DNA from: Dethiobacter sp. | Lineage (GTDB): Bacteria; Bacillota; Dethiobacteria; DTU022; UBA8154 | Assembly (NCBI GenBank): GCA_003605065.1 | Contig: QZJM01000049.1 | Location: 208-64,207, forward strand | DNA length: 64,000 bases | Reading direction: 5' to 3' | Shown here: one piece after another, positions 1 through 64,000 of the stretch | How the letters are laid out: each line of letters starts with the position of its first letter | Numbering within the stretch: the first letter of the stretch is position 1 | Notes under the pieces: generated by a model | Database searches by the model: none | What the model saw: the letters and a program-made list of their open reading frames with translations, nothing else | Told to the model about the DNA's origin: nothing | Translations under genes and position numbers: made by a program

Positions 1-539
1 TATATCAACACCATAAGGTTCAAGTAAATCCAGTGCCGTAATAATATTCTCCTGATTTAACCCCCCCGCAAGAATAAGGGGGATAGTCCTTTTATAAAAA
101 GGCCTGGCCAGTCGCCAATTGAAAGTTTGACCTCCTCCACCCTTTTTATCTGTATATTTAGTATCCAGTAGAATAGCGCTAACAAGGTATTCCCGGCACC
201 TTTCTAGTGATAAAGAGGACGATGCCAAAAAAGTTTTGATAATTTTATATGTGGGAAACCGGCGGCAGTACTCCGCTGTCTCCTCGCCGTGAAACTGTAA
301 GGTATCCAGCCTGCAATAAGCAGCAATCTCTCTTACTTTTTCGTCTTCTTCGTTGACAAAAACGCCCACTTTCCCGATAAAAGGAGGCAGTTCCTTGATA
401 ATAGCTGCCGCTTTTTCAGGACTTATCCGGCGGGGACTGGCAGCAAAGACAAATCCCAGAGCATGAACGCCTTCTTCCACGGCTGCCAGAGCCTCCCGGG
501 GAGTAGTAATACCGCAGATCTTAACGCGTACAGGACACA
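1..539 (-). CDS. trpF: phosphoribosylanthranilate isomerase (TrpF), C-terminal part cut by window edge
   Basis: Minus-strand translation from the ATG at 539-537 (MCPVRVKICGITTPREALAAVEEG...) matches the PRAI N-terminus. It overlaps the trpC stop by 19 nt. It is absent from the ORF track because it runs off the window. Confidence 0.8.
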
Positions 540-1327
540 TCTTCCCCCAGCAGCTCCTTTATTTTGGCAACAGGATCGCTACTGCTCATAAGGCTATTAC
601 CAACAAGAATAGCATTCACTCCCAACTCTTTCAACTGCTTCACCTGCTCCCGGCAGTGAATACCGCTCTCCGAAATCAAAACCCTGTCGCGGGGAACATA
701 GGGACCCCATTCAAGAGTCCTCCTAAGATCAATCTCCATAGTATGGAGGTTACGGTTATTGATACCTATGATCTCCGCCCCCGCCTGTACCGCCCGAAGA
801 ATTTCTTCCTTTTTACCTACTTCTACTATGGCAGCCATTCCCAGCTCGTGGAGCAACTGCAAAAATCTTTTTAACTCCGTAAAAGCCAGTAGAGAGGCAA
901 TAAGCAGGACAGCATCTGCTCCCATGGCCCTGGATTCATAAATCTGGTACTCATCCACGATAAAATCCTTACGAAGGACAGGTATGCTTACAGCACTCTT
1001 AGCGCTCTTTAGATCTGCAGGACAGCCGGCAAAATATTTTGCCTCTGTTAACACAGATATGGCCGCTGCGCCGGCTTCCTGGTATAAAAGGGCGATTTCG
1101 GCCGGGCTTTTAACCTGTGCAAAATGAGACTCAATTACTCCGCAAGAGGGGGAGGCTTTTTTAATCTCCGCTATAATGCTTAGCTGCGGAAAACGCTTTT
1201 GAACTGCCTCTTTAAAGTTTCTTGCCGGAGAGATTAAAGGCAGCTGCTTGATTATTTCCTCCAGGGGATATTCTTTTTTCTGCCTGATAACTTCCCTCCA
1301 TTTATGAGCAGCTATCTCTTTAAGCAT
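521..1327 (-). CDS. trpC: indole-3-glycerol phosphate synthase
   Basis: 268 aa with the IAEIKKASPS, LRKDFI and INNRNL motifs typical of IGPS. Start overlaps the trpD stop. Confidence 0.9.
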   Translation of the reverse strand: MLKEIAAHKWREVIRQKKEYPLEEIIKQLPLISPARNFKEAVQKRFPQLSIIAEIKKASPSCGVIESHFAQVKSPAEIALLYQEAGAAAISVLTEAKYFAGCPADLKSAKSAVSIPVLRKDFIVDEYQIYESRAMGADAVLLIASLLAFTELKRFLQLLHELGMAAIVEVGKKEEILRAVQAGAEIIGINNRNLHTMEIDLRRTLEWGPYVPRDRVLISESGIHCREQVKQLKELGVNAILVGNSLMSSSDPVAKIKELLGEDVSCTR

Positions 1328-2375
1328 GAGCTCTTCCCCCTTCTATCCTCCTGGCAGATTCCCGCCGGTACGAGGAAAACTCCACCAGGGCCTGAAGTTT
1401 TTCATAAGCCGCTCCTGAATCAATAGATTTTTTTGCCAGCTCAATCCCTTCCCTGATACTTGAGGCCAGGCCGGAAACGTACACAGCCGCTCCCGCATTT
1501 AGTAAAACAACATCCCGGTATGGCCCTTTTTCCCCTTTCAGTACCGCCAAACAGGAATAAGTACCCGCTGCAGTATCCCCACCCTTCAGAGACCTCATCG
1601 AAACCCTGGAAAAACCAAAATCTTCCGGTGTAATAATATAGCTTTGTATGTTCCCGTTTTTCATTTCCGTTACTTTAGTCTCTGCCGTAAGTGTAATTTC
1701 GTCCAAGCCATCCCCACCGGCTACCACCAGGACATGTTCGGAGCCCGAAGAGGCCAGTACCGCAGCCATTTTTTCTGTTAACGCCGACTCGTAAATTCCC
1801 AGCAGCTGCCTTCTTGCTCCTGCCGGATTATTCAAGGGGCCCAGGAGATTAAAGATGGTCCGCACTCCCAGAGCTTTTCTTGCCGGGAGCGCATGGGCCA
1901 TAGCCGGGTGTAATAAAGGTGCGTACAAAAATCCCAGGCCGATTTCATTGAGACAATGCTCTAGATCTCCAGTAGACAATTCCAAATTTATGCCTAAAGC
2001 TTCACAGAGGTCTGCACTACCGCACTGCCCGGACACAGCCCTGTTTCCGTGCTTGGCCACCGTTATCCCGGCTCCGGCTGTAACAAAGGCGCTCACCGTA
2101 GAAATGTTAAAGCTCCCCTTGCCGTCTCCCCCTGTACCGCAGGTATCCACCAAAGGAGTCCTGGTAACGGAAATTTTAATGCTATGTTCGCGAATGGCCT
2201 GGCAGCTCCCCAGTATTTCATCTACGGCCTCACCTTTGCAACGAAGGGCGACAAGATAAGCAGCAACTTGAGCCTCTTTAAATTCACCTTTCATTACCTG
2301 TCTCATGACCTGGTAGGCCTCTTCACAAGTTAGATTTTCGTGATGTATCAACTTTTCCAGGAAATCTTTGATCAT
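1320..2375 (-). CDS. trpD: anthranilate phosphoribosyltransferase
   Basis: 351 aa with DTCGTGGDGKGSFNIST and AKHGNRAVSGQCGSADLCEALG motifs. Confidence 0.9.
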   Translation of the reverse strand: MIKDFLEKLIHHENLTCEEAYQVMRQVMKGEFKEAQVAAYLVALRCKGEAVDEILGSCQAIREHSIKISVTRTPLVDTCGTGGDGKGSFNISTVSAFVTAGAGITVAKHGNRAVSGQCGSADLCEALGINLELSTGDLEHCLNEIGLGFLYAPLLHPAMAHALPARKALGVRTIFNLLGPLNNPAGARRQLLGIYESALTEKMAAVLASSGSEHVLVVAGGDGLDEITLTAETKVTEMKNGNIQSYIITPEDFGFSRVSMRSLKGGDTAAGTYSCLAVLKGEKGPYRDVVLLNAGAAVYVSGLASSIREGIELAKKSIDSGAAYEKLQALVEFSSYRRESARRIEGGRAHA

Positions 2376-2378
2376 TTT

Positions 2379-3041
2379 TTAACCCGGGATTACTCCAGGG
2401 TGTTCACCTCCTGCAGAATGATTACGTTTAAAGGTTTCCCCTTTAATCTTTAAATTCTCTTCAGTGGTAATAAGGCCGGAAATCAGGCAAAAATTAGCCA
2501 GGATCATACGTCCCCGGGGAGTAAACAGGGACTCGGGGTGAAACTGCAACCCTATCAGATTGCGATAAAGTTTATGCCGGATAGCCATAATTTCCTCCTC
2601 CTCCGTGGCCGCGATAACTTCCAGAGAGGAAGGCAAGCCCCCGGCCAGGATAAGAGAATGATAGCGCATGGCCTCGAAAGGTGAATCTACCCCTTTAAAA
2701 ATGCTGTCCCCCTGATGGTAAACAAGAGAAGTTTTTCCATGCATAAGGTGAGAAGCTCTCACAACCCTGGCGCCAAAGTAAGCCCCGATAACCTGGTGTC
2801 CCAGGCATATACCCAAAATAGGAAGACGGTTTTTAAAAAAACCCACCGCTTTCAAGCTCAACCCGGCGGTGGAAGGCTCTCCCGGTCCCGGCGAGATAAC
2901 AACAGCCCGCAAAGGCATCTCTTCCAGCTCTTCCAGGTTAAAAGCATCATTGCGGCGAACATCCACGTCCAGCCCCATAGAACCCAGTTCTTGAGCCAGG
3001 TTAAAAGTAAAAGAATCGTAATTATCGATAATTAAAATCAT
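2379..3041 (-). CDS. trpG: anthranilate synthase component II (glutamine amidotransferase TrpG/PabA)
   Basis: 220 aa class-I GATase with ILGICLGHQ (Cys nucleophile). Overlaps the trpE end. Confidence 0.88.
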   Translation of the reverse strand: MILIIDNYDSFTFNLAQELGSMGLDVDVRRNDAFNLEELEEMPLRAVVISPGPGEPSTAGLSLKAVGFFKNRLPILGICLGHQVIGAYFGARVVRASHLMHGKTSLVYHQGDSIFKGVDSPFEAMRYHSLILAGGLPSSLEVIAATEEEEIMAIRHKLYRNLIGLQFHPESLFTPRGRMILANFCLISGLITTEENLKIKGETFKRNHSAGGEHPGVIPG

Positions 3042-4557
3042 TTTCCCACTCCTCGGCTAAGCTTATGGCCCGTAAAGAACTGGCCATTTTATGTTCTGTT
3101 TCTTCATACTCCCTGCAGGGGTCAGAATCAGCTACAATTCCTGCCCCGGCCTGAATAAAAGCCTGGCCGTGATCGAACAACAAAGTCCTTATCGTGATAC
3201 AGGTATCCATATCCCCGTTAAAGCCCACATAACCTACGGCCCCGGCATAGGGCCCCCGGGGAAGCGGTTCAAGTTCAGCGATAATTTCCATAGCTCTTAC
3301 CTTGGGCGCACCGGAGACCGTTCCCGCGGGAAAAACAGCACGTAAAAGATGGGTAAAATTGTATTCCGGACGGATTTTTCCCCTGACTTCGGAAACAAGG
3401 TGCATAACATGAGAAAAATATTCTATCTCCAGCAACTTGATTACTGCTACGCTGCCGTAACAACAGACTCTCCCCAGGTCATTTCTGCCCAGATCCACCA
3501 GCATCATATGCTCAGCCCTCTCTTTTTCATCTTTACTGAGCTCTGCAGCCAGGGAAAAATCTCTTTTTTCGTCCTGACCCCGCGGCCTGGTCCCGGCGAT
3601 AGGCTTAGTATAAGCCAGGCCCTTCTCAAGCCTTACCAGCATCTCCGGTGAAGAACCTATCATTTGAAAATGAGGAAAGAAAAGATAAAACTGGTAAGGT
3701 GAAGGGTTCAGGCTGCGCAGAGCGCGGTAAATATTAAACGGAAGGGCTGCCGTTTCCTGTTGCGCTTGCCTGGAGAGCACAACCTGGAATATCTCTCCTG
3801 CCCTTATATATTCCTTGGCCCTGTTAACCGCTGCTATAAAGCTAGCTTTGGTAAACGACCGTCTAACCCCCAGATCGGTGGAAAGGTCACTACAAGAAGC
3901 AACTTTCTCCAACGCATCCCCCTCCATACAACATTGATAACCTTGCCCTTGATTAACATTATTTAAAATATTTTCCAGCTCCTTGGAGGCCTTCTCATAA
4001 ATGTTCTCCAGATTATCTCTGTTGTTATTTATGGAGGCCACGTAAACAGCTGTTAAGAGATGCTTCTTGTGATCATAAATAAAAACTTTGCGGGGGAAAT
4101 AAAAATAGCACGAAGGCCACCTGCTTTCCTCCTCTATACCTGGCACTTTCTCCCACCGCTTAACCATATCATAAGAGAGATAGCCAACGGCTCCACCCCA
4201 GAAAACGGAAAGCTCCTCTGGTTGATAAACATGTAAGCTTTTAAAAATATTCTCTAAAACGTTCAGCGGGTCATCTCCCGAACGCCATCGTTCTCCATTC
4301 TCTTCCTGAACAACCGTGTCACTGCCCAGGGTATAAAGGGTTAAAAAGGGCTCGCTTCCGATAAATGAATACCTGGACTTTTCCCCCAGTTCCCCGCTTT
4401 CCAGCAAAAAGCTCTCCCTGCAATAGGAAGCCAGCTTGACATAGAGAGAAATAGGGGTCTCCAGGTCGGCCGGAACTGTTTTAAATACAGGTATGATATC
4501 ATAATCTTTGCCCAGCCGATTAAATGTTTCCCTATCCGGTTTAATCAATCGCCGCAC
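3022..4557 (-). CDS. trpE: anthranilate synthase component I
   Basis: 511 aa chorismate-binding enzyme (GTRPRG..., LVDLGRNDLGRV motifs). The track start is GTG at 4557. A better-spaced TTG at 4548 follows an AAGAGGTG RBS. Confidence 0.88.
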   Translation of the reverse strand: MRRLIKPDRETFNRLGKDYDIIPVFKTVPADLETPISLYVKLASYCRESFLLESGELGEKSRYSFIGSEPFLTLYTLGSDTVVQEENGERWRSGDDPLNVLENIFKSLHVYQPEELSVFWGGAVGYLSYDMVKRWEKVPGIEEESRWPSCYFYFPRKVFIYDHKKHLLTAVYVASINNNRDNLENIYEKASKELENILNNVNQGQGYQCCMEGDALEKVASCSDLSTDLGVRRSFTKASFIAAVNRAKEYIRAGEIFQVVLSRQAQQETAALPFNIYRALRSLNPSPYQFYLFFPHFQMIGSSPEMLVRLEKGLAYTKPIAGTRPRGQDEKRDFSLAAELSKDEKERAEHMMLVDLGRNDLGRVCCYGSVAVIKLLEIEYFSHVMHLVSEVRGKIRPEYNFTHLLRAVFPAGTVSGAPKVRAMEIIAELEPLPRGPYAGAVGYVGFNGDMDTCITIRTLLFDHGQAFIQAGAGIVADSDPCREYEETEHKMASSLRAISLAEEWENDFNYR

Positions 4558-4646
4558 CTCTTTTCCCAGCTATAATTTTAATTAAATAACCAGGCAAAAT
4601 AAATTGGGGAAATTAAATCTACCCCATTAAACAACCACTTCGGGTG

Positions 4647-5489
4647 CTAAGACTGGATATTCAATGGGAGAAAGCCCACACCGGAGTAAAAGTCAGAAAC
4701 CCGCAACCCGGAGTTCCACACTATCTTCTTTGTAAGAAATTCAAAAAGATAGGGATTGAGCACTTTAAGATAAGTACCCTTCCCCCCCAGCGAACGAGAT
4801 TCAATTACTCCGGCGCATTCAAGCTTCCGTAACGCGTTAGCTATTACCGAACCAGCTATACCCAGTTTTCTGGTTACGAGGATTCCTTCGTTATTACCAA
4901 GTTTTTCAAAAACATGTTCCACTGCCTCCCGCTCCGAACAAGAAAGCGTATCAAGTGCCAGTCTGAGAACTTCTTTATAGCGCATCTCTTTTTCAGTTTC
5001 CTCTACTTTTAAGCGCAGCATCTCCATGCCGGTAATAGCTGCCCCATTTTCAGCAAGAATTACGTCTTCAACCCCGAAAAGCCCGTCAAAGCGTACCAGA
5101 ATTACAGTGCCCAGCCGTTTACCACCGCCGATAATCGGAATTTCCGCAACAATTTTATCAGTATAAGGGCATGATTGCCCTTCAAGAAAAATACAGTCCT
5201 GAGGTTTTTGCTGCAGGTTAATTTTTAATTCATTGCTTTTTAGGAGATACTTGTTATATCCCTCCGGAAATCGCTCCTTTTGTACCAGGTTTATCATAAT
5301 TTTACATTTAAAATTGTCTACAAGGGCATACCCTTTAATTGATCCTTGAAGATCGGCAATATAAACACTGGCATGGATAACATTTTTAAGGACCCCGGCA
5401 ATATCTTTAAAACTGATATGCTGTCCTGCTGCTTCCTGAAGAATTTTGTTAATACAACGGATTTTCTTTAATAAGGAAGAAGTAATCAT
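4647..5489 (-). CDS. codY: CodY-family GAF + winged-HTH transcriptional regulator (paralog embedded in trp operon)
   Basis: The C-terminal region VILAENGAAITGMEMLRLK...EREAVEHVFEKLGNNEGILVTRKLGIAGSVIANALRKLECAGVIESRSLGGKGTYLKVLN aligns almost residue-for-residue with the B. subtilis CodY HTH domain, and the N-terminal GAF-like region (PIIGGGKRLGTVIL) also aligns. It carries a ~20 aa C-terminal extension. A 215-bp gap lies upstream. Confidence 0.8.
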   Translation of the reverse strand: MITSSLLKKIRCINKILQEAAGQHISFKDIAGVLKNVIHASVYIADLQGSIKGYALVDNFKCKIMINLVQKERFPEGYNKYLLKSNELKINLQQKPQDCIFLEGQSCPYTDKIVAEIPIIGGGKRLGTVILVRFDGLFGVEDVILAENGAAITGMEMLRLKVEETEKEMRYKEVLRLALDTLSCSEREAVEHVFEKLGNNEGILVTRKLGIAGSVIANALRKLECAGVIESRSLGGKGTYLKVLNPYLFEFLTKKIVWNSGLRVSDFYSGVGFLPLNIQS

Positions 5490-5704
5490 TTCTTTACCTT
5501 CTTTCTTTCACTTCTCATTTTTAAAAAAGGCGTAGGTTTTGCCAGCCGTCCCACATGAAATATAGGGCCGGAACTATGAGAAAAAGGGCACACCCAGTAA
5601 GAATGCCGTGACAAATAGTATTTCCTATGTGATTGCGAAATCCTACCCTGAAAGGCCGGTAAGGTATCCACCTGCGATTATTAGAACGCCTCCCGTTAGA
5701 TGGT

Positions 5705-6499
5705 TCACAGCAGGGTTCCGGTTTCCACTAGCGCCTTTTTTACAGAGCAAATAAATTCGAAAACAGCCGGTTTCCAGTCCTTTTCGCTGCCCATTAAATG
5801 GACAATACTGCTGCCGATGATCACGCCGTCTACACTAACTGCCACCTCTGCCGCCTGCTCCGGGGTAGAAATACCAAAACCCATACATAATGGTTTGGCT
5901 GATAATCTCCTGACTTTGGAAACTAACCTGTTTAATCCTAGGGGAAGGTTTTTTCTCATGCCGGTAATCCCTGTAACCGAAACAAGATAGATAAACCCCC
6001 GTGAACGTTGTGCTATCTCTTTAATGCGATGCTCAGGGCTGGTAGGAGCAATAAGAAAAATTAAGTCGAGGTTGTACCCTAAGGTGGCTTTTTCCAGAAG
6101 ACCGGCCTCATCTAAAGGTAAATCCGGAATAATCAATCCATCGATACCGGCACAGGAAGAGTCAGCGCAAAAAAGATCTAAACCATAGCGAAAAACGGGA
6201 TTATAGTAGGTCATAAAAAGTAGTGGAATATCCACTTTCTGCCTGATGAGGCGGGCAGTCTCCAGGCACTTAGCCGGAGTTATACCATTTTGCAGGGCCT
6301 TATAGCTGGCCTGCTGGATGGTTACCCCATCAGCCATCGGATCGGAGAAAGGAATGCCCAGTTCAACCACGTCTACGCCGCATTTCTCCAGCAAAGGCAC
6401 TGCCTCCAGGGTTGCCTCAACGGTAGGATAACCTACTGTAACAAAGGCAATAAGGGCAGCATGGTCCCGTCCGGCAAAAACAGAAGCAAGGCGTGTCAT
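5705..6499 (-). CDS. trpA: tryptophan synthase alpha chain
   Basis: 264 aa with [22 protein letters not shown] and GFGIS motifs. Overlaps the trpB stop. Confidence 0.92.
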
Positions 6500-7716
6500 G
6501 ACCCCACCTCCGGCATTTTACTAATAATGTCCATATCTTTATCTCCTCTTCCGGAAAGGTTAACGACAATAACCTGTTCCCGTTTTAGGGAACCGGCCAG
6601 CTTAAGGGCATGAGCGATGGCGTGAGCAGGTTCCAGGGCCGGTATGATTCCCTCTGTGCGGCTGAGCAAGTGAAAAGCCTCCAGAGCATAACGGTCCTCC
6701 ACGGCCACATATTGAGCACGACCGGTATCTTTAAGAAAACTGTGTTCCGGGCCCACACCGGGGTAATCCAGACCGGCCGAAATACTGTGAGTGGATAAAA
6801 TCTGGCCGTCCTCATCCTGCAGCAAAAAAGATTTCGCCCCCTGCAGCACCCCTACTTTTCCTGCAGTCAGAGAAGCGGCGTGTTTGTTACTCTCCAGACC
6901 CTGCCCCCCTGCTTCCACACCGATGAGCTTTACCTGTGGATCGTTTAGGAAAGGGTAAAAGATACCCATAGCGTTAGATCCACCTCCTACGCAGGCCAAT
7001 ACATAGTCAGGCAAAGCACCTCTCGCACCCAGAATTTGTTCCCTTGCCTCTCTCCCAATGACTGCCTGGAAATCGCGGACCATCAGGGGGTAGGGATGCG
7101 GCCCCACAACTGAGCCCAGCAGGTAGTAAGTGCTCTGTACATTGGTCACCCAGTCACGGAAAGCTTCATTAACGGCATCTTTAAGGGTCCTGGCCCCGCA
7201 TGTAACCGCTTTTACCTCCGCTCCCAAAAGCCTCATGCGAAAGACGTTGGGAGCCTGCCGGTGTACATCCTCTTCTCCCATATAAACAACACACTCTAAT
7301 CCCAGTAAGGCAGAGACGGCAGCAGCAGCAACACCGTGCTGGCCCGCCCCTGTTTCGGCAACCAGGCGTTTTTTTCCCAGCCTTTTGGCCAGCAGCCCCT
7401 GCCCCAAGGCGTTGTTGATCTTGTGCGCTCCCGTATGCAAAAGATCTTCCCGTTTCAGGTAAATGCAAGCACCTCCCTGTAGCTCGCTGAGTCGCTTTGC
7501 TTCATAAAGAGGAGTGGGACGCCCAGACCAGTGCCTTGATAAATGGTAAAATTCCTCCTGAAAGGCCGGATCCTCCCTGGCCCCGCAGTACGCTTCGGTA
7601 AGCTCTTCCAGGGCAGGGATCAACACTTCGGGGACAAACCGCCCTCCAAATTCTCCATAATAACCACGTTCATCCGGCATCATGTCCATTTCAATCCCCC
7701 TTTTACTGCACGACAA
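6496..7716 (-). CDS. trpB: tryptophan synthase beta chain
   Basis: 406 aa with [17 protein letters not shown] (PLP lysine) and GGGSNAMG motifs. Confidence 0.93.
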
Positions 7717-7719
7717 ACT

Positions 7720-8388
7720 CTACACCTGGTATCGCCGCGCCGCTTTGATAAATTCCCGCACCTTTGCTCTATCGAGCTGCTTTCCTGAAATAACAGAGGA
7801 AAAGGCATCCACTGCATATGGCTGTACCTTTCTAACTGCCTCTGCTACATTATGTACATGCAATCCACCCGCAAGGATGAGGGGCTTGGGCCCGATAGCA
7901 TCTTTGATGCGACGGGCCACATCCCATGCCACGGTTTTACCGGTGGACCCGACTTTTCCTTCACCGTAGCTGTCCAGCAAAATTGCATCTGCCCCGGCTT
8001 TTATATAGTCCAGGGCACAGCGTTCGGGTCCATCCCCTCCTGCCAGACAACCTCCCTGGAAATGAAGGGTTTTAATAATCTTAATGTTAAGTTTCTTCTT
8101 GAGAGACACAACATCTTCCGGAGTATTAAATCCATGCAGCTGCACCGCATGGGGATAAACGTATTCTACCATGCGGCAAACCTCTTCAACCCGTTCCTCG
8201 GTGAGGATAAGGATGCCGGATACCATTGGAGGGATAAGGGCAGAGAGTTCTCGTGCCTCCTCAAGGGAAAGCCGGCAGAAAATTTCCTGCCTTACCTCGG
8301 TAATCAGACCGATGGCATCAACCCCCTCCTCCACCAGCAGCTGGATATCTCCTGCATTCCTACTGCCGCAAAGCATCACCCTGGCCAT
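7720..8388 (-). CDS. trpF: phosphoribosylanthranilate isomerase, second copy
   Basis: ORF 7720..8412. The likely start is the ATG at 8388 (MARVMLCGSRN...), one base after the trpC2 TAG stop. PRAI-like TIM barrel (ILAGGL, VDAFSSV). Confidence 0.8.
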   Translation of the reverse strand: MARVMLCGSRNAGDIQLLVEEGVDAIGLITEVRQEIFCRLSLEEARELSALIPPMVSGILILTEERVEEVCRMVEYVYPHAVQLHGFNTPEDVVSLKKKLNIKIIKTLHFQGGCLAGGDGPERCALDYIKAGADAILLDSYGEGKVGSTGKTVAWDVARRIKDAIGPKPLILAGGLHVHNVAEAVRKVQPYAVDAFSSVISGKQLDRAKVREFIKAARRYQV

Positions 8389-8389
8389 T

Positions 8390-9139
8390 CTAACTCCCTC
8401 CTGCCCGCACAAGAAAGGAAACCGTCCCGGCAGGATCCCCGGAGAGCATCAAGGCAGTACCGACCAGCACGGCATCAGCTCCGGCCTCGATGGAACATCT
8501 TATATCTGCTGCACTCCGGTGGGCACTCTGGCTTATTATTACAGCATCTCCTGCCACCTCACGGAAGCTGGCGACAATCTCCGGGGTGATTCGGACCAAA
8601 TCTTCCCCCATCTCCAGCTCGTCAATATTTTTGTTATTTATGCCGATCATAAGTGCCTTTTCACCAAGAGTGTTCAGGTAATGCAGATCCTGCTCCCCTC
8701 TTGTTTCAATCAGAGCATGCATGCCACAGGAATAAACGTACTCCAACATAGCAGGAAGATTTTCACCCAGCAGATGTGCATGAAGAAGTAAAGTTACCCG
8801 GCCAGTAAAGGAGGGCTCCAACCTTTCCGTAATTCCCGCATAAAAGTCTACTTCCTTCCCCTCCAGGATAAAATCCTTAACAAGCAGGGGTAAAGAGGTG
8901 GCCTGCAGAACTGCAGGGATGTCTTTTTCGGGCTCTCCACCAAAATACCGGCGCTCTGTAACAAGGGAGATCCCGGCGGCTCCGCCTTTCTGGTACAACC
9001 CGGCCAGTTGGCCGGCATCCCGCTCATCGCGGGGCCGGCCACACCCGGCTGCCAGTTTGGGAATTAGTCTTTTTATCTCAGCCACAATGGGGATTACTCC
9101 CCTGGTTTGAGTGAGTCTGATTGATTCCAGCAGGTTCAA
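8390..9139 (-). CDS. trpC: indole-3-glycerol phosphate synthase, second copy (short N-terminus)
   Basis: 249 aa with IVAEIKR, LLVKDFI, IGINNKNI motifs. Starts at TTG. The in-frame TAG three codons upstream prevents a longer N-terminus. Overlaps the trpD2 end by 62 nt. Confidence 0.8.
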   Translation of the reverse strand: MNLLESIRLTQTRGVIPIVAEIKRLIPKLAAGCGRPRDERDAGQLAGLYQKGGAAGISLVTERRYFGGEPEKDIPAVLQATSLPLLVKDFILEGKEVDFYAGITERLEPSFTGRVTLLLHAHLLGENLPAMLEYVYSCGMHALIETRGEQDLHYLNTLGEKALMIGINNKNIDELEMGEDLVRITPEIVASFREVAGDAVIISQSAHRSAADIRCSIEAGADAVLVGTALMLSGDPAGTVSFLVRAGGS

Positions 9140-10169
9140 CTTCGCCTACCCCCTTTACTTCCCGGGACCTGTTACGTATTTCCAACATCTTAGCCATGGC
9201 ATTGCCGGAGTCCAAAATCTCCCGGGCCTGTGCCACCCCTTCAAAAAGGGAAGAAGCTTTACCCGCCACTACCAGTGTGGCCGCTGCATTCAACAGCAGC
9301 ATATCACGTTTAGGGCCGGTCTCCTTCCCGCTAAAAATATCCAGGATAATCCTGGCATTGAACTGCGGATCACCCCCCCGGATCTGATCGATAGTACAGC
9401 GCTTCATACCAAAATCTTCCGGGACAATGGTATAATTTTCTATCTTTCCTTCTTTGATCTCCGCTATACTGGTCTCTCCAAGAAGTGAAATTTCGTCGAT
9501 ACCATCAAGGCCGTGAATAACCATGGCATGGGTAAAATCCAGCTCAGCTATTACCTCCGCTACCTGTTCTATCAGCCGGGGCTGGTAAACTCCCAAAACG
9601 TGTCTTTTGGCATTGGCAGGGTTTATGAGAGGACCGATGATGGTAAAAAAAATAGTTTTAATACCAAGATCGTTTTCTGGAGTAAATACTTTCATCATCA
9701 CCGGATGGAAAAGAGGAGCATAGAGGAAAGAAAAACCCACTTCTTCAATTAGCATCTCCGCCTGGCGGGGCTCAAGCTCAACCTCTATTCCCAGAGCTTC
9801 CAAAACATCGGCGCTTCCCGAAGAAGCAGAGATAGAACGCGATCCGTGCTTAGCAATCTTTACGCCAGCTGCGGCAGAAAGCAGGGCATTGGCGCTGCTA
9901 ACATTGAAAGTGGTAAGCCCACCACCCGTTCCACAGGTATCGGTTAATTCACCGTTAACCAGCGGCCTGATAGGAATACAGGCTTTACGCATTGCCCTGG
10001 CAATAGCCGCTATTTCACCGGTAGTGGGACCTTTCATAAGGAGGGCCATCAGGAATCCCGCTATTTGTGTTTCCGAAAAGCGATCTTCTTTAATACCAAA
10101 GATCAGATCATCTATTTCATGTTGGTACAGCTCTAGTCCCCTGGACAATTTTTGTAAAATCTCTTTCAT
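9078..10169 (-). CDS. trpD: anthranilate phosphoribosyltransferase, second copy
   Basis: 363 aa with DTCGTGGGLTTFNVSS (Gly in place of the usual Asp after GTGG) and AKHGSRSISASSGSADVLEALG. About 33 aa C-terminal extension. RBS GAGAAAGGAG upstream. Confidence 0.8.
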   Translation of the reverse strand: MKEILQKLSRGLELYQHEIDDLIFGIKEDRFSETQIAGFLMALLMKGPTTGEIAAIARAMRKACIPIRPLVNGELTDTCGTGGGLTTFNVSSANALLSAAAGVKIAKHGSRSISASSGSADVLEALGIEVELEPRQAEMLIEEVGFSFLYAPLFHPVMMKVFTPENDLGIKTIFFTIIGPLINPANAKRHVLGVYQPRLIEQVAEVIAELDFTHAMVIHGLDGIDEISLLGETSIAEIKEGKIENYTIVPEDFGMKRCTIDQIRGGDPQFNARIILDIFSGKETGPKRDMLLLNAAATLVVAGKASSLFEGVAQAREILDSGNAMAKMLEIRNRSREVKGVGEVEPAGINQTHSNQGSNPHCG

Positions 10170-10299
10170 AAGTCAGATACTCCTTTCTCAGTTTCAGGTT
10201 AAAATAAAATTCTTTACTTTTTTTAATAAAAAAAGTTTTACAGGCCCTTGCGGGCCAAGCCCATTTATTAAGAAATAAAAACATCGCAATACCTCCTTT

Positions 10300-10612
10300 A
10301 TAAATTAAAAAAGCCTCTTGCCCAAATAAGGACGAGAGGCTTGCTTTCGCGGTGCCACCTTAATTGCCGGTAAAAATAATTAACCAGCATCTTTCTCAGG
10401 TACGGCCCAAAATTGCGTGGGCGATACCCTGAACTCTGCTAACGGTGCTCACTCCGGCAAAAACTACTAGGTAATAACCGTTCGTCATGCAATTCTTGAG
10501 TCCATTCGCTCTCTGCGCCTGGACCGGGCTCACACCTTTTCCCGGTTCTCTGGGCCTTCGCTCGAGAGTTACTAGTCTCATTCATAATTTTTTACATTAT
10601 GATGTTAGTTCT
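10300..10612 (-). promoter_or_regulatory. T-box riboswitch leader, putative Trp (UGG) specifier, with intrinsic terminator
   Basis: Minus strand reads AATTAAGGTGGCACCGCGAAAGCAAGCCTCTCGTCC...GGCAAGAGGCTTTTTT (T-box 14-mer plus terminator). Stem I carries AGAGAG-CGAA-UGG-A-CUCAAG, matching the GAA-codon-A specifier context. A second GC hairpin plus U-run lies at about 10241-10260. Confidence 0.75.
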
Positions 10613-10639
10613 CATTTATATCGTACTTTCACGGGTTTG

Positions 10640-11029
10640 TCAATAGGTGTATTCATCTCCCGTTTGCAGGTCTTCCCTTAAAACAACAGCCCCTCTTAAG
10701 TAAACATGCCGTATTTCTTCCGGCGTCCTTGTTGAATTAATCAGCATCAAAACGCGAATACAGCGAGAAAGGGATCCCGGTACATTAATTTCACTGGTAT
10801 CGAACAACGGCACATAAGTCCATCCCATCTGGCGGGCAGCTTTGGCAGGGAAAACAGCATTGAGGTCTGCCGTCATACTAAAAATAATTGCCGCTATCTC
10901 TTCTTTCACAATAGAATTTTTTTGCAGCATTTCCTGGAGGAGTTCCTTTGTTGCCTCCAAAATTTCATGAGCATCATTTGCAGAAACATCGATAGCCCCT
11001 CTGATACCCCTTAAACTTACACTCGGCAC
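10640..11029 (-). CDS. aroH: chorismate mutase, AroH class
   Basis: 129 aa. The RGIRGA start and overall match to the B. subtilis AroH monofunctional chorismate mutase. Confidence 0.8.
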   Translation of the reverse strand: MPSVSLRGIRGAIDVSANDAHEILEATKELLQEMLQKNSIVKEEIAAIIFSMTADLNAVFPAKAARQMGWTYVPLFDTSEINVPGSLSRCIRVLMLINSTRTPEEIRHVYLRGAVVLREDLQTGDEYTY

Positions 11030-11103
11030 TTTTATACCACACCTCGATTACAAAAGTTTTTCTTTGGCCACAAATATGATGTAATAAAAGACAGATATCT
11101 ATT

Positions 11104-11553
11104 TTACTCTTCATCTATCTCACAAAGAGCTCGTAAAGCCAAAAAATAGCTCTGCGGCCCGAAGCCGCTTATCTGGCCCCGTACAACAGGGGCAATAACA
11201 GAGCGGCGGCGAAACTCCTCCCTGGCGTAGATATTGGAAAGATGTACCTCCACAGCAGGAATGTTAACCCCTGCCAGGGCATCCCGCAGGGCGATACTAT
11301 AATGGGTAAAAGCCCCGGGATTAATAATAATTCCCTGATTTTTTCCAACCGCCCCGTGAATATGATCCAGCAAATCACCTTCACTGTTAGATTGATAACA
11401 TTCCAATTTTACCCCCAGCCTCTCTGCTTCCGTATGGAGCAAACCGTTCAGTTCTTCCAGGCTCAAATTACCGTAAATCTCTATCTCTCTGCTGCCCAGC
11501 AAGTTGAGGTTTGGTCCATGAAGCACCAAAAAGCTTTTCTTTCCACTGTCCAT
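11104..11553 (-). CDS. aroQ: 3-dehydroquinate dehydratase type II
   Basis: 149 aa with [12 protein letters not shown]...[10 protein letters not shown]. Confidence 0.9.
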
Positions 11554-11602
11554 CCAGACACCCCTTTTTATAAATTTACTATTATGCCCCTCCTGCAGTT
11601 CA

Positions 11603-12208
11603 TTAAAATTTCAAGGGCCTAATAGCATTAATTATCTCTTCAGCAATTTCCTGCATGGTCCTTCCAGTAGAGCTAATACATAAATCTGCCTGAAGATAGA
11701 AAGGCTTTCTCTTTTGCAGCAATTCCTCGATTTTTTTAAGGGAATTCTCCACTTGCAAAAGAGGCCTGTCATTCATTTCCTTTACTCTGCGGTAGGCCTC
11801 CTCGGCTGATACATCCAGGTAGACAATAATACCATTTTTTCTCAAAGCATCGAGGTTCCCGGGCCTCAGCACAGCACCGCCCCCAGTAGAGACCACACAG
11901 CTTCCCGGTGATTTTTTGCCCAGGATCTCCAGCACTTCAGTTTCCCTGCTGCGGAAATAATCTTCGCCATAGCACCTGAATATGTCATTCACGCTCATTC
12001 CCACTAGACCGGTTATAAGTTCGTCGGAATCAAAAAAATTGACCTTTAACAAGCGGGCCAGGATTTTGCCCACGCTGGTCTTCCCCGAACCCATGAAACC
12101 CGTCAGTAAGATGTTCCTCTTAAGTCGAAATGACGCCGGATTATCTTCTTCATACCCTGTATTGTTTTCGGAAGCTTGCATATTGCTACCCCGCAAAAAA
12201 TTTTTCAA
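11603..12208 (-). CDS. aroK: shikimate kinase
   Basis: Walker [12 protein letters not shown]. About 30 aa N-terminal extension in the longest ORF. Confidence 0.85.
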
Positions 12209-13103
12209 CCGGTTTATAACCTATTTTAAAAGCATTTTGGAGAGCTTCTTTCATGATGCGCAATGGCGCTTCTTCCCCGGTAAAAATTTCAAACGCTTTT
12301 ACCCCCTGCCCCAGAAGCATATCCAGCCCATTCAATGCCAGAATACCGTTATTCTCAGCCCATTTCCCAAATGGGGCCAGCGGGGTGCTGTACCGCAGGT
12401 CAATTGCCGCCTTACATCCCCGCAAGTTTTGCTGGGGTAAAAACCCGAGTTCAACCGGATCTTCGCTCAGGGCATTTATGATCAAAGTTGAGCTTTCAAT
12501 GCTCTCCCGCAGAGAGTTTTTATCCAGTTTTACAATACTTACCTTCCCATCCTCAAAAATACCACCCCGGATTAAAAGAGAGGCCAGTCCTTCAGCCCTG
12601 GCAATGGTGCGGTTGGCAACAACCAGAGACTTAACCCCTGCTTTGGCCAGGGCCAGGGAAACAGCCCCGGCAGCCCCTCCTGCCCCCAGCAGGAAGGCAT
12701 CCTCCAACGGAAAGACGTTTCCAAGGTTGTTTTGCAGCAGGTAAAGGAAGCCGTCAACATCGGTGTTATAACCTACCAGCTTGCCTTCCTCATTTTCAAT
12801 GGTATTGACAGCCTTTAAAAATCCGGCCTCCGGAGAAAGCTCGTCTAAATATGGGACTACAGCTTCCTTATGCGGGGCCGTTACGTTCACACCCCTTAAC
12901 CCCAGGGAAGCTATGGCTCTGACCGCAGCCGGTAAATCATCTTTGCGCACGCGGAAAGGCAGGTAGCAAAAATTCAACTCTCTTTCCCTGAAGGCGGCAT
13001 TATGCATGGCAGGAGAAAAAGAGTGACTGACGGGATCCCCGAAAAGACCCACCACTTTTGTTTCACCGTTAATAACCATCCTCTTTCCGTTCTCTGAAAA
13101 CAA
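12186..13103 (-). CDS. aroE: shikimate 5-dehydrogenase
   Basis: 305 aa with VTAPHK, NTDVDGF and GAGGAAGAV Rossmann motifs. Confidence 0.88.
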   Translation of the reverse strand: MFSENGKRMVINGETKVVGLFGDPVSHSFSPAMHNAAFRERELNFCYLPFRVRKDDLPAAVRAIASLGLRGVNVTAPHKEAVVPYLDELSPEAGFLKAVNTIENEEGKLVGYNTDVDGFLYLLQNNLGNVFPLEDAFLLGAGGAAGAVSLALAKAGVKSLVVANRTIARAEGLASLLIRGGIFEDGKVSIVKLDKNSLRESIESSTLIINALSEDPVELGFLPQQNLRGCKAAIDLRYSTPLAPFGKWAENNGILALNGLDMLLGQGVKAFEIFTGEEAPLRIMKEALQNAFKIGYKPVEKFFAG

Positions 13104-13120
13104 TTTTTTTACACCTTTCT

Positions 13121-14245
13121 TTATAAGAGATCCCCTCGCAGGTATTCTTCAATAACCTGTTCCATAAGGGAGAAAGGGGGTGCTTTATACATCAGTACCC
13201 TGCCTGGAGCAGTAGGAAGTACAAAAACTAATTCCCCTCCCTCTTTCTTTTTATCATAGAATAAGGCTTCAGCGACAGTATCCTTGTTCAACCCCTGCGG
13301 GGGGAAAGGAGTCTTCAGCTGCTTAAGGAGAGTTTTAATCCTCCGTTCAGAAGCCGGGTCCAATATGTTTAACAATACCGCCAGCCTGGCTGCCATGGCC
13401 ATCCCGCATGCCACCGCTTCTCCGTGAAGGTAGTAGGCATAGCCGGTTGCTGCTTCCAGGGCATGGCCAAAAGTATGTCCAAAATTTAAGACGCGGCGTA
13501 AGTTTTTTTCCCTCTCATCCCGGCAGACTATTTCCCCCTTAATGAGGACAGCCCGGGCAATAAACTTTAAAAGCCAGGGATTGTCAATTTCGAGGAGCAG
13601 GCCCCGGGGAGAGGCCCTCCGGCTGAGGGATTTCAGGGATTCCAACCGCTCAAAAAGCTTTTTATCCCAAATAACCCCGTATTTTACCAGCTCGGCTAAC
13701 CCGGCGTTAAATTCCCGCTCCGGTAAAGTGTTAAGGGTATCTACATCGCTGATAACCAGCGACGGCTGGTAAAAAGCACCGATAAGGTTTTTCCCCAGGG
13801 GGTGGTTTACGGCTACTTTGCCTCCAATACTGCTGTCCACCATGGCCAGCAGCGTTGTAGGCACCTGGACATAGGGAACACCCCTTAAATAAGTAGCGGC
13901 TACAAATCCTGCCAGGTCGCCTGTCACTCCCCCGCCCAGAGCTACAATAGCTGCATGTCTGTCCAGGCCTGCTTCAAGTGCCCGCGTGTAAAGGGTTGAA
14001 GCTGCTGTTAAAGATTTATCTTTCTCTCCCCCCTCCAGCACTTCCAGGTAAGGTTTAAAACCTGCACGCCGCAGGCTCTCCAGGCATCTTTCGCCATAAT
14101 AAAGCGAAACATTCCTGTCGCTTACCACCAGGATGGAGCAGGCTGGCAGATACGCAGAGATAACGGAACCAATACTATCGATCATACCCCGGCCCAAATA
14201 GACTGGATAGGCTTTTTGGTCTGTTTTTATTTTAATTTTGAACAT
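13121..14245 (-). CDS. aroB: 3-dehydroquinate synthase
   Basis: 374 aa with GGGVTGDLAGFVAATYLRGV, the metal-binding HxxxH region and GHTFGHA. Confidence 0.9.
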   Translation of the reverse strand: MFKIKIKTDQKAYPVYLGRGMIDSIGSVISAYLPACSILVVSDRNVSLYYGERCLESLRRAGFKPYLEVLEGGEKDKSLTAASTLYTRALEAGLDRHAAIVALGGGVTGDLAGFVAATYLRGVPYVQVPTTLLAMVDSSIGGKVAVNHPLGKNLIGAFYQPSLVISDVDTLNTLPEREFNAGLAELVKYGVIWDKKLFERLESLKSLSRRASPRGLLLEIDNPWLLKFIARAVLIKGEIVCRDEREKNLRRVLNFGHTFGHALEAATGYAYYLHGEAVACGMAMAARLAVLLNILDPASERRIKTLLKQLKTPFPPQGLNKDTVAEALFYDKKKEGGELVFVLPTAPGRVLMYKAPPFSLMEQVIEEYLRGDLL

Positions 14246-15448
14246 CTACATTTCCCCTATATCTTGTATACCTTTATTTCCCCCCAGGTAACGTTTAGCC
14301 AACTCCATGTAGTTATGCCAAGCCATCTCCACTTCGGCCATCGAGTCTCCGGAAAATTTTTCCATAAAGGCCTTCGCTATCTCCCAGGCAACTACAGCTT
14401 CTCCGACAACTGAGGCGGCAGGAACAGCACAAATATCCGAGCGTTCTACAGCAGCGTCCTTTATCTTCCCGGTAGCCAGATCTATACTGGGCAGGGCCTT
14501 CTTTAAGGTAGGTATGGGCTTCATGGCCGCTCTTAAAATAACAGCCTGCCCGTTGGTTATACCTCCTTCAAGCCCTCCGGCATGGTTCGCAGACCTGGAA
14601 ATTTTGTTATGATCATCTAATACGATGGCATCGTGTACCAGTGATCCGGGTCTTCCGGCAGCACTAAAGCCCAAGCCTATCTCCACGCCTTTTATGCCGG
14701 GAATACTCATTAACGCCCCGGCCAGCCGTCCATCCAGGCGCCTGTCCCAGTGGACGTGGCTCCCGATCCCCGGAGGAAGCCCTTCAACCAGGACCTCAAA
14801 AACCCCTCCCAGGGTATCTCCCCTCTTCCTGGCCTGGTCGATCTTTTCCCGCATCAACTGCTCCGCTTCTCCGTCAAGACAGTAGAAAAGAGAGTTAGCC
14901 GTCTTTTCTTTGATAACACTTGCCCTTAATTCCGACCCTCGTGGAGAAGCCGAGACATCCCCCACGGCAACAACAAAACCGGCACTTATAATATGAAAAT
15001 GAGCCAGCAATAAAGAGGCGATACTGCCGACAGCCACGCGCATAGCCGTCTCCCTGGCGCTGGCGCGCTCCAGCACATTACGAAGATCGCGGTGGAAATA
15101 TTTTATCCCGCCGGCCAGGTCCGCATGCCCCGGCCGAGGGCTAGTCACCTTTCTTTCACCTGTTTCATCCAGCGGGTCTGGTGACATCACCTTTTGCCAG
15201 TTCAACCAATCCTTGTTTTCAATTAACAGGGCCAGAGGGCTACCCGTTGTTTTTCCAAAACGAACACCGGAGAGGATTTTAATGCGGTCTTTTTCTATAG
15301 ACATACGTCCTCCCCGGCCGTAGCCTCCCTGGCGCCTGACCAGCTGCTGGTTAATATAATCTTCTTTTATGGTCAAACCTGCCGGCAGTCCTTCAATAAT
15401 ACCCACCAGCGCGGGACCGTGAGACTCACCTGCTGATAAATAACGCAT
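14246..15448 (-). CDS. aroC: chorismate synthase
   Basis: The track ORF runs to 15646 (466 aa). The canonical start MRYLSAGESHGPAL is the ATG at 15448, giving 400 aa. Confidence 0.88.
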   Translation of the reverse strand: MRYLSAGESHGPALVGIIEGLPAGLTIKEDYINQQLVRRQGGYGRGGRMSIEKDRIKILSGVRFGKTTGSPLALLIENKDWLNWQKVMSPDPLDETGERKVTSPRPGHADLAGGIKYFHRDLRNVLERASARETAMRVAVGSIASLLLAHFHIISAGFVVAVGDVSASPRGSELRASVIKEKTANSLFYCLDGEAEQLMREKIDQARKRGDTLGGVFEVLVEGLPPGIGSHVHWDRRLDGRLAGALMSIPGIKGVEIGLGFSAAGRPGSLVHDAIVLDDHNKISRSANHAGGLEGGITNGQAVILRAAMKPIPTLKKALPSIDLATGKIKDAAVERSDICAVPAASVVGEAVVAWEIAKAFMEKFSGDSMAEVEMAWHNYMELAKRYLGGNKGIQDIGEM

Positions 15449-15647
15449 TCCCAAGCAGGCAGGACCTTTTAACGTTTCCCAGACAATCGCTAAAACTCCT
15501 GCCGTTCCCCCCTTTACTGTGTCTACTTTACAAAATGCTTCTTTAACAAGGCCCTCCCTGGATATGCAATGCTGCTTAGCAGGGCAACCTGGTTTAGAGC
15601 TTTCCGCGAAAACCACAGGAGCCCATGCCACAGCAGCCCAAATCAAG

Positions 15648-16934
15648 TTAAGCAGTTAGATTTTGTAAAAGTTCAAAAAAACCGGGAAAAGAAACCTGGA
15701 CAGGTTCAATTTCCTGGATGACCGTTTCGCCCCGTGCAAAAAGTGCAGCAACAGCCAGCGCCATCGCGATGCGGTGGTCACCATGACTTGAGCAACAGGA
15801 ACCTTTTATCCTGACCTTTCCCTTTATGATTAAACCATCGGGAAGCTCCTTAATAACCGCCCCCATTTTTCTCAGCTCCAGGGTTAAAGCGCTTAGGCGA
15901 TCAGTTTCCTTAAAACGCAATTCGCCTGCACCTTTGATAACCGTTTCACCTTCAGCAAAAAGGGCGGCAACAGCTATAACAGGTATTTCGTCTACCAGGC
16001 GCGGGATGATTTTGGAGTTAATCTCTATCCCTTTTAAGGAAGCACCGCTTTTAATGAAAAGGTCGGCTACCGGCTCAAAATTATATTCTCTTTTATTTAA
16101 AATTTTTACACCAGCCCCCATTTCTTCCAGCACATCAAGTATTCCAGTTCTGGTAGGGTTAATGCCTACTTCTTCAATTAAAAGTTCCCCTCTTGGAGCC
16201 AGTGCCGCCGCTACCAGAAAAAAGGAGGCTGATGATATATCCCCGGGTATTTGAATCCTCCTGGCTTTTAATTTAAAGGGAGTTTCAAGGATAACCCGTT
16301 CTTTTTCCCTCTTCATTCCGCTGCCCAGATAGCAGAGCATTCTCTCCGTATGATCCCTGGAACAAACTGGTTCAATTATTTCTGTCGTACCGCTGGTGTA
16401 CAGCGCAGCCAACAGAAGGGCTGATTTTACCTGGGCGCTGGCTACCGGCAAAGTATAGCGGATAGGGGTCAAGTCCCCGCCCCTTACATACAGCGGTAAG
16501 AGGGTACTGTTGTGGCGCCCATCGAGATAAGCTCCCATCTTTTTCAAAGGCTCAGTTACTCTTCCCATAGGTCTATTTCTTAAAGATGTATCTCCTGTTA
16601 AAGTTGAAAAAAATGGTTGCCCGGCCAGTACCCCCAGGAGAAGACGGGCGGTAGTACCAGAATTTTCCGCATTCAGAACATCCTCCGGTTCTCTCAAGCC
16701 CCGTAAACCCTTCCCCTTTACCTTCAACCTGTTCCAATCACCATAAAATTCAACACCTAATCCCTGCAGGCATTTATATGTACTCAGCGGATCTCCTGCC
16801 TCCAGAAGACCCTCCAGCTCCACTGTCCCTTCTACAAGGGAAGAGAGTATCAATGCCCTGTGGGAAATGGATTTATCACCCGGCACCCTGGTCTGGCCTA
16901 GCAGTTGTTCCCTGGGTTCTACAGTTATGTCCAT
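15648..16934 (-). CDS. aroA: 3-phosphoshikimate 1-carboxyvinyltransferase (EPSP synthase)
   Basis: 428 aa with LPGDKSISHR and the EPSPS fold repeats. Confidence 0.9.
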   Translation of the reverse strand: MDITVEPREQLLGQTRVPGDKSISHRALILSSLVEGTVELEGLLEAGDPLSTYKCLQGLGVEFYGDWNRLKVKGKGLRGLREPEDVLNAENSGTTARLLLGVLAGQPFFSTLTGDTSLRNRPMGRVTEPLKKMGAYLDGRHNSTLLPLYVRGGDLTPIRYTLPVASAQVKSALLLAALYTSGTTEIIEPVCSRDHTERMLCYLGSGMKREKERVILETPFKLKARRIQIPGDISSASFFLVAAALAPRGELLIEEVGINPTRTGILDVLEEMGAGVKILNKREYNFEPVADLFIKSGASLKGIEINSKIIPRLVDEIPVIAVAALFAEGETVIKGAGELRFKETDRLSALTLELRKMGAVIKELPDGLIIKGKVRIKGSCCSSHGDHRIAMALAVAALFARGETVIQEIEPVQVSFPGFFELLQNLTA

Positions 16935-16993
16935 TTTTTCATCCTTCCTTTTTCTATCCCCGTACCAGGCTTTTGGGGGTCCTTATCCCAATT

Positions 16994-17866
16994 TTACTGA
17001 AGAGAGCGTCTTACAAACCCGGCCTTTGTTAGTGTTTTTATCGTTTCTTTTTCATCCCCTTTTTCCAAATAACCATGCAGTAAATTTAATTCTTCCAGAA
17101 AAATTTTCAGAGAATCCCTTAAAAAAATTTTATTGGTAGCGAAAATATCATACCACATCGAAGGCTCCCCCATGGCAATACGAGTAGTATCTCTAAACCC
17201 TTTACCGGCAAGGGTAAAAAGCAGTTCATGTTCCTGGCCACAATTTCTTAAAGTATTAACGAGAGCAACAGCGACCATCTGGGGAAGGTGGCTGACCAGA
17301 GCTATCAACCTGTCATGTTCTTCCGGTTCCATTATAAAAGGGTGGGCTCTGATAGCACGGATAGTATCCTGCAGTTTTTCCAGCTTTGTGTTCGATGTAT
17401 GCCGTGTGGGAGTTAATAAATAAACGGCATTTTCCAGCAGGAAGGGATTTGCCGCGGTAACTCCAGCCTGTTCTGAACCGGCCATAGGATGACCGCCTAC
17501 GCCCGTTACTCCTGGAGGTAACACAATTTCCATGGTCTCAACGATCTTTTGCTTCGTACTCCCCACATCAGTTACCAGTGCGCCCTTTTGCAGAGAGGAG
17601 GAAATTTCCCCCAGCACTTTTACGATCTGGCTCACAGGCATGGAAAGGATGACCAGTTCAGCATCCTCTAGGGCTTGTGACAAGTCTGCTGTTTTATCTA
17701 CTGCTCCTCTCTCCCTGGCCTCTACCATGGCCCGGGCATTAACATCGTGTCCCCAGCGCTCCTCCACAACTTTATACTTTCCCAGAGCCATACCCACCGA
17801 GCCTCCGATAAGACCCAGCCCTATAATACAGCATTTTTTAAATAACGGCTTACAGGGTACGGCCAA
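16994..17866 (-). CDS. tyrA: prephenate dehydrogenase
   Basis: 290 aa with IIGLGLIGGS (NAD-binding) and the PDH core. Overlaps aroF by 17 nt. Confidence 0.85.
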   Translation of the reverse strand: MAVPCKPLFKKCCIIGLGLIGGSVGMALGKYKVVEERWGHDVNARAMVEARERGAVDKTADLSQALEDAELVILSMPVSQIVKVLGEISSSLQKGALVTDVGSTKQKIVETMEIVLPPGVTGVGGHPMAGSEQAGVTAANPFLLENAVYLLTPTRHTSNTKLEKLQDTIRAIRAHPFIMEPEEHDRLIALVSHLPQMVAVALVNTLRNCGQEHELLFTLAGKGFRDTTRIAMGEPSMWYDIFATNKIFLRDSLKIFLEELNLLHGYLEKGDEKETIKTLTKAGFVRRSLQ

Positions 17867-18887
17867 CTGTCTGTGCCACTCCTCTCAATGAACTAATCAT
17901 CTGTGAAAACTTTTCCGGAATTAGCGATTGGGGACCATCACAAAGTGCCTCTTTCGGCGCAGTATGTACCTCTACCAGCAGGCCGTCAGCACCGGCTGCC
18001 ACTGCAGCCAGGCTCATGGAAGGAACCCATTTCCACTTCCCGGTACCATGGCTGGGGTCGACAAATACCGGCAAATGGCTTAACTCTTTTACGATGGGAA
18101 CAGCACTGATATCCAGCGTATTACGGGTATATGTTGTTTCAAAAGTTCGTATTCCTCTTTCACAGAGAATGACCCGCTGGTTTCCACTGCTAAGAAGATA
18201 CTCTGCCGCCATTAACCATTCTTCAATAGTCGCTGACATCCCTCTCTTGATTAAAACAGGTTTATTTAGCTGCCCCAGTTCTGTAAGCAGCTTAAAATTT
18301 TGCATATTGCGTGCACCCACCTGGATTATATCGGCATAGCGGGCAACAATTTCCACGGAGTGCTGGTCCAGCACTTCTGTTATGATGGGAAGACCGGTTA
18401 TATCCCTGGCCTCGGCCATAATTTTCAAACCTTCTTCTTCCAGGCCTTGAAAGCTGTACGGAGAAGTGCGCGGCTTATATGCCCCCCCTCTTAAAATATC
18501 CGCCCCCCCTTTTTTTACAGCTTCAGCGACTTGAAGATATGATTCCCTTCCCTCAACGGCACACGGCCCGGCTACCAGGACTACTTTCCCACCGCCGATT
18601 TCAACTCCTCCAACTTTGAAAGCGGTCTTTTCCTTCTTGAACTCCCTGCTTACCAGCATGAAAGAGGGTGAAACAAGTATTACTCTTTCTACGGAAGACA
18701 TGGCCTCCAAAGCCTCTTTAACATCTTCCCGGGGGGAGCCGATGGCCCCCAGGATAGTACTGTTCTCGCCGGTGGAACGGTGTATACCATAGCCGAAACT
18801 CCTAATCCTCTTCTCTACCTCCTGAATTTCCTCTTCATCGGCACCTGAATCCATAATAACAATCATAAAAAATCCTCCTCTTAACAA
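17850..18887 (-). CDS. aroF: 3-deoxy-7-phosphoheptulonate (DAHP) synthase, type I-beta with N-terminal regulatory domain
   Basis: 345 aa with an N-terminal ferredoxin-like/ACT-like domain plus the KDO8PS-like TIM barrel (GPCAVE, LIKRG, DPSH), like Thermotoga/Bacillus AroA(G). Confidence 0.85.
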   Translation of the reverse strand: MLRGGFFMIVIMDSGADEEEIQEVEKRIRSFGYGIHRSTGENSTILGAIGSPREDVKEALEAMSSVERVILVSPSFMLVSREFKKEKTAFKVGGVEIGGGKVVLVAGPCAVEGRESYLQVAEAVKKGGADILRGGAYKPRTSPYSFQGLEEEGLKIMAEARDITGLPIITEVLDQHSVEIVARYADIIQVGARNMQNFKLLTELGQLNKPVLIKRGMSATIEEWLMAAEYLLSSGNQRVILCERGIRTFETTYTRNTLDISAVPIVKELSHLPVFVDPSHGTGKWKWVPSMSLAAVAAGADGLLVEVHTAPKEALCDGPQSLIPEKFSQMISSLRGVAQTVGRTL

Positions 18888-18969
18888 TTTATATACAATC
18901 TATTTAACCTGGCTATAAGTATGCGGAACCTGAAGGTCGTAACCTCGGCGAATCAGCACCCCCTTATTA

Positions 18970-19300
18970 AGATCAAAAAACTTCCATCCCATAGGGACGG
19001 AAGTTTAATCTTCACGCGGTACCACCCTGGTTAGGCACATAGTGCCCCCCTCTTATTAGAGTACGGACCAGAATTTTCCGCCCGATACCCTTAATACATA
19101 GTGCTTTTCAGCAGTGGTGTCAGGTACGGACTGAAAGCATTCCAGTCTTATACCCCCTTCCTTTTAACGGTGGAAGTTTCCGTCAAAGCCTACTAACCGT
19201 TAAGGCGTTATCGGCTTTCGGTTTGCTTCTCAGGAGTGTATTTCAGCAATTTAGGACACCGGGTCGCACCATCCCCCGGCTCTCTGAGATCCGTTTATTA
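18970..19300 (-). promoter_or_regulatory. T-box riboswitch leader (complete), putative Tyr (UAC) specifier, terminator 18974-19006
   Basis: Minus strand reads AACCAGGGTGGTACCGCGTGAAGATTAAACTTCCGTCCCTATGGGATGGAAGTTTTTT. Upstream are an F-box-like CCGTTAAAAGG and a Stem I carrying AGAGAG...GAUGGUG...GAAAUACAC (AA-UAC-A). Confidence 0.7.
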
Positions 19301-19386
19301 CCTACTTCTCTCCGTCATCGCTTTACTTAATTTTCTTGTACCGAACCGATGTTTAACCGGTAATACCAGCTTCTTCTCTACCTTTT

Positions 19387-19500
19387 CCGGTTCTTCAGCC
19401 TACGACTCCAGAGGGAACTTCTTCTGGTCGTTATACTGAGAGGCTTTCAGCCTGCGACCTCTCATCTCTGTGGAAAACATCACCAGATTACTTTCCTCTT
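19387..19500 (-). promoter_or_regulatory. additional T-box Stem I-like module at 5' end of aroF leader (homolog of pheA Stem I; GAAGUUCCC specifier context)
   Basis: Minus strand reads AAGAGGAAAGTA...CACAGAGATGAGAGGTCGCAGGCTGAAAGCC...GAAGTTCCCTCTGGAGTCGTAGGCTGAAG. This is about 70% identical to pheA leader Stem I (19676-19790, plus strand). No T-box 14-mer or terminator of its own was seen. Confidence 0.55.
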
Positions 19501-19541
19501 TCCTTGTCTTTGGTTAATTTAAAATTAAATAATTAACTTTA

Positions 19542-19570
19542 ATTTTAGCACAGGGTTTTTACTCTGTCAA
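19542..19570 (-). promoter_or_regulatory. sigma-A type promoter for aroF supraoperon leader (TTGACA-17-TAAAAT)
   Basis: Reverse complement of 19542-19570 gives TTGACAgagtaaaaaccctgtgcTAAAAT. The leader begins about 35 nt downstream with GAAAGAGGAAAGTA. Confidence 0.6.
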
Positions 19571-19623
19571 CTATTTTTTTCTTGAAAAATTTTTTTTGAA
19601 AAGGATTTGAAAAAGAATTTTTG

Positions 19624-19653
19624 TTGACACCGGGCAGGTTCCTATGCTAATAT
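19624..19653 (+). promoter_or_regulatory. sigma-A type promoter for pheA leader (TTGACA-18-TAATAT)
   Basis: TTGACAccgggcaggttcctatgcTAATAT on the plus strand, back-to-back with the aroF promoter. Confidence 0.6.
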
Positions 19654-19659
19654 TACACA

Positions 19660-19990
19660 AAATTATAGTAAAAAAGGCATTGAAAGAGGAAAGTACGCCG
19701 TAATGCTTGCCGCAGAGAGGTAGGGTCGTGGCTGAAAGCCCTGCCAGAAGAGCACCCGGCCGAAGTTCCCTCCGGAGCCGCAGGCTGAAACGCCTTAATA
19801 TCCTTTCTTCGGATTATAAGGGGAGAGTAGGCTGTGCCGGGTTTTTCGCCCGTTAAGAATGAAACGGGAATCGGATCCCTAAAGGTAAAGGGATCCCGCT
19901 CCTGAAAGAGAGGGCTTTGTACGAAGCCAACAAGGGTGGTACCGCGGAAGTAACTTTCTGTCCCTGGACAGGAAGTTTTTTTATTTAAAC
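19660..19990 (+). promoter_or_regulatory. T-box riboswitch leader for pheA (putative Phe UUC specifier) with terminator 19951-19986
   Basis: GA motif TGAAAGAGGAAAGTA, an AGAGAG element, specifier-context GAAGUUCCC, F-box CGCCCGTTAAGAATGAAACGGG, T-box AACAAGGGTGGTACCGCGGAAG, then AACTTTCTGTCCCTGGACAGGAAGTTTTTTT. Confidence 0.75.
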
Positions 19991-20070
19991 ATACGGTTAC
20001 ACTTTCGTCCCTGCGATCGTGTCAACCTTTATTTTTTACAAAATAAGTATTAATGAGGAGGCGGTTAACG

Positions 20071-20904
20071 ATGGGCAATTTAATAGGCTACCTGGGACCA
20101 CCAGGAACCTTTACAGAAGAAGCAGCCAGGAGATATGGTAACAGCCGGACTTTTTTGCTAAGGCCCTACCCTACTATTGACGGGGTTTTTGCGGCCGTAG
20201 CCAAAAAAGAAATAGACCAGGGTGTGGTTCCTGTAGAAAACTCCCTGGAGGGATCCGTAAACCTGACTCTTGACCTGCTTTCCGGAAATACTGATGTTAA
20301 AATAAAGGGTGAACTGCTCTGCAGGATAAAGCATTTCCTCCTGGCCCGTCCCGGGCAAAATCCGGTTAAAATAAAAGAGGTGTACTCCCACCCTCAGGCC
20401 CTGGCCCAGTGCCGCTTTTATTTAGATAAACTCTTTCCCGAGGCTTCCCGTATCAGTATGTCCAGTACCGCAGAGGCTGCTGCACTGGTGGCCCAGAGTG
20501 AGGGGAAGGCTGTTATCGCCTCCCGGCGAGCTGCCAGGCTTTACGGCCTGAAGATTCTCCAGGCAAACATCCAGGATGAACCTTTTAATATTACCCGCTT
20601 TTTCCTCCTCGCCCTGGAGGATGCTCCTCGCACGGGAGACGATAAAACTTCTTTATTAATCGGGCTGCACGATAAGCCGGGAAGCCTGTTCTCAGCACTG
20701 GGAATATTTGCCGGCTATAATCTGAACCTGACGAAAATCGAATCACGACCTGTCCGGGGTGAACTGGGGAAATATATATTTTTTCTGGATATTGAGGGAC
20801 ACCGGGAAGATAAAAAAGTTGCCCATGCACTGAAAGAGATGGAAGAAAAAGCCTTATTTTTAAAAGTACTGGGAAGTTATCCCCACGCCGATACCCGTAT
20901 ATAA
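20071..20904 (+). CDS. pheA: prephenate dehydratase (PDT + ACT domain)
   Basis: The track ORF starts at 20053, but that ATG lies inside the RBS ATGAGGAGG. The probable start is the ATG at 20071 (MGNLIGYLGPPGTFTEEAA). C-terminal ACT domain (ESRP, GHRED). Confidence 0.88.
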   Translation: MGNLIGYLGPPGTFTEEAARRYGNSRTFLLRPYPTIDGVFAAVAKKEIDQGVVPVENSLEGSVNLTLDLLSGNTDVKIKGELLCRIKHFLLARPGQNPVKIKEVYSHPQALAQCRFYLDKLFPEASRISMSSTAEAAALVAQSEGKAVIASRRAARLYGLKILQANIQDEPFNITRFFLLALEDAPRTGDDKTSLLIGLHDKPGSLFSALGIFAGYNLNLTKIESRPVRGELGKYIFFLDIEGHREDKKVAHALKEMEEKALFLKVLGSYPHADTRI

Positions 20905-21112
20905 TTAGAATAGGAAGACCCGACGTTTCACCTTCCTTAAAACGGCTCTTTTAAACACTTCAGGGCTTCTACCATACCCGCTGGCAGCATCTGGGTTTTT
21001 TCTATGCCGACGGTATTCTGGGCGGTAATAGCGTTTAACCTTCACTATCTATATTTTTATGCTTTCCGCAAAGAACCCCTACGCTACACCATTATCTCTA
21101 CCCAGCCCGTTC

Positions 21113-22405
21113 TCATGCTAAATATTCTTTAACCATCTTAAGGGCACAATAGGAGCCGCACATCGTACATTCTTCTTTTTCCTGGGGATTGAGACGTTTA
21201 TACAAACTTTTCGCCAGCGCGGGATCCAGGGACAGTTCCAGCTGGCGTCCCCAGTCCAGCCTCCTGCGGGCCAGCGACATCTCCCTGTCCCACTCCCTCG
21301 CTCCCTTAACGCCCTTGACCACGTCAGCGGCATGGGCGGCAATACGGGAGGCCATCACTCCCTGGTGAACTTCTTCCGGACCGGGTAAACCCAGGTGCTC
21401 GGTGGGAGTTACATAGCAGAGAAAATCTGCTCCGGCCACAGCAGCCATCGTTCCTCCAATAGCAGCGCTGATGTGATCGTAACCCGGGGTCACATCGGTA
21501 ACCAGCGGGCCTAAAACATAAAAAGGGGCGCCTTTACAGATCGACTTGGCTGCTTTCATGTTCGTCTCGATCTGATCAAAAGGAACATGTCCCGGGCCCT
21601 CTACCATAACCTGCACTTCGGCCTCCCTGGCCCTCTGGACCAGTTGCCCCAGGGTCAACAGCTCCTGCAGCTGGGCGCGATCGGTGGCATCTTCCAGGCA
21701 TCCCGGCCTCATTCCATCCCCAAGGCTCAGGGTTACATCGTATCTCCCGGCAATCTCCAGAAGCCGGTCAAAGTTTTCATAGAGGGGATTCTCCCTTTCT
21801 TTTTCCAGCATCCAGCCGGCCAGAATCGCGCCGCCGCGGCTGACCAATCCCATAATCCGCCCCTCTGAACGCAGGCAATCCAGGGCCGACATGGTCAAAC
21901 CGCAGTGCAGGGTCATAAAATCTACACCTTCCGCCGCGTGCTCTTCGATTACGGTAAAAAGATCTTCTTCCTTCATTTTAAGAACTCCCCCATAAGATAA
22001 GCGGGCCTTAACTGCTGCTTCATAAATGGGAACAGTGCCTACAGGTACAGGGCAAAGATCCAGTACCATGGAACGTATCCCTTTGAGGTCACCGCCTGTA
22101 CTTAAATCCATAACGGCATCTGCGCCTGCCTGCAGTGCCGCAAATAGCTTAGCCTTTTCGTTCTCTTTTTCGGGGAAGGCCTCTGAAGTACCGATGTTAG
22201 CATTGATTTTTATCCGCAGTCCCTGCCCGATGCCGCGAGGCTGCAGGTTTTGGCGGTTGATGTTGGCAGGGATAACAATGGTCCCCCCGGCCACCCCGTT
22301 CATTACCACCTCTACAGGGAGGTTCTCCTGCGAAGCCACAAGCTTTACCTGGGGGGTCACCTCTCCTTGCCGCGCTCTGGAAACCTGTGTAACATCTTTT
22401 CTCAT
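21113..22405 (-). CDS. thiC: phosphomethylpyrimidine synthase
   Basis: 430 aa with the ThiC radical-SAM C-terminal cysteine cluster (CTMCGSYC) and conserved core. Confidence 0.93.
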   Translation of the reverse strand: MRKDVTQVSRARQGEVTPQVKLVASQENLPVEVVMNGVAGGTIVIPANINRQNLQPRGIGQGLRIKINANIGTSEAFPEKENEKAKLFAALQAGADAVMDLSTGGDLKGIRSMVLDLCPVPVGTVPIYEAAVKARLSYGGVLKMKEEDLFTVIEEHAAEGVDFMTLHCGLTMSALDCLRSEGRIMGLVSRGGAILAGWMLEKERENPLYENFDRLLEIAGRYDVTLSLGDGMRPGCLEDATDRAQLQELLTLGQLVQRAREAEVQVMVEGPGHVPFDQIETNMKAAKSICKGAPFYVLGPLVTDVTPGYDHISAAIGGTMAAVAGADFLCYVTPTEHLGLPGPEEVHQGVMASRIAAHAADVVKGVKGAREWDREMSLARRRLDWGRQLELSLDPALAKSLYKRLNPQEKEECTMCGSYCALKMVKEYLA

Positions 22406-22556
22406 AATAGCGAACCACCTTGCATCAGAGTAATTTATTAAGATAGTTAAAAAACCCTACCTCACAGCAAACGTCTTTTGTTAATCCCTTATTGATTTAT
22501 GACCTTACGAGCTGGAAAAAACCAAAACGAACAAGCCCAAGCCTTCGCCATCTATT

Positions 22557-22730
22557 TTAAAAATAAAAACGGGCCATCCAGGGCCCGTAACCACATTCAA
22601 ATCATGTAAATCACCTTCCCTACGCTGGCATTACCCAGAGCGAAAATTAAAATTTCGCCGAACAGGTTCGAAGGGTTGAGGAACTTCATAGCGTCCCCTC
22701 TCAGCCCCACTCAGGAGCACCCCTGGAAAT
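22557..22730 (-). promoter_or_regulatory. TPP (THI-box) riboswitch with intrinsic terminator, upstream of thiC
   Basis: Minus strand reads GGGGTGCTCCTGAGTGGGGCTGAGAGG...ACCCTTCGAACCTGTTCGG...CTCTGGGTAATGCCAGCGTAGGGAAGG, then ACGGGCCCTGGATGGCCCGTTTTTATTTTT. The promoter TTGTCA-17-TATACT lies at 22745-22773 (minus). Confidence 0.85.
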
Positions 22731-22885
22731 ATGTAGTTTTTTTAAGTATAACACCTGAAGGTTTTTTTGACAAGTTCTTTTAAAGCCGATCAATACATAT
22801 TTGAGCAAATTCCTATCAGAAGCTGGGGAGGGACATGGAAAGAATGGCCGATCCGCGCATGAAGAAAGGCTAAGGGATACGCCTC

Positions 22886-23350
22886 TTACAGCCTGTACAT
22901 CTTGCTTTTGCCCATGCGTGCATCCCGGGCCTTCATATTAACCGATACGACGCGCAGCTTGATTCCCACTCTGTCAAGCTGCTCTTTTAAGATTTCGCCG
23001 ATGCGCACTTCCCGGTCTCCCCCCACCAGCAGTTCATAGGACATTCGTGGGCCGGTGGCCAGGCCGGCAAGAATTCCCATGGCCTTTTCCGGGTTATGAT
23101 CGTAGGGAGAAAGATGGGGATTATACCACCGGCGGTGCGGGGAGAGAATGCCCATGCTTCCGGGGATCGCCGCCCCCCGGGCGATTTTATCCACCAAATC
23201 CTGCCTATTGATAGCATAAGCAAAGGCCTGTCGCAGCTCTTCCTTTTTAAATTCCGGCAGCTTCTCCATGTTAAACCGCAGGCGGTAACCCCAGAAGCCG
23301 GGGTTCTCCATAACAGTAAACGCAGGGTCTTTGGCAAAGCGGGGCAGCAC
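22886..23350 (-). pseudogene. internal fragment of a family-5 ABC solute-binding protein (Opp/Dpp/Nik-like)
   Basis: The 154 aa ORF carries the motif RQAFAYAINRQDLVDKI typical of the middle of SBP_bac_5 proteins. There is no signal peptide, no N-terminal 300 aa and no C-terminal 100 aa. It is boxed in by the FmdE-like gene and the thiC promoter. Confidence 0.5.
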
Positions 23351-23388
23351 GTCTGCAGGGATTTCCGCCAGGTCGATTCCTTAGCTTA

Positions 23389-23997
23389 TCACCAGCCACG
23401 GGTATAGTGTTCGGCACAGGGGATGCAGGTTATCTTGCCGTCTTTTACCCTGGCCCTGGGTTCCATCACTTTTTCCCCGCAGCAGCTACAGGTTACGGAA
23501 GAAAAAAGACGGGCCTTGCCTGGAATCTCGCAATCGACTTCCCTTATTTCACATACTTCTTCCAGCGGCCTGGAAAGATATGTGGAGATTATTTCCCCGG
23601 TTTTTGATTTAAAGAGGGCTTGTTCTTCTTCCGTAGCCTCTTTACAGGCGACTTTTCCCCGTAACTTCGTTATCTCTCTGAGGCTGTCTTCCTCTGGTCC
23701 TTGAACGGTAATGCGCACGGCCTTTTTCTTCTCCCGTAAAGCAAAGGTATAGGCCTGTTTACCGTAGTCGCGGAAAAGAAGGTTGCCCTTTCCCAGGGTG
23801 CATCCCGTGACTACCTGAATGGCATCCACGGCGCAGCTGTCGTTTTCCACGATGGCCAGCATTTCTTCGTCTACGTCTCGCTCGTGTTCCAGGAACTTCA
23901 TGGCCGCTTCGGCTGCACGAAATCCCATAGCCAGGCCGATACAGCTATGCCCATGGAATTCAACGGTCTTCTCCCACGGTGTTTTTTCCATACACAT
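23389..23997 (-). CDS. FmdE/FwdE-family protein with C-terminal CxxC...CxxC zinc ribbon
   Basis: N-terminal FHGHSCIGLAMGFRAAE (the HGHxC motif of PF02663). C-terminal CSCCGEKV...CIPC. Confidence 0.65.
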   Translation of the reverse strand: MCMEKTPWEKTVEFHGHSCIGLAMGFRAAEAAMKFLEHERDVDEEMLAIVENDSCAVDAIQVVTGCTLGKGNLLFRDYGKQAYTFALREKKKAVRITVQGPEEDSLREITKLRGKVACKEATEEEQALFKSKTGEIISTYLSRPLEEVCEIREVDCEIPGKARLFSSVTCSCCGEKVMEPRARVKDGKITCIPCAEHYTRGW

Positions 23998-24104
23998 ATC
24001 GAAATCTCCCTTCCGTATTACTATATTAATATTTGTGCTACATTATTCTATAATTACCCGGCCATTTCCTGCCTGGGTAAAAATTTTTCTTTTGTCCAAC
24101 AAAC

Positions 24105-24242
24105 CAACAGCCCATCTAAACCAAAAGCTTCCATCCCATAGAGACGGAAGCTTTACATTTACGCGGTACCACCCTGGTTGGGTTGAGGCCCCACTCTTTT
24201 CAGGGTACGGGCTGAAGTTTTCCCGGCATTCCGGCAGGTTTT
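24105..24242 (-). promoter_or_regulatory. truncated T-box copy (antiterminator/terminator half only), homologous to aroF T-box 3' end; acts at least as nadC terminator
   Basis: Minus strand reads AACCAGGGTGGTACCGCGTAAATGTAAAGCTTCCGTCTCTATGGGATGGAAGCTTTTGG. Only about 70 nt separate it from the nadC stop, so no Stem I is possible. It matches 18965-19080 in sequence. Confidence 0.65.
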
Positions 24243-25109
24243 CTAATATAATTTTAAAGATAAATCCAGTGCACGACTTTTGTTTGTCAGGTAACCAAGA
24301 GAAATTAAATCCACCCCGGTAGCAGCCACTTCGGTCAGTCTTTCTCTGGAGATTCCTCCCGAAGCTTCAACCAGCGCCCGCCCGTCGATCAAGTTTACAG
24401 CTTCATCCATCTGGCTTGTTGTCATATTATCCAGCATAATGATATCCACGCCGCAGGCCACCGCCTCTTTGACCTCATCTAACGTTTCCGTCTCCACCTC
24501 AATCTTTACTGGAAAACCACAACACCTTCTGACCCGTGCTACTGCCTCACGGATAGAACCGGCACCGCGGATATGGTTATCCTTTATCAAAACCATGTCA
24601 GCAAGGTTAAAACGGTGGTTTACCCCCCCACCGGTGCGTACCGCATATTTTTCAAGAATACGCAGTCCCGGAGTTGTTTTGCGTGTATCGGTAATTCTTG
24701 CCCTGGTGCCGCGGATAATTTCCACGGCAGCCCTTGTGGCAGTAGCAATTCCGGACATTCTCTGCAGGAAATTGAGAGCCACGCGTTCACCCATAAGAAT
24801 AGCGGCTATCGGCCCTTCCAGGCTGGCAACACAATCACCGGTATTGATTATGTCACCATCTTGAAACGCCGTAAGAAAAGATATCTGCCTGTTAACCTGG
24901 GCAAACACCTCTTCAGCAACCGGTAACCCGGCCAAAACCCCTGACTCTTTGGCTACAATAACAGCCTTTCCTTCTTCACCGCTAAAAACACTTCCTGTAG
25001 TGCAGTCTTCAGAACCAAGGTCTTCGGTTAAAGCACGTTCAACAATATCTTTATACAGTAACCGGTGCAAGCAATTCCACATCCTTTTACACATTTTAGT
25101 GGGCAGCAT
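24243..25109 (-). CDS. nadC: nicotinate-nucleotide pyrophosphorylase (carboxylating)
   Basis: 288 aa QPRTase core. Confidence 0.9.
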   Translation of the reverse strand: MLPTKMCKRMWNCLHRLLYKDIVERALTEDLGSEDCTTGSVFSGEEGKAVIVAKESGVLAGLPVAEEVFAQVNRQISFLTAFQDGDIINTGDCVASLEGPIAAILMGERVALNFLQRMSGIATATRAAVEIIRGTRARITDTRKTTPGLRILEKYAVRTGGGVNHRFNLADMVLIKDNHIRGAGSIREAVARVRRCCGFPVKIEVETETLDEVKEAVACGVDIIMLDNMTTSQMDEAVNLIDGRALVEASGGISRERLTEVAATGVDLISLGYLTNKSRALDLSLKLY

Positions 25110-26712
25110 ATCTTTTTACTGATTGGCACAGGTGGCGTAACCGCCAGGCCTCATCAGGTTGCGGGTAATCAACCCGGTAATGGCTGCCACGGCTTTCGGT
25201 CCGCATAAGGGCGCTGTTTACAATAAGATTAGCTACAACAAAGAGGTTTTTTAGCTCCCATGTTGACCGATCTTCCGGTACCGCCTCCAACAGCGGAGCA
25301 TGTTGTTGAAGAAAACGCTGGACTGTCAAAAGACCTTTCTCGTCACGGAGGATGCCCGCTTTACTGAACATTATAGTGCGAAGTTCATCCCCCAGTTCCC
25401 TTCTGTACGCGGGTTTCAAGGGAAGGATTTTCTCGCCATAATCAGTGGTACAAGTTTGATGCAAACTGCCCGGGAGCCTCTTTCCGGTTTTTTCAATCCG
25501 CTCCACGACACGCCCTGCAAAAACAAGTCCCTCCAAAAGGGAATTACTGGCAAGGCGATTGGCACCATGCACCCCATTGCAGGCAACCTCGCCGCAGGCA
25601 TAAAGACCGTCTAAATTTGTTTCCCCATGCAGACCTGTGCGCACACCACCCATAGCATAATGTGCCGCAGGAATCACGGGCAACCAGTCCCTGGCCAGGT
25701 CCAGCCCGTATTTCAAAGTGAAACCATAGATAGTGGGAAAACGCTTTTTAAGAAAAACGGGATCCCGAAGCGTAACATCGAGGTAAACATACTTACTTCC
25801 GTTTTTTTTCATCTGGTCTACGATAGCACGCGCTACTACATCGCGCGGGCCCAACTCCGCCATCTCGTGATATTCATCCATAAACCGTTCACCGTGACAA
25901 TTCCGGAGCACCGCTCCTTCACCACGTACTGCCTCGGAAATGAGGATAATTTCTTCCTGCGGACTTCGAAAAACAGTGGGGTGAAACTGGATAAACTCCA
26001 TATCGACAACTTCAGCTCCGGCACGGTAGGCCATGACTACACCATCTCCCGTAGCCACCTCCGGGTTTGTCGTACATGAAAACACCCAGCCCAGCCCGCC
26101 CGTGGCAAGGACCACGGCCCCGGCACGGTATGTTTCTCCCGCCAGAGTTCTTACACCAATAACCTGTCCTTCACAGGTGACCATATCCGTAACAAAAGTG
26201 TGCTCCCGGACGACAATTGCCCTGTTGGCAAACAAATTTTTTTTTAAAGTTTCATGCAGAACTTGCCCGGTGGCATCACCTCCGGCATGAACGATACGGT
26301 TACTGCTGTGTGCTCCTTCCCTGGTCATTGCCAGCCGCCCATCTACCCGGTCAAAAGGCATGCCCAACTCCAGAAGTTCTTTTATACAACCCGGCCCTTC
26401 CTCAACCATCACTTTAACGGCCTCAAGGTTGCACAACCCGCCCCCGGCCGATATGGTATCCTCCATGTGCTTCTCAGGGCTGTCATCAATACCAAGAGCA
26501 GCAGCGATACCACCCTGTGCCAGCCAGGTGTTGGTATTATACAGGGCATCCTTGGTCAATAGACAGACACGGGCAAAGCGTGCTGCTTTGATGGCGGCAA
26601 ACAGGCCTGCAATACCGCTGCCAACAACAATTACATCATATTCATAGGGATATTTCCCTGCTAAGTTTATCATGGAGCCAACCCCTTTAAACTGCCGTAA
26701 ACATACGTTCAA
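25096..26712 (-). CDS. nadB: L-aspartate oxidase
   Basis: 538 aa with the FAD motif VVGSGIAGL, RSHT and the succinate dehydrogenase/fumarate reductase flavoprotein family core. Confidence 0.9.
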   Translation of the reverse strand: MNVCLRQFKGVGSMINLAGKYPYEYDVIVVGSGIAGLFAAIKAARFARVCLLTKDALYNTNTWLAQGGIAAALGIDDSPEKHMEDTISAGGGLCNLEAVKVMVEEGPGCIKELLELGMPFDRVDGRLAMTREGAHSSNRIVHAGGDATGQVLHETLKKNLFANRAIVVREHTFVTDMVTCEGQVIGVRTLAGETYRAGAVVLATGGLGWVFSCTTNPEVATGDGVVMAYRAGAEVVDMEFIQFHPTVFRSPQEEIILISEAVRGEGAVLRNCHGERFMDEYHEMAELGPRDVVARAIVDQMKKNGSKYVYLDVTLRDPVFLKKRFPTIYGFTLKYGLDLARDWLPVIPAAHYAMGGVRTGLHGETNLDGLYACGEVACNGVHGANRLASNSLLEGLVFAGRVVERIEKTGKRLPGSLHQTCTTDYGEKILPLKPAYRRELGDELRTIMFSKAGILRDEKGLLTVQRFLQQHAPLLEAVPEDRSTWELKNLFVVANLIVNSALMRTESRGSHYRVDYPQPDEAWRLRHLCQSVKRYAAH

Positions 26713-27601
26713 GCGGCCTGCGGGCCAGATCGCGAATCGGTAGGGGAACAGAGATCTGCGGCTGCATTGTCTCCAATGCTTTGCTTACCTTTTCCAGATC
26801 GGTGAACTTCATGTTTGGACAGATCAACCCCTGGGAAAGCAGGTAAAACTGTTTATGAGGATTTTCTTTTTGCAGACGGTAAATCAAGCCCATCTCCGTC
26901 CCGACAATTATTTTTTCATAGCTTGTCTCCCGGGCAAACTTTATCATCCCTCCGGTGGAAAAAACATAATCTGCAGACTTAACTACCTCCGGACGGCATT
27001 CCGGGTGGACCACTATAACTGCGTCAGGATGTGACCTCCTGGCGGCAGCCACATCAGCCAGCCTCACACGGTGATGCGTCACACAGTAGCCGTCCCATAG
27101 AATGATGCGTTTATCCGTTTGCCCTGCAACAAAGCTCCCAAGGTTCATATCCGGTACAAAAAGAACCTCGTCTGTATCCAGGGAGTTGACCACGCTAACG
27201 GCATTGGAGGAGGTAACGCAAATATCGCTAACCGCCTTAACAACAGCCGGAGAATTAATATAGGTAACTACCATGGCAGCCGGGTATTGTTTCTTTTTTT
27301 CCAGCAGTGCCTCCAACGTGACCATATCAGCAAGGGGACAACCGGCCTGGATTTCGGGAAGCAGTACAATCCTGTCAGGTGCTAAAATAGCCGCCACCTC
27401 AGCCATAAAATGAACACCGCAAAACACAATCACATCTGCGCTGGATTGTGCAGCTATACGGCTGAGTTCAAAGGAATCTCCGACAAAATCAGCAACATCC
27501 TGGACCTCATCTAGTTGATAGTTGTGCGCCAGCACAACAGCATTTCGCAGCCTTTTTAATTCCTGAATTCTTTCGAACATTGCTTTTTTCTCTTCTCCCA
27601 T
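26687..27601 (-). CDS. nadA: quinolinate synthase
   Basis: 304 aa NadA family with conserved Cys ligands. Confidence 0.9.
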   Translation of the reverse strand: MGEEKKAMFERIQELKRLRNAVVLAHNYQLDEVQDVADFVGDSFELSRIAAQSSADVIVFCGVHFMAEVAAILAPDRIVLLPEIQAGCPLADMVTLEALLEKKKQYPAAMVVTYINSPAVVKAVSDICVTSSNAVSVVNSLDTDEVLFVPDMNLGSFVAGQTDKRIILWDGYCVTHHRVRLADVAAARRSHPDAVIVVHPECRPEVVKSADYVFSTGGMIKFARETSYEKIIVGTEMGLIYRLQKENPHKQFYLLSQGLICPNMKFTDLEKVSKALETMQPQISVPLPIRDLARRPLERMFTAV

Positions 27602-27641
27602 GCCACCTACATCCTTTAACCTGTTTTGTTGTATTTAATTA

Positions 27642-27679
27642 TGCCATGGCAAACTTGTCTTGTCAACTGTAAAGACAAA
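27642..27679. promoter_or_regulatory. two adjacent palindromes in niaR-nadA intergenic region (TGCCATGGCA; CTTGTCTT-N10-AAGACAAG), candidate NiaR operator
   Basis: A perfect 10-bp palindrome lies at 27642-27651. A perfect 8-bp inverted repeat with a 10-bp spacer lies at 27654-27679, just upstream of nadA. No T-run follows, so it is not a terminator. Confidence 0.5.
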
Positions 27680-27687
27680 GCTTGAAA

Positions 27688-28203
27688 CTACTTTACAAGA
27701 TAGCCGGCCCTATCCAGGCTTGCCGTGATTTCTTGCATAACTTTTTGATCAGGTGCCTCCAGGGTATGCAGGTGAATACCTCCCGTTAATGCTAAAAGCG
27801 GGTTTGCCGCTGTTTTATGCAGCGACTCCAAAAATAAATTTAAGTCACGACGACTACTTACCATCAGGTTACCACGCAGTTCCCCGTAGACAGGGTGTTC
27901 AACGATCACATCAAGAGCCCTGCCACCGAGGTCCACGACAATACCTAACTCGTCTTTAATCTGTTCCCGGGTGTGCCGGCAGGCGACTACAGACCGCACC
28001 CATATTTCCTCTGGCAGTGAAGGGATCATGTATCCCTGGAAAGAAGCAAATATCTGCTCACCTGAAGCCCTTAAGATAGCAATATCCTGGACGATAACCT
28101 GCCGGCTTATGTTAAAATGCCTGGCCAGTTCTGCACCTGTAAGCGGTTTGGATGCTTTACGCAAGAGGTTTAAAAGCTCATTACGCCTTTTCTCGGTTTC
28201 CAT
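27688..28203 (-). CDS. niaR: NiaR/YrxA-family transcriptional repressor of NAD biosynthesis (HTH + 3H domain)
   Basis: 171 aa with an N-terminal HTH (LTGAELARHFNISRQVIVQDI) and a C-terminal 3H domain. Sits in the conserved position upstream of nadABC. Confidence 0.8.
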   Translation of the reverse strand: METEKRRNELLNLLRKASKPLTGAELARHFNISRQVIVQDIAILRASGEQIFASFQGYMIPSLPEEIWVRSVVACRHTREQIKDELGIVVDLGGRALDVIVEHPVYGELRGNLMVSSRRDLNLFLESLHKTAANPLLALTGGIHLHTLEAPDQKVMQEITASLDRAGYLVK

Positions 28204-28458
28204 TGCCTGTCACCCCCGTTAATAGGTCCAATTGGAAAGGTATTTAATTTTTTTCCCCCTTTAATCTGCTCCTAATTTTATCATATAATAAAAAGCTTGA
28301 AAAAGGAAAGAGCAGAAAACGTCTTTAAAAACCACTTATAAGGAAAAAAGGGGAAGTAAACGCAAAAACGGGGTATTGATGCGATGAATGAATAACCACA
28401 CTTACCTGGTAAAACGTAGTGGGAATTATGAACTCATATTTGTGTGAAAAAAATCTTC

Positions 28459-28494
28459 ATGCATATTGCATGCATTTTTTATATATGCTAAAAT
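28459..28494 (+). promoter_or_regulatory. vapBC promoter (TTGCAT-17-TAAAAT) overlapped by palindrome ATGCATATTGCATGCAT
   Basis: -35 at 28466-28471, -10 at 28489-28494. The palindrome ATGCA-tat-TGCAT covers the -35, as expected for an antitoxin autoregulatory operator. Confidence 0.5.
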
Positions 28495-28528
28495 CTAACT
28501 GAACCAAATTAAGAAAGGAGGTTTTTTC

Positions 28529-28777
28529 ATGCCTTCCCTTCAGGTCCGCGATTTACCTGAGCATATTTACCGAAAAATTGTAGAACTTGCTGAAGCTGAA
28601 CGAAGAAGTATTGCCCAGGAAACTATAATTTTATTAGAAAAAGCTTTACAGATAAAAGCGCAGGACAAAAAACGCCGCAAACAGTTACTTACCCACATTA
28701 TGCAAGAAGATAGACCCAGCAATAAAACAAATATTCCCGATCCGGTACCCTTAATTCGAGAGGATCGCCAAAGATGA
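28529..28777 (+). CDS. vapB: ribbon-helix-helix (CopG/Arc/MetJ-like) antitoxin, VapB-type
   Basis: 82 aa. N-terminal LQVRDLPEHIYRKIVELAEAERRSIAQE is an RHH beta-strand plus helix. 4-nt ATGA overlap with the downstream PIN gene. Confidence 0.75.
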   Translation: MPSLQVRDLPEHIYRKIVELAEAERRSIAQETIILLEKALQIKAQDKKRRKQLLTHIMQEDRPSNKTNIPDPVPLIREDRQR

Positions 28778-29178
28778 TTATTACATTAGATGCCAGTGCC
28801 GCTGTTGAAGTTGTCATGGGTCGACCGGGTCAACAATCAATTGTATCTGTATTAGAAAAAGCTGATTGGATAGTCGCCCCTACTCTTTACGTTTATGAAA
28901 CATCAAGTGTAATGTGGAAATATTACAAATTATGTAATTTCCCAATCAATGATTTAGTGCATAAAGCCCGGCACTTACTTGAGCTGGTAGATGAATTCGT
29001 TGAAGCAGATGATTTATATGAAGAAGCTATTTCACTTGCGTGTGAACTCAACCATCCCGTATGTGACACTATGTATTTGGTTCCCAGCCGCAGAAAAAAT
29101 GCACCACTGCTTACTTTAGATTCCAGGCTAATAGAAGCTGCTGTAAAAACCGGGATTTCAGTTGTGCACCTTGGGTAA
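28774..29178 (+). CDS. vapC: PIN-domain toxin, VapC family
   Basis: 134 aa. MIITLDASAAVE (first Asp), ...YETSS..., ...CDTMYLV (conserved acidic residues of the PIN fold). Confidence 0.75.
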   Translation: MIITLDASAAVEVVMGRPGQQSIVSVLEKADWIVAPTLYVYETSSVMWKYYKLCNFPINDLVHKARHLLELVDEFVEADDLYEEAISLACELNHPVCDTMYLVPSRRKNAPLLTLDSRLIEAAVKTGISVVHLG

Positions 29179-29437
29179 TTTATGTGCAAATTAGATTTGT
29201 TTCCGTCACATTTGGACATGATCAACCCGGTGGTGCCAGAGGATTAAAGGTTAGCGCTCCCACAGCGCTTGCTGTCATAAGGAAATTATCATCACTTGCT
29301 GCAAACAGCCAGTCTTCTCCCCGGGCTGATGTGTCAAAGAAAATATCATACGCGCTCATTTCTTTCTTCTCTGATGTCATCTACCGTACGGATGATTTTA
29401 ATATTAATTATTAACTTAGTAAGAAGGTTAATCTTTT

Positions 29438-31336
29438 ATGAATTTATTTGCCCCCGGTGATTATGACCTTTATTTATTCCACGAAGGCAGCCTTTTTTAC
29501 AGCTACCGGATAATGGGTGCACACCTCGTTGAAAATGAAGGTATGAGTGGAGTACTATTCTCCGTCTGGGCCCCCCATGCCAGGAAAGTCAGGGTAGCAG
29601 GAGACTTTAACGGGTGGCAGCCACACTTCCACCCTATGAGAAAGGTAAGGAATTCAGGAGTCTGGTCAGTCTTTATACCGAAAGCTGAAAACGGTCAGTT
29701 ATATAAATATGAAATTCACACGCACAGTGGAGAGGCCTTTTTGAAAGCGGATCCATATGCATTTTGCTCAGAATTCAGGCCTGGAACGGCTTCCCGGATC
29801 TATTCCCTGAAAGGCTATGAATGGCAGGATGATAAGTGGCAGCGTGAAAAAGGAAATAACCCTGCTTATAACCGTCCCATGTCAATCTACGAAGTTCACC
29901 TCGGTTCATGGAAGCGTAAGGAGACCGGGGAGTTTTATTCCTACCGGGAATTGGCCGTTGAACTGTCCGACTATGTTGCAGGTATGGGATACACCCATGT
30001 AGAACTGCTTCCTCTCGCAGAACATCCTTACGACGGTTCCTGGGGTTACCAGGCAACAGGTTACTATTCAGTTACCAGCAGGTATGGCACTCCCCATGAG
30101 TTTATGTATTTTGTGGATTGCTTTCACCAGAAAGGTATCGGCGTTATTCTGGACTGGGTCCCGGCACATTTTTGTAAAGATAGCGCTGGATTAAAAAGAT
30201 TTGACGGCACTACCCTCTATGAATACGAAGACCAACTGAAAAGTATAAATACAGAGTGGGACACTTTGAACTTTGATCTGTCTAAACCCGAAGTACAGAG
30301 TTTTCTGATCTCCAATGCCTTCTTTTGGATGGATATTTTTCATATTGACGGGTTAAGAGTAGATGCTGTAGCCAACATGCTTTATCTTGATTATGGAAAA
30401 AAAGAAGGACGGTGGAGTCCCAACGAATACGGCGGCCGCGAAAACCTTGCCGCAGTGTCTTTTCTTAAAAAACTGAATGAACAGGTCTTTAAATATTTTC
30501 CCGGTGCCCTGATGATGGCCGAAGAGTCAACACAGTGGCCGCTCGTAAGCGCTCCTACTTACCTTGGAGGCCTGGGTTTTAACTTTAAATGGAACATGGG
30601 CTGGATGAACGACATTTTACGCTACATGCAAAATGACCCTGTTAACCGTAAATGGCATCATGATTTACTGACCTTTTCCTTCTGGTATATCTTTTCCGAA
30701 AATTTTATTCTACCCTTATCTCACGATGAAGTAGTGCATTGCAAAAAATCCCTGCTGGACAAAATGCCGGGGGATTACTGGCAGAAGTTTGCAAACCTGA
30801 GAGCTTTGTATGGTTTTATGATCGCTCACCCGGGGAAAAAGCTTCTGTTTATGGGTGGGGAATTCGGTCAATTTTCCGAGTGGCGGGATCAGGAAGGCCT
30901 GGACTGGAATCTGCTGGAATATGATATGCATCGCAAGCTTCATTTTTATGTGCGAGAGCTGAACCATTTCTACAGGAAAGAAAAAAGGTTATGGGAGCTT
31001 GACCACGAAGATAAAGGTTTTCAATGGGATCCAGATGACCGGGAACAGAGCATTATTTCTTTCATGAGAAAAGCAAAGAACGAGGATGACTTTATGATCA
31101 TCATTTGTAATTTTACTCCCGTAGTTCGTAACGATTACCGCTTAGGTGTCCCTTACCAGGTGAAATACAGGGAAATATTTAACAGCGATCTGGAAATTTA
31201 CGGGGGCTCAGGTCAGGTAAATTTACATATCCCGGAGGCATCTACCCAAAGATGGCATAATCAGCCCTGTAGTATAACAGTTAAAATTCCTCCGCTGGCA
31301 ACGATTATCCTTGAACCTCTAGGAAAGGAGGGATAG
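29438..31336 (+). CDS. glgB: 1,4-alpha-glucan branching enzyme
   Basis: 632 aa GH13 with [10 protein letters not shown], an N-terminal CBM48 and the typical GlgB length. Confidence 0.92.
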
Positions 31337-31346
31337 GAGGACAAAA

Positions 31347-32561
31347 ATGAACAGGAAAAAAGAATGCGTGGCCATGCTCCTGGCAGGAGGGGAAGGAAAA
31401 AGGCTGGGCTTTTTAACAAGAGAAACAGCAAAACCCGCAATTCCTTTTGGGGGCAAATATCGTATTATTGATTTTACTCTGAGCAATTGTACTAATTCGG
31501 GTATTGTTGATACGGTAGGAGCCCTGACCCAGTATAAACCTTTAATTTTGAACTCACACATCGGTAACGGAAGCCCCTGGGATTTAGACCGGAAAAAAGG
31601 GGGAATTTCCCTCCTCCCTCCTTTTGTCAGGGGAAAGGGTGGAAAATGGTACAAAGGAACGGCTGATGCAGTTTTCCAAAATATGAATTTTCTCGAACAG
31701 TATAATCCCCGTTATGTACTGATCATCTCAGGGGACCATATTTACAAAATGGATTATTCGCTGCTTTTAGATTATCACAAGAGCAAAGAGGCTGAAGTGA
31801 CTATTGCCGTTATCGAAGTGCCCTGGGAGGAAACCAGCCGTTTTGGCATTCTAAACATGGCAGAAGACGGCCGCATTACTGAATTCCAGGAAAAACCGAA
31901 AAACCCTAAAAATAACCTGGCATCCATGGGTATATATCTCTTTGATTTTGATATATTAAAAAAATATTTACAAAAAGACCAAAAATATCCTAAATCAAGC
32001 AACGACTTTGGTAAAGACGTCCTTCCTCTCATGTTAAAAAATAAATGCCGCATGTTTGCCTACCCTTTTCGGGGTTACTGGAAAGATGTGGGCACGATTG
32101 AATCACTGTGGGAAACAAATATGGATTTATTGCAGGATAAACCTACCCTTGACCTTTATGAACGAAACTGGCGTATTTACACTGTAAGCTCAAATCAACC
32201 GCCTCATTACCTGGGACCCGCAGCAAAAGTGGAACAGTCCATGGTTAGCGACGGGTGCCTGGTTTTTGGAGAAGTAAACCGCTCTGTACTTTTCCCCGGG
32301 GTTTATGTTGGAGAAAATACGATTATCAGAGACTCGCTAATCATGTCGAATGTAAAAATAGGTTCAAATGTAAAAATTATCAGGGCCATTATTGCTGAAA
32401 ACAGCATAGTGGGAAACGGCAGTCAGATATGCTGCCAGGACAATGAAGCGGGCGAAATTATACTCATCAAGGAAAACAGTACTATCCCCGATAATTCTAT
32501 TATTAACAGCACAGATAATCTGAAAAAAGTTATCTTTGAATCGGGAGGCAAGTTCACATGA
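31347..32561 (+). CDS. glgC: glucose-1-phosphate adenylyltransferase
   Basis: 404 aa with [10 protein letters not shown] and the left-handed beta-helix C-terminus. Confidence 0.92.
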
Positions 32562-33679
32562 GAGATGTGATGGGTATTATCAATGTAAATGTTAAAGATG
32601 ATATTTTAGACGAGCTTACTTACTCCCGGTGTATAGCTTCTGTTCCATTTGGTGGAAATTACCGATTAATAGATTTTATGCTCTCCAGTATGGTAAATTC
32701 AGGCATTCAAAACGTAGTCGTATTAACCCTGCACAAATACCGTTCGCTTATGGACTACCTGGGAAACGGCAAAGCATGGGACTTAAACTTAAACAGGAAA
32801 GACGAGGGTTTGTCCATCCTGTCTCCAAATGTTTTTTATTCTTTGAAATATTTTCAGGGTGATATACAAAATTTTTACAGTAACATTGACTTTTTTCAGA
32901 GAAGCAGGCAGAAAGATGTGCTCATTACCAGAAGCAATATGATCTGTAATCTTGATATCACGGAAGTTGTCAATTTTCACCGCAGGACGCAGGCAGATAT
33001 TACCTTTCTATACCGGGAAAATGATGACCTGGTGGAAGAATCCCCCTGGCGCAGGAAGTTGGAGATAGGAGCAGACGGACGGGTATTAAACCTGGAACAG
33101 GGCACGGAAAAGGTTAAGGGTAAGAAAGTACTCCTGGAAATATTCGTTATGTCGAAAGCTCTCCTGATAGATCTGATTGAAAGCTGTATGATTAACGGAA
33201 CAGGAGATCTGCTCCATGACGGGATTATTAAAAATCAGGAGAACCTAAAAATATTCGCCTTCCCTGCAAAAGGCTACCTGGGTGTGATCAACTCCATTGC
33301 TCTCTATTACAAACACAGCTTGAATCTTTTAAAACCGGCTAACTGGCAGGAGTTATTTTTCCGCCCGGGCTTCATTTACACCAAAGCTGAGGATGAACCA
33401 CCCACAAAATATATGCGGGGGGCCAGGGTTACAGGTTCCCTGCTTGCCGGTAGCTGCGTAATTGAAGGAAAAGTTGAAAACAGCGTTTTGTTCAGAGGGG
33501 TTCAAGTGAAGAGGGATGCTTACATAAAAGACAGTATTATCCTGCCGGAAAGTGAAATTGAAGAAAAAGCGCAGATTGAATACGCAATCCTGGACAAAGA
33601 GGTGCGCGTCTCCAGAGGTAAAGTGGTGAAAGGCAGAAAGGACAATCCTTCTGTTATTCCTGAAAGAACGATTATTTAA
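32558..33679 (+). CDS. glgD: ADP-glucose pyrophosphorylase regulatory/second subunit
   Basis: 373 aa GlgC paralog lacking the G-rich NTP loop ([10 protein letters not shown]). Overlaps the glgC stop. Bacillus-type glgBCDA order. Confidence 0.85.
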
Positions 33680-33691
33680 GGAGAAATTACA

Positions 33692-35122
33692 ATGAAAGTG
33701 CTTTTTGTCGCTTCTGAAGCTGTTCCTTTTATAAAAACCGGCGGTTTAGCTGATGTGATCGGCTCTTTACCTGTGGAACTGAGAAAATTAGGAGTTGACG
33801 CAAGGGTTATCCTTCCGAAATACGGGGAGATAGCTCCCCGGCTGAGAGACAAGATGGTTCTCAGGAAAAATTTAGCCATTACCATGGGGTGGAGATACCA
33901 GTATTACGGTATCCTGGAGACGGAACACTCCGGAGTCCCCTTCTACTTTATCGACAACGATTACTTCTTTAACAGGAGGGGCTTATACGGCTTTGAGGAT
34001 GATGCTGAGCGTTTTGCCTTTTTTTCCCACGCCGTCCTGAAGGCCCTCCCCCACCTTGATTTTGTACCCCAATACCTGCACTGCAATGACTGGCATACAG
34101 GCATGGTCAGTGTTTTTTTAAAGGCTCATTACGAAAGAGATCCTTTTTATAAGGACATACGAACCCTTTTTACCATACACAATCTGGGTTACCAGGGGTT
34201 GTTCCCCCTGAAAATGTTGGAAGAGTTACTGGAGCTTGAACCCGAATATTTTACCATGGACGGAATCGAATTCTTCGGCCAGGGAAGCTATTTAAAAGGC
34301 GGCCTGGTCTTTTCCGATTTTTTGACAACCGTGAGTAAGACCTATGCAGCAGAGATTCAGGCTCCGTCTTACGGCGAGGGACTCGATGGCCTCCTCAAGC
34401 AGAGAAATAAGGATCTGGAAGGAATCCGAAACGGGATAGATTACAGGATCTATGACCCTATGTCCGATCCCGAAATATCCATTCCTTTCAGATCATCTTT
34501 AGTTAAAAAACATCAAAACAAACTATTTCTGCAGAAATCCCTTGGTCTTCCCCAAAGCAGGGAGATTCCTCTACTCGCATTTATTAACCGGTTTGTGGAA
34601 CAAAAAGGTCTCGATTTAATAACATATGTAATAAAGGAAATTCTGGCTATGAACGTTCAGCTTGTAATCCTGGGCACCGGGGAAAAAAAATACCGGGATT
34701 TTTTTCAGCGTATCTTCAAACAGCACCCTGATAAGTTTTTTGCCAGTTTTAATTTTGACGATTCGCTGGCGCGAAAAATCTACGCAGGTTCCGATCTGTT
34801 CCTTATGCCCTCCCTATATGAACCCTGCGGAATCGGCCAGATGATCGCCATGCGTTACGGCAGTATTCCGATCGTGCGAGAAACAGGAGGGCTCAAAGAT
34901 ACTGTAAAACCCTTTGACATTTCCAGCGGTGAAGGCAATGGTTTCATCTTTACAGATTTTAACGCTCACGAGATGCTTTATACAATTAAAAAAGCTGTGA
35001 ATCTTTACCAGAACAAGCAGGCCTGGGCCAGGCTGATTAAAAATGCCGTAAGAATGGATTACAGCTGGGACAGCTCTGCAAGGAAATATTTGGAATTATA
35101 CCAGCGTATACTGAAGATATGA
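33692..35122 (+). CDS. glgA: glycogen synthase (ADP-glucose type, GT5)
   Basis: 476 aa with KTGGLADV and EPCGIGQM motifs. Confidence 0.92.
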   Translation: MKVLFVASEAVPFIKTGGLADVIGSLPVELRKLGVDARVILPKYGEIAPRLRDKMVLRKNLAITMGWRYQYYGILETEHSGVPFYFIDNDYFFNRRGLYGFEDDAERFAFFSHAVLKALPHLDFVPQYLHCNDWHTGMVSVFLKAHYERDPFYKDIRTLFTIHNLGYQGLFPLKMLEELLELEPEYFTMDGIEFFGQGSYLKGGLVFSDFLTTVSKTYAAEIQAPSYGEGLDGLLKQRNKDLEGIRNGIDYRIYDPMSDPEISIPFRSSLVKKHQNKLFLQKSLGLPQSREIPLLAFINRFVEQKGLDLITYVIKEILAMNVQLVILGTGEKKYRDFFQRIFKQHPDKFFASFNFDDSLARKIYAGSDLFLMPSLYEPCGIGQMIAMRYGSIPIVRETGGLKDTVKPFDISSGEGNGFIFTDFNAHEMLYTIKKAVNLYQNKQAWARLIKNAVRMDYSWDSSARKYLELYQRILKI

Positions 35123-35289
35123 GGAATAAATCCATGTTTAGTGATAAAGAGGATTTTAAATAACGACATCGTTTTTTATCCTGAAAGATTTTATTTCCTA
35201 TGCCGATACCCAGGTAAGAGTGGGCAAAACATTTGAAAACAGGGCGAAATGGCTGGAAATGTGTATTATTAATATTGCCCACTCAGGGA

Positions 35290-35430
35290 AAATTCGGTAA
35301 ATTAGGTATCTCTATCATCTTAGACGGGGTCTTCAGCCATACGGGAAGTGACAGCCTATACTTTAACAAGGAAGGAAATTATGACTCCCTGGGAGCTTAT
35401 CAATCCATCAACAACAGGAGCCGCAGTCTA
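35290..35430 (+). pseudogene. short remnant of a GH13 alpha-amylase-family gene (region I motif)
   Basis: ORF 35233..35490 contains [29 protein letters not shown], which is the GH13 region-I LDGVFNHTG signature. No other conserved regions are present and stops flank it. Confidence 0.35.
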
Positions 35431-35719
35431 AGTCAGGAGTTTCCTTCTTTATGGAAAAGCCTCCCTGCGGCCCCGTATGGTAGTCGATAATCCTGTCATT
35501 TACATGGGGGGCAATATTTTTATCGTAAATGATAGTTACCCCATCTGTTTCCTCCAACTGATCCTGACCTTCTTGAACCGACTCATCCAGAGCCAGCGCC
35601 AAATTAGGGCCGCCTCAGCCCACACCACTGATAAATATTCGGATATAGATCTCTTCCCTATTCTCCTGCCTTAAAACCTCTTTCAATTGCTCTACCGCTG
35701 CAGTCGTAATTTTCAGCAT
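35408..35719 (-). CDS. HesB/IscA-like selenoprotein (in-frame UGA at 35617-35615 read as selenocysteine)
   Basis: Manual minus-strand translation from the ATG at 35719 gives [103 protein letters not shown]. It aligns to A-type carrier proteins (IscA: ...GGGCSGF...CGCGSSF) with the TGA exactly at the first conserved Cys. The track shows only the post-TGA half (35408..35602). Confidence 0.7.
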
Positions 35720-35773
35720 AAATACCAATCCTTTCTTCTTAATCTCATTTTGAGTTCACTGCTGTATTAATGC

Positions 35774-36985
35774 TTATAATTTACTCGCACCGTGGGCTTT
35801 TTTAAAACGCTGCTCTTCTTTTTTGCCTAACACTTTCAACAACATAGCACAGGCTGCAGTTGCCAGGGCAAAAATGGCCATTACCATAAAACCATAAACA
35901 TAGGAACCGGTTCCATCATAGGAAAGACCAACCCAAAGAGGCCCTATTAAAGCTCCTATGTTCAAACAGGTTGATAATACACCATATCCGGCTCCAACTT
36001 GTTCCGGAGGAAGTAATTTAGGTACTATGGAAAAAACAGGTGCGGGAATGAAAGCCGCCATAAGGCCGATTAAGATTGCTAATAATAAAGGGTTCAAACC
36101 CGTTCCCGTAATCAGCATCAAAAGAACAGCAAGAGCTATGCTACCCCCGGCTATAAAGATTTCTACCTTACCAATCCTGTCAGTCAGGTATCCTATCAGG
36201 GGGCTGAGAAGAAGTGACCCCAGCATAAAAAGGCTTGTTAAAAATCCCGCATAAGTAACGCCATAGCCGGCGGTTCTATAGTAATCAGGAGCAAAGGTAA
36301 GAAAAGAAATAGCGGCGGCATTGAAAGTCATCCAGGCTGCGGCCACTATCCATATAAGCTTGTTCATGTTTTTTAACGGCGCCAGGATCTCTTTAACAGT
36401 TTTTTTCTCACGTTCTTTTCTTTCCTGTAAGCCCGGATACTTTATGATAAAGAATACAAGCACCAGCGCAGAAAAAACGGAGGTAAAAATAATAGGTACC
36501 TGCCAACCCCAGTAGCTGCCGGCACGCCCAAAAACGTTAAAGGCGAATATGGTTCCTACCGGCATGGCTGTATTAAATAATCCCATGGCTGTTCCCAACT
36601 CCTGCTTTTTGAACCACCGGGATATTGCCAGCGGCGCTACAATGGCCAGGGTCATGGCCCCAATCCCGGAAATAATCCTTCCCGCCGCCAAAACGGGAAA
36701 ACCGTAAGCAAAACCGGCAAGGATGGTACCCGCTACCATTAGTAAAAAAGCTAAGATGCCTATCTTCCTGGGTCCATAAATATCGGCAAGCATTCCCCCG
36801 GGTATGGAAATAAAGATCCCTGGAAGAGCAAAAAGACCCATAAGCGCACCGGCCTGGGTATGCGAAAGCTGGAGTGCAGAGATTACCAGTCCGAGTAAAG
36901 GCGGTATTGACTGAAAAACAAGTGCAAAAGCGAGCATAGAGAAATAAATTAAAAACAGGATACTCCAACGGCGGCTGTACTCCAT
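35774..36985 (-). CDS. MFS transporter (12 TM)
   Basis: 403 aa, hydrophobic throughout. MFS loop motifs (GMLADIYGPRK; GYLTDRIGK). Confidence 0.8.
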   Translation of the reverse strand: MEYSRRWSILFLIYFSMLAFALVFQSIPPLLGLVISALQLSHTQAGALMGLFALPGIFISIPGGMLADIYGPRKIGILAFLLMVAGTILAGFAYGFPVLAAGRIISGIGAMTLAIVAPLAISRWFKKQELGTAMGLFNTAMPVGTIFAFNVFGRAGSYWGWQVPIIFTSVFSALVLVFFIIKYPGLQERKEREKKTVKEILAPLKNMNKLIWIVAAAWMTFNAAAISFLTFAPDYYRTAGYGVTYAGFLTSLFMLGSLLLSPLIGYLTDRIGKVEIFIAGGSIALAVLLMLITGTGLNPLLLAILIGLMAAFIPAPVFSIVPKLLPPEQVGAGYGVLSTCLNIGALIGPLWVGLSYDGTGSYVYGFMVMAIFALATAACAMLLKVLGKKEEQRFKKAHGASKL

Positions 36986-37231
36986 TTATATACCTCCGGA
37001 ACATCATTTTGTTTAAAAAAAGTTTGTTATTTTTTATTCGATATATATTCGACAAACAATAACGTTATCCCTTCAGCTTGCCGACCTACTGACTGTTAAA
37101 TTCCTCTGGACAGTGCCGGCTGCTGTTTTTGATTATATTTTTGTCGTAGGCTGCAACGGAGATGTATGCAAAAAATCAGAAAAACCGGCGTTTTCAGGGA
37201 AGGAAAAACTTTACAGGACTAACCCCCGCCC

Positions 37232-37549
37232 TCAAACTTTGTTCCTTCCGGTGTCATATATTTTTTCCGAAATTATTTTGTCCGCTCTTTTTTTATCCCC
37301 CGTATCCGCTTTTTCAATATCGATAGCAGCATCTGGACAAACCAGGGCACAAACACGACACGCGGTACACCGTTCTATCCGCTTGGCTTCAACAATGGGA
37401 GTCCCGTAAACCCCCATCTCCCTGGACCAGTCTATCACATGGGAGGGGCATTTCTCCAGGCAAAGGCCGCAGCCCTTGCAGAGATCGGGAGAAATGATAA
37501 AATTTCCTTTCGGTCCTTCCCATTTTTTTTTAGTAAAAGTTTTAGCCAA
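37232..37549 (-). CDS. 2-oxoacid:ferredoxin oxidoreductase delta subunit (2x[4Fe-4S] ferredoxin)
   Basis: 105 aa with CKGCGLCLEKCP and CTACRVCALVCP cluster motifs. Confidence 0.85.
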   Translation of the reverse strand: MAKTFTKKKWEGPKGNFIISPDLCKGCGLCLEKCPSHVIDWSREMGVYGTPIVEAKRIERCTACRVCALVCPDAAIDIEKADTGDKKRADKIISEKIYDTGRNKV

Positions 37550-37564
37550 AGACTCTCACCTCTT

Positions 37565-38257
37565 TTAAATTTTTCCGGTAGAAACCGGTCTTTTTATCAT
37601 GCGGGCCGCCGCCTCCCATCCCAGCTCCAGGGCCCGGAAATTTAAATTTTTTAAGGCGGGATCGCGCTTTAATTTATTTTCCAACCGTGTTTCCAGGGCT
37701 TTTTTAGTGCTTTCCAGCTGTACTATCTCCATAACTCCGGCCGTTGCCCCCAGGATAATAATATTGGCAACCCTGGGATGAAGCTTATTTTGAGCCATTT
37801 CACTGGCGGGCAGGCCATAAATATGTTTTACTTTTGACGTAATCTCGGGAAAGCTTTGTCTTTGATCCGTCAGCCTCCGCTCGGCAAAAGCTTCCGGGGC
37901 GATGGTATCATAGCACTGCCAGCCGATAACTTCATCGGAAACTTGTGGCGGTGCCAGCAGGGAACTGTCATATAAAATAATGCTTTCTTCATTTATATAG
38001 CCCTGCAGGCGTTCAAGGGAGCGCCCGCTCAAGGCCACGATTAAATGAGCATACTTAAACTTGGGGGAACCAATAGGCTCTTCTCCTACCTGGACAAAGG
38101 CCAGGGAAACACCACCTCTTTGTTCTATGCCAAAGTTTGGGATGTAGAGAGCTTCTTTCCCCTCTTCATAGGCCGCCTGAGCCAGGATATCAGCTGCCGC
38201 CTGTACGCCCTGGCCTCCCTCGCCTCCCATAACAATACGCTTATTACTCAGGGTCAT
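37565..38257 (-). CDS. 2-oxoacid:ferredoxin oxidoreductase gamma subunit
   Basis: 230 aa POR/KOR/VOR gamma family (MGGEGGQGVQ...). Confidence 0.85.
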   Translation of the reverse strand: MTLSNKRIVMGGEGGQGVQAAADILAQAAYEEGKEALYIPNFGIEQRGGVSLAFVQVGEEPIGSPKFKYAHLIVALSGRSLERLQGYINEESIILYDSSLLAPPQVSDEVIGWQCYDTIAPEAFAERRLTDQRQSFPEITSKVKHIYGLPASEMAQNKLHPRVANIIILGATAGVMEIVQLESTKKALETRLENKLKRDPALKNLNFRALELGWEAAARMIKRPVSTGKI

Positions 38258-39024
38258 AACCTGACGACCTCCTCCTCTGCTTTATTTTTTTTCCAGGGAG
38301 AAACCAGTTCCCCTAGCGGGTAATAATCAGTCATTTCCTTTTCCAGGTACTTCCAGGTATCGACAGCATTGGTTCTCCAGTTAGTAGGGCAGGTGGATAG
38401 AGCTTCTATCACGGAAATACCCCGATCCCGGAGTTGATTTTCCAATCCCCTTTCCAGGTAACGGGACAGGCGCTGCACCTGGGAAACTGATCCCCGGGCC
38501 ACATAGGCTCCTTCGGGAGCAAAGGAGGCAATCATCTCGGGACCACGCAGGGGAAAACCTTCCTGGTCAGGCTCCCGGCCTCCGGGGGTTGTTTCCGTTT
38601 TCTGGCCCAGCAGGCTGGTTGGAGCCATCTGCCCCCCGGTCATAGCGTAAGTGGTATTGTTTACGATTATGACCAGGATCCTCTCGTTGCGCATGGTAGC
38701 GTTTACCAAATGCTGGACACCAATAGCATAACCTCCACCGTCACCCATATAAGCAATACCCACCAGGTGGGGGCGAGCCCTTTTTGCTCCCACAATAAAG
38801 GGTACCGTCCTGCCGTGATGGGTCTGAACTGTATCCAGGTTAAAGAAATCCCAGGACAACAGGGAACATCCTATATCACAACCAAAAAGCACTCTTTCGG
38901 CTATTTTCAGGCGATCTACGGCCATGCCCAGGGCTTTTAAAACCAAACCATGGCCGCACCCAGGGCAAAACTTGTGCGGCTTTGTTTCTGTACGCCAGGA
39001 AAGGGGCATAGACTGTTCAGACAT
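38254..39024 (-). CDS. 2-oxoacid:ferredoxin oxidoreductase beta subunit (TPP-binding)
   Basis: 256 aa with CPGCGHG...GDGGGYAIG, the TPP-binding motif. Confidence 0.88.
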   Translation of the reverse strand: MSEQSMPLSWRTETKPHKFCPGCGHGLVLKALGMAVDRLKIAERVLFGCDIGCSLLSWDFFNLDTVQTHHGRTVPFIVGAKRARPHLVGIAYMGDGGGYAIGVQHLVNATMRNERILVIIVNNTTYAMTGGQMAPTSLLGQKTETTPGGREPDQEGFPLRGPEMIASFAPEGAYVARGSVSQVQRLSRYLERGLENQLRDRGISVIEALSTCPTNWRTNAVDTWKYLEKEMTDYYPLGELVSPWKKNKAEEEVVRL

Positions 39025-39224
39025 AAGTTACCACCTACCTATCCTTAAAATGCAGAAGTCGGAAGTCAGAATGCCGGTGTGCCAGAAAATATTTCTGGAA
39101 TCAATGGCCAGGGGAATGGCCGGGGGGAATGGCCGGGGGGACGTTCTTCTTCCGGCCATTTTTATCCTTCCAGTGGTGCCACTGGAACAGTGGCATGAGC
39201 GTCTATATCATCAAACTCCTTATC

Positions 39225-40391
39225 TTACAGCAGGGCTACGGAGGCGTCTTTCTCCCGTTCTCCGTTTAAAATAGCCCGGGCTTCCTGCACAACCTCCTCT
39301 GCCGTGATCCCCAGCCCGGGCCGAAAATAAGTATACATCTTAAGGCTGTGTTCCAGTTCACCACCAATAGCGATACGGATCAGTTTGGCCAGCTGACCCT
39401 GCGCTGATTCTACCACAAGAAGCCGGGAGCAGGCAGTTAAGACGTTTTTAATATCTTTGTCTGGAAAGGGACGAAGGGTAATGGGCCGGAAAAAACCAAC
39501 GGGGATATCCTTTTCCCTTAATTCCCTGACAGCAGACCGCACACTCCTACCTACAATACCATGGGCGACAACGATGAGTTCAACTCCCTCCAGAAATCCT
39601 TCCTCCTTTTCGCTTAACGAAGGAGCAGCCCGGTGAAAATCGTCGATAATAGGTTTTAATACTTCGTAGAGCTCTTCTTCCACTGAAAAAGCGTTGCGCC
39701 AGTGGGCAGGTTCCCGGTCCACTCCGGGAACGCCCTTAAGGCCCACCATGGGAAATGTGGGTTTAAGATCAATCCCTTTTTCCCGGGGATCGTAAAGAGT
39801 AACAGGCTCCCTCATCTTGGCCTGGTAACCATCTCCTAAAACCAGAGTGGGAAAACGGTACTCCCAGGCTGTGGCAAAAGCTTTAATGGTCAGGTCGTAC
39901 ATCTCCTGGTGACTGCCTGGAGAATAGACTACCCTTAATCCCTCACCGTTTCCTCCGAAAATCGTTAAGAAAACTTCCTGCTGTGAGTAAATTACAGTAG
40001 CAGTGGAAGGCCCTCCCCTCTGCTGGACAACCAGAACCATGGGTATCCGCATCATTTCCGCCATGGAGAGGGGCTCCTGGAAAAGCACCGTTCCCGGACC
40101 AGCAGTGGCCGAAAAACAGCGCGCCCCTGCCATAATGCCTCCCAAAACGGCAAACCCTGCCGAGAGTTCATCTTCAGTCTGCAGAAACCCTCGCCCGTAA
40201 CGGGGAGCCAGCCGCGACCAGTAATGCATAACTTCATTCTGCGGCGTAATAGGGTAGCCAAATAAAAACTCAGCTCCGGCGGCCAGCGCTGCCCAAACCA
40301 CTACTTCATTACCGTACATGAAGGCCCGTTTTTCTCCTTCCAGGGACCTGGTTAAAAGTTTTTCTTCCTGTGTGACAGGTTGGTTTATCAT
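39225..40391 (-). CDS. 2-oxoacid:ferredoxin oxidoreductase alpha subunit
   Basis: 388 aa POR/KOR alpha family. Confidence 0.88.
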   Translation of the reverse strand: MINQPVTQEEKLLTRSLEGEKRAFMYGNEVVVWAALAAGAEFLFGYPITPQNEVMHYWSRLAPRYGRGFLQTEDELSAGFAVLGGIMAGARCFSATAGPGTVLFQEPLSMAEMMRIPMVLVVQQRGGPSTATVIYSQQEVFLTIFGGNGEGLRVVYSPGSHQEMYDLTIKAFATAWEYRFPTLVLGDGYQAKMREPVTLYDPREKGIDLKPTFPMVGLKGVPGVDREPAHWRNAFSVEEELYEVLKPIIDDFHRAAPSLSEKEEGFLEGVELIVVAHGIVGRSVRSAVRELREKDIPVGFFRPITLRPFPDKDIKNVLTACSRLLVVESAQGQLAKLIRIAIGGELEHSLKMYTYFRPGLGITAEEVVQEARAILNGEREKDASVALL

Positions 40392-40499
40392 ATCAGCATC
40401 TTCCCTTAAGAGAAAATAGACAAAACAGTATATTTTAGCTTTCCCTTTTGGCTCCTTTCTATAAACGATAGAGCATTATTTTTTTGTACATATTAAAAG

Positions 40500-40535
40500 G
40501 CGCGCCAGTTTAAGTTCGGCCGCCTTTTTAATTCA
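40500..40535. terminator. bidirectional intrinsic terminator AAAAGGCGcgccagtttaagttcggcCGCCTTTTT
   Basis: A perfect 8-bp GC-containing stem flanked by an A-run and a T-run. Lies downstream of the DUF1343 gene and upstream of the kor promoter. Confidence 0.6.
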
Positions 40536-40562
40536 TTATTGTAACCTACAAGGTCATAATGG

Positions 40563-42113
40563 TTAGTTTATGGTAACCGTTTGCAAATAGGCATTCCAGT
40601 GAACCCGGGCATCAAGATATTCACCCACATAGCGCACGGGGACCATTGTCCGGCCGTTTTTAATTACGGGGACTGTATCCATGCTTCTCAATTCACCGTT
40701 AACAACAGCCGAGGTGCTGTCAACGGTAAAGATGATTCTCTTCCCCGGCCTCGTAATGGTAATAATCCTTGCCTGGGCGTCCCAATCCACTGCTGCTCCC
40801 AAGGCCTCGGCTATAGCCCTGAGTGGAACCATGAGACGGCTATTCCTGTCAATATAGGGAACGGAGTCAAAAAGCACCGGCCTGCCGCCAACCGTCACCG
40901 TAATATCCTCCGGCCTGAGTTCATAGTCACTGATAAGATATTTTTTTCTTTCATCTTTAAACCTGTTCAGTGCAGGGGCATAATTCATTTCGATTTGCTG
41001 CGGGGATAGTCCCCGTTCCAGGTACTCACCAATTTTATTCGTTCCCATAACTTTATCGAACATGACCATCATGTTCTGTCCACTTTTGGGCACTTTAAAG
41101 TTACCAAGGGAATAAGCATAGGTTAAAGCATATATGCCTGTCCTGGCCGGATTAAACGTATAGGGGTCAACGATTTTTAACCTGACGCCCCCGGCTTCTC
41201 CCCGTTGTTCGGGAATAAAAGTCACCCCCGGAAAACCTGCCTGGTTGAGAAGGTCGGCATATTTCCCGGCATCAAGTCCTTTCCCGCCGATCCACTTAAA
41301 CTTATCCGCCTGAAAGATCCCCGTCCCTTCTCCCAAACCGGTAGCCATATAGCCAAAAACAGAATCCAAATCGGGAATATTGGGGGATGTCTGCACCCAG
41401 GTCAACCCGGTATCCTGGAATAACATCGTTCTCTTATAACCTTCCATGGGGACCACTTTTAGATCGGCCCCGATATTTCGATTGAAGAATCGTGCCAGTT
41501 CCCCCACCGTCATCCCGTGAGCCATGGGTAAATTATCCACGCCGACAAAAGTTTTATAAGGATCTTCCAGCACGGGCCCTTCCACTATTCTACCCCCCAG
41601 CGGGTTAGGCCGATCCAGGACAACTATCGTTTTCTTATATTTCTGAGCCGCCACCATGCAGTAATTTAAAGTTGAGATGTAAGTATAAGTTCGTGCCCCG
41701 ATATCCTGCATATCAAAAAGAAGCACGTCAACATTGCGCAGCATCTCCCCGGTGGGCATTCTTGTTTTCCCGTACAGGCTGTACACAGGTATTCCCAGTT
41801 TTTCGTGAATATAGGACTCTACGTATTCCCCGGCTTTGGCCTTACCGTCAATGCCGTGCTCAGGGCCAAAGAGCGCTACCAGATGGGTTGATTGATCGGA
41901 TGCCAGTATATCAATAGTACTCTCTCCCCTGCTGTTTACCCCGCTTTGATTTGTAATCAGCCCGACTTTTTTCCCCTCTATCAAATAGTAATACTTGCTC
42001 ATTAAATTCTCACTGCCGAGCTTAACCCTGGAAGTCTCCATACAAACAGCAAAATTAGCAGGAAATGCCAGTACAGCAACAAGAACTATCAGGGAAATTA
42101 TTTTTTTACTCAT
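40563..42113 (-). CDS. DUF1343 (NamZ/YbbC-like exo-beta-N-acetylmuramidase family) protein with signal peptide and C-terminal copper amine oxidase N-terminal-like (CuAO_N1) repeats
   Basis: The track ORF runs to 42200. The probable start is the ATG at 42113 (MSKKIISLIVLVAVLAFP, a signal peptide) with RBS AAAGGAGATAAG. The DUF1343 core is followed by two CuAO_N1-like repeats (...RLMVPLRAIAEALGAAVDWD...). Confidence 0.7.
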   Translation of the reverse strand: MSKKIISLIVLVAVLAFPANFAVCMETSRVKLGSENLMSKYYYLIEGKKVGLITNQSGVNSRGESTIDILASDQSTHLVALFGPEHGIDGKAKAGEYVESYIHEKLGIPVYSLYGKTRMPTGEMLRNVDVLLFDMQDIGARTYTYISTLNYCMVAAQKYKKTIVVLDRPNPLGGRIVEGPVLEDPYKTFVGVDNLPMAHGMTVGELARFFNRNIGADLKVVPMEGYKRTMLFQDTGLTWVQTSPNIPDLDSVFGYMATGLGEGTGIFQADKFKWIGGKGLDAGKYADLLNQAGFPGVTFIPEQRGEAGGVRLKIVDPYTFNPARTGIYALTYAYSLGNFKVPKSGQNMMVMFDKVMGTNKIGEYLERGLSPQQIEMNYAPALNRFKDERKKYLISDYELRPEDITVTVGGRPVLFDSVPYIDRNSRLMVPLRAIAEALGAAVDWDAQARIITITRPGKRIIFTVDSTSAVVNGELRSMDTVPVIKNGRTMVPVRYVGEYLDARVHWNAYLQTVTIN

Positions 42114-42181
42114 CTTATCTCCTTTCATTGGCCGGTTGTCTCCTAAAATAACATATAAAAGACACTTTTCCGGGGAATATG

Positions 42182-42928
42182 TCACTTTCCTCCACCCCAT
42201 CTCCAGACCAGGATAAAACCAGCAATAAAAGCAAGAAATACCGGAATGTTAAAAAAAGCGGGCAACAGTACCCTGGCCGAACCGGCGATTAAGCCTGCAA
42301 AAAAATAAGCTGTAGGGGCCTGATACCGGGAATAAAGCTTATCCAAAACCTTTGCCAGGAAAAAAATGCCAAGCAGGCAGCCGGCACCAAAAATGAAGAG
42401 GTTAATCAGGGCAAACTCCTTAATATAAAAGAGCACATCGTCATATATCCCCAGAAGAATCAACACCGAACTTCCGGGTATACCCGGAATCAACATGGTG
42501 GCGCTGGAAAAAGCTCCCCCCAGAACCAGGACGGCCCAGTTTATTTCGCTGCTTTCCGCAACAATACCGAGGGGTTCATTGGCCAGGAGAAAAGCTAAAA
42601 GGAACCCCGCTGCCAGGATTAGTATCCTGCCGGCGCTGGGGTGGGGGCGGCTGTTAAATACAGTCTTGATGGAGGCCAGCAGGAGCCCCATAAGAAAAGC
42701 AGAAGTTATATCGCGGTAAGAGGCAAAAAGCATGGAAAAAAAGAAACCCCCGACAAATATACCCCCAATGGTCCCACAGACTAAAGGCAAGTACGGTTTA
42801 AGATTAAACCTGGAAAGGTCGTTTATGATCTTTTCATAAAGTCCCAGGATTATAAAAGCTGTCCCCCCGCTCATTCCCGGCAGGACAATGACAAATCCCA
42901 GAATGATTCCTTTAAGGATCGAATGCAA
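42182..42928 (-). CDS. DUF368-family polytopic membrane protein (family recently assigned as undecaprenyl-phosphate translocase UptA/PopT)
   Basis: 248 aa, very hydrophobic, with a two-fold internal repeat (LPGMSGGTAFIILGLYE / IPGIPGSSVLILLGIYD) typical of DUF368. Confidence 0.55.
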   Translation of the reverse strand: MHSILKGIILGFVIVLPGMSGGTAFIILGLYEKIINDLSRFNLKPYLPLVCGTIGGIFVGGFFFSMLFASYRDITSAFLMGLLLASIKTVFNSRPHPSAGRILILAAGFLLAFLLANEPLGIVAESSEINWAVLVLGGAFSSATMLIPGIPGSSVLILLGIYDDVLFYIKEFALINLFIFGAGCLLGIFFLAKVLDKLYSRYQAPTAYFFAGLIAGSARVLLPAFFNIPVFLAFIAGFILVWRWGGGK

Positions 42929-43419
42929 AAAAAATACTCCTCTCTAAAAGGCCGGAAAATATTAAAGCCGGAAATCGGCACGGCAACATGAATTTTTTAA
43001 GCGCAAACGGTGAATGTTGCATTAACATTATCGGTACTCTTTCTGTAAAAATTTCTTTCTTCCTGCAAGTTATACGGCTTTACTCTAAAAAAAGCCGGGA
43101 TCCTGAACGGCTTCCCGGTTTTTATAAATTCATCATTTTTTTAAGTTGTTCTCCAAGCTTTTTAATTATTCCCTGCTCAGAGGAATTTTAAACTCATTAA
43201 TTATACTCCCGTCCCTGGCACTATAGGCAAAAACCCGTAATATCATTTTTTGGGGAACGTCTTCAGGAACGGAAATTATGTAAACTCCTCCCTCAATAAA
43301 AGTATTTTGTACTTCTCCTTAAAGAACCATTTACCTTCACAGTCCATATAATGAAGTAACCTGCAGCGAAAATCAGTGCGTAAACATAAAAAATATTTTG
43401 CGAAGTCAGGTGATCTCTA

Positions 43420-43671
43420 ATGACCATTAAACTCGTAAAAGAGAAATACGAAAAGCTTTTAATGCGCAACCCCAACGTTATATGTGTAGGTACCGGTTCG
43501 AAAGCAAACAAAGAAATAATTAAGATTTTTGTAAAGCAAAAGGCACAGGAGCAGCTGTTAAAGTCGGAAGAGAGCATCCCTGGTGAACTGGATGGATTTG
43601 AAACCGATGTAGAAGAAATTGGGGAAGTGACATCGCTAACGGTTAAAATAAAGGAGGAAAGCTTACCGTGA
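43420..43671 (+). CDS. small protein paralogous to the N-terminal domain of the downstream peptidase
   Basis: 83 aa with RBS AGGTGAT. NPNVICVGTGSK...KEIIKIFVKQKAQEQLL aligns with RANVIGMGVGMK...EPALVVLVTHKKAREEL of ORF 43668..44717. GTGA stop/start overlap. Confidence 0.55.
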   Translation: MTIKLVKEKYEKLLMRNPNVICVGTGSKANKEIIKIFVKQKAQEQLLKSEESIPGELDGFETDVEEIGEVTSLTVKIKEESLP

Positions 43672-44717
43672 GGGAAGGTAAAAATAAAATGATGCTGTCA
43701 GCAGCGAATATTGAAAGCGCACAAAAAGCTCACAGTATAGCTGCTGACGATTTTCTAGATACTGCACACCGCCGGGCCAATGTCATCGGCATGGGAGTAG
43801 GGATGAAATGGAAAAATGCTCAACCTACAGGCGAACCGGCTCTTGTGGTTCTGGTAACACACAAAAAGGCCAGAGAAGAGCTATGCTCCTCTGACCTGAT
43901 TCCTGAGAAACTGGCCGGTATGCAAATCGATGTCTTGGCCATAGGCTATCCCCTTGCTGGCGGAGGGGAAATAATGGAAAATCCCGCACAAACTCTTGCC
44001 AGGCAAATACGCCCGGTAAAAGGCGGTTTCAGCGTAGGGCACAAAAATATTACAGCGGGTACCATTGCCACCTGCATTTATAATATTTTGCCGGAAAACA
44101 GTACCAGTGCACACAATTACGGAACTGGCATACCGGGCAGGTACTACATTCTCAGCAACAATCATGTCCTTGCCAACAGCAACCTGGCTGCTCCCGGTGA
44201 CCCCATTCTCCAACCCGGCCCTTTTGACGGAGGCATGTACCCGAGGGATCGCATCGCCACCCTGAGCCGCTTTGTTCCCATTACCTTCGAACCCCCGGTT
44301 CCCAGGGAGAAACACCACAACCTCGTGGATGCAGCCATTGCCGAAGGGGAATTTCATAACCTGAATCGAGAAATCTACTGGATCGGACACGTCCGTGGCT
44401 GGAGACCCAAAAATGAAATTACCGTAGGTATATATGTACAAAAGACGGGGCGTACCACAAATTATTCCGTCGGTAGGATTACGGCGATAAACGCTACAGT
44501 GGATATAAGCTACGATGCTGGGAGAACGGCCAGGTTTAAAGACCAGATTATTACCACGAATATTTCTGCCGGTGGGGATTCCGGTTCCCTGGTAACCACG
44601 CTGGACAATGTAGCTATCGGACTGCTTTTTGCAGGTTCATCTATCGCCACCATTGTCAATCAGATCGAAAACGTGCGTTCTTTGCTTCAGGTAGAAATAG
44701 CTGAGGAAATACTTTAA
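43668..44717 (+). CDS. chymotrypsin-fold (S1-like) serine peptidase with N-terminal extra domain
   Basis: 349 aa with a candidate catalytic triad: His in SNNHVLAN, Asp in HNLVDAAIAEG, Ser in GGDSGSLV. GTG start 10 nt after an AAGGAGG RBS. Confidence 0.6.
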   Translation: MREGKNKMMLSAANIESAQKAHSIAADDFLDTAHRRANVIGMGVGMKWKNAQPTGEPALVVLVTHKKAREELCSSDLIPEKLAGMQIDVLAIGYPLAGGGEIMENPAQTLARQIRPVKGGFSVGHKNITAGTIATCIYNILPENSTSAHNYGTGIPGRYYILSNNHVLANSNLAAPGDPILQPGPFDGGMYPRDRIATLSRFVPITFEPPVPREKHHNLVDAAIAEGEFHNLNREIYWIGHVRGWRPKNEITVGIYVQKTGRTTNYSVGRITAINATVDISYDAGRTARFKDQIITTNISAGGDSGSLVTTLDNVAIGLLFAGSSIATIVNQIENVRSLLQVEIAEEIL

Positions 44718-44743
44718 GGTGCTGCCCTTTATGAATGAATAGA

Positions 44744-46027
44744 TCAAGACAGGTATTTCCTGGCCAGCGCCATAAGGAAGTCAGCTTTAAAATAAAGGCT
44801 GGGTACGTCTATTCTTTCATTTTTGCCATGAATTGTCGTCCTGACATCCTGGTCAAATTCCCGGGCCATATGACCGATACCATAAGAAGGTATGCCTGCA
44901 CTGCGCAGGAATCTTGAATCTGTGGCCCCGGGGGAAATATGCGGCAGACATGAAATTTCTTCTCCTGCCATTTCCCTGGTTATGCTCTCTATCAGCCGGT
45001 AGTAGTCCGACTGGGAAGTTGAAAAGGTCGGTGCCACATAGTTGTCAATTTCAATAAGGATATCCTCTCCCAGGTAGCGGCGCAGTTCACCAATCACGTA
45101 TTTTTGATCCTGCCCCGGAAGAATCCTGATATCAATACTGGCAGAACAAAAATCAGGAACAATATTGGTTTTACTTCCGCCTCCGATAACGTTTGGAGAA
45201 ACAGTCATCCTTGTCATGGCGCGGAGGGTTTCGGCAAAACTTTTGTCGTCAAACCCGTTTAGTAAAATATCCACGTTTTCCTTCTTCACTGCCCCATCCA
45301 GTCCTTTCAGGCGCAGCAGCTCCTGCAGCAGGCATTCCACTTCGGGAATTAACCTGCTTTCCGGTTCATAGCCTGCCAGGTTATTTAGCGCCCGGGCCAT
45401 CTTTAGTACGGCATTGTCGCCCAGTGCCGGAACAGAGCCGTGGCAGGATTTCCCTGCTGCCTGGAGTTTACTCCAGGCCGTTCCCTTTTCTCCGACCTGG
45501 ATGAAGTAAATCATCCGGCCGTTCCAAAAAACAGGCTCCTCTCCACCCTCGTTAACGGCAAAATCCGCCTGAATTTTTTCCGGGCAGTTTTCCAGGAGGT
45601 ATTTTATACCGAAATGACCACCTTTCTCTTCATCTGCGGTTGCAGCCAGGATTAATGTGCCGTTAAGCGGCACAACTTCCCTGGCGAGCTGTAATAAAGT
45701 GTAAACCTGGGCAGCCATTAACCCCTTGCAATCCAGGGCACCCCGACCGTAAACCACCCCATTACAGATATCGCCGCAGAACGGGTCAAAATCCCATCCT
45801 TCACCAGCAGGCACCACATCGGAATGAGAGAGAAAAAGAAGTTTTTTAGAACCTGAACCAAGCCTGGCGATAATATTGGCACGGTCTTTTGCTGATTCCA
45901 TAATTTCATAAGGGATCCTGGCGGCGTCAAAGAGCTCTTTAAGATAACTGACCACCCTGATTTCATTTCCCGGAGGGTTAACCGTGTTCAGGCGAATTAG
46001 ATCGGAAAGAATACGTTCCGGGGTCAC
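44744..46027 (-). CDS. M20-family metallopeptidase (ArgE/DapE/dipeptidase-like)
   Basis: 427 aa with HSDVVP, the GRGALDCKG metal-binding signature and ATADEEKGG. Confidence 0.85.
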   Translation of the reverse strand: MTPERILSDLIRLNTVNPPGNEIRVVSYLKELFDAARIPYEIMESAKDRANIIARLGSGSKKLLFLSHSDVVPAGEGWDFDPFCGDICNGVVYGRGALDCKGLMAAQVYTLLQLAREVVPLNGTLILAATADEEKGGHFGIKYLLENCPEKIQADFAVNEGGEEPVFWNGRMIYFIQVGEKGTAWSKLQAAGKSCHGSVPALGDNAVLKMARALNNLAGYEPESRLIPEVECLLQELLRLKGLDGAVKKENVDILLNGFDDKSFAETLRAMTRMTVSPNVIGGGSKTNIVPDFCSASIDIRILPGQDQKYVIGELRRYLGEDILIEIDNYVAPTFSTSQSDYYRLIESITREMAGEEISCLPHISPGATDSRFLRSAGIPSYGIGHMAREFDQDVRTTIHGKNERIDVPSLYFKADFLMALARKYLS

Positions 46028-46302
46028 TTCTTAGTATCACTCCTTGAATTATTATTGGCGCAAGGGTCACAACTATGGAGAAAAAACCCGAACTTAACTG
46101 GTACGCCTCTTTCCACCTTGGGCGGAAATGTTACCGTTGCTTTAATCAGCAAGTTCGGAATTAAAAAGCGCGAGGAGCGAAGGTTAAGGAGGCCAACTGT
46201 TTGAGCGAAGCGAGTTGTTGGCCGACTCCTTAAGCGACGAGCGCTACCTTAGTGTGGGTTGAACTTGCCTAAAGCAACGGAAACTTTCCGGCCGTTTTCG
46301 TA

Positions 46303-47592
46303 CTAACTGCTTTTGGCTTCTGCCCTTAGTATAACCTCGGCTGAAGGTTTTTTAAGCAGCAGCGATCCGGCAAGGCCGATCATGGAAATAAGGGCAGCCG
46401 CAGTAAAAGCCAGGGTGAAAGTCCCCGTTTTATCAGCAATAAATCCCCCCAGAGCCGGGCCGAGCGCCTGCCCAGTTCCAAAAAACAGGGAAATAAAACC
46501 CACGCCTGCAGGGGCAAGCTGCGGCCCCACGTAGTCCCCCGCCGCCGCGGCCATGATTGTAGGTATGCTCCAGGCACTTAGACCAAATAACACCAGGGAA
46601 ACATAGAAAGCTCCCATGGAATTAAAAAGGGCAAAAATAATATAGGAACAGGCCAGCGTTAGATAAGCCAGCGCCGCGCCATATTTTCTCCCCAAAATGT
46701 CGGAAATCCCTCCCCAGATGACCCCGCAAAAGATGCTAAGCCCCCCTACCAGCGCCCACATGGCACTGGCCTGACCAACGGAAATGCCTATCTCCTCAGT
46801 AAGAAAAGCTTTGAAAAATGTCATGTAGATAACGTAAGAAAAACCGTACATAAAGTACACAATACCTATATGCCAGACCTCTTTTACACGGTACACCAGT
46901 CTCCACTGCAGGTTACTGGGGCGCCCCGCCGCAGGTGCCGGTGCCGGGTTGTCCACTGATGCTGCTGCCCCCACAGGTAGCAGGCCGAGATCTGCGGGCC
47001 GGTTTCTGAGGAAAGCATAACAAACACCGGAGATAACCAGCACCAGCCCACCGAGGTAATACCAGGAATACGACCAACCCCGGGTACCATAAGTAATAAG
47101 AATAAGGGGAACAATAAGGCCGGAAATAAATGTGCCCACGCCGATACCACCGGAGACAATACCTGTAGCAAAACCCCGGCGCTTCATGGCAAACCAGGTT
47201 GAACCCAAGGCCATGGCCGGCACATAAGATCCCCCGTTTCCAATTCCGCTAAGCAAGCGCATGGCAAAAGCGAACTCGAAAGAACCGGCCATGCCTGTTA
47301 ACAGCATGGTAATTCCCATCAGCAGCAAAGAAAGGGAAATAACGATCCGGCTGCCGTACCTGGCAGCGAGAAATCCGCCGATAAGTGCAAAAACAAGGTA
47401 TCCTATAAAATTACCCGTCCCCAACAGGCCTGATTGAGCCCAGGTCAATCCCAGGCCGTTACGCATCTCAGGAAGAATGAGGGTATAGGCCATCCTTCCA
47501 AAACCGTGCGCTCCAATAGTGGTAAGCATCCCCATAAAGATTACTACCCAGCCGTAATGAAATTTATGCGACTTTACCTGCGGTTTGCTCAT
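46303..47592 (-). CDS. MFS transporter
   Basis: 429 aa, 12 predicted TM segments, MFS signature loops. Confidence 0.8.
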   Translation of the reverse strand: MSKPQVKSHKFHYGWVVIFMGMLTTIGAHGFGRMAYTLILPEMRNGLGLTWAQSGLLGTGNFIGYLVFALIGGFLAARYGSRIVISLSLLLMGITMLLTGMAGSFEFAFAMRLLSGIGNGGSYVPAMALGSTWFAMKRRGFATGIVSGGIGVGTFISGLIVPLILITYGTRGWSYSWYYLGGLVLVISGVCYAFLRNRPADLGLLPVGAAASVDNPAPAPAAGRPSNLQWRLVYRVKEVWHIGIVYFMYGFSYVIYMTFFKAFLTEEIGISVGQASAMWALVGGLSIFCGVIWGGISDILGRKYGAALAYLTLACSYIIFALFNSMGAFYVSLVLFGLSAWSIPTIMAAAAGDYVGPQLAPAGVGFISLFFGTGQALGPALGGFIADKTGTFTLAFTAAALISMIGLAGSLLLKKPSAEVILRAEAKSS

Positions 47593-47625
47593 GGACTTGA
47601 ACCACCTTTCTGTTATGATTAAAAA

Positions 47626-48402
47626 TTAAACTTGTTCCAGTAATTCCAGTACTCCGGTCATTATCTCCCCGGCCTCCCCCTTTATGATTAAGTCGGCAAT
47701 ACTGTCCAGGGGAGTGCTTTCCCTGTTGATAATTACCAGTTTTGCCCCTGAGTTTTTAGCTGTTTCCGGGAGTTGGGCTGCAGGATATACTACCAGGGAA
47801 GAACCTATGCAAAGAAGGAGATCGCAGTTCATACTGCAGCGCTGGGCTTCCTGGAGTGTTCCCACCGGCAAGGACTGTCCGAAAGATACGGTAGCGGGCT
47901 TGAGCAACCCCCCGCACTGGTGGCAGTTGTTCACTTCCCGTCCCCCTTCCAGGAGATTGAAAATTTCTTCCCAGGGGTAGAAATAATTACAGGACAGGCA
48001 GCGGACCTCCCACATAGTCCCGTGAAGCTCTAAAACTTTCGCCGGGCTGTTACCAGCCGCCTGGTGCAGTCCGTCTATGTTCTGGGTGATCACAGCCATT
48101 ACTTTCCCCTGCTGCTCAAGGTCAGCCACAGCCCGGTGGGCACTGTTGGGCTGTACCCCGGTAGCGCCTTTCCAGTATTCCCGGTAAAACTCCCAGTACT
48201 TGCGACGGCTTACCGGATTAGCGATAAAATTCGGGTAGGACAGCTCTGAGGGATCGAAGCGGTCCCATATGCCTCCCGGGCTCCGGAAATCGGGTATTCC
48301 AGATTCAGTGCTGATCCCGGCACCGGTAAAAACAACTATTCTCTGGCTTTCCTTTATCCAGCGGGCAAGTTCCATCAACGTTTCTTTTTTCCCCTTGTTC
48401 AA
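47626..48402 (-). CDS. cobB: NAD-dependent protein deacylase, Sir2 family
   Basis: 258 aa with GAGISTESGIPDFRS, zinc-finger Cys pairs (CLSC...CHQCGG) and GSSLVV. Confidence 0.88.
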   Translation of the reverse strand: MNKGKKETLMELARWIKESQRIVVFTGAGISTESGIPDFRSPGGIWDRFDPSELSYPNFIANPVSRRKYWEFYREYWKGATGVQPNSAHRAVADLEQQGKVMAVITQNIDGLHQAAGNSPAKVLELHGTMWEVRCLSCNYFYPWEEIFNLLEGGREVNNCHQCGGLLKPATVSFGQSLPVGTLQEAQRCSMNCDLLLCIGSSLVVYPAAQLPETAKNSGAKLVIINRESTPLDSIADLIIKGEAGEIMTGVLELLEQV

Positions 48403-48475
48403 TATTCCTCCTCCTTTTCTTCCGAGGTGTATAATAAAATTAATGATTCGAAGTGATTTTTTACAGTAGAATCAA

Positions 48476-48919
48476 TTAATGGATCTCCTCATCAGTCTGG
48501 TCGCTGGAAATAATGTCCTGGAAGTCATAGGTAAACTCTACCAGTTTAGGAGCCATAAAAATGCCGGCTTCGCACCTCAAAGCCAGGGCGACGGCATCAC
48601 TGGGCCTGGAATCCATTATCAATGTTTGACCTTTATGCTGTATATAAATTTCTGCGTAAAAGGTGCTGTCGATAATATCTGTGATTATTACTTTTTCTAT
48701 GGTCCCTCCCATATTTTCACACAAAGATTTGAGCAAATCATGCGTAAGGGGACGCGGGGGCATTTTCCCCTGTAAAACCAAAGCTATGGACTGGGCTTCA
48801 AAAGGCCCGATGGAAATAGGTAAAATTTTTGTTTCCTGCTCATCGGTCAATAAAACTAAAAAGCTGCCACCTTCATCCAAGGTCACCGCTTTTACTTTCA
48901 CCTGCAACAGCTTAACCAT
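48476..48919 (-). CDS. bifunctional nuclease family protein (DUF151)
   Basis: 147 aa. The conserved DSRPSDAVALALR motif is characteristic of the BFN/DUF151 family. Confidence 0.7.
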   Translation of the reverse strand: MVKLLQVKVKAVTLDEGGSFLVLLTDEQETKILPISIGPFEAQSIALVLQGKMPPRPLTHDLLKSLCENMGGTIEKVIITDIIDSTFYAEIYIQHKGQTLIMDSRPSDAVALALRCEAGIFMAPKLVEFTYDFQDIISSDQTDEEIH

Positions 48920-49053
48920 CCCCTCTCAGATTTATAAAGACCCGGGAAATATGCCAAAACTTATTCTTAAAATATAGGAAGATTAAAAAGCTGCTTACAA
49001 TTCATATTATAACAAATATTATCCGTGCATGTTATGAAGCCTTAAAAAAATAA

Positions 49054-50340
49054 TTAAAAAGTTGTCTTAAGCGTAACCTGGGCTTCCTGAAAATCATGTT
49101 CGGGAAAACTGAGTTTGTAGAACAATCTCAGATAAACCCAGATATTTTTTGTTACCAGAAATTCTTTTCTAACCTTTTCCCTGGCTGCCTCCCTCATATC
49201 ATCAGCCAGAACCGGGTTTCTCAGCAATTTTAAAACCTTTTGCGCGCACTCTTCCACAGTGTTCACCAGGTAACCGGTTACCCCATCCTCGATTTGCAGC
49301 TTTATACCTCCCACATTTCCGCCTATTACCGGAGTTCCCTTCCATAAGCTTTCGGCAACGGTAAGCCCAAATCCTTCCCGGAGTGATTTTTGCAGTATTA
49401 TATCTGAAGCCGTTTGAAAAGCATTAACCTCCAGGTCGGAAATACCGTTAAAATTGGTTACAACTTTAATGTCATAATCCTCTCCGGCCCGGCGCAGGGT
49501 CCGGTATAAATAATCCCACCCCTCGGGATCATCGGAAGCCATGGAACCTACCAAGGCCAACTGCACACTGGGAACTTCTTTTTTGACTATTTTATAAACA
49601 TCGATCACCCCCAGGGGATCCTTCCAGGGGTCAAATCTGGAGACCTGTGAAATCAACGGTCGACTGGCATCAATACCAAACCTGCCGGTAACAGCCCTGG
49701 CTTCTTCTAGCTCCAGGGGAATATTTTTAATACTGAGGGGATCAATGGAGGGGGTGATAAAAGTAATGTTTTTAAGATCGGCACCCTCTTTGACATAATC
49801 CTGCATGGTGAAAATTGTGGCATCATACTGGACAATGAATTTATATAGAAAATTCCAGTATTCCAAATTGGGGGTGGAGGTATCAATATGACATCGCCAG
49901 ATCCATTTTTCATGCTCTCTTTTTTCCCGGAATTCGATCAAAGCGGCGGGCTGCGGATCGTGAATTACAATAAAATCATAATACCAGTCTTTCATATACG
50001 ACGCATTCATTTTATTATATTTAAGGTAAGTTTCTATATCGCCGCAGGGCAGATCTCCTTCCTGGCCCTGCAGGCGGTTATGAAAGTTTTTTGTGATATT
50101 ATAAAACTCCTCATGCCCCAGGATCGTCCACCAGTCCACATCCACCCCCAGATCCTTCATCAGGGGCACCATGGAATGCAATTTTTCGGCTACACCGCCC
50201 CCATAAGCGGTGGCATTAATCATGGCAATTTTTTTTCCCTTTAACCTCTGCACTAAAAAATCAAGTTCGAATTCAGTTTCATCATCTATGAACTGGCGGT
50301 AATCATCAAAATTTTTCTTTTTCACCGTTACCAGCTGCAT
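49054..50340 (-). CDS. GT4-family glycosyltransferase, TreT (trehalose glycosyltransferring synthase)-like
   Basis: 428 aa. The C-terminal GT4 EX7E motif REGFGLTVAESLWKGTPVI. N-terminal domain typical of TreT-like enzymes. Divergent from treZ. Confidence 0.5.
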   Translation of the reverse strand: MQLVTVKKKNFDDYRQFIDDETEFELDFLVQRLKGKKIAMINATAYGGGVAEKLHSMVPLMKDLGVDVDWWTILGHEEFYNITKNFHNRLQGQEGDLPCGDIETYLKYNKMNASYMKDWYYDFIVIHDPQPAALIEFREKREHEKWIWRCHIDTSTPNLEYWNFLYKFIVQYDATIFTMQDYVKEGADLKNITFITPSIDPLSIKNIPLELEEARAVTGRFGIDASRPLISQVSRFDPWKDPLGVIDVYKIVKKEVPSVQLALVGSMASDDPEGWDYLYRTLRRAGEDYDIKVVTNFNGISDLEVNAFQTASDIILQKSLREGFGLTVAESLWKGTPVIGGNVGGIKLQIEDGVTGYLVNTVEECAQKVLKLLRNPVLADDMREAAREKVRKEFLVTKNIWVYLRLFYKLSFPEHDFQEAQVTLKTTF

Positions 50341-50477
50341 TTTCCTTCCTCCTCCATAAGTTCTTATATTCGGTTCTTATATTCGATGCTGTTAATCTTT
50401 CTTTCCATAATTTAACCAAGACATACGATCCTTAAACCAACAAAATTCATCCGGCAGGGACATAGAAGGCTCCAAAG

Positions 50478-52295
50478 ATGGTTATATTAACTATTATGAA
50501 AAAAATGGGAGCAAATATTTTAGACAGTAAAAATGGCAGGATTGGGTTCCGGGTATTTGCCTTTAACAAAAATAAGGTTGAGCTTCTACTGAAGAACGCC
50601 GATAAAGAAATCACCACCCTTATGCATGAGGAAGCACCCCACATTTACAGTACCGTTATGGAAAACGCCGGCCGGGATTTGTTGTATAAGTTTAGAATCG
50701 AAGATGAGGGAGATTTCCCCGACCCGTATTCCCATTTTCAGCCGGACGGTGTCCACGGTTTCTCCCGGGTAATAGATCACAAAAAATACCGGTGGAACGA
50801 TCACGACTGGCATGGTAAAGATTTAAGCCAACTGATCCTCTATGAACTTCACGCAGGCGCTTTTAGCCCGGAAGGAACCTTTAGAGCAGCCGCCGGCAAG
50901 CTTGAGTACCTGGTGGAACTGGGAGTAAACGCCGTGGAGCTGATGCCCGTAACCCAGACCCCGGGTAGATGGAACTGGGGATATGACGGGGCCACATTAT
51001 TCAGCGTCAATAAAAACTACGGTACTCCCGACGATTTGAAATATTTAATAGATAGATGTCACCAGAAAGGAATTGCCGTTATTCTCGATATGGTCTATAA
51101 CCATTTGGGCCCGGAGGGAAATTACCTCCCCGTTTACGGCCCCTACTTCACCTTTAAACACACCACTCCCTGGGGCGCTGCTGTAAACTTCGACGACCAG
51201 TACTGTGAATATATGCGTGCTATGGTGGTGGATAATGTCCGTTACTGGTTGGAAGAATACCATTTCGACGGTTTAAGGCTGGACGCCGTTCACGCTATAA
51301 AAGACGAAAGCCCCACTCACATCTTACAGGAAATAAAAGCCGCGACCCAAAAAACGGCTGCCGAATTTAACCGCAAGATTGCGCTGATCGCTGAAACAGA
51401 TGAAAATAACGTCAAAATTATTAACCCTCCGGAAAAAGGCGGGTATGACCTTGACGCCCAGTGGATGGATGACTTCCATCACACCATTCACACCATCTTA
51501 ACCGGGGAAAAAGGAGGTTACTATATTGACTACGGACGACTGGAGGACCTGCCAAAGGTTTACAAAAATTACCTGTACACCGGCGAATTTTCCCAATTCT
51601 GGCAGAAAGACCGCGGCAGTGACGCCTCCCAAAATCCCGGTTATCAATTTGTGGTCTCTATTCAAAACCATGACCAGGTAGGGAACCGTGCCGGCGGGGA
51701 AAGGCTCACCAGCCTGGTGGATTTTCCTTCCTTAAAAATTGCTGCGGGCTTGCTGTTTTTTTCTCCTTATATACCCTTACTTTTTATGGGTGAAGAATAT
51801 GCCGAAAAAAATCCCTTTTTATTTTTTACCAACTACGAGGACCCCCGGCTTAAAGCAGCAGTTTCCCAGGGAAGGAAAGAAGAATTTAAAGCGTTTGGCT
51901 GGGATAATTTTCATGATCCCGAAGACGACCAGACATTTTACAGCTCCAGGCTTACACCCCGGGATAACTGGGAAGAGCAAAACAAACAAATGTTTACTTT
52001 TTACCGGGATTTAATCAGCCTCAGGAAATCCCATCCCGCCCTCAACCACCTGGAAAAAGGGAACACAGAAGTAAAAGCAGACAAAGAAACCAGGCTGGTG
52101 GAAATCCACAGGTGGCATGGCGAAAGCAAACTAACAGGGCTTTTTAACCTCGGCGAGAACGATTTACCCCTTGACATCTACCAGGGAAAACAAATATTTA
52201 ATTCACAGTGGAAAAAGTACGGAGGAGATATTGAAGGAAACAGCGATGTTCTGGGGAAAAAAAGTATGATTGTGCTAGAATCCGCCGGAAAATAA
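50478..52295 (+). CDS. treZ: malto-oligosyltrehalose trehalohydrolase (GH13, E-set N-domain)
   Basis: 605 aa with GH13 regions (AVILDMVYNH, GLRLDAVH, EFNRKIALIAE, MDDFHH) and the TreZ-type N-terminal domain and length. Confidence 0.8.
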   Translation: MVILTIMKKMGANILDSKNGRIGFRVFAFNKNKVELLLKNADKEITTLMHEEAPHIYSTVMENAGRDLLYKFRIEDEGDFPDPYSHFQPDGVHGFSRVIDHKKYRWNDHDWHGKDLSQLILYELHAGAFSPEGTFRAAAGKLEYLVELGVNAVELMPVTQTPGRWNWGYDGATLFSVNKNYGTPDDLKYLIDRCHQKGIAVILDMVYNHLGPEGNYLPVYGPYFTFKHTTPWGAAVNFDDQYCEYMRAMVVDNVRYWLEEYHFDGLRLDAVHAIKDESPTHILQEIKAATQKTAAEFNRKIALIAETDENNVKIINPPEKGGYDLDAQWMDDFHHTIHTILTGEKGGYYIDYGRLEDLPKVYKNYLYTGEFSQFWQKDRGSDASQNPGYQFVVSIQNHDQVGNRAGGERLTSLVDFPSLKIAAGLLFFSPYIPLLFMGEEYAEKNPFLFFTNYEDPRLKAAVSQGRKEEFKAFGWDNFHDPEDDQTFYSSRLTPRDNWEEQNKQMFTFYRDLISLRKSHPALNHLEKGNTEVKADKETRLVEIHRWHGESKLTGLFNLGENDLPLDIYQGKQIFNSQWKKYGGDIEGNSDVLGKKSMIVLESAGK

Positions 52296-52431
52296 ACTAT
52301 CTCCGAATAAAGAAAGAAGAGAAAGAAATAATAAGGTAAAGGGGTGCCTGGAACAGGTGCCGGGCACTTAACTGTTTACTTATTGTTTCCTTCACTCTGT
52401 ATCGATATGCCAGATAAAAGGAGGTGTTAAA

Positions 52432-52779
52432 ATGACCATAGCACAAACATCTGTAGAAAAATACCAGAGCTGTATTGACGCTTGTAACCGGTGTATGCAG
52501 GTATGTGAAGAGTGCTTGCAGTCATGTTTGAAGGAGGAAGACGCCAAAGCCAGGGCCAGGTGTATTTCAATACTCAGGGACTGTGCCGATATTTGTTCCC
52601 TGGCCTCCCAGTTTATGGCCAGAAACAGCGAATTTTCCAGACAGCTCTGTGATTTATGCGCCACTATTTGTGATTCCTGCGCCGTTGAATGTGACAGATT
52701 CAAAGATCAACACTGCCGGCTGTGTGCCGACGAATGCCGCCGGTGTGCACAGGAATGCCGCCAGATGGCTAAAATATAA
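52432..52779 (+). CDS. cysteine-rich four-helix-bundle copper-binding protein (DUF326 family)
   Basis: 115 aa with 18 Cys arranged as repeated Cx2C/Cx3C (CIDACNRCMQVCEECLQSC ... CADECRRCAQEC). RBS AAAAGGAGGTG. Confidence 0.7.
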   Translation: MTIAQTSVEKYQSCIDACNRCMQVCEECLQSCLKEEDAKARARCISILRDCADICSLASQFMARNSEFSRQLCDLCATICDSCAVECDRFKDQHCRLCADECRRCAQECRQMAKI

Positions 52780-52791
52780 GCCGCAAGACGC

Positions 52792-52828
52792 AAAGAGAGA
52801 ATCCAACAAAACTATGATTCTCTCTTTC
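52792..52828. terminator. bidirectional terminator AAAGAGAGAATCcaacaaaactatGATTCTCTCTTT
   Basis: 12-bp perfect inverted repeat with T-rich flanks, between the convergent cysteine-rich gene and the Mrr-like gene. Confidence 0.55.
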
Positions 52829-52938
52829 TATTTAACTTGCTTACCCAATCCATGTCCGCTCTCTGTATACCTCTTTCTGCTCACCGAAAACCAGATACCG
52901 CACATATTCAGCATTCTGCTGCCGGCATGCTGGCGTAC

Positions 52939-53595
52939 TTAAATTCTTAAAAACCAATCATTATCAATTGTGACAGACTCTACTTTTATAATCTCAGTCT
53001 TTACCCCTAGTTTAATTCTGTAAATACCTTTTCCGTCAATTCCACCGTCACCGCTTCTGCCAGTTACTTCTACCTGTATAAAACCGGATTCCCTCAGAAG
53101 CCTTTGGACCAGTCTTTCAAAAGCATCTGGTTTCATATTGACTAATATGTTTTGAAGTTTAATTCTCCAATCCTCAATGTCTTCAGTTTCATCTACTGAA
53201 TCATCCTCTGAGACAATTTCTTTTTTTCCTCCACCTTTTGTTATTTTTTCTTTTGCAATTAACTCTCTTACCTTCTTAACAACATCACTGGGGTCTACCT
53301 CTCTAACATCTTGCCCGGTTGGAGTAAATGCCCATATACCCCTAGCTGAATTCTCAAGAATTCCATACTTTCTCAGATAAGTGCGGGTCCAGGCAAGACG
53401 ATACGCTACCTCACTCATACTTCCTTCTTTATTTTCGTGTGGTATTTCAAGTATTTCGTCCGGTAAATCAAGTATTTTGATTGTCTCTTCATATATTTCA
53501 GAAACTGAACCGGAACCACCCAGCTCTCTTAAGGCCTGAATTAAAGGATTCATCATTTGATCATAAGTCGGGATTTTCATAGTGCTTCTTGTCAT
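52939..53595 (-). pseudogene. Mrr-like type IV restriction endonuclease, C-terminally disrupted
   Basis: 218 aa with an Mrr_N winged helix and the start of the Mrr catalytic domain (FERLVQRLLRESGFIQVEVTGRSGDGGIDGKG), then a premature end. An out-of-frame remnant (SRKRY..., resembling the QCKRY motif) follows downstream. Confidence 0.5.
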
Positions 53596-53885
53596 ATGAA
53601 CCTCCTCAGCATATCAAAGTTTACCCGTACGTTTTTTTCCAAAGAATAGGAAATACGCCCTTCCCATTTGTTATTTGACTAAATAGATTGCTTACTCCAC
53701 TTTTCCATTTCATATCTACAATACGGAAGCCTATATTTTTGCATATCGCCAATTATAATGAACGGATGTTGAAACCATTTTAACCAACGATTTGTTGCTC
53801 AATTTCCGAATGATAAATCACCTATGTATATATAGTTATATAACTTCAAGATGAGTTTGGTTCAGCAAAAGTTAATTATTATAAT

Positions 53886-54347
53886 TTGGTAAAATGGATG
53901 AGTAACGACATTCAAATTTTAAGAGCTTATTATTACCACTGCCTTCCATATCAAAGCGATCCCCCCAGTGATGAAGAAAAAAAGAGATTTTCCAAGGCAC
54001 AGAAGTTTTTCAATAACCTGTCAAAATTGCCTCGATTCGAGGTAAGGTTAGGTGAATTAGCCTTTAGGGGTTATAAAAATACCGGTTCTCCAATTTTTGT
54101 TCAAAAAATGGTTGATATTTTGCTTGGAGTTGATTTAGTACTATTGGCAGCTAAACAAAGAATTTCCCATGCTGCTATATTTGCAGGAGACAGTGACTTT
54201 CTACCTGCAATAAAAGTAGCGAAAAACGAAGGTGTTATTATTACTCTTTTTCATGGGACAACCCATCCACCACACGATAACTTATGGGAAATTGCTGATG
54301 AAAGAGTTCCCCTTAATCAAGAAATTATTAATAAAATATTACGATAA
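53886..54347 (+). CDS. NYN-domain (LabA-like) protein, probably N-terminally truncated
   Basis: 153 aa with the GDSDFLPAI motif of the NYN/LabA fold. The usual N-terminal Asp motif is absent. AT-rich degraded DNA lies upstream. Confidence 0.5.
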   Translation: MVKWMSNDIQILRAYYYHCLPYQSDPPSDEEKKRFSKAQKFFNNLSKLPRFEVRLGELAFRGYKNTGSPIFVQKMVDILLGVDLVLLAAKQRISHAAIFAGDSDFLPAIKVAKNEGVIITLFHGTTHPPHDNLWEIADERVPLNQEIINKILR

Positions 54348-54352
54348 ATGTA

Positions 54353-54470
54353 TTGACACAATATAAACCGGATATTATAATAAATGCAGAATAGCTACTG
54401 GCGTTCGCGAGGATGTCAGTCAAGAATCTGTGTAACCCCACTTTTTATGAGTGGGGTTACTTTTTATAAA
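54353..54470 (+). ncRNA. candidate small RNA: consensus sigma-A promoter (TTGACA-17-TATAAT) followed about 50 nt later by a strong intrinsic terminator
   Basis: TTGACAcaatataaaccggatatTATAAT at 54353-54381. GTAACCCCACTttttatgAGTGGGGTTACTTTTTAT at 54432-54466. No convincing ORF or RBS between them. Confidence 0.45.
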
Positions 54471-54484
54471 ACATGAGGGGAATG

Positions 54485-56422
54485 TCAAACTGCTGCTGGG
54501 ACACCTTTTTTCAATCCGGCAAAGAATTCCTCTATCTGCTGCGGTTCCATGGCATCTATGGCACTCACCATGGAGGGGAAAAGGGGAGGGTAAAGGTCAT
54601 AAAGGTATGCGTACATTTTCTCCACCATATATTCCGTATCGTACACTTTTCCCCAAAGCCTCTGGATATGCTCCGTGGACATGAAAACGGCCTGGCAGTA
54701 ATCACGCATTAGTTCCAGCGCTTTTTTTAACTTGCTTGCCCAATCCATGCCAGCGTTGTTAACATCATAAAGCTCAACGGCTTTTTTTACGGCAATTTCC
54801 TTCCATTTAAAAACATGTTCTATCTCGCGGTACGCTGGCGACAGGTCAATACCCTTTTCCCCGGCAAGCCGCTCCATCCCGTACTGGAGATAATTTATAC
54901 GGCTGTCGATATAAATATCCAGCATCCTGACAATCCCCACGATATTCCTTTCATCCAGGTTCTCGGGTTGACGGCTAAGAATGAGACCTGCAGGATAATC
55001 TTCCATTTTTCTTAAAAGGGTTGAACACAGCAGGTAACCTTTAAGGCAGGGAAGTTTCTGCCTGCCTTCAGTCGGCCTCCATCCCCAGTTGCAGGCCCTT
55101 TTCATAATTCTTAGAAACATGATGATCTGCGTATCCGGATTTTCCTGCACCAGGTTGTAACCAGTGTCGTTAAAATGCTCGCTGTGTACAGGGATGCTAA
55201 GAGAAATGTTAAAGTTGTCAACCAGGGTATCGAATATCCCGCAAAAATACTTGCCGTTTTCCCAGAAAATATGGGGATGCTGGTATAAACCGGTTTTTTC
55301 CTTGTCATAACGTCCTACCCCCGTCACCCCGAGGGGAGGATAATGCCCGTCGGCTCTTAGAATCAACCTTATTTCCGGTGCCCAGCTAATACTGTCAAAC
55401 TCCAGTTCAGGTAAGGCTTCTATTCCTCCACTTTTCAGCACGTCATCAATATATTCATCCGGAGTAACAAAATGTATTTTAAACTTTCCTTTTGTCTCCC
55501 GTAAAATTTGTTTCCAGGCTTTTTCCATAATCTCTAGGGCAATATCGCCAAAATCCATTAACTCCAGATCCTGAATATGCACCAGCACCCCGCCGGGAGG
55601 AACGTTATGTAACTCTTTTCGCAAAACTTCTGTATAAATCTCTACCCCTTCGTCCAGGTTAATGGGAAATTTTTCCACCTCGTTATGCAGGTACTCATTA
55701 TCAAATACGGGAAAATCCCCAAGCATATACCCCTGAAATTTTACCTCTTCCCGCTTCATCCTGGTGATGGGGCGCCATATTTCCTGGGAAATAGGAAAGT
55801 TTCTCGGGAAGGCCAAAATGTTTTTCCGCTCCGTTTTAATCAGGAACGGTTTATATTTATAATCCCCTTCACCCTTTAATTTGAAAGGGACTTTTTCTTC
55901 ACTCAGGTGAGGGAAAATAATATAATCCAGGTTGGCTTTTTCAATGCCTCCCATCTTTGAGAATTTATATGAAGCCTCGGGAGCAAACAGTCCGTTGTAC
56001 TTGGGGTAAGGAACTCCCATATAGCTGTGCAGGTACTGCATATTCCACTGGATCTCCTGGGTTATCTCTTCCTCCCTGAGCAAAGAAACATGGGTGTGGT
56101 GGGCATGGCCGTAGAGGGGGTACAGCCTGCCCCTGGCATAACCCTCTTTTAACTTTTCAAAAGAGGAGGGCATAACATCCCGTATCTGGAACAAGAGTTC
56201 ATTTGTATACTCCACACACAAGGGAGCATTAATGCTCTCGGCAAATTTTATACTCAGGGAATAGATGTCCCTGCCTTCCTTCTTTCTTTTCTTTATATAA
56301 TTTTCATCCAGGATAGTCTCTTTCATGGGGTTATCATCACCAAGGTAAGAGAGAAGCATCTCCGGCAGGTCCCAGAGCAGTTCGTGGGCATGGAAAGCCA
56401 GTATTACGTAAATATCTTTCAT
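54485..56422 (-). CDS. glycoside hydrolase family 57-like protein
   Basis: 645 aa with an N-terminal AFHAHE...-type (beta/alpha)7 start and a LFAPE region resembling the GH57 nucleophile motif. Sits beside treZ/TreT-like genes. Family call is tentative. Confidence 0.4.
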   Translation of the reverse strand: MKDIYVILAFHAHELLWDLPEMLLSYLGDDNPMKETILDENYIKKRKKEGRDIYSLSIKFAESINAPLCVEYTNELLFQIRDVMPSSFEKLKEGYARGRLYPLYGHAHHTHVSLLREEEITQEIQWNMQYLHSYMGVPYPKYNGLFAPEASYKFSKMGGIEKANLDYIIFPHLSEEKVPFKLKGEGDYKYKPFLIKTERKNILAFPRNFPISQEIWRPITRMKREEVKFQGYMLGDFPVFDNEYLHNEVEKFPINLDEGVEIYTEVLRKELHNVPPGGVLVHIQDLELMDFGDIALEIMEKAWKQILRETKGKFKIHFVTPDEYIDDVLKSGGIEALPELEFDSISWAPEIRLILRADGHYPPLGVTGVGRYDKEKTGLYQHPHIFWENGKYFCGIFDTLVDNFNISLSIPVHSEHFNDTGYNLVQENPDTQIIMFLRIMKRACNWGWRPTEGRQKLPCLKGYLLCSTLLRKMEDYPAGLILSRQPENLDERNIVGIVRMLDIYIDSRINYLQYGMERLAGEKGIDLSPAYREIEHVFKWKEIAVKKAVELYDVNNAGMDWASKLKKALELMRDYCQAVFMSTEHIQRLWGKVYDTEYMVEKMYAYLYDLYPPLFPSMVSAIDAMEPQQIEEFFAGLKKGVPAAV

Positions 56423-56484
56423 AATAACACCCCTTTTAATTACTATAAAAATCTTGATACCCTTTCGCCCTTTTTATACCGTTA

Positions 56485-56530
56485 AAAGGGCATCAAAAAA
56501 TTACCTTAATATCTTACCCATAAATAATTA
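56485..56530 (-). terminator. intrinsic terminator after yhaN (TTACCTTAAT...ATTAAGGTAA + T6)
   Basis: 10-bp inverted repeat followed by TTTTTT on the minus strand. Confidence 0.5.
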
Positions 56531-56598
56531 AGGTAATAAACCTAAGCAACAAAAACAATAAAAAAACAAGGCTTTCATGATACGGATCCCCCTTCCCG

Positions 56599-58923
56599 CT
56601 AATGGAACTGTATATAGTTAACCTTTCCTGCGGCAATATCTTCGTGTAAAACCTGCCCGACCTCTTCCTTCGCCGTAAAATACAGAACCTGCCAGCCCTT
56701 GGCACAGATTTTTTGGAGCACTTCCAGCTGCCTGCGCAATCTGGGCAGATCTGCTTTAACAAAGGGATCATCGAGAATAAAAAATCCCTTCTGCCCTTTT
56801 AAGAGCTTCTCTCCGAGCGCCAGCCTCACAGAAAGATAGAGCTGGTCAAAAGCGCCGCCGGACAGCTTCACTGCAGACAGGATATGCCCATCTTTATTTT
56901 TAACCTCCACTGTTTTTACCCCGGGATTAAAATTAACTTCTTCATATAAATTACCCGTTATCTCCGCAAAGTACGCGGAGATGAGGCTGTCCCGGCCAAA
57001 CAATTCCAGAACTTTCTCTTCTTCTTCCCTCTCAATTTCTTCAAAAATGCTTATGGCCTTTAGTACATAGTCTGTACTGGTTTCAACTTCATTAATAAAT
57101 TGTTTCAGCCTGTTTTGAATAGCCTGCAAATCAACCAGGGTATTACAGTGAAAATGTTCACCTTCCAGGCTGAAAACCCCGTTTGCTTTTTGCTCAATTT
57201 CCCTCAGCTTTTGCGTAAAAGCAGCCATTTTCGCCGTTATACTATTTTTCTCCTCTTCCAGTTCCTTTTTCCTGTTTTTTAAGAATGTGCTCCGTTCTTC
57301 GTCATAATCCAGGCCTCTGCCGGCGTGTTCATAAACCTTTAGCTTTTCCAGTTCTCCACGCCAGTAAAACATGTCTTCCTCTATTTTCCCCTGACCGGCA
57401 CCAAACAAATTTTTTAAGACGGCCGCCTGTTTCTCTTTAATCCTTTCCTGCTCCTGCTTTTCCCGGAGTTTCTGGCTATATTCATCCAGGGTCAATAACC
57501 CGCTTTTAATTTTAATCTTTTCGATGATATCCTCTGATTTAGCGGCACTTTGCCCACATTTTTCCTTTTCACTTTCCCTGTTTTGTATTTCTGCCTGCAG
57601 GAAAGAAAGGCGGCTGTCCGCTTTTTTTAATTCTTCTTCTTTTCTGTAGAGATTATCTTCAAAAGCGGCCATATTTTCCAGGACTTCCCCCAGGCTGGCA
57701 CCGCCCAACTGGTACCGGGCAGAGCTAAATTTAATTTTTTCCAGTAAACCCTTAAGGCGGGCCTTTCCCCTGACATAAGAAAAATACATTAAGGCAAAGA
57801 CTGCTGCTGAAGTGAGAAAAAGCATGGACAAAACATAAAAAGCAAAAGCAGGTCTGGCGATAATTCCGGCTATGGTCACCAGCAGCAGGACTGCCGAAAT
57901 TATGCCGGCAGCAGCAAAGAACCTGCTCTTTTCCCCTTCAGCCCCCAGTTTTTCATTTGTCAGGTCATAATCCCGGAGAAGTGGTTTAATATCGTTGTCA
58001 ACTTTTTCCTTCCTGCGGCGGAGAAGATGCAGATCCCTTTCTTTTTCTTCCATGAATAGGCGGGCCTTTTTGAGCTCCTCTTTTTTACTGTTTATATTCT
58101 CTTCCATTTCCCGGCAGCGCCTTATCTCCCTGTCCCGGTCACGCAGGTTATCCCGCCATAGTTCCTCATCTGCGCTGTTAAAAATGGACAGCGTATTAAC
58201 TGTTTCCCCGGCCTCCTCCAGGTTTTCCAGGGCAGTCCGGGCTCCTTCATAGATCTTCCTCTTCCTGGCCATTTCCAGGTTTTCCAGTTCCAGCCCAATA
58301 CCTTCCAGCTCTTCGGCAATTTTTATAACGGCATCTTCCAAAAGGTCTAACTTCGCCCCGGTGCTTTCCTCCATTAAAATCTCCGTTTTTTTAACGAGAT
58401 CAGCTGCCTCCAGAAATCTTGATTTGATCTTGCCGTAACGGGCGTCATCAGACAGCAGACCCTCGCTGGAGGCCCTGGTTAATTTACCTAGTTCCATGAG
58501 CTTTTTTTTCAGAGAAGAGATTTCCTCTATCCTCAACCCTGTAAGACGATCTGTTAAGCCGGCATAAAAATCGCTCTCCCTGTCGATAGCGAGGTCGCTA
58601 TTTCTGATAATAAAAATATTGCGGTATTCCGATGGGTTTATATCCGCCATTTGGCCCGGATCTCCCTTCCCGGGCAGCTTCATTTCTTTCCCGTCTTCCC
58701 CCTGGAGCACGACATAACCTTCGGGGTTTTCCTCCACCCGGTCCAGTCCTGCAAATATTTTTGGTGTGGCACTGCGGCCCAGCAGCATTTTCAACAGCGC
58801 ATCTATGGAAAGCGACTTTCCATCCTCGTTGTGTCCGAAAAAAAGGTTAAATTCCTTAAGAACAAACCTTTCGTCCCGGGCTACGGGACCATATCGCTTC
58901 AGGCAAAATTCCTTCAGGATCAT
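56599..58923 (-). CDS. yhaN: SbcC/Rad50-like AAA ATPase with central transmembrane hairpin (YhaN-like)
   Basis: 774 aa with Walker A GHNEDGKS at the N-terminus, long coiled-coil regions, an internal hydrophobic segment (AAAGIISAVLLLVTIAGII...FLTSAAVFALMYF), and C-terminal signature/Walker B (LSGGAFDQLYLSVRLAL, FFILDDPF). Confidence 0.75.
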   Translation of the reverse strand: MILKEFCLKRYGPVARDERFVLKEFNLFFGHNEDGKSLSIDALLKMLLGRSATPKIFAGLDRVEENPEGYVVLQGEDGKEMKLPGKGDPGQMADINPSEYRNIFIIRNSDLAIDRESDFYAGLTDRLTGLRIEEISSLKKKLMELGKLTRASSEGLLSDDARYGKIKSRFLEAADLVKKTEILMEESTGAKLDLLEDAVIKIAEELEGIGLELENLEMARKRKIYEGARTALENLEEAGETVNTLSIFNSADEELWRDNLRDRDREIRRCREMEENINSKKEELKKARLFMEEKERDLHLLRRRKEKVDNDIKPLLRDYDLTNEKLGAEGEKSRFFAAAGIISAVLLLVTIAGIIARPAFAFYVLSMLFLTSAAVFALMYFSYVRGKARLKGLLEKIKFSSARYQLGGASLGEVLENMAAFEDNLYRKEEELKKADSRLSFLQAEIQNRESEKEKCGQSAAKSEDIIEKIKIKSGLLTLDEYSQKLREKQEQERIKEKQAAVLKNLFGAGQGKIEEDMFYWRGELEKLKVYEHAGRGLDYDEERSTFLKNRKKELEEEKNSITAKMAAFTQKLREIEQKANGVFSLEGEHFHCNTLVDLQAIQNRLKQFINEVETSTDYVLKAISIFEEIEREEEEKVLELFGRDSLISAYFAEITGNLYEEVNFNPGVKTVEVKNKDGHILSAVKLSGGAFDQLYLSVRLALGEKLLKGQKGFFILDDPFVKADLPRLRRQLEVLQKICAKGWQVLYFTAKEEVGQVLHEDIAAGKVNYIQFH

Positions 58924-59984
58924 TTCCTTACCCCCATCATGGCCTGAATAGCCAGAGCAAGTATCTGTCTTTTTGTTACCTCAGGATGATCAGCCTGTCC
59001 CAGAACAGAGGAAAATTTTTTAAATAAACTATTTTCCAGGATAATACTGATATCCCTGAACTCGTAATTTTCTTCCACGCAATTTATTCCGCCAATTTTT
59101 TTCTTTATACCGGCCACAAGTTCCGTTTCACTTACCCCAAGCTCGGCACTGTTTATATAACCTTTCACTGTAAGAACAACTCTGGCCTGGGAATGGAGGG
59201 ACATTAAATGCTTTTCAATTATTTCCAGGGGGTTTTGATGCTTAAAAGGTTCCAGTTCGATTACCACTTCCGCAAAATGAGAGGTATTTAGAGTACGCTC
59301 TTCCGGCGGACTGCCCAGCCGGAAGATATTAACTTTGCGCAGGCCCGTTTCCCTCCTGGTTACAGAAACGGGAGAACCGGGATAAATAAAGTAACCGCCG
59401 TTATCCAGCAACCGCACGTCAAAATTGCGGTGAAAATGCCCCGCCAGGATATAATGAAAAGGCAGGTCTTTAAAATAGGAGAGTTTAAAAGGCATGTACC
59501 TCCCTGTGCCCTCATCACCCAGCTCACCCCTGAAATAGAAGGCGTCCAGCAGTTCGCCATGATATACCAAAATATTGCTTTTATCAGGAGAGAGCCTGTC
59601 TTTCAACATCCTGAGCCTGGCCTGGATTTCTGCCTCCCCGGCGTGCTCAAAAGACATCCCCCAGATTCTTACTTTTTCGTTTTCAAAAGGAGTATGCAGG
59701 TTATTTAAAATAACGGTATCATCCCCGAAATACATTCCGCCGCCAAATGAATCTTTATCGTGGTTCCCGGGAAGAATGATAATTTTAAAACTGTTACCGG
59801 AAAATATTTTTCGCAGGTACGGCCTTAAATTTTCCGCATTAATCCCCTCATCAAAGAGATCGCCGCTGATCACAAAAATGTCTATGCCCTCTTTACCGGC
59901 CAGATCTACAAGCTCCTGCAGCGCCATCCATCTTTCATCAGCATATTCCCTCAGATGAATATCAGCCGTGTGCAGTATTTTCAT
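58920..59984 (-). CDS. yhaO: SbcD/Mre11-like metallophosphoesterase (YhaO-like)
   Basis: The track ORF runs to 60041. The probable start is the ATG at 59984 (MKILHTADIHL) with RBS GGGAGCGGG. Calcineurin-like motifs DIHL, GDLFD, GNHD, GHFH. Confidence 0.75.
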   Translation of the reverse strand: MKILHTADIHLREYADERWMALQELVDLAGKEGIDIFVISGDLFDEGINAENLRPYLRKIFSGNSFKIIILPGNHDKDSFGGGMYFGDDTVILNNLHTPFENEKVRIWGMSFEHAGEAEIQARLRMLKDRLSPDKSNILVYHGELLDAFYFRGELGDEGTGRYMPFKLSYFKDLPFHYILAGHFHRNFDVRLLDNGGYFIYPGSPVSVTRRETGLRKVNIFRLGSPPEERTLNTSHFAEVVIELEPFKHQNPLEIIEKHLMSLHSQARVVLTVKGYINSAELGVSETELVAGIKKKIGGINCVEENYEFRDISIILENSLFKKFSSVLGQADHPEVTKRQILALAIQAMMGVRK

Positions 59985-60068
59985 TTTCGCCCGCTCCCGA
60001 TTTTTAAAGGTGAGTTTGTACTTATATGCTAATTTTAGCAAAATAAACCAGGAAAAACAAGTGCCATA

Positions 60069-60341
60069 CTATCTCCTTAAACCCCAGAATATTAAGGCTG
60101 CCCCCAGATAGACGAAGATCATCTTGTTATAATTTATTTTCTGCGTGAGCCCTGTCAGTCCCAGGTACATGGCTCCTAAAAAAATTAAAGGCCCGATAGT
60201 GGCCAGTACAGCATTAATTTTTAAAGCATGTTCCAGGCTGTTAAACCTGTAAATTAAAAAAGCAGCGAAGATTTCTATGCTCCCCGATAAAATGCGTAAA
60301 AAAACGATAGCGAGAAGTAATGAAGACATCAATTTCCACAC
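60069..60341 (-). CDS. small integral membrane protein (3 TM), unknown function
   Basis: 90 aa, hydrophobic. Lies 85 bp upstream of yhaO on the same strand. Confidence 0.4.
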   Translation of the reverse strand: MWKLMSSLLLAIVFLRILSGSIEIFAAFLIYRFNSLEHALKINAVLATIGPLIFLGAMYLGLTGLTQKINYNKMIFVYLGAALIFWGLRR

Positions 60342-60463
60342 CTCGTATTTTTTTGCTTTGCTGCTATAAAAAAAACAGGGAATTGTTAAGATCTTGTTAT
60401 TGTATTTATATTCAATGTGTGCTATATAATGATTAAAATGGGAATAGAGGAGGTGCGTTTAAA

Positions 60464-60541
60464 ATGCCCGGCAAACAAACAAAGTCCAGTAATGACAAAA
60501 CAAAGACCAAGCAAAAACCAAAAAGCAAGCCGAAAAAATAA
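60464..60541 (+). CDS. candidate 25-aa lysine-rich peptide MPGKQTKSSNDKTKTKQKPKSKPKK
   Basis: Strong RBS AGAGGAGGTG 7 nt upstream. Followed by a perfect 12-bp-stem bidirectional terminator. Confidence 0.35.
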   Translation: MPGKQTKSSNDKTKTKQKPKSKPKK

Positions 60542-60606
60542 CAATGTAATTGTTGATTCGTTTTATGGCAGCCATTAATTATTTTAGGCTTTAAAAACGT
60601 GCTTCC

Positions 60607-60650
60607 CAAAAATAGAGTAGAAATTTCTACTCTATTTTTTTTTAATTCAC
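60607..60650. terminator. bidirectional terminator AAAAATAGAGTAGAAATTTCTACTCTATTTTTTTTT
   Basis: Perfect 24-nt palindrome flanked by an A-run and a T-run. Confidence 0.7.
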
Positions 60651-60740
60651 TCCAGCCTAAAAAAACAAATTTTTAAATCAGGGGATAGAAGATTATTTTC
60701 AGCAAAAAATAATAGTAGTATACAGAAAGGAGGGATAAAT

Positions 60741-60902
60741 TGGTGGCCAAGAAGTATAACAAAAGCCGTGAACAGAAACCCAATTATACCAAAAGAGGAA
60801 AAGATAACTTCCGCGTTGAAGCAGGAACAGATTTTGATCTGGACAGCAAACTAAAAGAACAAAAAAATTCGAGCCCGTGCATTAACCCCAAACAAAGATA
60901 AG
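60741..60902 (+). CDS. candidate small basic protein (~53 aa) VAKKYNKSREQKPNYTKRGKDNFRVEAGTDFDLDSKLKEQKNSSPCINPKQR
   Basis: RBS AGGAGGG 5 nt before a TTG/GTG start. A GC-rich terminator (GGGCCAG...CTGGCCC + T-run) follows at about 60972-61010. Confidence 0.35.
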
Positions 60903-61067
60903 TAACCTTAGCCTCCAGGAACTGAAAAACATCTTCCTAAGAGTAGAATTAAGAGTAAAGTAAACTCTTTCCCGGGCCAGGGGGAACATACACTGGCCCT
61001 TATTTTTTCCCGGATATTTTTTTTAAAAGAAGAGAAAAATAAAAAGAAAACGGGGGTGTAAAACAGT

Positions 61068-61208
61068 GACTGAAGAGAGAGGGCCTGACGAAACAAAGGT
61101 CATCAGCTACGCGGCCATCAGGTACGGCACCTGGCTGCTGGGCTTAATTATTGTGCTGTATTTTATCGGACGCCATTTTTTCCCCTTTATACGCTCCCTG
61201 TTTTAAAG
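61068..61208 (+). CDS. candidate small membrane protein (~45 aa, one TM)
   Basis: GTG start after ACGGGGGTG. Protein TEERGPDETKVISYAAIRYGTWLLGLIIVLYFIGRHFFPFIRSLF. Terminator CAGGGC...GCCCTG + T7 at 61305-61345. Confidence 0.3.
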
Positions 61209-61439
61209 GAAGTACGCCACTATTTTCCATTACCCCGTATTTTTAACTAAATTTTAAAATAAGTTAACATAATTTTAGAAATTCTTAATAATTGGAGCAG
61301 GGCATTAACCAGCAAGTTTGCCCTGTTCATTTTTTTGTATATAATAGAAGTTAACATAACTATTTCCTGAAAGTGGATGCTGTTGCAAAAAAAGTGAAGT
61401 TCTCCTTTTCAGGAATAACAGTTAACAGGAGGTATACAT

Positions 61440-62255
61440 ATGCTGCATTCCCTCAGACAAGCCTCAGGGAGATTATTCTTACTTTTCTTGATTACGGGGC
61501 TTCTCCTCCTTAGCTGGTGCCGGGCCGGAGAAGCAGCAACAACCCACCGTGTCGCCCCCAACGAAACCCTCTTTTTAGTCGCCCAGCTGTACAATACCAA
61601 CGCTGCAGAACTGGCAAAGGCCAACGGGATTACCAACCCCTCACTGATTTACCCCGGGCAGGTTTTAACTATACCGACAAAAATACATACTGTCAAGGCG
61701 GGAGAGACCATGTGGATTATCTCCCAGAAATACGGCGTAAGCCTCCCCGCGCTGATCTCCGCCAACCCCGGTATATCACCCTATAACATCTACCCGGGCC
61801 AAAAACTTAAGATACCCGTACCCGGTACTGCTTCCGGCGAAGGTGGTGCTTTACCCTCACGCGGGGGACGGGATTATACGTCAGGATTTTCACAACAGGA
61901 GATCGATCTCTTTGCCCGCCTGGTTTACGCCGAAGCGGCAGGAGAATCATATACCGGGCAGGTTGCCGTAGCTGCTTCGGTCCTTAACAGGATCGCCAGC
62001 CCCAGGTATCCCAACACTATTCCCGGGGTTATCTACCAGATTGTCGACGGCTATTGCCAGTACAGTCCCGTGTTGGACGGCAGGATAAACATCCCGGCCA
62101 ATAAAACGGCATACCAGGCCGTCTACGATGCCCTGGGCGGATGGGACCCCTCCAACAACGCCCTGGGATTCTACAACCCCAGCAAAACCAGCAACCAGTG
62201 GGTGCGCCAGCAGCAGGTCACAACAGTTATCGGCAACCATATTTTCTTCCGGTAA
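61440..62255 (+). CDS. sleB: spore cortex-lytic enzyme SleB-like (2x LysM + Hydrolase_2 domain)
   Basis: 271 aa with a signal peptide and two LysM repeats (HRVAPNETLFLVAQLY...; HTVKAGETMWIISQKY...). The C-terminal SleB/CwlJ catalytic domain has YAEAAGE. Confidence 0.85.
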   Translation: MLHSLRQASGRLFLLFLITGLLLLSWCRAGEAATTHRVAPNETLFLVAQLYNTNAAELAKANGITNPSLIYPGQVLTIPTKIHTVKAGETMWIISQKYGVSLPALISANPGISPYNIYPGQKLKIPVPGTASGEGGALPSRGGRDYTSGFSQQEIDLFARLVYAEAAGESYTGQVAVAASVLNRIASPRYPNTIPGVIYQIVDGYCQYSPVLDGRINIPANKTAYQAVYDALGGWDPSNNALGFYNPSKTSNQWVRQQQVTTVIGNHIFFR

Positions 62256-62544
62256 GCTGCCCCGTTAAAATGAAAATAGCGCAGCGTTTGCTAAGGCGGA
62301 GCTCCAAGTTCCGCTCTGAATGCTCTATGCTTCAGCTCAAGTCTACGATGACCTTCCCAGGAGAGCTCGCATCCTACTCGCCTCCTGGCTGCCGGCTTCC
62401 ATGCCGGCAGGGCCATCTTCAACCTTCGCTTCAGCATGAGCATTTTCCCTTCGCTTCACCAAGTCACTCCGCCTTAACAAAACGCTTCGTCTACGTACAA
62501 TTGCCGGTACTAAAACCGGTATTTTTATTCTTTTTTTGTATTAT

Positions 62545-62763
62545 TTACATACCGGTTTTTAAAAACGGTATCCTCTCGTAAATAAAGTTTAACACATCGA
62601 TGACGACAGGCAAGGGGACCCTGGCAACCACCAGAAGGGCATAGACCGCGGCTGTGCACCATACCAGGCCAAAACCGAGAAGCTCCCTGTACTGCTGTTC
62701 TTTCAGCAGGGGGGGGACCTGGAAAACAGCGATGGCAATCATGATCACAATAACACCAAACAA
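62545..62763 (-). CDS. candidate small membrane protein (72 aa, 2 TM)
   Basis: TTG start after GGGGTGA. Hydrophobic MFGVIVIMIAIAV...WCTAAVYALLVVA. Lies downstream of the Ger(x)C gene on the same strand. Confidence 0.3.
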   Translation of the reverse strand: MFGVIVIMIAIAVFQVPPLLKEQQYRELLGFGLVWCTAAVYALLVVARVPLPVVIDVLNFIYERIPFLKTGM

Positions 62764-62870
62764 TCTTGCTCACCCCGGAAAAAATTTTTTTTTTAACAAA
62801 AAAATTCACTTGCAGGCTTTCTATGGTAAAGTTTCAGTGCCTCTTCTTAAAAAACTTCCACTCTAGATTC

Positions 62871-64000
62871 TCAACGGATTTTGATGGGCTCAAGGACAAG
62901 GCCGTACCTCCTGATAACGGCCTCAACTTCTATATCCACCATTACAGCAGGAAAAATTTCCTCCCACTTTTCCTCCAGGCGCTTCCAGTCCCTAGGCCTG
63001 GTGCGGTAGATGATATTCCCCAGGCCGAAAACATCCGCCTCCAATTCCCGGGCTTTTTCCAGGCTCATGGCAATCTCGTTACGGATTACGATGGCCATGC
63101 GCCTGTTGAGAGAATTGATAAACTCCTCCTCCAGGGGCAGATCCCGGCAGGCAAATTCCTGGATGCTACTTTCAGCCCTTATGGAGGCCTTGAAACGCAC
63201 CCGGTCACCCTCGATTTTGGGTTCAAGCTTTGCGTCGGATTCAAACACTTCCACGGTCAGCAATTCCTCCTCGCTGCCCGGGCATTTCAGAACCAGGGTG
63301 GCACGACTGACATCCCCCTTAAGCCACAAATAGCCTGACGTTTCCCTGTCATCAAGGAAGCCAACCAGCCTATCCCCGCGGAAAACGGCTGCGCCGGAGA
63401 TGCGTGCGGGGTTAATTCTACCGCTCTTTTCCCTGTCCTTTCCCTCCTGTTCTAAAACTGCTATCCGCGGTAAAATCAGCTCCAACCCGGGCGCAGCAAG
63501 GTGATGAAAAAGTATCCTTAAAGATTCCACATCCGGGAGCACTGAACGCTCAAGTCTTATACTAAATAGCTGCTTGCTTACTGCCGTAGCCCCGGTCTCC
63601 TCCAAGGGGAAATCAGCCTCCAGCAGCCTGCGCACATCTCCCTGCACCACAAAAGGACGAGCGGTCGGGCGGGGTTCGCGCTCGCGGTCTAAAAAATCCA
63701 GGACCCGCCTGATTCCTTTCCTGGACAGTTCTTCGGAAAATAGCACGGCTTCATTGTGCGTCCAGACCAGCTTCCTCGAGCTTAAAACCTCCAGGTTCTT
63801 TATGGCCTCATAGATGGTATGCCCCGTGGCCTCCACCACCCAGAAAGGGGGTTTTTTCCCGCCCCCGCCGCCTCCTTCTTGCTGGCCGCCTTCCTCCCCC
63901 AGGGGGTTAGCCACCTGAACGATCACTCTAAAAAGCCCGGAGTCAGGTTTAATGTCGAAGGCCGCCATGGTAATGAATCCCAGCACATCCGGCTCGCGCC
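62871..64000 (-). CDS. spore germination protein, Ger(x)C lipoprotein family, N-terminus beyond window
   Basis: 371+ aa matching the GerAC/GerBC/GerKC C subunits. No signal peptide at the first Met of the ORF and the reading frame stays open to the window end, so the true start lies upstream. Confidence 0.75.
   Translation of the reverse strand, partial: REPDVLGFITMAAFDIKPDSGLFRVIVQVANPLGEEGGQQEGGGGGGKKPPFWVVEATGHTIYEAIKNLEVLSSRKLVWTHNEAVLFSEELSRKGIRRVLDFLDREREPRPTARPFVVQGDVRRLLEADFPLEETGATAVSKQLFSIRLERSVLPDVESLRILFHHLAAPGLELILPRIAVLEQEGKDREKSGRINPARISGAAVFRGDRLVGFLDDRETSGYLWLKGDVSRATLVLKCPGSEEELLTVEVFESDAKLEPKIEGDRVRFKASIRAESSIQEFACRDLPLEEEFINSLNRRMAIVIRNEIAMSLEKARELEADVFGLGNIIYRTRPRDWKRLEEKWEEIFPAVMVDIEVEAVIRRYGLVLEPIKIR

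What the first reader, a model, noticed from the sequence alone, without database searches (positions are those of the whole stretch)
18960..19990. Back-to-back promoters feeding divergent T-box leaders that share a homologous Stem I; aroF leader is composite (Phe-like Stem I + complete Tyr T-box)
Two sigma-A promoters (minus 19542-19570, plus 19624-19653) lie about 55 bp apart. Both transcripts begin with GAAAGAGGAAAGUA and a roughly 115-nt Stem I that are about 70% identical between strands, so the region is a large imperfect inverted duplication. Both Stem I copies display GAAGUUCCC in the specifier position (UUC, Phe). On the pheA side the T-box is complete. On the aroF side the duplicated Stem I has no antiterminator of its own. 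It is fused upstream of a second, complete T-box whose specifier loop reads AA-UAC-A (Tyr). Dual Phe plus Tyr sensing on a DAHP-synthase/tyrA operon is biologically sensible. A lone Stem I as tRNA-capture module is unusual. The Phe specifier assignment is uncertain because C, not a purine, follows UUC.
Basis: seen in the sequence. Interest (0 to 1): 0.7.

Follow-up and report, generated by a model that had tools for sequence, protein, structure and literature searches.

The report
Two-codon T-box leader before aroF
The leader of an aromatic amino-acid operon in a Dethiobacter genome has an extra, well-conserved phenylalanine tRNA-docking arm with no switch of its own, sitting in front of a complete tyrosine T-box riboswitch, so one terminator may listen to two amino acids.

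Summary
Two strong sigma-70-type promoters lie back to back, 54 bp apart. On the plus strand a complete Phe (UUC) T-box precedes pheA. On the minus strand a complete Tyr (UAC) T-box precedes aroF-tyrA-aroACBEKQH. Between the minus-strand promoter and the Tyr T-box lies a 105-nt Phe-type Stem I (19508-19404) that has no Stem III, antiterminator or terminator.

The same composite leader occurs in nine distinct Dethiobacteria-related genomes. The orphan Stem I is as conserved as the working Tyr Stem I (83% vs 82%), while the flanking spacers reach about 55%. Its length is constant, its tRNA-contact motifs never vary, and its helices show compensatory changes. It persists in genomes where the pheA T-box has lost its own Stem I, and two lineages deleted it.

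It is therefore a selected element, a "partially tandem" T-box. One review names this architecture and says its mode of action is unknown.

My best inference, untested, is that it adds a tRNA-Phe input to the single Tyr discriminator, giving OR-type logic. One possible route is pairing of its conserved 3' tail with the Tyr Stem II 3' strand.

It is a new variant of a known kind and of moderate to high interest.

The parts
19542..19570 (-). aroF-side promoter (-35 TTGACA 19570-19565; TG-extended -10 TAAAAT 19547-19542)
   Evidence: The -35 box and the TG-extended -10 are conserved in all composite leaders.
19404..19508 (-). Orphan Phe-type Stem I. K-turn strands GAC(19508-19506)...GGAGUC(19409-19404). 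Specifier loop GAA-G-UUC-C at 19421-19414, codon UUC at 19417-19415. AG bulge CAGAGA at 19470-19465. Distal loop GGCUGAAAGCC at 19452-19442.
   Evidence: Rfam partial match, 46.4 bits. Nine-species alignment: 25 pairs, 95.5% paired, 6 pairs with changes on both sides. Mean pairwise identity 82.7% and constant length of 107-108 nt.
19387..19403 (-). Conserved 'tail' G-YR-GGCU-GAAR-AACCG. It is the 5' strand of a former Phe Stem II, including the GAA half of the S-turn, and has no conserved local partner.
   Evidence: Alignments. Conservation is 74-79%, against about 55% for the spacer. It is complementary to the Tyr Stem II 3' strand.
19328..19386 (-). Variable spacer between the two modules (33-75 nt across species). 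No conserved fold, no T-box sequence, no terminator.
18990..19327 (-). Complete Tyr T-box. Specifier GAA-A-UAC-A at 19244-19237. Stem II 3' strand CGGUUAGUAGGCUUUGAC at 19199-19182. Duplicated linker hairpin, with the extra copy at about 19121-19061. T-box bulge UGGU at 19024-19021.
   Evidence: Rfam 115.1 bits. Alignments with relatives.
18970..19006 (-). Intrinsic terminator of the Tyr T-box (13-bp stem followed by a U run)
17850..18866 (-). aroF (DAHP synthase), first gene of aroF-tyrA-aroA-aroC-aroB-aroE-aroK-aroQ-aroH
   Evidence: The protein is 100% identical to one from a Dethiobacter sp. MAG.
19624..19653 (+). pheA-side promoter (TTGACA-18-TAATAT, with upstream TG)
   Evidence: A homologous promoter is retained in L002.
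19671..19968 (+). Complete Phe T-box. Specifier GAA-G-UUC-C at 19762-19769. T-box sequence at 19935-19946.
   Evidence: Rfam 91.8 bits, full-length alignment.
19952..19984 (+). Intrinsic terminator of the pheA T-box
20053..20904 (+). pheA (prephenate dehydratase)

Best explanation
The aroF leader is a partially tandem, two-specificity T-box.

**Shown.**
- One promoter drives a transcript that starts with a structurally intact Phe-type Stem I, carrying a K-turn, an S-turn specifier loop with UUC, and a distal tRNA-elbow platform. This Stem I has no Stem III, antiterminator or terminator.
- A variable spacer follows, then a complete Tyr (UAC) T-box whose terminator gates aroF-tyrA-aroACBEKQH.
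- The orphan arm is under purifying selection in nine species.

**Inferred.**
- The orphan arm still docks tRNA-Phe by anticodon and elbow.
- Stem I cannot read aminoacylation. For Phe to be sensed, the 3' end of that tRNA must use the only discriminator on the transcript, the Tyr T-box bulge UGGU. That bulge suits the A73 that I take both tRNAs to have.
- Uncharged tRNA-Phe or uncharged tRNA-Tyr would then stabilise the same antiterminator. This OR gate would turn on the common aromatic pathway when either end product is short.

**A possible structural route.** The conserved tail after the orphan arm can replace the Tyr module's own 5' strand in Stem II. That would place the shared S-turn, IIA/B pseudoknot and discriminator next to the Phe codon.
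For: **Anatomy.**

**Same architecture elsewhere.** It occurs in window, L001, L002, L003, L016, L083, L089/L107, L097 and L103. Seven of these were found through the AroF protein, so they are not biased by the RNA pattern.

**Conservation of the orphan Stem I.**
- 82.7% mean pairwise identity, against 82.0% for the Tyr Stem I and 54.7% for the spacer.
- Length fixed at 107-108 nt, while the spacer varies from 33 to 75 nt.

**Covariation.**
- 95.5% of cells are paired, against 39-50% when the partners are slid.
- 6 pairs changed on both sides. GAGG/CCUC versus AAGG/CCUU splits 5:4.
- 0 of 500 shuffles reach the observed paired fraction, covariation score or count of cells changed on both sides. 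4 of 500 reach the count of 6 pairs, and the pair-type count is no better than the shuffles.

**Invariant motifs.** AAAGUA, CAGAGA, GGCUGAAAGCC and GAAGUUCCCU never vary, while loop positions with no known role vary freely.

**Not kept by gene conversion.**
- The orphans form their own clade.
- They persist where the pheA leader has lost its Stem I (L002) or its whole T-box (L003).

**Physiology.** The operon makes every enzyme from DAHP to prephenate plus TyrA, so Phe synthesis depends on it. No second aroF lies in the window. Relatives L004, L007 and L106, which have a simple Tyr T-box, carry a separate Phe-T-box-driven aroF paralogue with pheA.

**Strand swap.**
- The tail pairs with the Tyr Stem II 3' strand in canonical Stem II form, at -9 to -14.5 kcal/mol in most species. 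It does so better than shuffled tails in 5 of 9 species.
- With untrimmed tails, the pairing is about 3 kcal/mol better than for tails of ordinary Phe T-boxes.
- The window's unconstrained 328-nt minimum-free-energy fold contains this helix.

**Linked feature.** All composites share a duplicated linker hairpin. L104 lost both that hairpin and the orphan.
Against: - No experiment exists. tRNA-Phe binding and any use of the downstream discriminator are inferred.
- The orphan lies about 390 nt upstream of the T-box bulge. I know of no T-box shown to work over that distance.
- Two lineages deleted the orphan and kept the Tyr T-box (L017, L104), so it is dispensable.
- L006 has pheA alone behind its Phe T-box and still a simple Tyr leader. 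The 'missing aroF paralogue' rationale is therefore not strict.
- By the same logic a Trp input would be expected, and none is present.
- The strand-swap pairing is weak or absent in L003 and L002. It lacks two-sided covariation because the 3' strand never varies.
- That pairing is partly explained by shared ancestry of Stem II strands. Ordinary Phe tails reach -11 kcal/mol against the same strand.
- Single-sequence folding of the orphan is no better than shuffles, z = -0.26.
- There are no tRNA genes in the window, so N73 could not be checked.
Confidence: 0.45

Rival explanations
1. The orphan Stem I is functional but does not sense Phe charging. It binds tRNA-Phe, or simply folds, at the 5' end of the transcript. 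There it protects the mRNA from 5' exonuclease, helps or insulates folding of the Tyr T-box, or tunes basal read-through. The regulatory decision stays purely Tyr-dependent.
For: - Stem I alone cannot tell charged from uncharged tRNA (PMC7583486).
- The orphan sits at the extreme 5' end, about 25-35 nt after the predicted start.
- It is selected yet dispensable in L017 and L104, as an accessory element might be.
- No conserved structure links it to the discriminator with two-sided covariation.
Against: - A mere 5' stabiliser would not need an invariant UUC codon, S-turn and elbow platform.
- It would not need the conserved Stem II 5' strand either.
- The specifier matches an amino acid whose synthesis depends on this operon.
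Confidence: 0.27
2. The orphan is a non-functional relic. It would be left from an ancestral full Phe T-box in front of aroF, or from an inverted duplication of the pheA leader, whose 3' half was deleted. It is simply decaying slowly.
For: - Simple Phe T-boxes in front of aroF are common in other Bacillota: L019, L020, L081, L082, L086, L087, L090, L092.
- L095 shows a complete Phe T-box with an orphan-type Stem I.
- Clean deletions of the orphan occurred twice.
Against: - Conservation equals that of the working Tyr Stem I, while the adjacent spacers are barely alignable.
- Compensatory changes keep the helices intact.
- All tRNA-contact motifs are invariant.
- The orphan is retained across AroF divergence down to 69% identity.
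- It is retained in genomes where the pheA T-box itself has decayed.
Confidence: 0.1
3. The leader is an ordinary fully tandem T-box pair with AND logic. The Phe unit would have its own cryptic terminator or antiterminator in the spacer.
For: Fully tandem T-boxes are common in Bacillota, including pairs thought to recognise two different tRNAs (PMC12452182, PMC11477304).
Against: - No T-box sequence, Stem III or terminator-like hairpin with a U run lies between 19328 and 19404.
- The spacer shrinks to 33 nt in L002 and L083.
- The covariance model skips the whole discriminator.
Confidence: 0.03
4. The orphan Stem I acts in trans or in cis-proximity on the divergent pheA leader. The two promoters are 54 bp apart, and in L002 the pheA leader keeps only a discriminator. 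The idea is that tRNA-Phe docked on the aroF transcript serves the pheA antiterminator.
For: In L002 the pheA leader runs from the promoter straight into the Stem III, antiterminator and terminator region, with no Stem I or II. The only Phe Stem I nearby is the orphan.
Against: - In the window the pheA T-box is complete.
- In L003 and L104 pheA has no T-box at all.
- In L001, L016 and L103 pheA is not adjacent.
- The L002 discriminator looks degenerate, with bulge UGGC and a weakened helix A1.
- I know of no precedent for trans T-box action.
Confidence: 0.03

Closest known systems
Partially tandem ('partially double') T-box leaders, mentioned in Zhang 2020 (PMC7583486). From my memory, they were first listed by Vitreschak et al. 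2008, RNA 14:717, which I could not read here.
   Same: Two specifier-bearing Stem I arms sit upstream of a single terminator/antiterminator. The mode of action is described as unknown.
   Different: Here the two arms carry different codons (UUC and UAC). The architecture is documented in nine species with covariation, and a specific structural route is proposed. I could not check whether the published examples include this Phe/Tyr aroF leader or any case with two specificities.
Canonical transcriptional T-box riboswitch (Rfam RF00230; B. subtilis tyrS and glyQS)
   Same: The pheA leader and the downstream aroF leader unit have every module: Stem I, Stem II, the IIA/B pseudoknot, Stem III, a T-box bulge UGGN, and competing terminator and antiterminator folds.
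   Different: The upstream unit is Stem I plus half of Stem II only. All Phe-type arms here have a paired C, not the usual unpaired purine, 3' of the codon. The Tyr unit carries a duplicated linker hairpin.
Fully tandem T-boxes (trp operons, thrS/thrZ, ilv-leu; C. difficile hom with two T-boxes thought to read two tRNAs)
   Same: There are several tRNA-reading units in one leader. Pairs with two different specificities exist.
   Different: In those, each unit has its own terminator, so read-through needs all units satisfied (AND, or a sharper response). Here there is one terminator, so the logic cannot be that of two serial gates.
Tandem-aptamer riboswitches with a single expression platform (glycine riboswitch)
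   Same: Two ligand-binding domains feed one expression platform.
   Different: The ligand there is a small molecule, and both aptamers bind the same one. This is an analogy only, with no homology.

Membership tests
T-box leader (RF00230): downstream aroF unit, 19327-18990 | Full-length covariance-model match at or above the gathering score (93 bits) | tested here: met
   115.1 bits, model positions 1-219
T-box leader (RF00230): pheA unit, 19671-19968 | Full-length covariance-model match at or above the gathering score (93 bits) | tested here: inconclusive
   91.8 bits, 1.2 bits short. The match is full length (1-219) with E = 2e-20, and has a T-box sequence, a terminator and a Phe codon in front of pheA.
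T-box leader (RF00230): orphan unit, 19513-19328 | Stem I with K-turn, S-turn specifier loop with a codon, AG bulge and distal loop | tested here: met
   Covariance-model alignment. Covariation in nine species and invariant motifs.
T-box leader (RF00230): orphan unit, 19513-19328 | Stem III and an antiterminator with a UGGN bulge, competing with an intrinsic terminator | tested here: not met
   The covariance model skips these positions, giving 46.4 bits. There is no terminator-like site and no T-box sequence at 19328-19404.
T-box leader (RF00230): orphan unit, 19513-19328 | Complete Stem II with the S-turn (GAA/AGUA) and a IIA/B pseudoknot (F-box CCGUUA) | tested here: not met
   Only the 5' strand is conserved. 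The local 3' partners differ between species, and a GGUA remnant occurs only in window, L002 and L083.
T-box leader: all three units | Binding of the cognate tRNA, and antitermination dependent on uncharged tRNA | not testable with these tools
   This needs biochemistry or genetics. There are no tRNA genes in the window.
T-box leader: all three units | The specifier codon matches the pathway of the regulated genes | tested here: met
   UUC precedes pheA. UAC (and UUC) precede aroF-tyrA and the aro genes.
Partially tandem T-box | Two Stem I specifier arms on one transcript, followed by one terminator/antiterminator | tested here: met
   The same layout is seen in nine species.
Fully tandem T-boxes | Each unit has its own terminator/antiterminator | tested here: not met
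   There is a single T-box sequence and a single terminator on the minus-strand leader.

The most novel reading that the evidence does not exclude
This would be a true two-input T-box. Two decoding arms of different specificity (Phe and Tyr) compete for one Stem II 3' strand, one IIA/B pseudoknot and one discriminator. Either uncharged tRNA could then prevent termination. It would be a natural OR gate built inside a single tRNA-sensing riboswitch, and the first mechanism for the 'partially tandem' T-box class.
Probability: 0.3. Interest if true: 0.8.

Novelty: new variant of a known kind. Interest (0 to 1): 0.6.

Why it matters
T-boxes are the model for RNA that reads tRNA identity and charging. 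The field's own review lists partially tandem T-boxes as an open problem with unknown mode of action.

This locus offers a compact and conserved test case.
- The two codons differ at one position (UUC and UAC).
- The physiological rationale is clear. The operon supplies the precursors for both Phe and Tyr, while pheA is regulated separately.
- Natural deletion variants exist (L017, L104).
- There is a concrete structural hypothesis that can be mutated.

If one discriminator can serve two decoding arms, two consequences follow. Stem I and the discriminator would be shown to be separable modules over hundreds of nucleotides. T-boxes could also compute OR logic, where tandem units give AND logic, which matters for understanding branched-pathway control and for engineering.

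Tried and rejected
**Thermodynamic folding.** Single-sequence folding of the orphan does not recover Stem I and is no better than shuffles (z = -0.26). T-box Stem I is rich in non-canonical motifs, so I relied on the covariance model and on covariation.

**Gene conversion from the neighbouring pheA Stem I.** Rejected as the reason for conservation. The orphans form their own clade, and they persist where pheA has no Stem I.

**A private mini Stem II with an S-turn in the spacer.** A GAAG...GGUA arrangement exists only in window, L002 and L083. The spacer has no conserved fold.

**A cryptic terminator after the orphan.** None was found.

**Pairing of the orphan specifier region (GAAGUU) with the terminator 5' strand (AACUUC).** Not conserved, for example in L016. 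Dismissed as chance.

**Pairing of the tail with the 3' strand of linker hairpin 1.** It recurs in the duplex search, but that strand has a strong local partner and the register shifts between species. Not pursued.

**Cognate versus non-cognate tail and Stem II strand energies.** The means are -14.7 against -13.9 kcal/mol, so there is no clear co-evolution signal.

**A fully tandem Phe + Tyr ancestor.** None was found among 80 genome loci or in the 22 metagenome loci and 10 extra loci inspected. L095 is a complete Phe T-box with an orphan-type Stem I, but its contig is cut at the T-box, so its downstream gene is unknown.

**Literature.** Vitreschak 2008 and Gutierrez-Preciado 2009 are not held. 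Searches for 'partially double', 'two specifier' and similar terms found no description of this leader.

**tRNA discriminator base.** It could not be checked, because there are no tRNA genes in the window.
Full report
**1. What is in the window**

*Promoters.* The 18960-19990 region is an intergenic control region between two divergent transcription units. The promoter scan finds TTGACA-17-TAAAAT on the minus strand (19570..19542, 11 of 12, with an upstream TG). It finds TTGACA-18-TAATAT on the plus strand (19624..19653, 10 of 12, with TG). The -35 boxes are 54 bp apart.

*Genes.*
- Plus strand: pheA (20053-20904).
- Minus strand: aroF (18866-17850), tyrA, aroA, aroC, aroB, aroE, aroK, aroQ and aroH (chorismate mutase).
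- An internal Trp T-box (10594-10325) then follows, and after it trpD, trpC, trpF and trpB.
- AroF is 100% identical to a protein of a Dethiobacter sp. MAG.

**2. Three T-box-like elements**

Rfam RF00230 matches three places.

| Place | Strand | Bits | What aligns |
|---|---|---|---|
| 19327-18990 | minus | 115.1 (gathering score 93) | Complete |
| 19671-19968 | plus | 91.8 (E = 2e-20) | Full length, just under the gathering score |
| 19513-19328 | minus | 46.4 (E = 9e-9) | Stem I and the start of Stem II only |

- In the third match, the model's Stem III and antiterminator positions are skipped.
- The covariance model puts GAA-G-UUC-C at the specifier position of both Phe-type copies. It puts GAA-A-UAC-A there in the complete minus-strand unit.
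- Each complete unit ends in a T-box sequence and a strong terminator: 19006-18978 on the minus strand and 19952-19977 on the plus strand.
- No terminator-like site or T-box sequence follows the upstream minus-strand Stem I.
- The pheA leader and the orphan align from the -35 box to the first strand of Stem II at 70% mean column identity.

Two details need adjusting. The predicted transcription starts lie about 22-33 nt upstream of GAAAGAGGAAAGUA. The C after UUC is paired with an invariant G, so it closes the specifier loop rather than replacing the usual stacking purine.

**3. Is the orphan Stem I real and selected?**

*Where the composite leader occurs.* I collected related loci in three ways: through the AroF protein in genome collections, through one RNA-pattern scan of metagenomes, and through contigs encoding AroF homologues. 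The same composite leader is present in nine distinct sequences: window, L001, L002, L003, L016 (=L101), L083, L089 (=L107), L097 and L103. Its order is promoter, Phe-type Stem I with UUC, variable spacer, complete Tyr T-box with UAC, terminator, aroF. Seven of the nine were reached through the protein, so they are not biased by the RNA motif.

*Conservation by segment, in the five-species protein-found set.*

| Segment | Mean pairwise identity | Length |
|---|---|---|
| Orphan Stem I | 82.7% | 107-108 nt, constant |
| Tyr Stem I | 82.0% | 98-101 nt |
| Rest of the Tyr T-box | 83.7% | 210-219 nt |
| Spacer between the modules | 54.7% | 33-64 nt (33-75 in all eight) |
| -10 box to Stem I | 63.7% | 22-31 nt |

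*Covariation on the nine-sequence alignment.*
- A standard Stem I structure of 25 pairs is 95.5% paired, against 39-50% when the partners are slid by 1-3 columns.
- Six pairs have changes on both sides, covering 12 cells.
- No shuffle out of 500 reaches the observed paired fraction, covariation score or count of doubly changed cells. 4 of 500 reach six pairs, and the count of further pair types is no better than the shuffles.
- The helix closing the specifier loop switches GAGG/CCUC to AAGG/CCUU in 4 of 9 sequences.

*Motifs.* The motifs known from T-box structures to contact the tRNA or to build the platform are invariant. These are AAAGUA and GAA (S-turn), UUC, CAGAGA and GGCUGAAAGCC. Loop positions with no assigned role vary.

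Single-sequence folding is uninformative.

**4. Not a by-product of the neighbouring pheA copy**

- A tree of Phe-type Stem I sequences puts all orphans in one clade. That clade is sister to the Dethiobacteria pheA-type arms.
- The window orphan is 90% identical to the L001 orphan but only 68.5% identical to its own pheA arm.
- The orphan survives where the pheA arm is gone. In L002 the pheA promoter runs straight into a discriminator-only remnant with bulge UGGC and a weakened helix A1.
- In L003 pheA has no T-box at all.

Gene conversion therefore cannot explain the conservation.

**5. Distribution and history**

*Other leader types.*
- Most relatives have a simple Tyr T-box in front of aroF-tyrA: L004-L008, L010-L015, L018, L106, L110 and L112.
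- Many more distant Bacillota have a simple Phe T-box in front of aroF or aroF-pheA: L019, L020, L081, L082, L084, L086, L087, L090 and L092.

*Position on the AroF tree.* The composites form one clade of window, L001, L002, L083, L003, L103 and L089, plus the deeper-branching L016.

*Two lineages removed the orphan.*
- L017, sister of L016, has the promoter directly before the Tyr T-box.
- L104, sister of L002 and L083, has an internal deletion joining ...GGAAAG to ACUGAAG....

*Linked hairpin.*
- All composites and L017 carry a duplicated linker hairpin (GGGUAU-hairpin-CCGUAC, twice) that simple Tyr T-boxes lack.
- L104 lost that second copy as well, by collapse between the two GUCCGUAC repeats.

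*A possible ancestor.* L095 is a complete Phe T-box whose Stem I belongs to the orphan clade. Its contig ends at the T-box, so its downstream gene is unknown. A full Phe T-box on aroF as the ancestor is plausible but not shown. No fully tandem Phe + Tyr leader was found.

**6. How it most likely works**

*Shown.*
- The orphan is a selected, structurally intact decoding arm with a Phe codon.
- It has no discriminator.
- There is one terminator on the leader.

*Established knowledge (PMC7583486).*
- Stem I binds tRNA by anticodon and elbow, whether or not the tRNA is charged.
- Charging is read only by the discriminator, that is Stem III plus the antiterminator with the UGGN bulge.
- Stem I and the discriminator are joined by a variable linker.

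*Inference.*
- If the arm contributes Phe sensing, the docked tRNA-Phe must present its 3' end to the only discriminator available. That is the UGGU bulge at 19024-19021, which would suit A73 in both tRNA-Phe and tRNA-Tyr (from my own knowledge, not tested here).
- This gives OR logic. OR logic fits an operon that makes every step to prephenate and is therefore needed for Phe as well as Tyr, while pheA has its own Phe T-box.
- Serial complete T-boxes would give AND logic, which would be maladaptive here.
- Supporting context: relatives L004, L007 and L106 have simple Tyr leaders and a separate aroF paralogue with pheA under a Phe T-box. The window has none within 64 kb. L006 is an exception to this pattern.

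*A candidate structural route.*
- The 17 nt after the orphan arm (19403-19387, G-YR-GGCU-GAAR-AACCG) are conserved although they have no conserved local partner.
- They are the 5' strand of a Stem II, including the GAA half of the S-turn.
- They can pair with the invariant 3' strand of the Tyr Stem II (19199-19182, CGGUU-AGUA-GGCUU...) in canonical form: a 5-bp lower helix, a GAA/AGUA internal loop, and a 4-7 bp upper helix.
- Predicted duplex energies are -9 to -14.5 kcal/mol in most species. That is similar to the Tyr unit's own 5' strand, and better than shuffled tails at p <= 0.05 in window, L016, L083, L089 and L097.
- With untrimmed tails, the pairing is about 3 kcal/mol better than for tails of ordinary Phe T-boxes against the same strand.
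- The unconstrained minimum-free-energy fold of the window's 328-nt leader contains this chimeric helix. The constrained chimeric fold is at least as stable as the 'own' fold in 7 of 8 species.
- In that fold the Tyr Stem I becomes an insertion in the apical part of Stem II. The shared S-turn, pseudoknot and discriminator then sit next to the Phe codon.

*Caveats on that route.*
- The pairing is weak in L002 and absent in L003.
- The 3' strand is invariant, so no two-sided covariation is possible.
- Part of the complementarity reflects common ancestry.
- The first three tail-adjacent bases (GUC, 19406-19404) are needed for the K-turn stem.

I rate the OR-type dual input at about 0.45 and the specific strand-swap route at about 0.3.

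**7. Rivals**

| Rival | Confidence | Main point against it |
|---|---|---|
| A selected accessory arm that does not sense charging (5' stabiliser, folding aid, or tRNA-dependent stability) | 0.27 | It would not need an invariant UUC, S-turn and elbow platform |
| A decaying relic | 0.10 | Contradicted |
| A cryptic full tandem | 0.03 | Contradicted |
| Action on the pheA discriminator in trans | 0.03 | Only the L002 layout suggests it |

**8. Comparison with what is known**

- The two complete units are ordinary T-box members.
- The upstream unit fails the defining discriminator and Stem II tests. It is therefore not a T-box on its own but a T-box module.
- The whole leader fits the 'partially tandem' class. 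The 2020 review names this class and calls it mechanistically unknown.
- From memory, Vitreschak et al. 2008 first listed 'partially double' T-boxes. I could not read that paper, so I cannot say whether this Phe/Tyr aroF case was in it.
- Full tandems that read two different tRNAs are reported, but each of their units has its own terminator.
- I know of no published mechanism or conservation analysis for a partial tandem with two specificities, and none turned up in the searches.

**9. Verdict**

- The element is a conserved two-codon, one-terminator T-box leader. It is a new variant of a known kind.
- It offers a directly testable hypothesis for an acknowledged open question.
- Interest 0.6.

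Noticed in passing
window 10325-10594 (-): A third complete T-box (108 bits) with specifier GAA-UGG-A (Trp). It lies inside the operon, 45 nt after aroH (chorismate mutase, 11029-10640) and before trpD-trpC-trpF-trpB. The aro and trp genes therefore form one supraoperon with an internal Trp gate.
   Followed up: partly
window 22599-22734 (-): TPP riboswitch aptamer upstream of thiC (22405-21113). It scores 51.4 bits, just under the gathering score of 54.3, with E = 3.7e-7.
   Followed up: no
window 19061-19157 (-): The linker of the Tyr T-box holds two tandem copies of a GGGUAU-hairpin-CCGUAC element, separated by a conserved CCUGACACCACU stretch. Simple Tyr aroF T-boxes have one copy. All nine composite leaders and L017 have two. 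L104, which deleted the orphan Stem I, also collapsed the duplication.
   Followed up: partly
window 19577-19615: The AT-rich stretch between the two -35 boxes holds an imperfect palindrome (19577-19602) and three TTTGAAAA repeats about 13-14 bp apart. These may be UP elements or a regulator site shared by both promoters.
   Followed up: no
L002 2084-2330 (- strand): The pheA leader keeps the promoter and then runs directly into Stem III, antiterminator and terminator. It has no Stem I or II, its T-box bulge is UGGC, and helix A1 is weakened. It is a discriminator-only remnant with an intact terminator in front of pheA.
   Followed up: partly
L104 2038-2165: Natural deletion variant of the composite leader. 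The 5' K-turn start of the orphan (AAAGACACUGAAAAAGGAAAG) is joined directly to the tail (ACUGAAGAAUCGG). The divergent pheA in this locus has no T-box.
   Followed up: yes
L004 and L007 (1068-2476, - strand); L106 529-1950: In relatives with a simple Tyr leader, the divergent Phe T-box drives a second DAHP synthase paralogue (about 53% identical to AroF) followed by pheA. Each branch then has its own isozyme.
   Followed up: partly
L095 1-360 (- strand): A complete Phe T-box whose Stem I belongs to the orphan clade and whose backbone resembles the aroF Tyr-type T-box. The contig ends at the T-box sequence, so the regulated gene is unknown. It could represent the ancestral state of the orphan.
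   Followed up: partly
L001 3860-4177: In the closest relative, a Trp-type T-box (GAA-UGG-G, 72 bits) follows aroF directly, and tyrA is not adjacent. Gene order downstream of the composite leader therefore differs between close relatives.
   Followed up: no

Follow-up and report, generated by a model that had tools for sequence, protein, structure and literature searches.

The minus strand of the window, as we call the whole 64-kb stretch of DNA that was analysed, contains a reading frame that starts with an ATG at position 35719, is interrupted by an in-frame TGA at 35617–35615 and ends with a second TGA at 35410–35408. An earlier note on this DNA had described the single frame, and the sequence bears it out, apart from the codon count: the internal UGA is preceded by 34 codons rather than 33, and what follows it is 68 sense codons and a stop rather than 69 codons. 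When the frame is read through, this gives a 103-residue product ending in DLDCGSCC. A Shine-Dalgarno-like AAAGGA (35729–35734, minus strand) can be read from the sequence 9 nt upstream of the ATG. The ATG at 35719 is favored over an upstream TTG at 35728, because related proteins begin at the equivalent M-L-K/T-V-T. The frame, the homology that extends across the UGA and the same architecture in relatives point to one complete selenoprotein gene at 35408–35719. The UGA at 35615–35617 (minus strand) is the predicted selenocysteine (Sec) codon for residue 35, in the motif G-V-G-U-G-G-P.

In the annotation of the source contig (JGI metagenome 3300007354, contig Ga0104761_1000144, 73.8 kb), the locus appears as a 34-aa and a 64-aa ORF, not as one gene, just as the earlier note had expected of ORF callers. 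The separate 34-aa ORF corresponds to the N-terminal 34 codons at 35618–35719 (minus strand). A mechanical ORF listing of the region gives ORFs of 37 and 64 aa. The locus is also present on contig JAGVBD010000041.1 of the NCBI metagenome-assembled genome GCA_020059905.1. The UGA at 35408–35410 (minus strand) is the true stop, with no SECIS-type hairpin after it in the coding frame. A single mRNA would carry the Sec-UGA and the stop-UGA 204 nt apart, with nothing but the hairpin context to distinguish them.

With U written as C, the product matches the Pfam domain PF01521 Fe-S_biosyn (HesB/IscA domain) over residues 2–94 with a score of 33.9 bits, above the gathering threshold of 26.3. The best NCBIfam match is NF038090 IscA_HesB_Se (E 4e-19), which aligns residues 1–102 with positions 1–99 of the 101 in the profile. 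Its score of 68.7 bits lies below the curated cut-off of 85, although the match is full-length and the family is the best one. The near relatives that were tested against this model, L022 and L028, also stay below the cut-off at 66.6–68.8 bits, and a Tepidibacillus relative with the same DNA signature is the only tested one above it, at 93.2 bits. The score for TIGR00049 is 51.8 bits, below the cut-off of 58.8. For TIGR01911, the match covers profile positions 6–78 of 92 and scores 36.7 bits, below the curated cut-off of 66.35. The earlier note had suggested a comparison with the TIGRFAM models; the U-x-G-P motif and a UGA aligned with Cys are both found, and the curated score is not reached.

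The solved structures of Aquifex IscA (1nwb, E 2e-13) and HI1723 (2apn, E 4e-9) both align over residues 2–100. Both structures have the Cys of their G-G-C-S-G ligand motif opposite the UGA and their C-terminal C-G opposite C99-G100. This confirms the position of the UGA at the first ligand Cys of IscA, as put forward in the earlier note, and, for the C-terminal CGSCC, the match at C99. The Sec motif U-x-G-P is present as U-G-G-P (in G-V-G-U-G-G-P-N). The C-terminal Cys cluster C99-G-S-C102-C103 (35411–35425, minus strand) presumably provides the second and third cluster ligands. The cysteines that follow C99 are at +3 and +4 and not at +2, with the first ligand position taken by the predicted Sec. 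Close relatives all retain C99, C102 and C103. In the profile comparison, neither half alone gives a complete IscA/HesB domain, and the view that the two halves form one A-type or HesB-type protein stands on the Pfam and 1nwb matches.

With the full-length protein as the query, a word-indexed search for homologs gave no match other than the 64-aa piece itself, and a genome search with the single protein found no related loci. When the 64-aa piece served as the query, an exhaustive HMMER search found 19 representatives, mostly of 50–66 aa and cut at the same place. Two representatives of 105 aa in this search read G-I-G-W-S-G-P and G-L-G-W-G-G-P. The W in these two proteins (P0003 and P0018) is TGA rendered as Trp by the gene caller, because their DNA (L002 and L003, respectively) has TGA at this codon. 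Three more relatives are split into calls of 33–35 aa and 64–65 aa, and their N-terminal halves are conserved when the DNA is read through. At the Sec site, the best 120 full-length database relatives show W in 54 cases, the motif G-x-G-C-[GSA]-G-P in 44 and variant motifs (with Cys in those displayed) in 22; U is recorded there in none of the 120, so that this protein collection systematically misrepresents the Sec forms.

To survey the codon itself, we used a degenerate DNA pattern that is neutral with respect to the codon, I-R-[IV]-[FY]-[IV]-x-G-x-G-(TGA/TGC/TGT)-[GS]-G-P, on one genome per GTDB species. The pattern leaves out TGG, and fewer than one chance match is expected by our own estimate from its information content. 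It yielded 107 stretches with 113 genes, every one a recognizable family member. The codon at the site in these species-representative genomes is TGA in 85 genes, TGC in 23 and TGT in 5. This alternation of TGA with TGC and TGT at codon 35 is a Sec/Cys signature. The 28 Cys-coding members of the subfamily also settle the register in favor of the earlier note, as they carry TGC or TGT precisely at the UGA codon. That the signal exceeds chance is clear from the family match over the full length and from the 85 of 113 related genes in which this codon is TGA. Among the nearest 30 relatives, which are at most 67% identical to the window protein, the codon is TGA in all 30.

The carriers are mostly anaerobic Bacillota, with a few others: they include metagenome-assembled genomes (MAGs) labelled Syntrophomonadaceae, Dethiobacteria, Tepidibacillus, Alkaliphilus, Clostridium, Caloramator, Desulforudis and Fusibacter. 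Cys forms with the signature G-x-G-C-S-G-P also occur in Methanomassiliicoccales archaeal MAGs (L029, L052 and L069), and the subfamily is therefore not restricted to bacteria.

The substitution pattern was examined on both sides of the UGA. For three close relatives that align without gaps (L040, L022 and L108), dN/dS is 0.18–0.23 over the 34 codons before the UGA and 0.14–0.25 over 45 codons after it. Values for pairs with indels were dropped as alignment artefacts (L059, L028, L099, L009 and L043 downstream). A dN/dS of about 0.2 on both sides indicates that both parts evolve as translated protein, and the N-terminal 34 codons are kept in relatives.

In genomes of the Fusibacter/Acidaminobacteraceae type, a Cys-form (TGC) and a Sec-form (TGA) paralog lie in tandem, about 450–600 bp apart (L032, 4486–5031; L051, 4936–5452; L061, 2613–3254; L082, 6893–7407; also L098 and L113). 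Pairs of selenium-dependent and selenium-independent isoforms are known in methanogens, and by analogy the tandem paralogs may be such an isoform pair.

The predicted SECIS core hairpin of the window gene is located at 35577–35597 (minus strand), within codons for L-A-L-D-E-S-V. It has an 8-bp stem, GCUGGCUC/GAGUCGGU, and a UGGAU loop at 35585–35589. The loop begins 25 nt past the UGA and has a G at its second position, followed by another G. The hairpin that had been claimed about 25 nt past the UGA, GGCUC-UGGAU-GAGUC, does exist and is the top of this stem. Folding of the region, also proposed in the earlier note, gave −10.4 kcal/mol for the GCUGGCUC-UGGAU-GAGUCGGU hairpin, with a z-score of −3.78 and none of 200 shuffles as stable. 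In this gene, four more pairs below a 1-nt bulge extend the lower stem to 35572–35603 (minus strand; −12.6 kcal/mol, z −2.56), an extension that is not conserved across the family. Longer stretches of 48–66 nt around the hairpin fold no better than shuffles (z −0.5 to −1.4 for 58–66 nt), and significant folding is confined to the hairpin itself. The hairpin has no match to a SECIS family in Rfam, either at gathering or at E values up to 10.

The bSECIS model describes a loop of 3–9 nt, an upper stem of 4–16 bp and a minimum free energy (MFE) of −7.5 kcal/mol or lower (PMC13188914). It also calls for a G within the first two nucleotides of the loop, with G or U as the usual next base, and for a distance of 16–37 nt between the UGA and the loop (PMC13188914). 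The window hairpin, with its 5-nt loop, 8 bp, 25 nt and −10.4 kcal/mol, lies within every one of these limits.

To assess conservation of the hairpin, the 51 nt that start at the TGA were aligned without gaps for 87 distinct TGA genes and compared with 27 Cys genes. In the TGA genes, the stem columns 22–28/34–40 are paired in 86.7% of cells, versus 24–50% when the partners are slid by 1–3 columns. The covariation score is 0.321, versus at most 0.108 for the slid partners. Five of the seven stem pairs vary on both sides, and none of 500 shuffles reaches the observed pairing or covariation. Over 85 distinct rows, pair 25–37 is G-U in 29, G-C in 29 and A-U in 18, and pair 24–38 is G-C in 61, U-A in 12 and A-U in 8. 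Clean double changes are seen in single sequences, such as GCC...GGG in L101 and GUU...AAC in L091. Pairs beyond 23–39 are formed in only 36–77% of relatives.

Several synonymous positions are close to fixed in the TGA genes. Of the 87 genes, 85 have T as the last base of codon 9 and 78 have CTG for Leu at codon 10; Glu at codon 12 is encoded by GAG in 75 and by GAA in one. Different codons stand at these positions in the 27 Cys genes. A hairpin with bSECIS geometry at −5 kcal/mol or lower is found in 77 of the 87 TGA genes versus none of the 27 Cys genes. RNAalifold predicted no pairs when the 87 TGA sequences were pooled, because two hairpin registers are mixed among them. The same stem, with a 6-bp consensus, is predicted for the 78 CUG-type genes and a shifted one for the seven GGUCUAGA-type genes; with ribosum scoring the stem is recovered on all 87.

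A different hairpin is found in the Sec paralogs of the Fusibacter/Acidaminobacteraceae type. Within the first 40 nt after the TGA (L032, L051, L057, L061, L082, L098 and L113), they have a stem of 9 bp, UUGGUCUA(G)/(C)UAGACCAA, whose GGUC loop lies 21 nt past the UGA. In this clade the hairpin is retained though its sequence and register differ.

The machinery for Sec decoding was sought on the same contig and in related genomes. There are no tRNA genes in the 64-kb window and no sel genes among the 20 window ORFs scanned against NCBIfam. Neither selA, selB, selC nor selD was found in the window or in the rest of the 73.8-kb contig, where the remainder contains germination genes, citrate synthase and a permease; a SelD motif is absent from all loci scanned. 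The missing sel genes say little, because about 74 kb is a small part of a genome.

In four sister-clade MAGs, a nearly identical tRNA-Sec with a UCA anticodon is located 2–4 kb from the orthologous TGA gene (L015, 7275–7368; L019, 1628–1721; L030, 1135–1228; L053, 3902–3995), and a tRNA-Sec near a HesB-like TGA gene was also found in L130, L134 and L137. The presence of tRNA-Sec beside these sister-clade genes indicates that carriers of the HesB-like family decode Sec. The linkage occurs in one sub-lineage with the signature GVG-U-GGPRYGLTL, and the gene order in L019 is selC, a MATE-type transporter, an ArsR-type regulator and the HesB-like gene. When a 30-nt selC probe from the sister-clade tRNA-Sec was run against metagenomes, it matched 36 contigs, none of them from the source sample. 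Because only 3 of the 36 have a HesB-like gene nearby, the selC linkage characterizes a single sub-lineage rather than the whole family. L118 (4237 and 5123) and L137 (2523 and 7490) each have the 30-nt tRNA-Sec core twice on one contig. This suggests, from the sequence matches, duplicated selC genes, which are unusual for bacteria.

Of the 43 long window ORFs, 12 end in TGA, as does this gene itself. TGA is an ordinary stop there, and UGA is therefore not reassigned. Other candidates for UGA read-through in the window turned out to be only frame-overlap artefacts, and the translation of an intergenic candidate at 52392–52811 is not protein-like.

The gene upstream of the HesB-like gene encodes an MFS transporter (35774–36985), and the 54-nt gap between the two has no promoter or terminator match on the strand of the HesB-like gene. 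Upstream of the transporter gene is an operon for a four-subunit 2-oxoacid:ferredoxin oxidoreductase (OFOR; 37232–40391, minus strand). In L009 (1942–4957) the HesB-like gene directly follows the OFOR operon, whose subunits are 72–86% identical to those of the window, and the short contig L008 (4–641) retains the junction between OFOR gamma/delta and the HesB-like gene, at 63–77% identity. The window differs from L009 in the insertion of the MFS transporter gene between the operon and the HesB-like gene. A NamZ-like gene precedes the OFOR operon in both the window and L009. The OFOR linkage is limited to close relatives, because other relatives have unrelated neighbors. The window has no isc or suf operon context.

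Elsewhere in the window there are two T-box leaders (Rfam RF00230; 108 and 115 bits) at 10325–10594 and 18990–19327, both on the minus strand. One (10325–10594) is directly upstream of minus-strand ORFs that reach to 10169 and include trpD. The other (18990–19327) is directly upstream of the shikimate genes for DAHP synthase, aroA and aroC, which reach to 18887. The T-boxes together with GerxC, SleB and CodY identify the source as a spore-forming Firmicute. Two ORFs on the minus strand, of 645 aa (54485–56422) and 774 aa (56599–58923), have no NCBIfam or recorded Pfam match. They are situated downstream of a gene for an SbcD-like metallophosphatase (58920–60041), and the 774-aa ORF may be SbcC-like. 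The contig annotation places an Mrr-type restriction gene and a NYN-domain gene near these two ORFs.

Taken as a whole, the evidence makes it very probable that 35408–35719 on the minus strand is a single gene in which UGA35 is decoded as Sec. The readings that compete with this one each account for part of the data. In one of them, the lineage formerly decoded this UGA as Sec but the source organism no longer has the Sec machinery, which would leave a truncated pseudogene with the 34-aa peptide as its only product. This is consistent with the lack of sel genes and tRNA-Sec in the 73.8 kb of source contig and of a selC match in the source sample, and bacteria often lose selenoproteins and the Sec trait (PMC1794560). 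Such a relic, however, would hardly be expected to keep both halves intact, with no further stops or frameshifts, a perfect 8-bp SECIS hairpin and a dN/dS of about 0.2 on both sides against several relatives. The 74-kb fragment is moreover such a small part of the genome that the absence of sel genes from it is little informative, and we regard the loss of decoding as very unlikely.

It is more improbable still that the UGA is read without selenium, as Cys or Trp, by a near-cognate or suppressor tRNA or in a reassigned code. The W at the site in 54 of the best 120 full-length relatives and in the two 105-aa calls would agree with this, but where the DNA was read (L002 and L003), the W is a TGA that is untranslatable under table 11 and comes from gene calling. 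TGA also ends 12 of the 43 long window ORFs plus this gene, and across the family it alternates with TGC and TGT and never with TGG (which the pattern excluded). The 44 motif-matching Cys-form proteins give no hint that Trp is tolerated, and the conserved hairpin with its loop G-G at 25 nt is a SelB-type signal. We give hardly any credence to two small genes, or to termination followed by reinitiation at TTG 35602 (34 aa plus 64 aa). JGI and other pipelines call the locus in this way, yet neither piece is a complete IscA/HesB domain, the homology spans the UGA, the conserved ligand position is the UGA itself, and Cys-form homologs are single uninterrupted ORFs. One base separates TGA from a Cys codon, so that an error of sequencing or assembly could have turned TGC or TGT into TGA. 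The identical truncated product is found on three contigs, however, which makes a single read error unlikely. TGA also occupies the same codon in 85 related species, and the SECIS-specific synonymous codons are present; the chance of such an error is close to nil.

Under the reading as a single Sec-decoding gene, the hairpin at 35577–35597, with its loop G-G 25 nt past the UGA, would act as a bacterial SECIS. As in bacterial Sec insertion generally, it would recruit SelB-GTP-Sec-tRNA(Sec) to the ribosome, and Sec would be placed at codon 35. The terminal UGA at 35410–35408, which has no SECIS, would be read by RF2 and lead to termination. The source organism, an uncultured spore-forming Firmicute, is probably a selenocysteine user, and we infer Sec decoding there from the gene sequence and its relatives. 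By homology to A-type proteins, Sec35 would replace the first of three cluster or iron ligands, and C99 together with C102/C103 would supply the others. The selenolate may alter ligand exchange or redox behavior. Its sequence makes it most likely that the protein binds iron or an Fe-S cluster, or passes it on, or else has a part in a related redox step; in each case a selenolate would replace the usual thiolate.

A more specific role can be considered for the C-x-x-C clade, in which the gene follows the OFOR alpha-beta-gamma-delta operon in the window and L009 and adjoins OFOR gamma/delta on the short L008 contig. The protein could be a dedicated selenium-dependent factor for maturation or repair of OFOR, in which Sec ligates the transferred Fe-S cluster or iron, but we consider this speculative and rather unlikely. 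If true, a function would for the first time be defined for a HesB-like selenoprotein, and the trafficking of a selenolate-ligated cluster would have an example. What the finding changes more directly is the annotation, as two meaningless small ORFs are replaced by what is very probably one selenoprotein. This HesB-like branch is nearly invisible in large collections of predicted proteins, where its members are either cut short or given a false Trp at the Sec site. The branch lies under the cut-offs of both NCBIfam models meant for it, and similar genes will therefore keep being missed. The knowledge of selenoproteins and of Fe-S assembly is unchanged by the finding.

A-type carriers have three conserved ligand cysteines, C-Xn-C-X-C. 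The window protein resembles IscA, SufA and ErpA in its fold, as judged by sequence, and in the conserved ligand positions at residue 35 and the C-terminal C-G. It differs from them in having a predicted Sec rather than Cys as the first ligand, followed by G-G-P and not S-G-F, and in ending with C-x-x-C-C rather than C-G-C. Its gene is also outside an isc or suf operon, and its score is below the TIGR00049 cut-off.

HesB-like selenoproteins have been described before. Eleven bacterial members, Clostridia included, were counted in 2006 (PMC1794560), and a 2026 review lists the family with the motif UxGP and the model TIGR01911 and gives no demonstrated function for any member (PMC13188914). The earlier note was thus right to regard the locus as an annotation rescue and not as a new family (PMC1794560, PMC13188914). 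The window protein shares with the described members a small HesB/IscA domain, a single Sec at the conserved first Cys within UxGP, an intragenic bacterial SECIS, the occurrence in anaerobes including Clostridia and the existence of Cys homologs. In contrast to the family as modelled by TIGR01911, it scores 36.7 versus 66.35, and its C-G-S-C-C end is outside the aligned stretch. NF038090 matches the whole protein over nearly its whole profile and is the best-scoring family, but the window protein and its tested nearest relatives score below 85, so that the clade is not named by this model. The window protein belongs to the known HesB-like selenoprotein family as a divergent member that had gone unannotated, and it does not reach the curated HMM thresholds. 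The hairpin differs from the Escherichia coli fdhF-type SECIS and the bSECIS consensus in having no curated Rfam match and in the shifted 9-bp stem of one sub-clade. It agrees with them in its position just past the UGA within the ORF, its small loop with G followed by G/U, the location of the loop within 16–37 nt and an MFE of −7.5 kcal/mol or lower.

Follow-up and report, generated by a model that had tools for sequence, protein, structure and literature searches.

A free-standing paralog of the N-terminal domain encoded beside a bacterial NAL1-type serine protease, and its possible role as a partner subunit

INTRODUCTION

A two-gene unit of a Dethiobacter sp. genome raises the question of what a small protein does when it is encoded next to a peptidase and resembles the N-terminal domain of that same peptidase. 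The unit lies on contig QZJM01000049.1 (assembly GCA_003605065.1), in a stretch of 64,000 nucleotides referred to below as the window. The first-pass annotation of the window had described a stand-alone domain followed by a chymotrypsin-fold peptidase carrying a paralog of it, and had listed a chaperone, an inhibitor and a decoy substrate as candidate roles for the small protein.

As described below, the nearest relative of known structure is the NAL1 protease of rice. NAL1 is a major rice yield gene, and its ATP-binding domain and hexameric cage were solved only in 2023–2025. The literature that we searched contained nothing on prokaryotic relatives of NAL1, and the term 'NAL1-like' was found in no paper. 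The N-domain of NAL1 is not a classical pro-domain: it stays in the enzyme, binds ATP and forms the trimer, in which each N-domain docks on the protease domain of a neighbouring subunit (PMC12012508). Residues 88–458 (ABD and protease domain) form an inactive trimer. For the active hexameric cage, two trimers are stapled together by an extra N-terminal element, with strand beta-11 being used in the stapling (PMC12012508).

RESULTS

Organization of the locus

Both genes were recovered from the open reading frame listing of the window at the coordinates given by the first-pass annotation, the small ORF starting with ATG and the peptidase ORF with GTG. The NCBI annotation of the same metagenome-assembled genome carries an identical 349-aa peptidase (P0001). 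The features are as follows.

42929..43419, no strand: AT-rich intergenic region upstream of the small gene, GC 0.37–0.39 (from composition)
43420..43671, plus strand: small gene, 83 aa, stand-alone paralog of the peptidase N-terminal domain (NAL1_N / ATP-binding-domain-like) (from the ORF and paralogy searches)
43652..43671, plus strand: gene junction, with AGGAGG at 43652–57, GTG at 43668–70 and TGA at 43669–71 (sequence read directly)
43668..44717, plus strand: NAL1-type serine peptidase, 349 aa, cytoplasmic (from AF2, Foldseek and profile search against PDB)
43707..43967, plus strand: N-terminal domain of the peptidase, residues 14–100 (from profile search against PDB, AF2 and profile–profile comparison)
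44010..44714, plus strand: chymotrypsin-fold protease domain, residues ~115–349 (from homolog alignments, AF2 and Foldseek)

The stop codon of the small gene overlaps the start codon of the peptidase gene by 4 nt (GTGA), and the AGGAGG ahead of this GTG is a Shine-Dalgarno sequence. The translational coupling proposed earlier from this overlap holds in part. The overlap is real and co-expression of the two genes is likely from the arrangement; the overlap is not general to the homologous loci, most of which have a 20–30 nt spacer between the genes. It recurs in loci L006, L012 and L027, and is a trait specific to this lineage. The locus as such is a conserved bicistronic operon. Its promoter is presumably located within 42929..43419; upstream of the operon, we found neither a sigma-70-like site on the plus strand nor a match to an Rfam element. 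A 186-aa antisense ORF (43881–44441) was rejected as a gene. It is the shadow of the conserved peptidase gene, and recurs in all loci because the peptidase does.

The pair is the sole plus-strand unit between positions 35774 and 50340, as had been noticed before. The acquisition that this isolation had seemed to hint at gained no local support: composition analysis revealed no GC anomaly in the peptidase gene, and the locus is fully syntenic in the closest relative. Mobility over long timescales fits the patchy spread among phyla and the plasmid copies described below.

The peptidase is a bacterial NAL1-type serine protease

We modelled the peptidase with AF2 using an alignment of 89 diverse sequences and obtained a confident two-barrel model (pLDDT 93.3, pTM 0.92). 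When this model was searched with Foldseek, every one of the top 34 PDB matches was rice NAL1, aligned along the full length (E 6e-17 to 1e-12; TM 0.60–0.66 against full-length NAL1), and S1E proteases covered the protease domain only. The family profile searched against PDB likewise retrieved NAL1 (E 6e-19), from the N-domain through the catalytic His and again at the Ser motif, with an alignment to NAL1 residues 113–235 at E ~1e-9. The Pfam family NAL1_N (PF25608) matched the window peptidase at E 3e-4, which is under its gathering score, and a precomputed PF25608 match is carried by most of its close homologs. The homologs number more than 7,900. NCBIfam gave sub-threshold matches for the peptidase (E 0.19 and 0.66) and none for the small protein. 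The peptidase, which the first-pass annotation could assign to no named family, is therefore placed by its NAL1_N and S1 domains, its structure and its profile as a bacterial NAL1-type serine protease, consisting of an N-terminal domain of ~85 aa, which is homologous to the ATP-binding/oligomerisation domain of NAL1, and a chymotrypsin-fold domain.

The catalytic triad, recognized earlier from the motifs NNHVLA, LVDAAIA and GDSGS in chymotrypsin order, is intact. His166 (codon 44163–65), Asp221 (44328–30) and Ser305 (44580–82) are invariant in 52 close homologs; in a set of 89 diverse homologs, D221 never varies, and H166 and S305 each reach a conservation of 90% or more. In the profile search against PDB, H234 and S385 of NAL1 fall on the His and Ser motifs.

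We considered other assignments. Membership of the S1E streptogrisin/alpha-lytic group was rejected: the N-terminus of the peptidase has no hydrophobic stretch and no signal peptide by hydropathy, its N-domain matches NAL1_N and not Pro_Al_protease, and only its C-terminal barrel aligns by sequence to S1E enzymes. For HtrA/DegP, a PDZ domain is lacking, the Trypsin_2 match is sub-threshold and the HtrA matches are insignificant. A type II toxin-antitoxin or anti-phage defence system was also rejected, as PADLOC returned no match for either protein.

The N-domain of the peptidase has a helix (residues 12–29) and strands at 39–49, 52–63 and 85–91, with a hairpin tip formed by K47-W48-K49...P53-T54-G55-E56-P57. 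The ATP contacts R120, R122, K139 and D166 of NAL1 correspond to K47, K49, K66 and D88. Among 67 sequences, K47, K66 and D88 are present in all and position 49 is K or R in 55; N50, which corresponds to NAL1 K123, is K in 10. At the sequence level, the residues that hold ATP-Mg in NAL1 are thus kept in the peptidase. About 35 residues (a tail and helix 12–29) precede the ATP-binding-like domain, and the NTD of NAL1 (residues 1–88, including the hexamer-stapling beta-strand 1) is absent from the bacterial peptidase. Strand 195–202 probably matches beta-11 of NAL1 in position, judging from its spacing after the catalytic His.

Paralogy between the small protein and the N-domain of the peptidase

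The small protein has a pI of 5.2 and, by hydropathy, neither a signal peptide nor a TM segment. It consists of an N-terminal helix, a short beta-hairpin, conserved K41, P54 and D63, and an acidic strand, TDVEEIG. In BLASTP it matched the peptidase with 33% identity over 60 aa (E 6e-6), and the phrog_20754 phage-protease profile matched both the small protein (E 4.5e-11) and the peptidase (E 5.4e-59). Profile–profile comparison of the two families with hhalign gave 97.2% probability and E 4.3e-11 over 74 columns, pairing residues 2–75 of the small protein with residues 14–100 of the peptidase. The similarity is not spurious and, by these sequence comparisons, lies far beyond chance. The shared domain claimed by the first-pass annotation is confirmed; its span in the peptidase, given there as residues 35–110, is corrected to 14–100, which includes the N-terminal helix. 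The N-terminal domain of the peptidase thus has a free-standing paralog in the small protein.

Consistent assignments were obtained from family searches, with 29 of 31 members of the small-protein family matching NAL1_N, the sole Pfam signal that we retained; a 'Proteasome' match in one of the 31 (E 0.017) was dismissed as chance. The 975 homologs of the small protein are all annotated as 'hypothetical'. No similarity to the NAL1 NTD was found, the PDB search matching the NAL1 ATP-binding domain only, and neither copy of the N-domain showed similarity to the Pro regions of alpha-lytic type, NAL1_N being all that was returned by searches of PDB and Pfam. The small protein retains the core of the fold, with the conserved Lys (K41) and Asp (D63), and lacks the 7-residue hairpin tip that holds the triphosphate in NAL1. 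Its acidic strand VEEIG stands where the fused copy has VLAIG, and its conserved tail, ...EEIGxVTAQ, ends soon after the last strand. No natural fusion of the small protein to the peptidase was present among 150 cluster representatives; apparent double-domain proteins were rejected as fusions, being read-throughs of tandem protease genes.

Co-inheritance of the two genes in one clade

The NAL1 architecture has a wide distribution in bacteria and some archaea, and is strongly conserved there. Of 79 informative species genomes from more than 15 phyla, 74 have the small gene next to the peptidase gene, as do 73 of 75 informative metagenome loci; adjacent pairs number in the thousands in metagenomes. 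Cultured hosts with copies include Nostoc, Meiothermus, Desulfotruncus and Methylomicrobium, and the pair is also carried on Bacillus cereus/thuringiensis plasmids, with WP_061656737.1 and WP_233937128.1 as the pair of a Bacillus cereus plasmid. The neighbourhood survey found no other gene conserved around the pair. The order of the two genes is on occasion reversed or convergent.

Purifying selection acts on both genes (dN/dS 0.19 for the small gene and 0.16 for the peptidase), and the identity of one protein between loci correlates with that of the other (r 0.74). Conservation in the partnered clade is unusually high: its protease domain has a mean identity of 75% across phyla, and the small protein, at 57%, evolves slowly along its whole length. 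The partner is absent in relatives below ~55% identity, the phage tail-module copies included; the partner-less relatives (31–52% identity) are highly diverse and form 10,848 clusters at 50% identity. A few peptidases with an intact triad have no partner gene in the flanking DNA examined, and carry a basic N-terminal extension instead.

At ~16% of the loci we observed a third paralog of exported or lipoprotein type. The free domain has diversified into cytoplasmic and exported forms.

Covariation between the two proteins

In nine of 134 pairs, a non-acidic residue stands at D63 of the small protein, and in seven of these nine R243 of the peptidase is changed as well; among the remaining 125 pairs R243 is changed in ~10. 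This pattern, picked out post hoc, is a weak hint that the small protein may contact the peptidase directly there. In an unbiased covariation analysis of the 134 pairs (Neff 69), the top-ranked pairs look like noise, and D63–R243 and D63–R246 rank 202nd and 109th, respectively, of 14,768. The top ranks from 67 pairs (Neff 42) were similarly noise-like.

DISCUSSION

A possible role for the small protein

Because the N-domain of NAL1 remains in the enzyme as an ATP-binding, trimer-building part, an assembly subunit should be added to the chaperone, inhibitor and decoy as a candidate role for the small protein. We tentatively favour, as one possibility among several, that the small protein binds the protease stoichiometrically as a non-catalytic partner and in this way governs the quaternary state or activity of the enzyme. 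In favour of this are the NAL1-type architecture of the peptidase, the paralogy, the near-constant pairing of the genes, the strong constraint on the partnered clade, the way in which NAL1 assembles and, as a weak hint, the D63–R243 pattern. The free paralog would dock on the protease as an extra module supplied in trans, this module would complete or gate a NAL1-like cage, and the gated cage would set the time at which the protease is active. A module supplied in trans is proposed because NAL1 needs an extra N-terminal element and the bacterial enzyme is without it. Between a structural or activating subunit and a restraining one, we lean towards the former.

Some observations speak against this partner model. 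The small protein may dock unlike the fused domain, because it is missing the hairpin tip, whose place in NAL1 is beside the ATP site where the subunits of the trimer meet. The tail of the peptidase, which is conserved at M1, M8 and L10, could together with helix 12–29 staple the trimers unaided. The exported or lipoprotein paralog could not sit in a cytoplasmic cage, and the unbiased covariation of the two proteins looks like noise.

The main rival is that the free paralog acts as a prodomain-like inhibitor or antitoxin-like restraint that keeps the protease inactive until it is removed, either by competing for the docking site of the fused N-domain and so blocking oligomerisation, or by placing its conserved C-terminal tail, which ends shortly past the last strand, in the active-site cleft. 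We consider this unlikely, though it has several points in its favour. Stand-alone copies of N-terminal domains do inhibit proteases in other clans, such as the propeptide-like inhibitor of the Plasmodium subtilisin SUB1 (PMC6993865), the small gene is upstream and tightly coupled as is usual for antitoxins, and an enzyme whose activity, as in NAL1, is strictly oligomer-dependent could be switched effectively by a protein that mimics one of its domains. However, simple competition is argued against by the missing hairpin tip, and an essential antidote by the triad-intact peptidases that appear to have no partner in the examined flanks. The lack of a PADLOC defence match and of a DNA-binding module in the small protein, the occasionally altered gene order, and slow evolution over the whole length, unlike that of typical antitoxins and inhibitors, point the same way.

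Two further readings appear less probable still. In alpha-lytic protease, the Pro region is able to work in trans as both foldase and inhibitor (cf. the title of PDB 1BOQ), and the small protein might, like the Pro regions of this enzyme and of streptogrisins, catalyse folding of the protease domain, mimicking a two-domain Pro region together with the fused copy. The nearest protease-domain folds and sequences after NAL1 are indeed the Pro-dependent S1E enzymes (alpha-lytic protease, SGPB, Lysobacter L1/L5), and the N-domain occupies exactly the position of a Pro region; nevertheless, we regard a foldase as very unlikely, as neither copy resembles a Pro region, the NAL1 domain is retained in the mature enzyme, partner-less relatives evidently fold alone and both proteins are cytoplasmic rather than secreted. 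It is equally doubtful that the small protein is an adaptor, decoy or substrate, being cleaved by the protease or recruiting other proteins in the manner of ClpS, an adaptor whose gene is upstream of that of its protease partner. The operon arrangement and co-inheritance would suit such a role, and the exported subtype suggests a versatile binding module whose role is not necessarily structural. However, no cleavage site is marked in the sequence, the whole-length conservation resembles that of a folded domain and not of a degron, and there is no conserved cargo gene nearby.

Implications

The most conserved prokaryotic NAL1-type clade is almost always paired with a free ATP-binding/oligomerisation domain. 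If the small protein is an assembly or regulatory subunit, the pair would represent a cytoplasmic, regulated cage protease of a new type and a tractable bacterial model for the control of activity by the N-domain of NAL1. If it is an inhibitor, the principle of the 'propeptide-like inhibitor' would be extended to a domain that is not a propeptide. We also entertain, as an improbable extension of the partner model, that the two proteins form a nucleotide-held hetero-oligomeric cage (e.g. 6+6), the prokaryotic counterpart of NAL1 and a new class of bacterial and archaeal self-compartmentalised proteases, in which the free domains would be exchangeable regulatory subunits and the exported paralog would provide a link to the envelope.

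Comparison with known systems

Such a hypothetical class would be distinct from ClpP, HslV, Lon, the proteasome, HtrA and Tricorn. The phrog_20754 phage 'protease' and the other partner-less relatives share the N-domain and protease architecture (31–42% identity), but are far more divergent and have no separate small gene; the phage genes sit in tail/baseplate modules. Spi/SpeB and MEROPS I9 and I29 provide further examples of stand-alone propeptide-like inhibitors. The small protein shares with these inhibitors that it copies a protease's N-terminal domain as a separate protein, which may act on that protease, whereas they belong to other protease clans, and the domain copied here is an oligomerisation/ATP-binding domain and no demonstrated propeptide.

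The S1E enzymes (alpha-lytic protease, Streptomyces griseus proteases A/B/E and Lysobacter L1/L5) have the nearest protease domain after NAL1 (E 1e-8 to 1e-11) and an accessory domain N-terminal to it. They are secreted and their Pro region is cleaved, whereas the peptidase is without a signal peptide and its nearest solved relative keeps the domain.

Rice NAL1 was compared through PDB entries 7Y77, 8PME, 8PMG, 8PMM and 8HAS. The peptidase differs from it in being only ~17% identical (Foldseek), in lacking both the 88-aa NTD with the stapling strand and the C-terminal extension 459–582, and in having a separate N-domain paralog encoded beside it, none being known for NAL1. The NAL1 construct 88–458 is the equivalent of the bacterial protein. 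NAL1 is nevertheless the best match by fold and profile over the full length: the core of both proteins pairs a non-canonical ATP-binding domain with a serine protease domain of chymotrypsin fold behind it, the His motifs LSNNHV and LTNHHV align, GDSGS is present in both, and the peptidase has a strand at the position of the beta-11 insertion.

A predicted NAL1-type protease encoded next to a paralog of its N-terminal domain

The coordinates of both ORFs in the first-pass annotation were confirmed exactly by ORF inspection. The features of the pair, read from the sequence, are as follows.

43420-43671, plus strand: small ORF, ATG start, 83 aa
43652-43657, plus strand: AGGAGG, 10 nt 5' of the peptidase start
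43668-44717, plus strand: peptidase ORF, GTG start, 349 aa
43669-43671, plus strand: TGA stop of the small gene, overlapping the peptidase GTG start (43668-43670)

The pair is indeed the sole plus-strand unit from 35774 to 50340, as had been noticed earlier, and its flanking genes are unrelated and of housekeeping type (NamZ-like muramidase, VCA0040-like membrane protein, M20 peptidase, MFS transporter, Sir2 protein). NCBI annotation of the Dethiobacter sp. MAG calls the same 349-aa and 83-aa proteins, both labelled 'hypothetical'. Hydropathy of the two sequences revealed neither a signal peptide nor a membrane segment in either protein. An antisense ORF of 186 aa within the peptidase gene (43881-44441, minus strand) has equivalents in all the homologous loci; it was rejected as a shadow ORF, which recurs because the peptidase is so conserved. 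Elsewhere in the window, two T-box leader RNAs (10325-10594 and 18990-19327, both minus strand) scored 108 and 115 bits, above the Rfam gathering threshold. A contig labelled Desulfovibrio sp. MAG (JAGVAS010000069.1, locus L006) is collinear with window 40518-47097 at ~84-96% amino-acid identity. The organism behind this contig is evidently closely related to that of the Dethiobacter window, and the taxonomic label therefore looks wrong.

Single-sequence searches with the peptidase matched NAL1_N and Trypsin_2 below threshold only, and S1E proteases (the secreted alpha-lytic protease/streptogrisin type) weakly. For remote searches we used a profile of A4, an alignment of 89 diverse relatives. 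Its best PDB match was rice NARROW LEAF 1 (NAL1; E 6e-19), with an alignment spanning the N-terminal domain (N-domain) to the catalytic His (LSNNHV / LTNHHV) and then the C-terminal barrel with GDSGS. The AlphaFold model built with A4 was confident (pLDDT 93.3, pTM 0.92) and comprises, in order, a helix (12-29), three strands (39-49, 52-63 and 85-91), a linker and two beta-barrels; the model from a shallow alignment was not usable (pLDDT 39.6). The first 34 Foldseek matches of the A4-based model in the PDB were all NAL1 chains, full-length (E 6e-17 to 1e-12, TM 0.60-0.66), followed by alpha-lytic protease, SGPB and Lysobacter L1/L5, which matched the protease domain alone. H166, D221 and S305 are invariant among the close homologs; across the diverse set D221 never varies, and H166 and S305 each show at least 90% conservation. 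The proposed chymotrypsin-fold core with a His/Asp/Ser triad is thereby upheld. Residues equivalent to those at the NAL1 ATP site are also kept.

Peptidase equivalents of NAL1 ATP-contact residues (ungapped alignment)
NAL1 R120: peptidase K47, 67/67
NAL1 R122: peptidase K49, K/R in 55/67
NAL1 K139: peptidase K66, 67/67
NAL1 D166: peptidase D88, 67/67

The profile and fold matches, the triad and these ATP-contact residues identify the peptidase, which had earlier not been placed in a named family, as a predicted bacterial NAL1-type protease.

The small protein corresponds to the entire N-domain

The N-terminus of the peptidase had been proposed to be a paralog of the small protein, and all comparisons supported this. 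Pairwise BLASTP gave E 6e-6. The phage-protease profile phrog_20754 matched all of the peptidase (E 5.4e-59) and, at the N-terminal end, also the small protein (E 4.5e-11). Pfam NAL1_N was matched by 29 of the 31 small-protein family members, with no other consistent match. Profile-profile comparison of the two families (97.2% probability, E 4.3e-11) aligned small-protein residues 2-75 to peptidase residues 14-100. The shared stretch is therefore not peptidase ~35-110, as first described, but the entire N-terminal domain including the leading helix.

Three N-domain positions are kept in the small protein: K41 (63/67; peptidase K66), P54 (peptidase P79) and D63 (59/67; peptidase D88). With a hairpin 6-7 residues shorter than that of the N-domain, the small protein lacks the invariant K-W-K...P-T-G-E-P tip, which corresponds to the triphosphate loop of NAL1. 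The last strand reads TDVEEIG (E65 in 58/67, E66 in 63/67) compared to TDVLAIG in the N-domain, and the protein ends 6-8 residues past it.

Conservation of the pair and its limits

The peptidase family returned >7,900 matches; among the matches listed, the best are 65-85% identical to the window peptidase. Scanning one genome per species, we found it in at least 505 species, which include Bacillota, Cyanobacteria, Acidobacteriota, Chloroflexota, Planctomycetota, Nitrospirota, Deinococcota, several proteobacterial classes and Patescibacteria, as well as a thaumarchaeal MAG. HMMs of the small-protein family were then run against six-frame translations of 80 species loci. The small paralog adjoins the peptidase in 74 of the 80, one further locus having no upstream DNA, and in an independent metagenome set of 80 loci the partner was present in 73 of 75 informative ones. 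Clustering of all neighbouring ORFs gave no third universally conserved gene. The GTGA overlap, previously taken to couple the two genes, is real in the window but is found in few loci; the usual small gene (73-78 aa) ends 20-30 nt 5' of the peptidase start. Bacillus cereus/thuringiensis plasmids carry the pair as a 76-aa 'hypothetical protein' and an 'S1 family peptidase'.

Purifying selection acts on both genes (median dN/dS over 174 unsaturated pairs: small gene 0.19, peptidase 0.16), and the pairwise identities of the two proteins correlate (r 0.74). Across phyla, mean pairwise identity rises from 57% in the small protein to 63% in the N-domain and 75% in the protease domain.

Relatives on viral contigs (31-42% identity) have the same two-domain architecture without a separate small gene and lie in tail/baseplate modules, and cellular relatives at 47-52% identity likewise lack it. 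The small partner thus characterises the most conserved clade. The phage relatives (L086:5950-6915, L100:5977-6966 and others in L086-L108) occur among tail, baseplate-hub and tail-fibre genes. A relative in Aeropyrum coil-shaped virus, an archaeal virus (HE681887.1, 10553-11458), is annotated 'putative serine protease'. Clostridium novyi plasmid pCN2 (L111; NZ_CP029460.1, 5943-24884) carries at least 8 paralogous NAL1-like peptidase genes within 11 kb, which are distant (~33% identity), encode 306-323 aa and lack a small partner; in each record of related C. botulinum/novyi plasmids, 11-25 places match. At 50% identity the wider superfamily falls into 10,848 clusters, whose best listed representative scored 434 bits, against 520-570 bits for members of the partnered clade. 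None of the listed representatives reaches the scores usual in this clade, which suggests that the clade occupies just a few of the clusters. A search of 150 cluster representatives for natural fusions between the small protein and the peptidase gave none.

In five species loci the flanking DNA examined contains no partner gene, and the peptidases there keep the triad. Four of these five have, at the N-terminus, a basic extension of ~20 aa rich in Lys/Arg (e.g. MGKKPAKAKKKSTQKKGEDT), which may be an alternative to the partner. Loci with the extension or without a partner are L008, L013 (same locus as L005), L072, L081, L184 and partly L043.

A second subtype of the free domain, alone or beside the canonical small gene, is present in 24 of 147 loci having any small-like gene. 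It has a predicted N-terminal signal anchor (TM), lipobox or signal peptide and two hairpin cysteines (G-x-C-x5-C-I-x-V), and has lost the conserved Lys. This exported-type gene lies 5' of the canonical small gene in 11/11 cyanobacterial loci, and several other lineages have it 3' of the peptidase. In the loci that encode it, the peptidases lack a signal peptide; the window has no such gene.

Exported-type paralogs
L035:3369-3714; also L016, L028, L029, L036-L038, L040, L042, L045, L049
L056:5246-5564
L153:1455-1887
also L146, L148, L149, L152, L156, L181, L182, L185, L187

The existence of this subtype speaks for the free domain being a versatile module. The cyanobacterial peptidases (L035 and the ten loci on its line) have a ~30-aa insertion in the linker between N-domain and protease domain.

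Possible roles of the small protein

In NAL1, residues 89-172 form a non-canonical ATP-binding domain homologous to the peptidase N-domain; the ATP that it binds has a structural role, and by packing against the protease domain of the neighbouring subunit it builds trimers. A construct of this domain with the protease (residues 88-458) is an inactive trimer, and an extra N-terminal element must staple two trimers into an active cage (PMC12012508). The bacterial enzyme has no such stapling element, and next to its gene there is nearly always one for a free copy of the docking domain. On the simplest interpretation, therefore, the small protein would be a stoichiometric, non-catalytic partner, which by docking on the protease controls its oligomeric state and, with it, its catalytic state.

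A prodomain-like inhibitor that restrains the peptidase has a clear precedent (PMC6993865). However, the small protein changes slowly from end to end, the partnered protease is under extra constraint, the few peptidases without a nearby partner gene stay intact, and a defence-model search gave no defence or TA signature for either protein; for these reasons the evidence leans to a structural or assembly subunit over a pure inhibitor. Points against an assembly role are that the small protein lacks the hairpin that in NAL1 sits by the trimer interface, that the peptidase's own conserved N-terminal tail could be the staple, and that an exported paralog exists. Foldase action would be akin to that of the alpha-lytic Pro region, to which no homology was detected; the small protein may also be an adaptor or decoy. 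Each of these readings makes a distinct biochemical prediction.

A direct contact is weakly hinted at by a lineage-level charge pattern. In Meiothermus (L079, L080), small-protein D63R/E65R occurs alongside peptidase R195L/R243Q/R246Q/T311E. Among 134 pairs, D63 is non-acidic in nine and R243 is changed in seven of these, compared to ~10 of the 125 others. D63/E65 and R195/R243/R246/E311 may thus form a compensatory contact; we count the hint as weak because unbiased mutual-information ranking of 67 and 134 pairs does not single out such pairs. Loci L015 and L025, grouped with those of Meiothermus, also show charge reversal in the last strand of the small protein, with loss of peptidase R195/R243/R246 and gain of E311.

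Comparison with known systems

The peptidase is not an S1E secreted protease, an HtrA or a known defence system, and our literature search met no mention of NAL1-like proteins in prokaryotes. It shares the architecture, triad and ATP-site residues of NAL1 and, by analogy, probably works like it. However, it lacks the first 88 residues of NAL1, with the hexamer-stapling N-terminal domain, and the C-terminal extension; the inactive 88-458 construct is the counterpart of the bacterial peptidase. What is new compared to NAL1 is that a predicted protease of this type has a paralog of its oligomerisation domain that is dedicated to it and encoded by a gene of its own.
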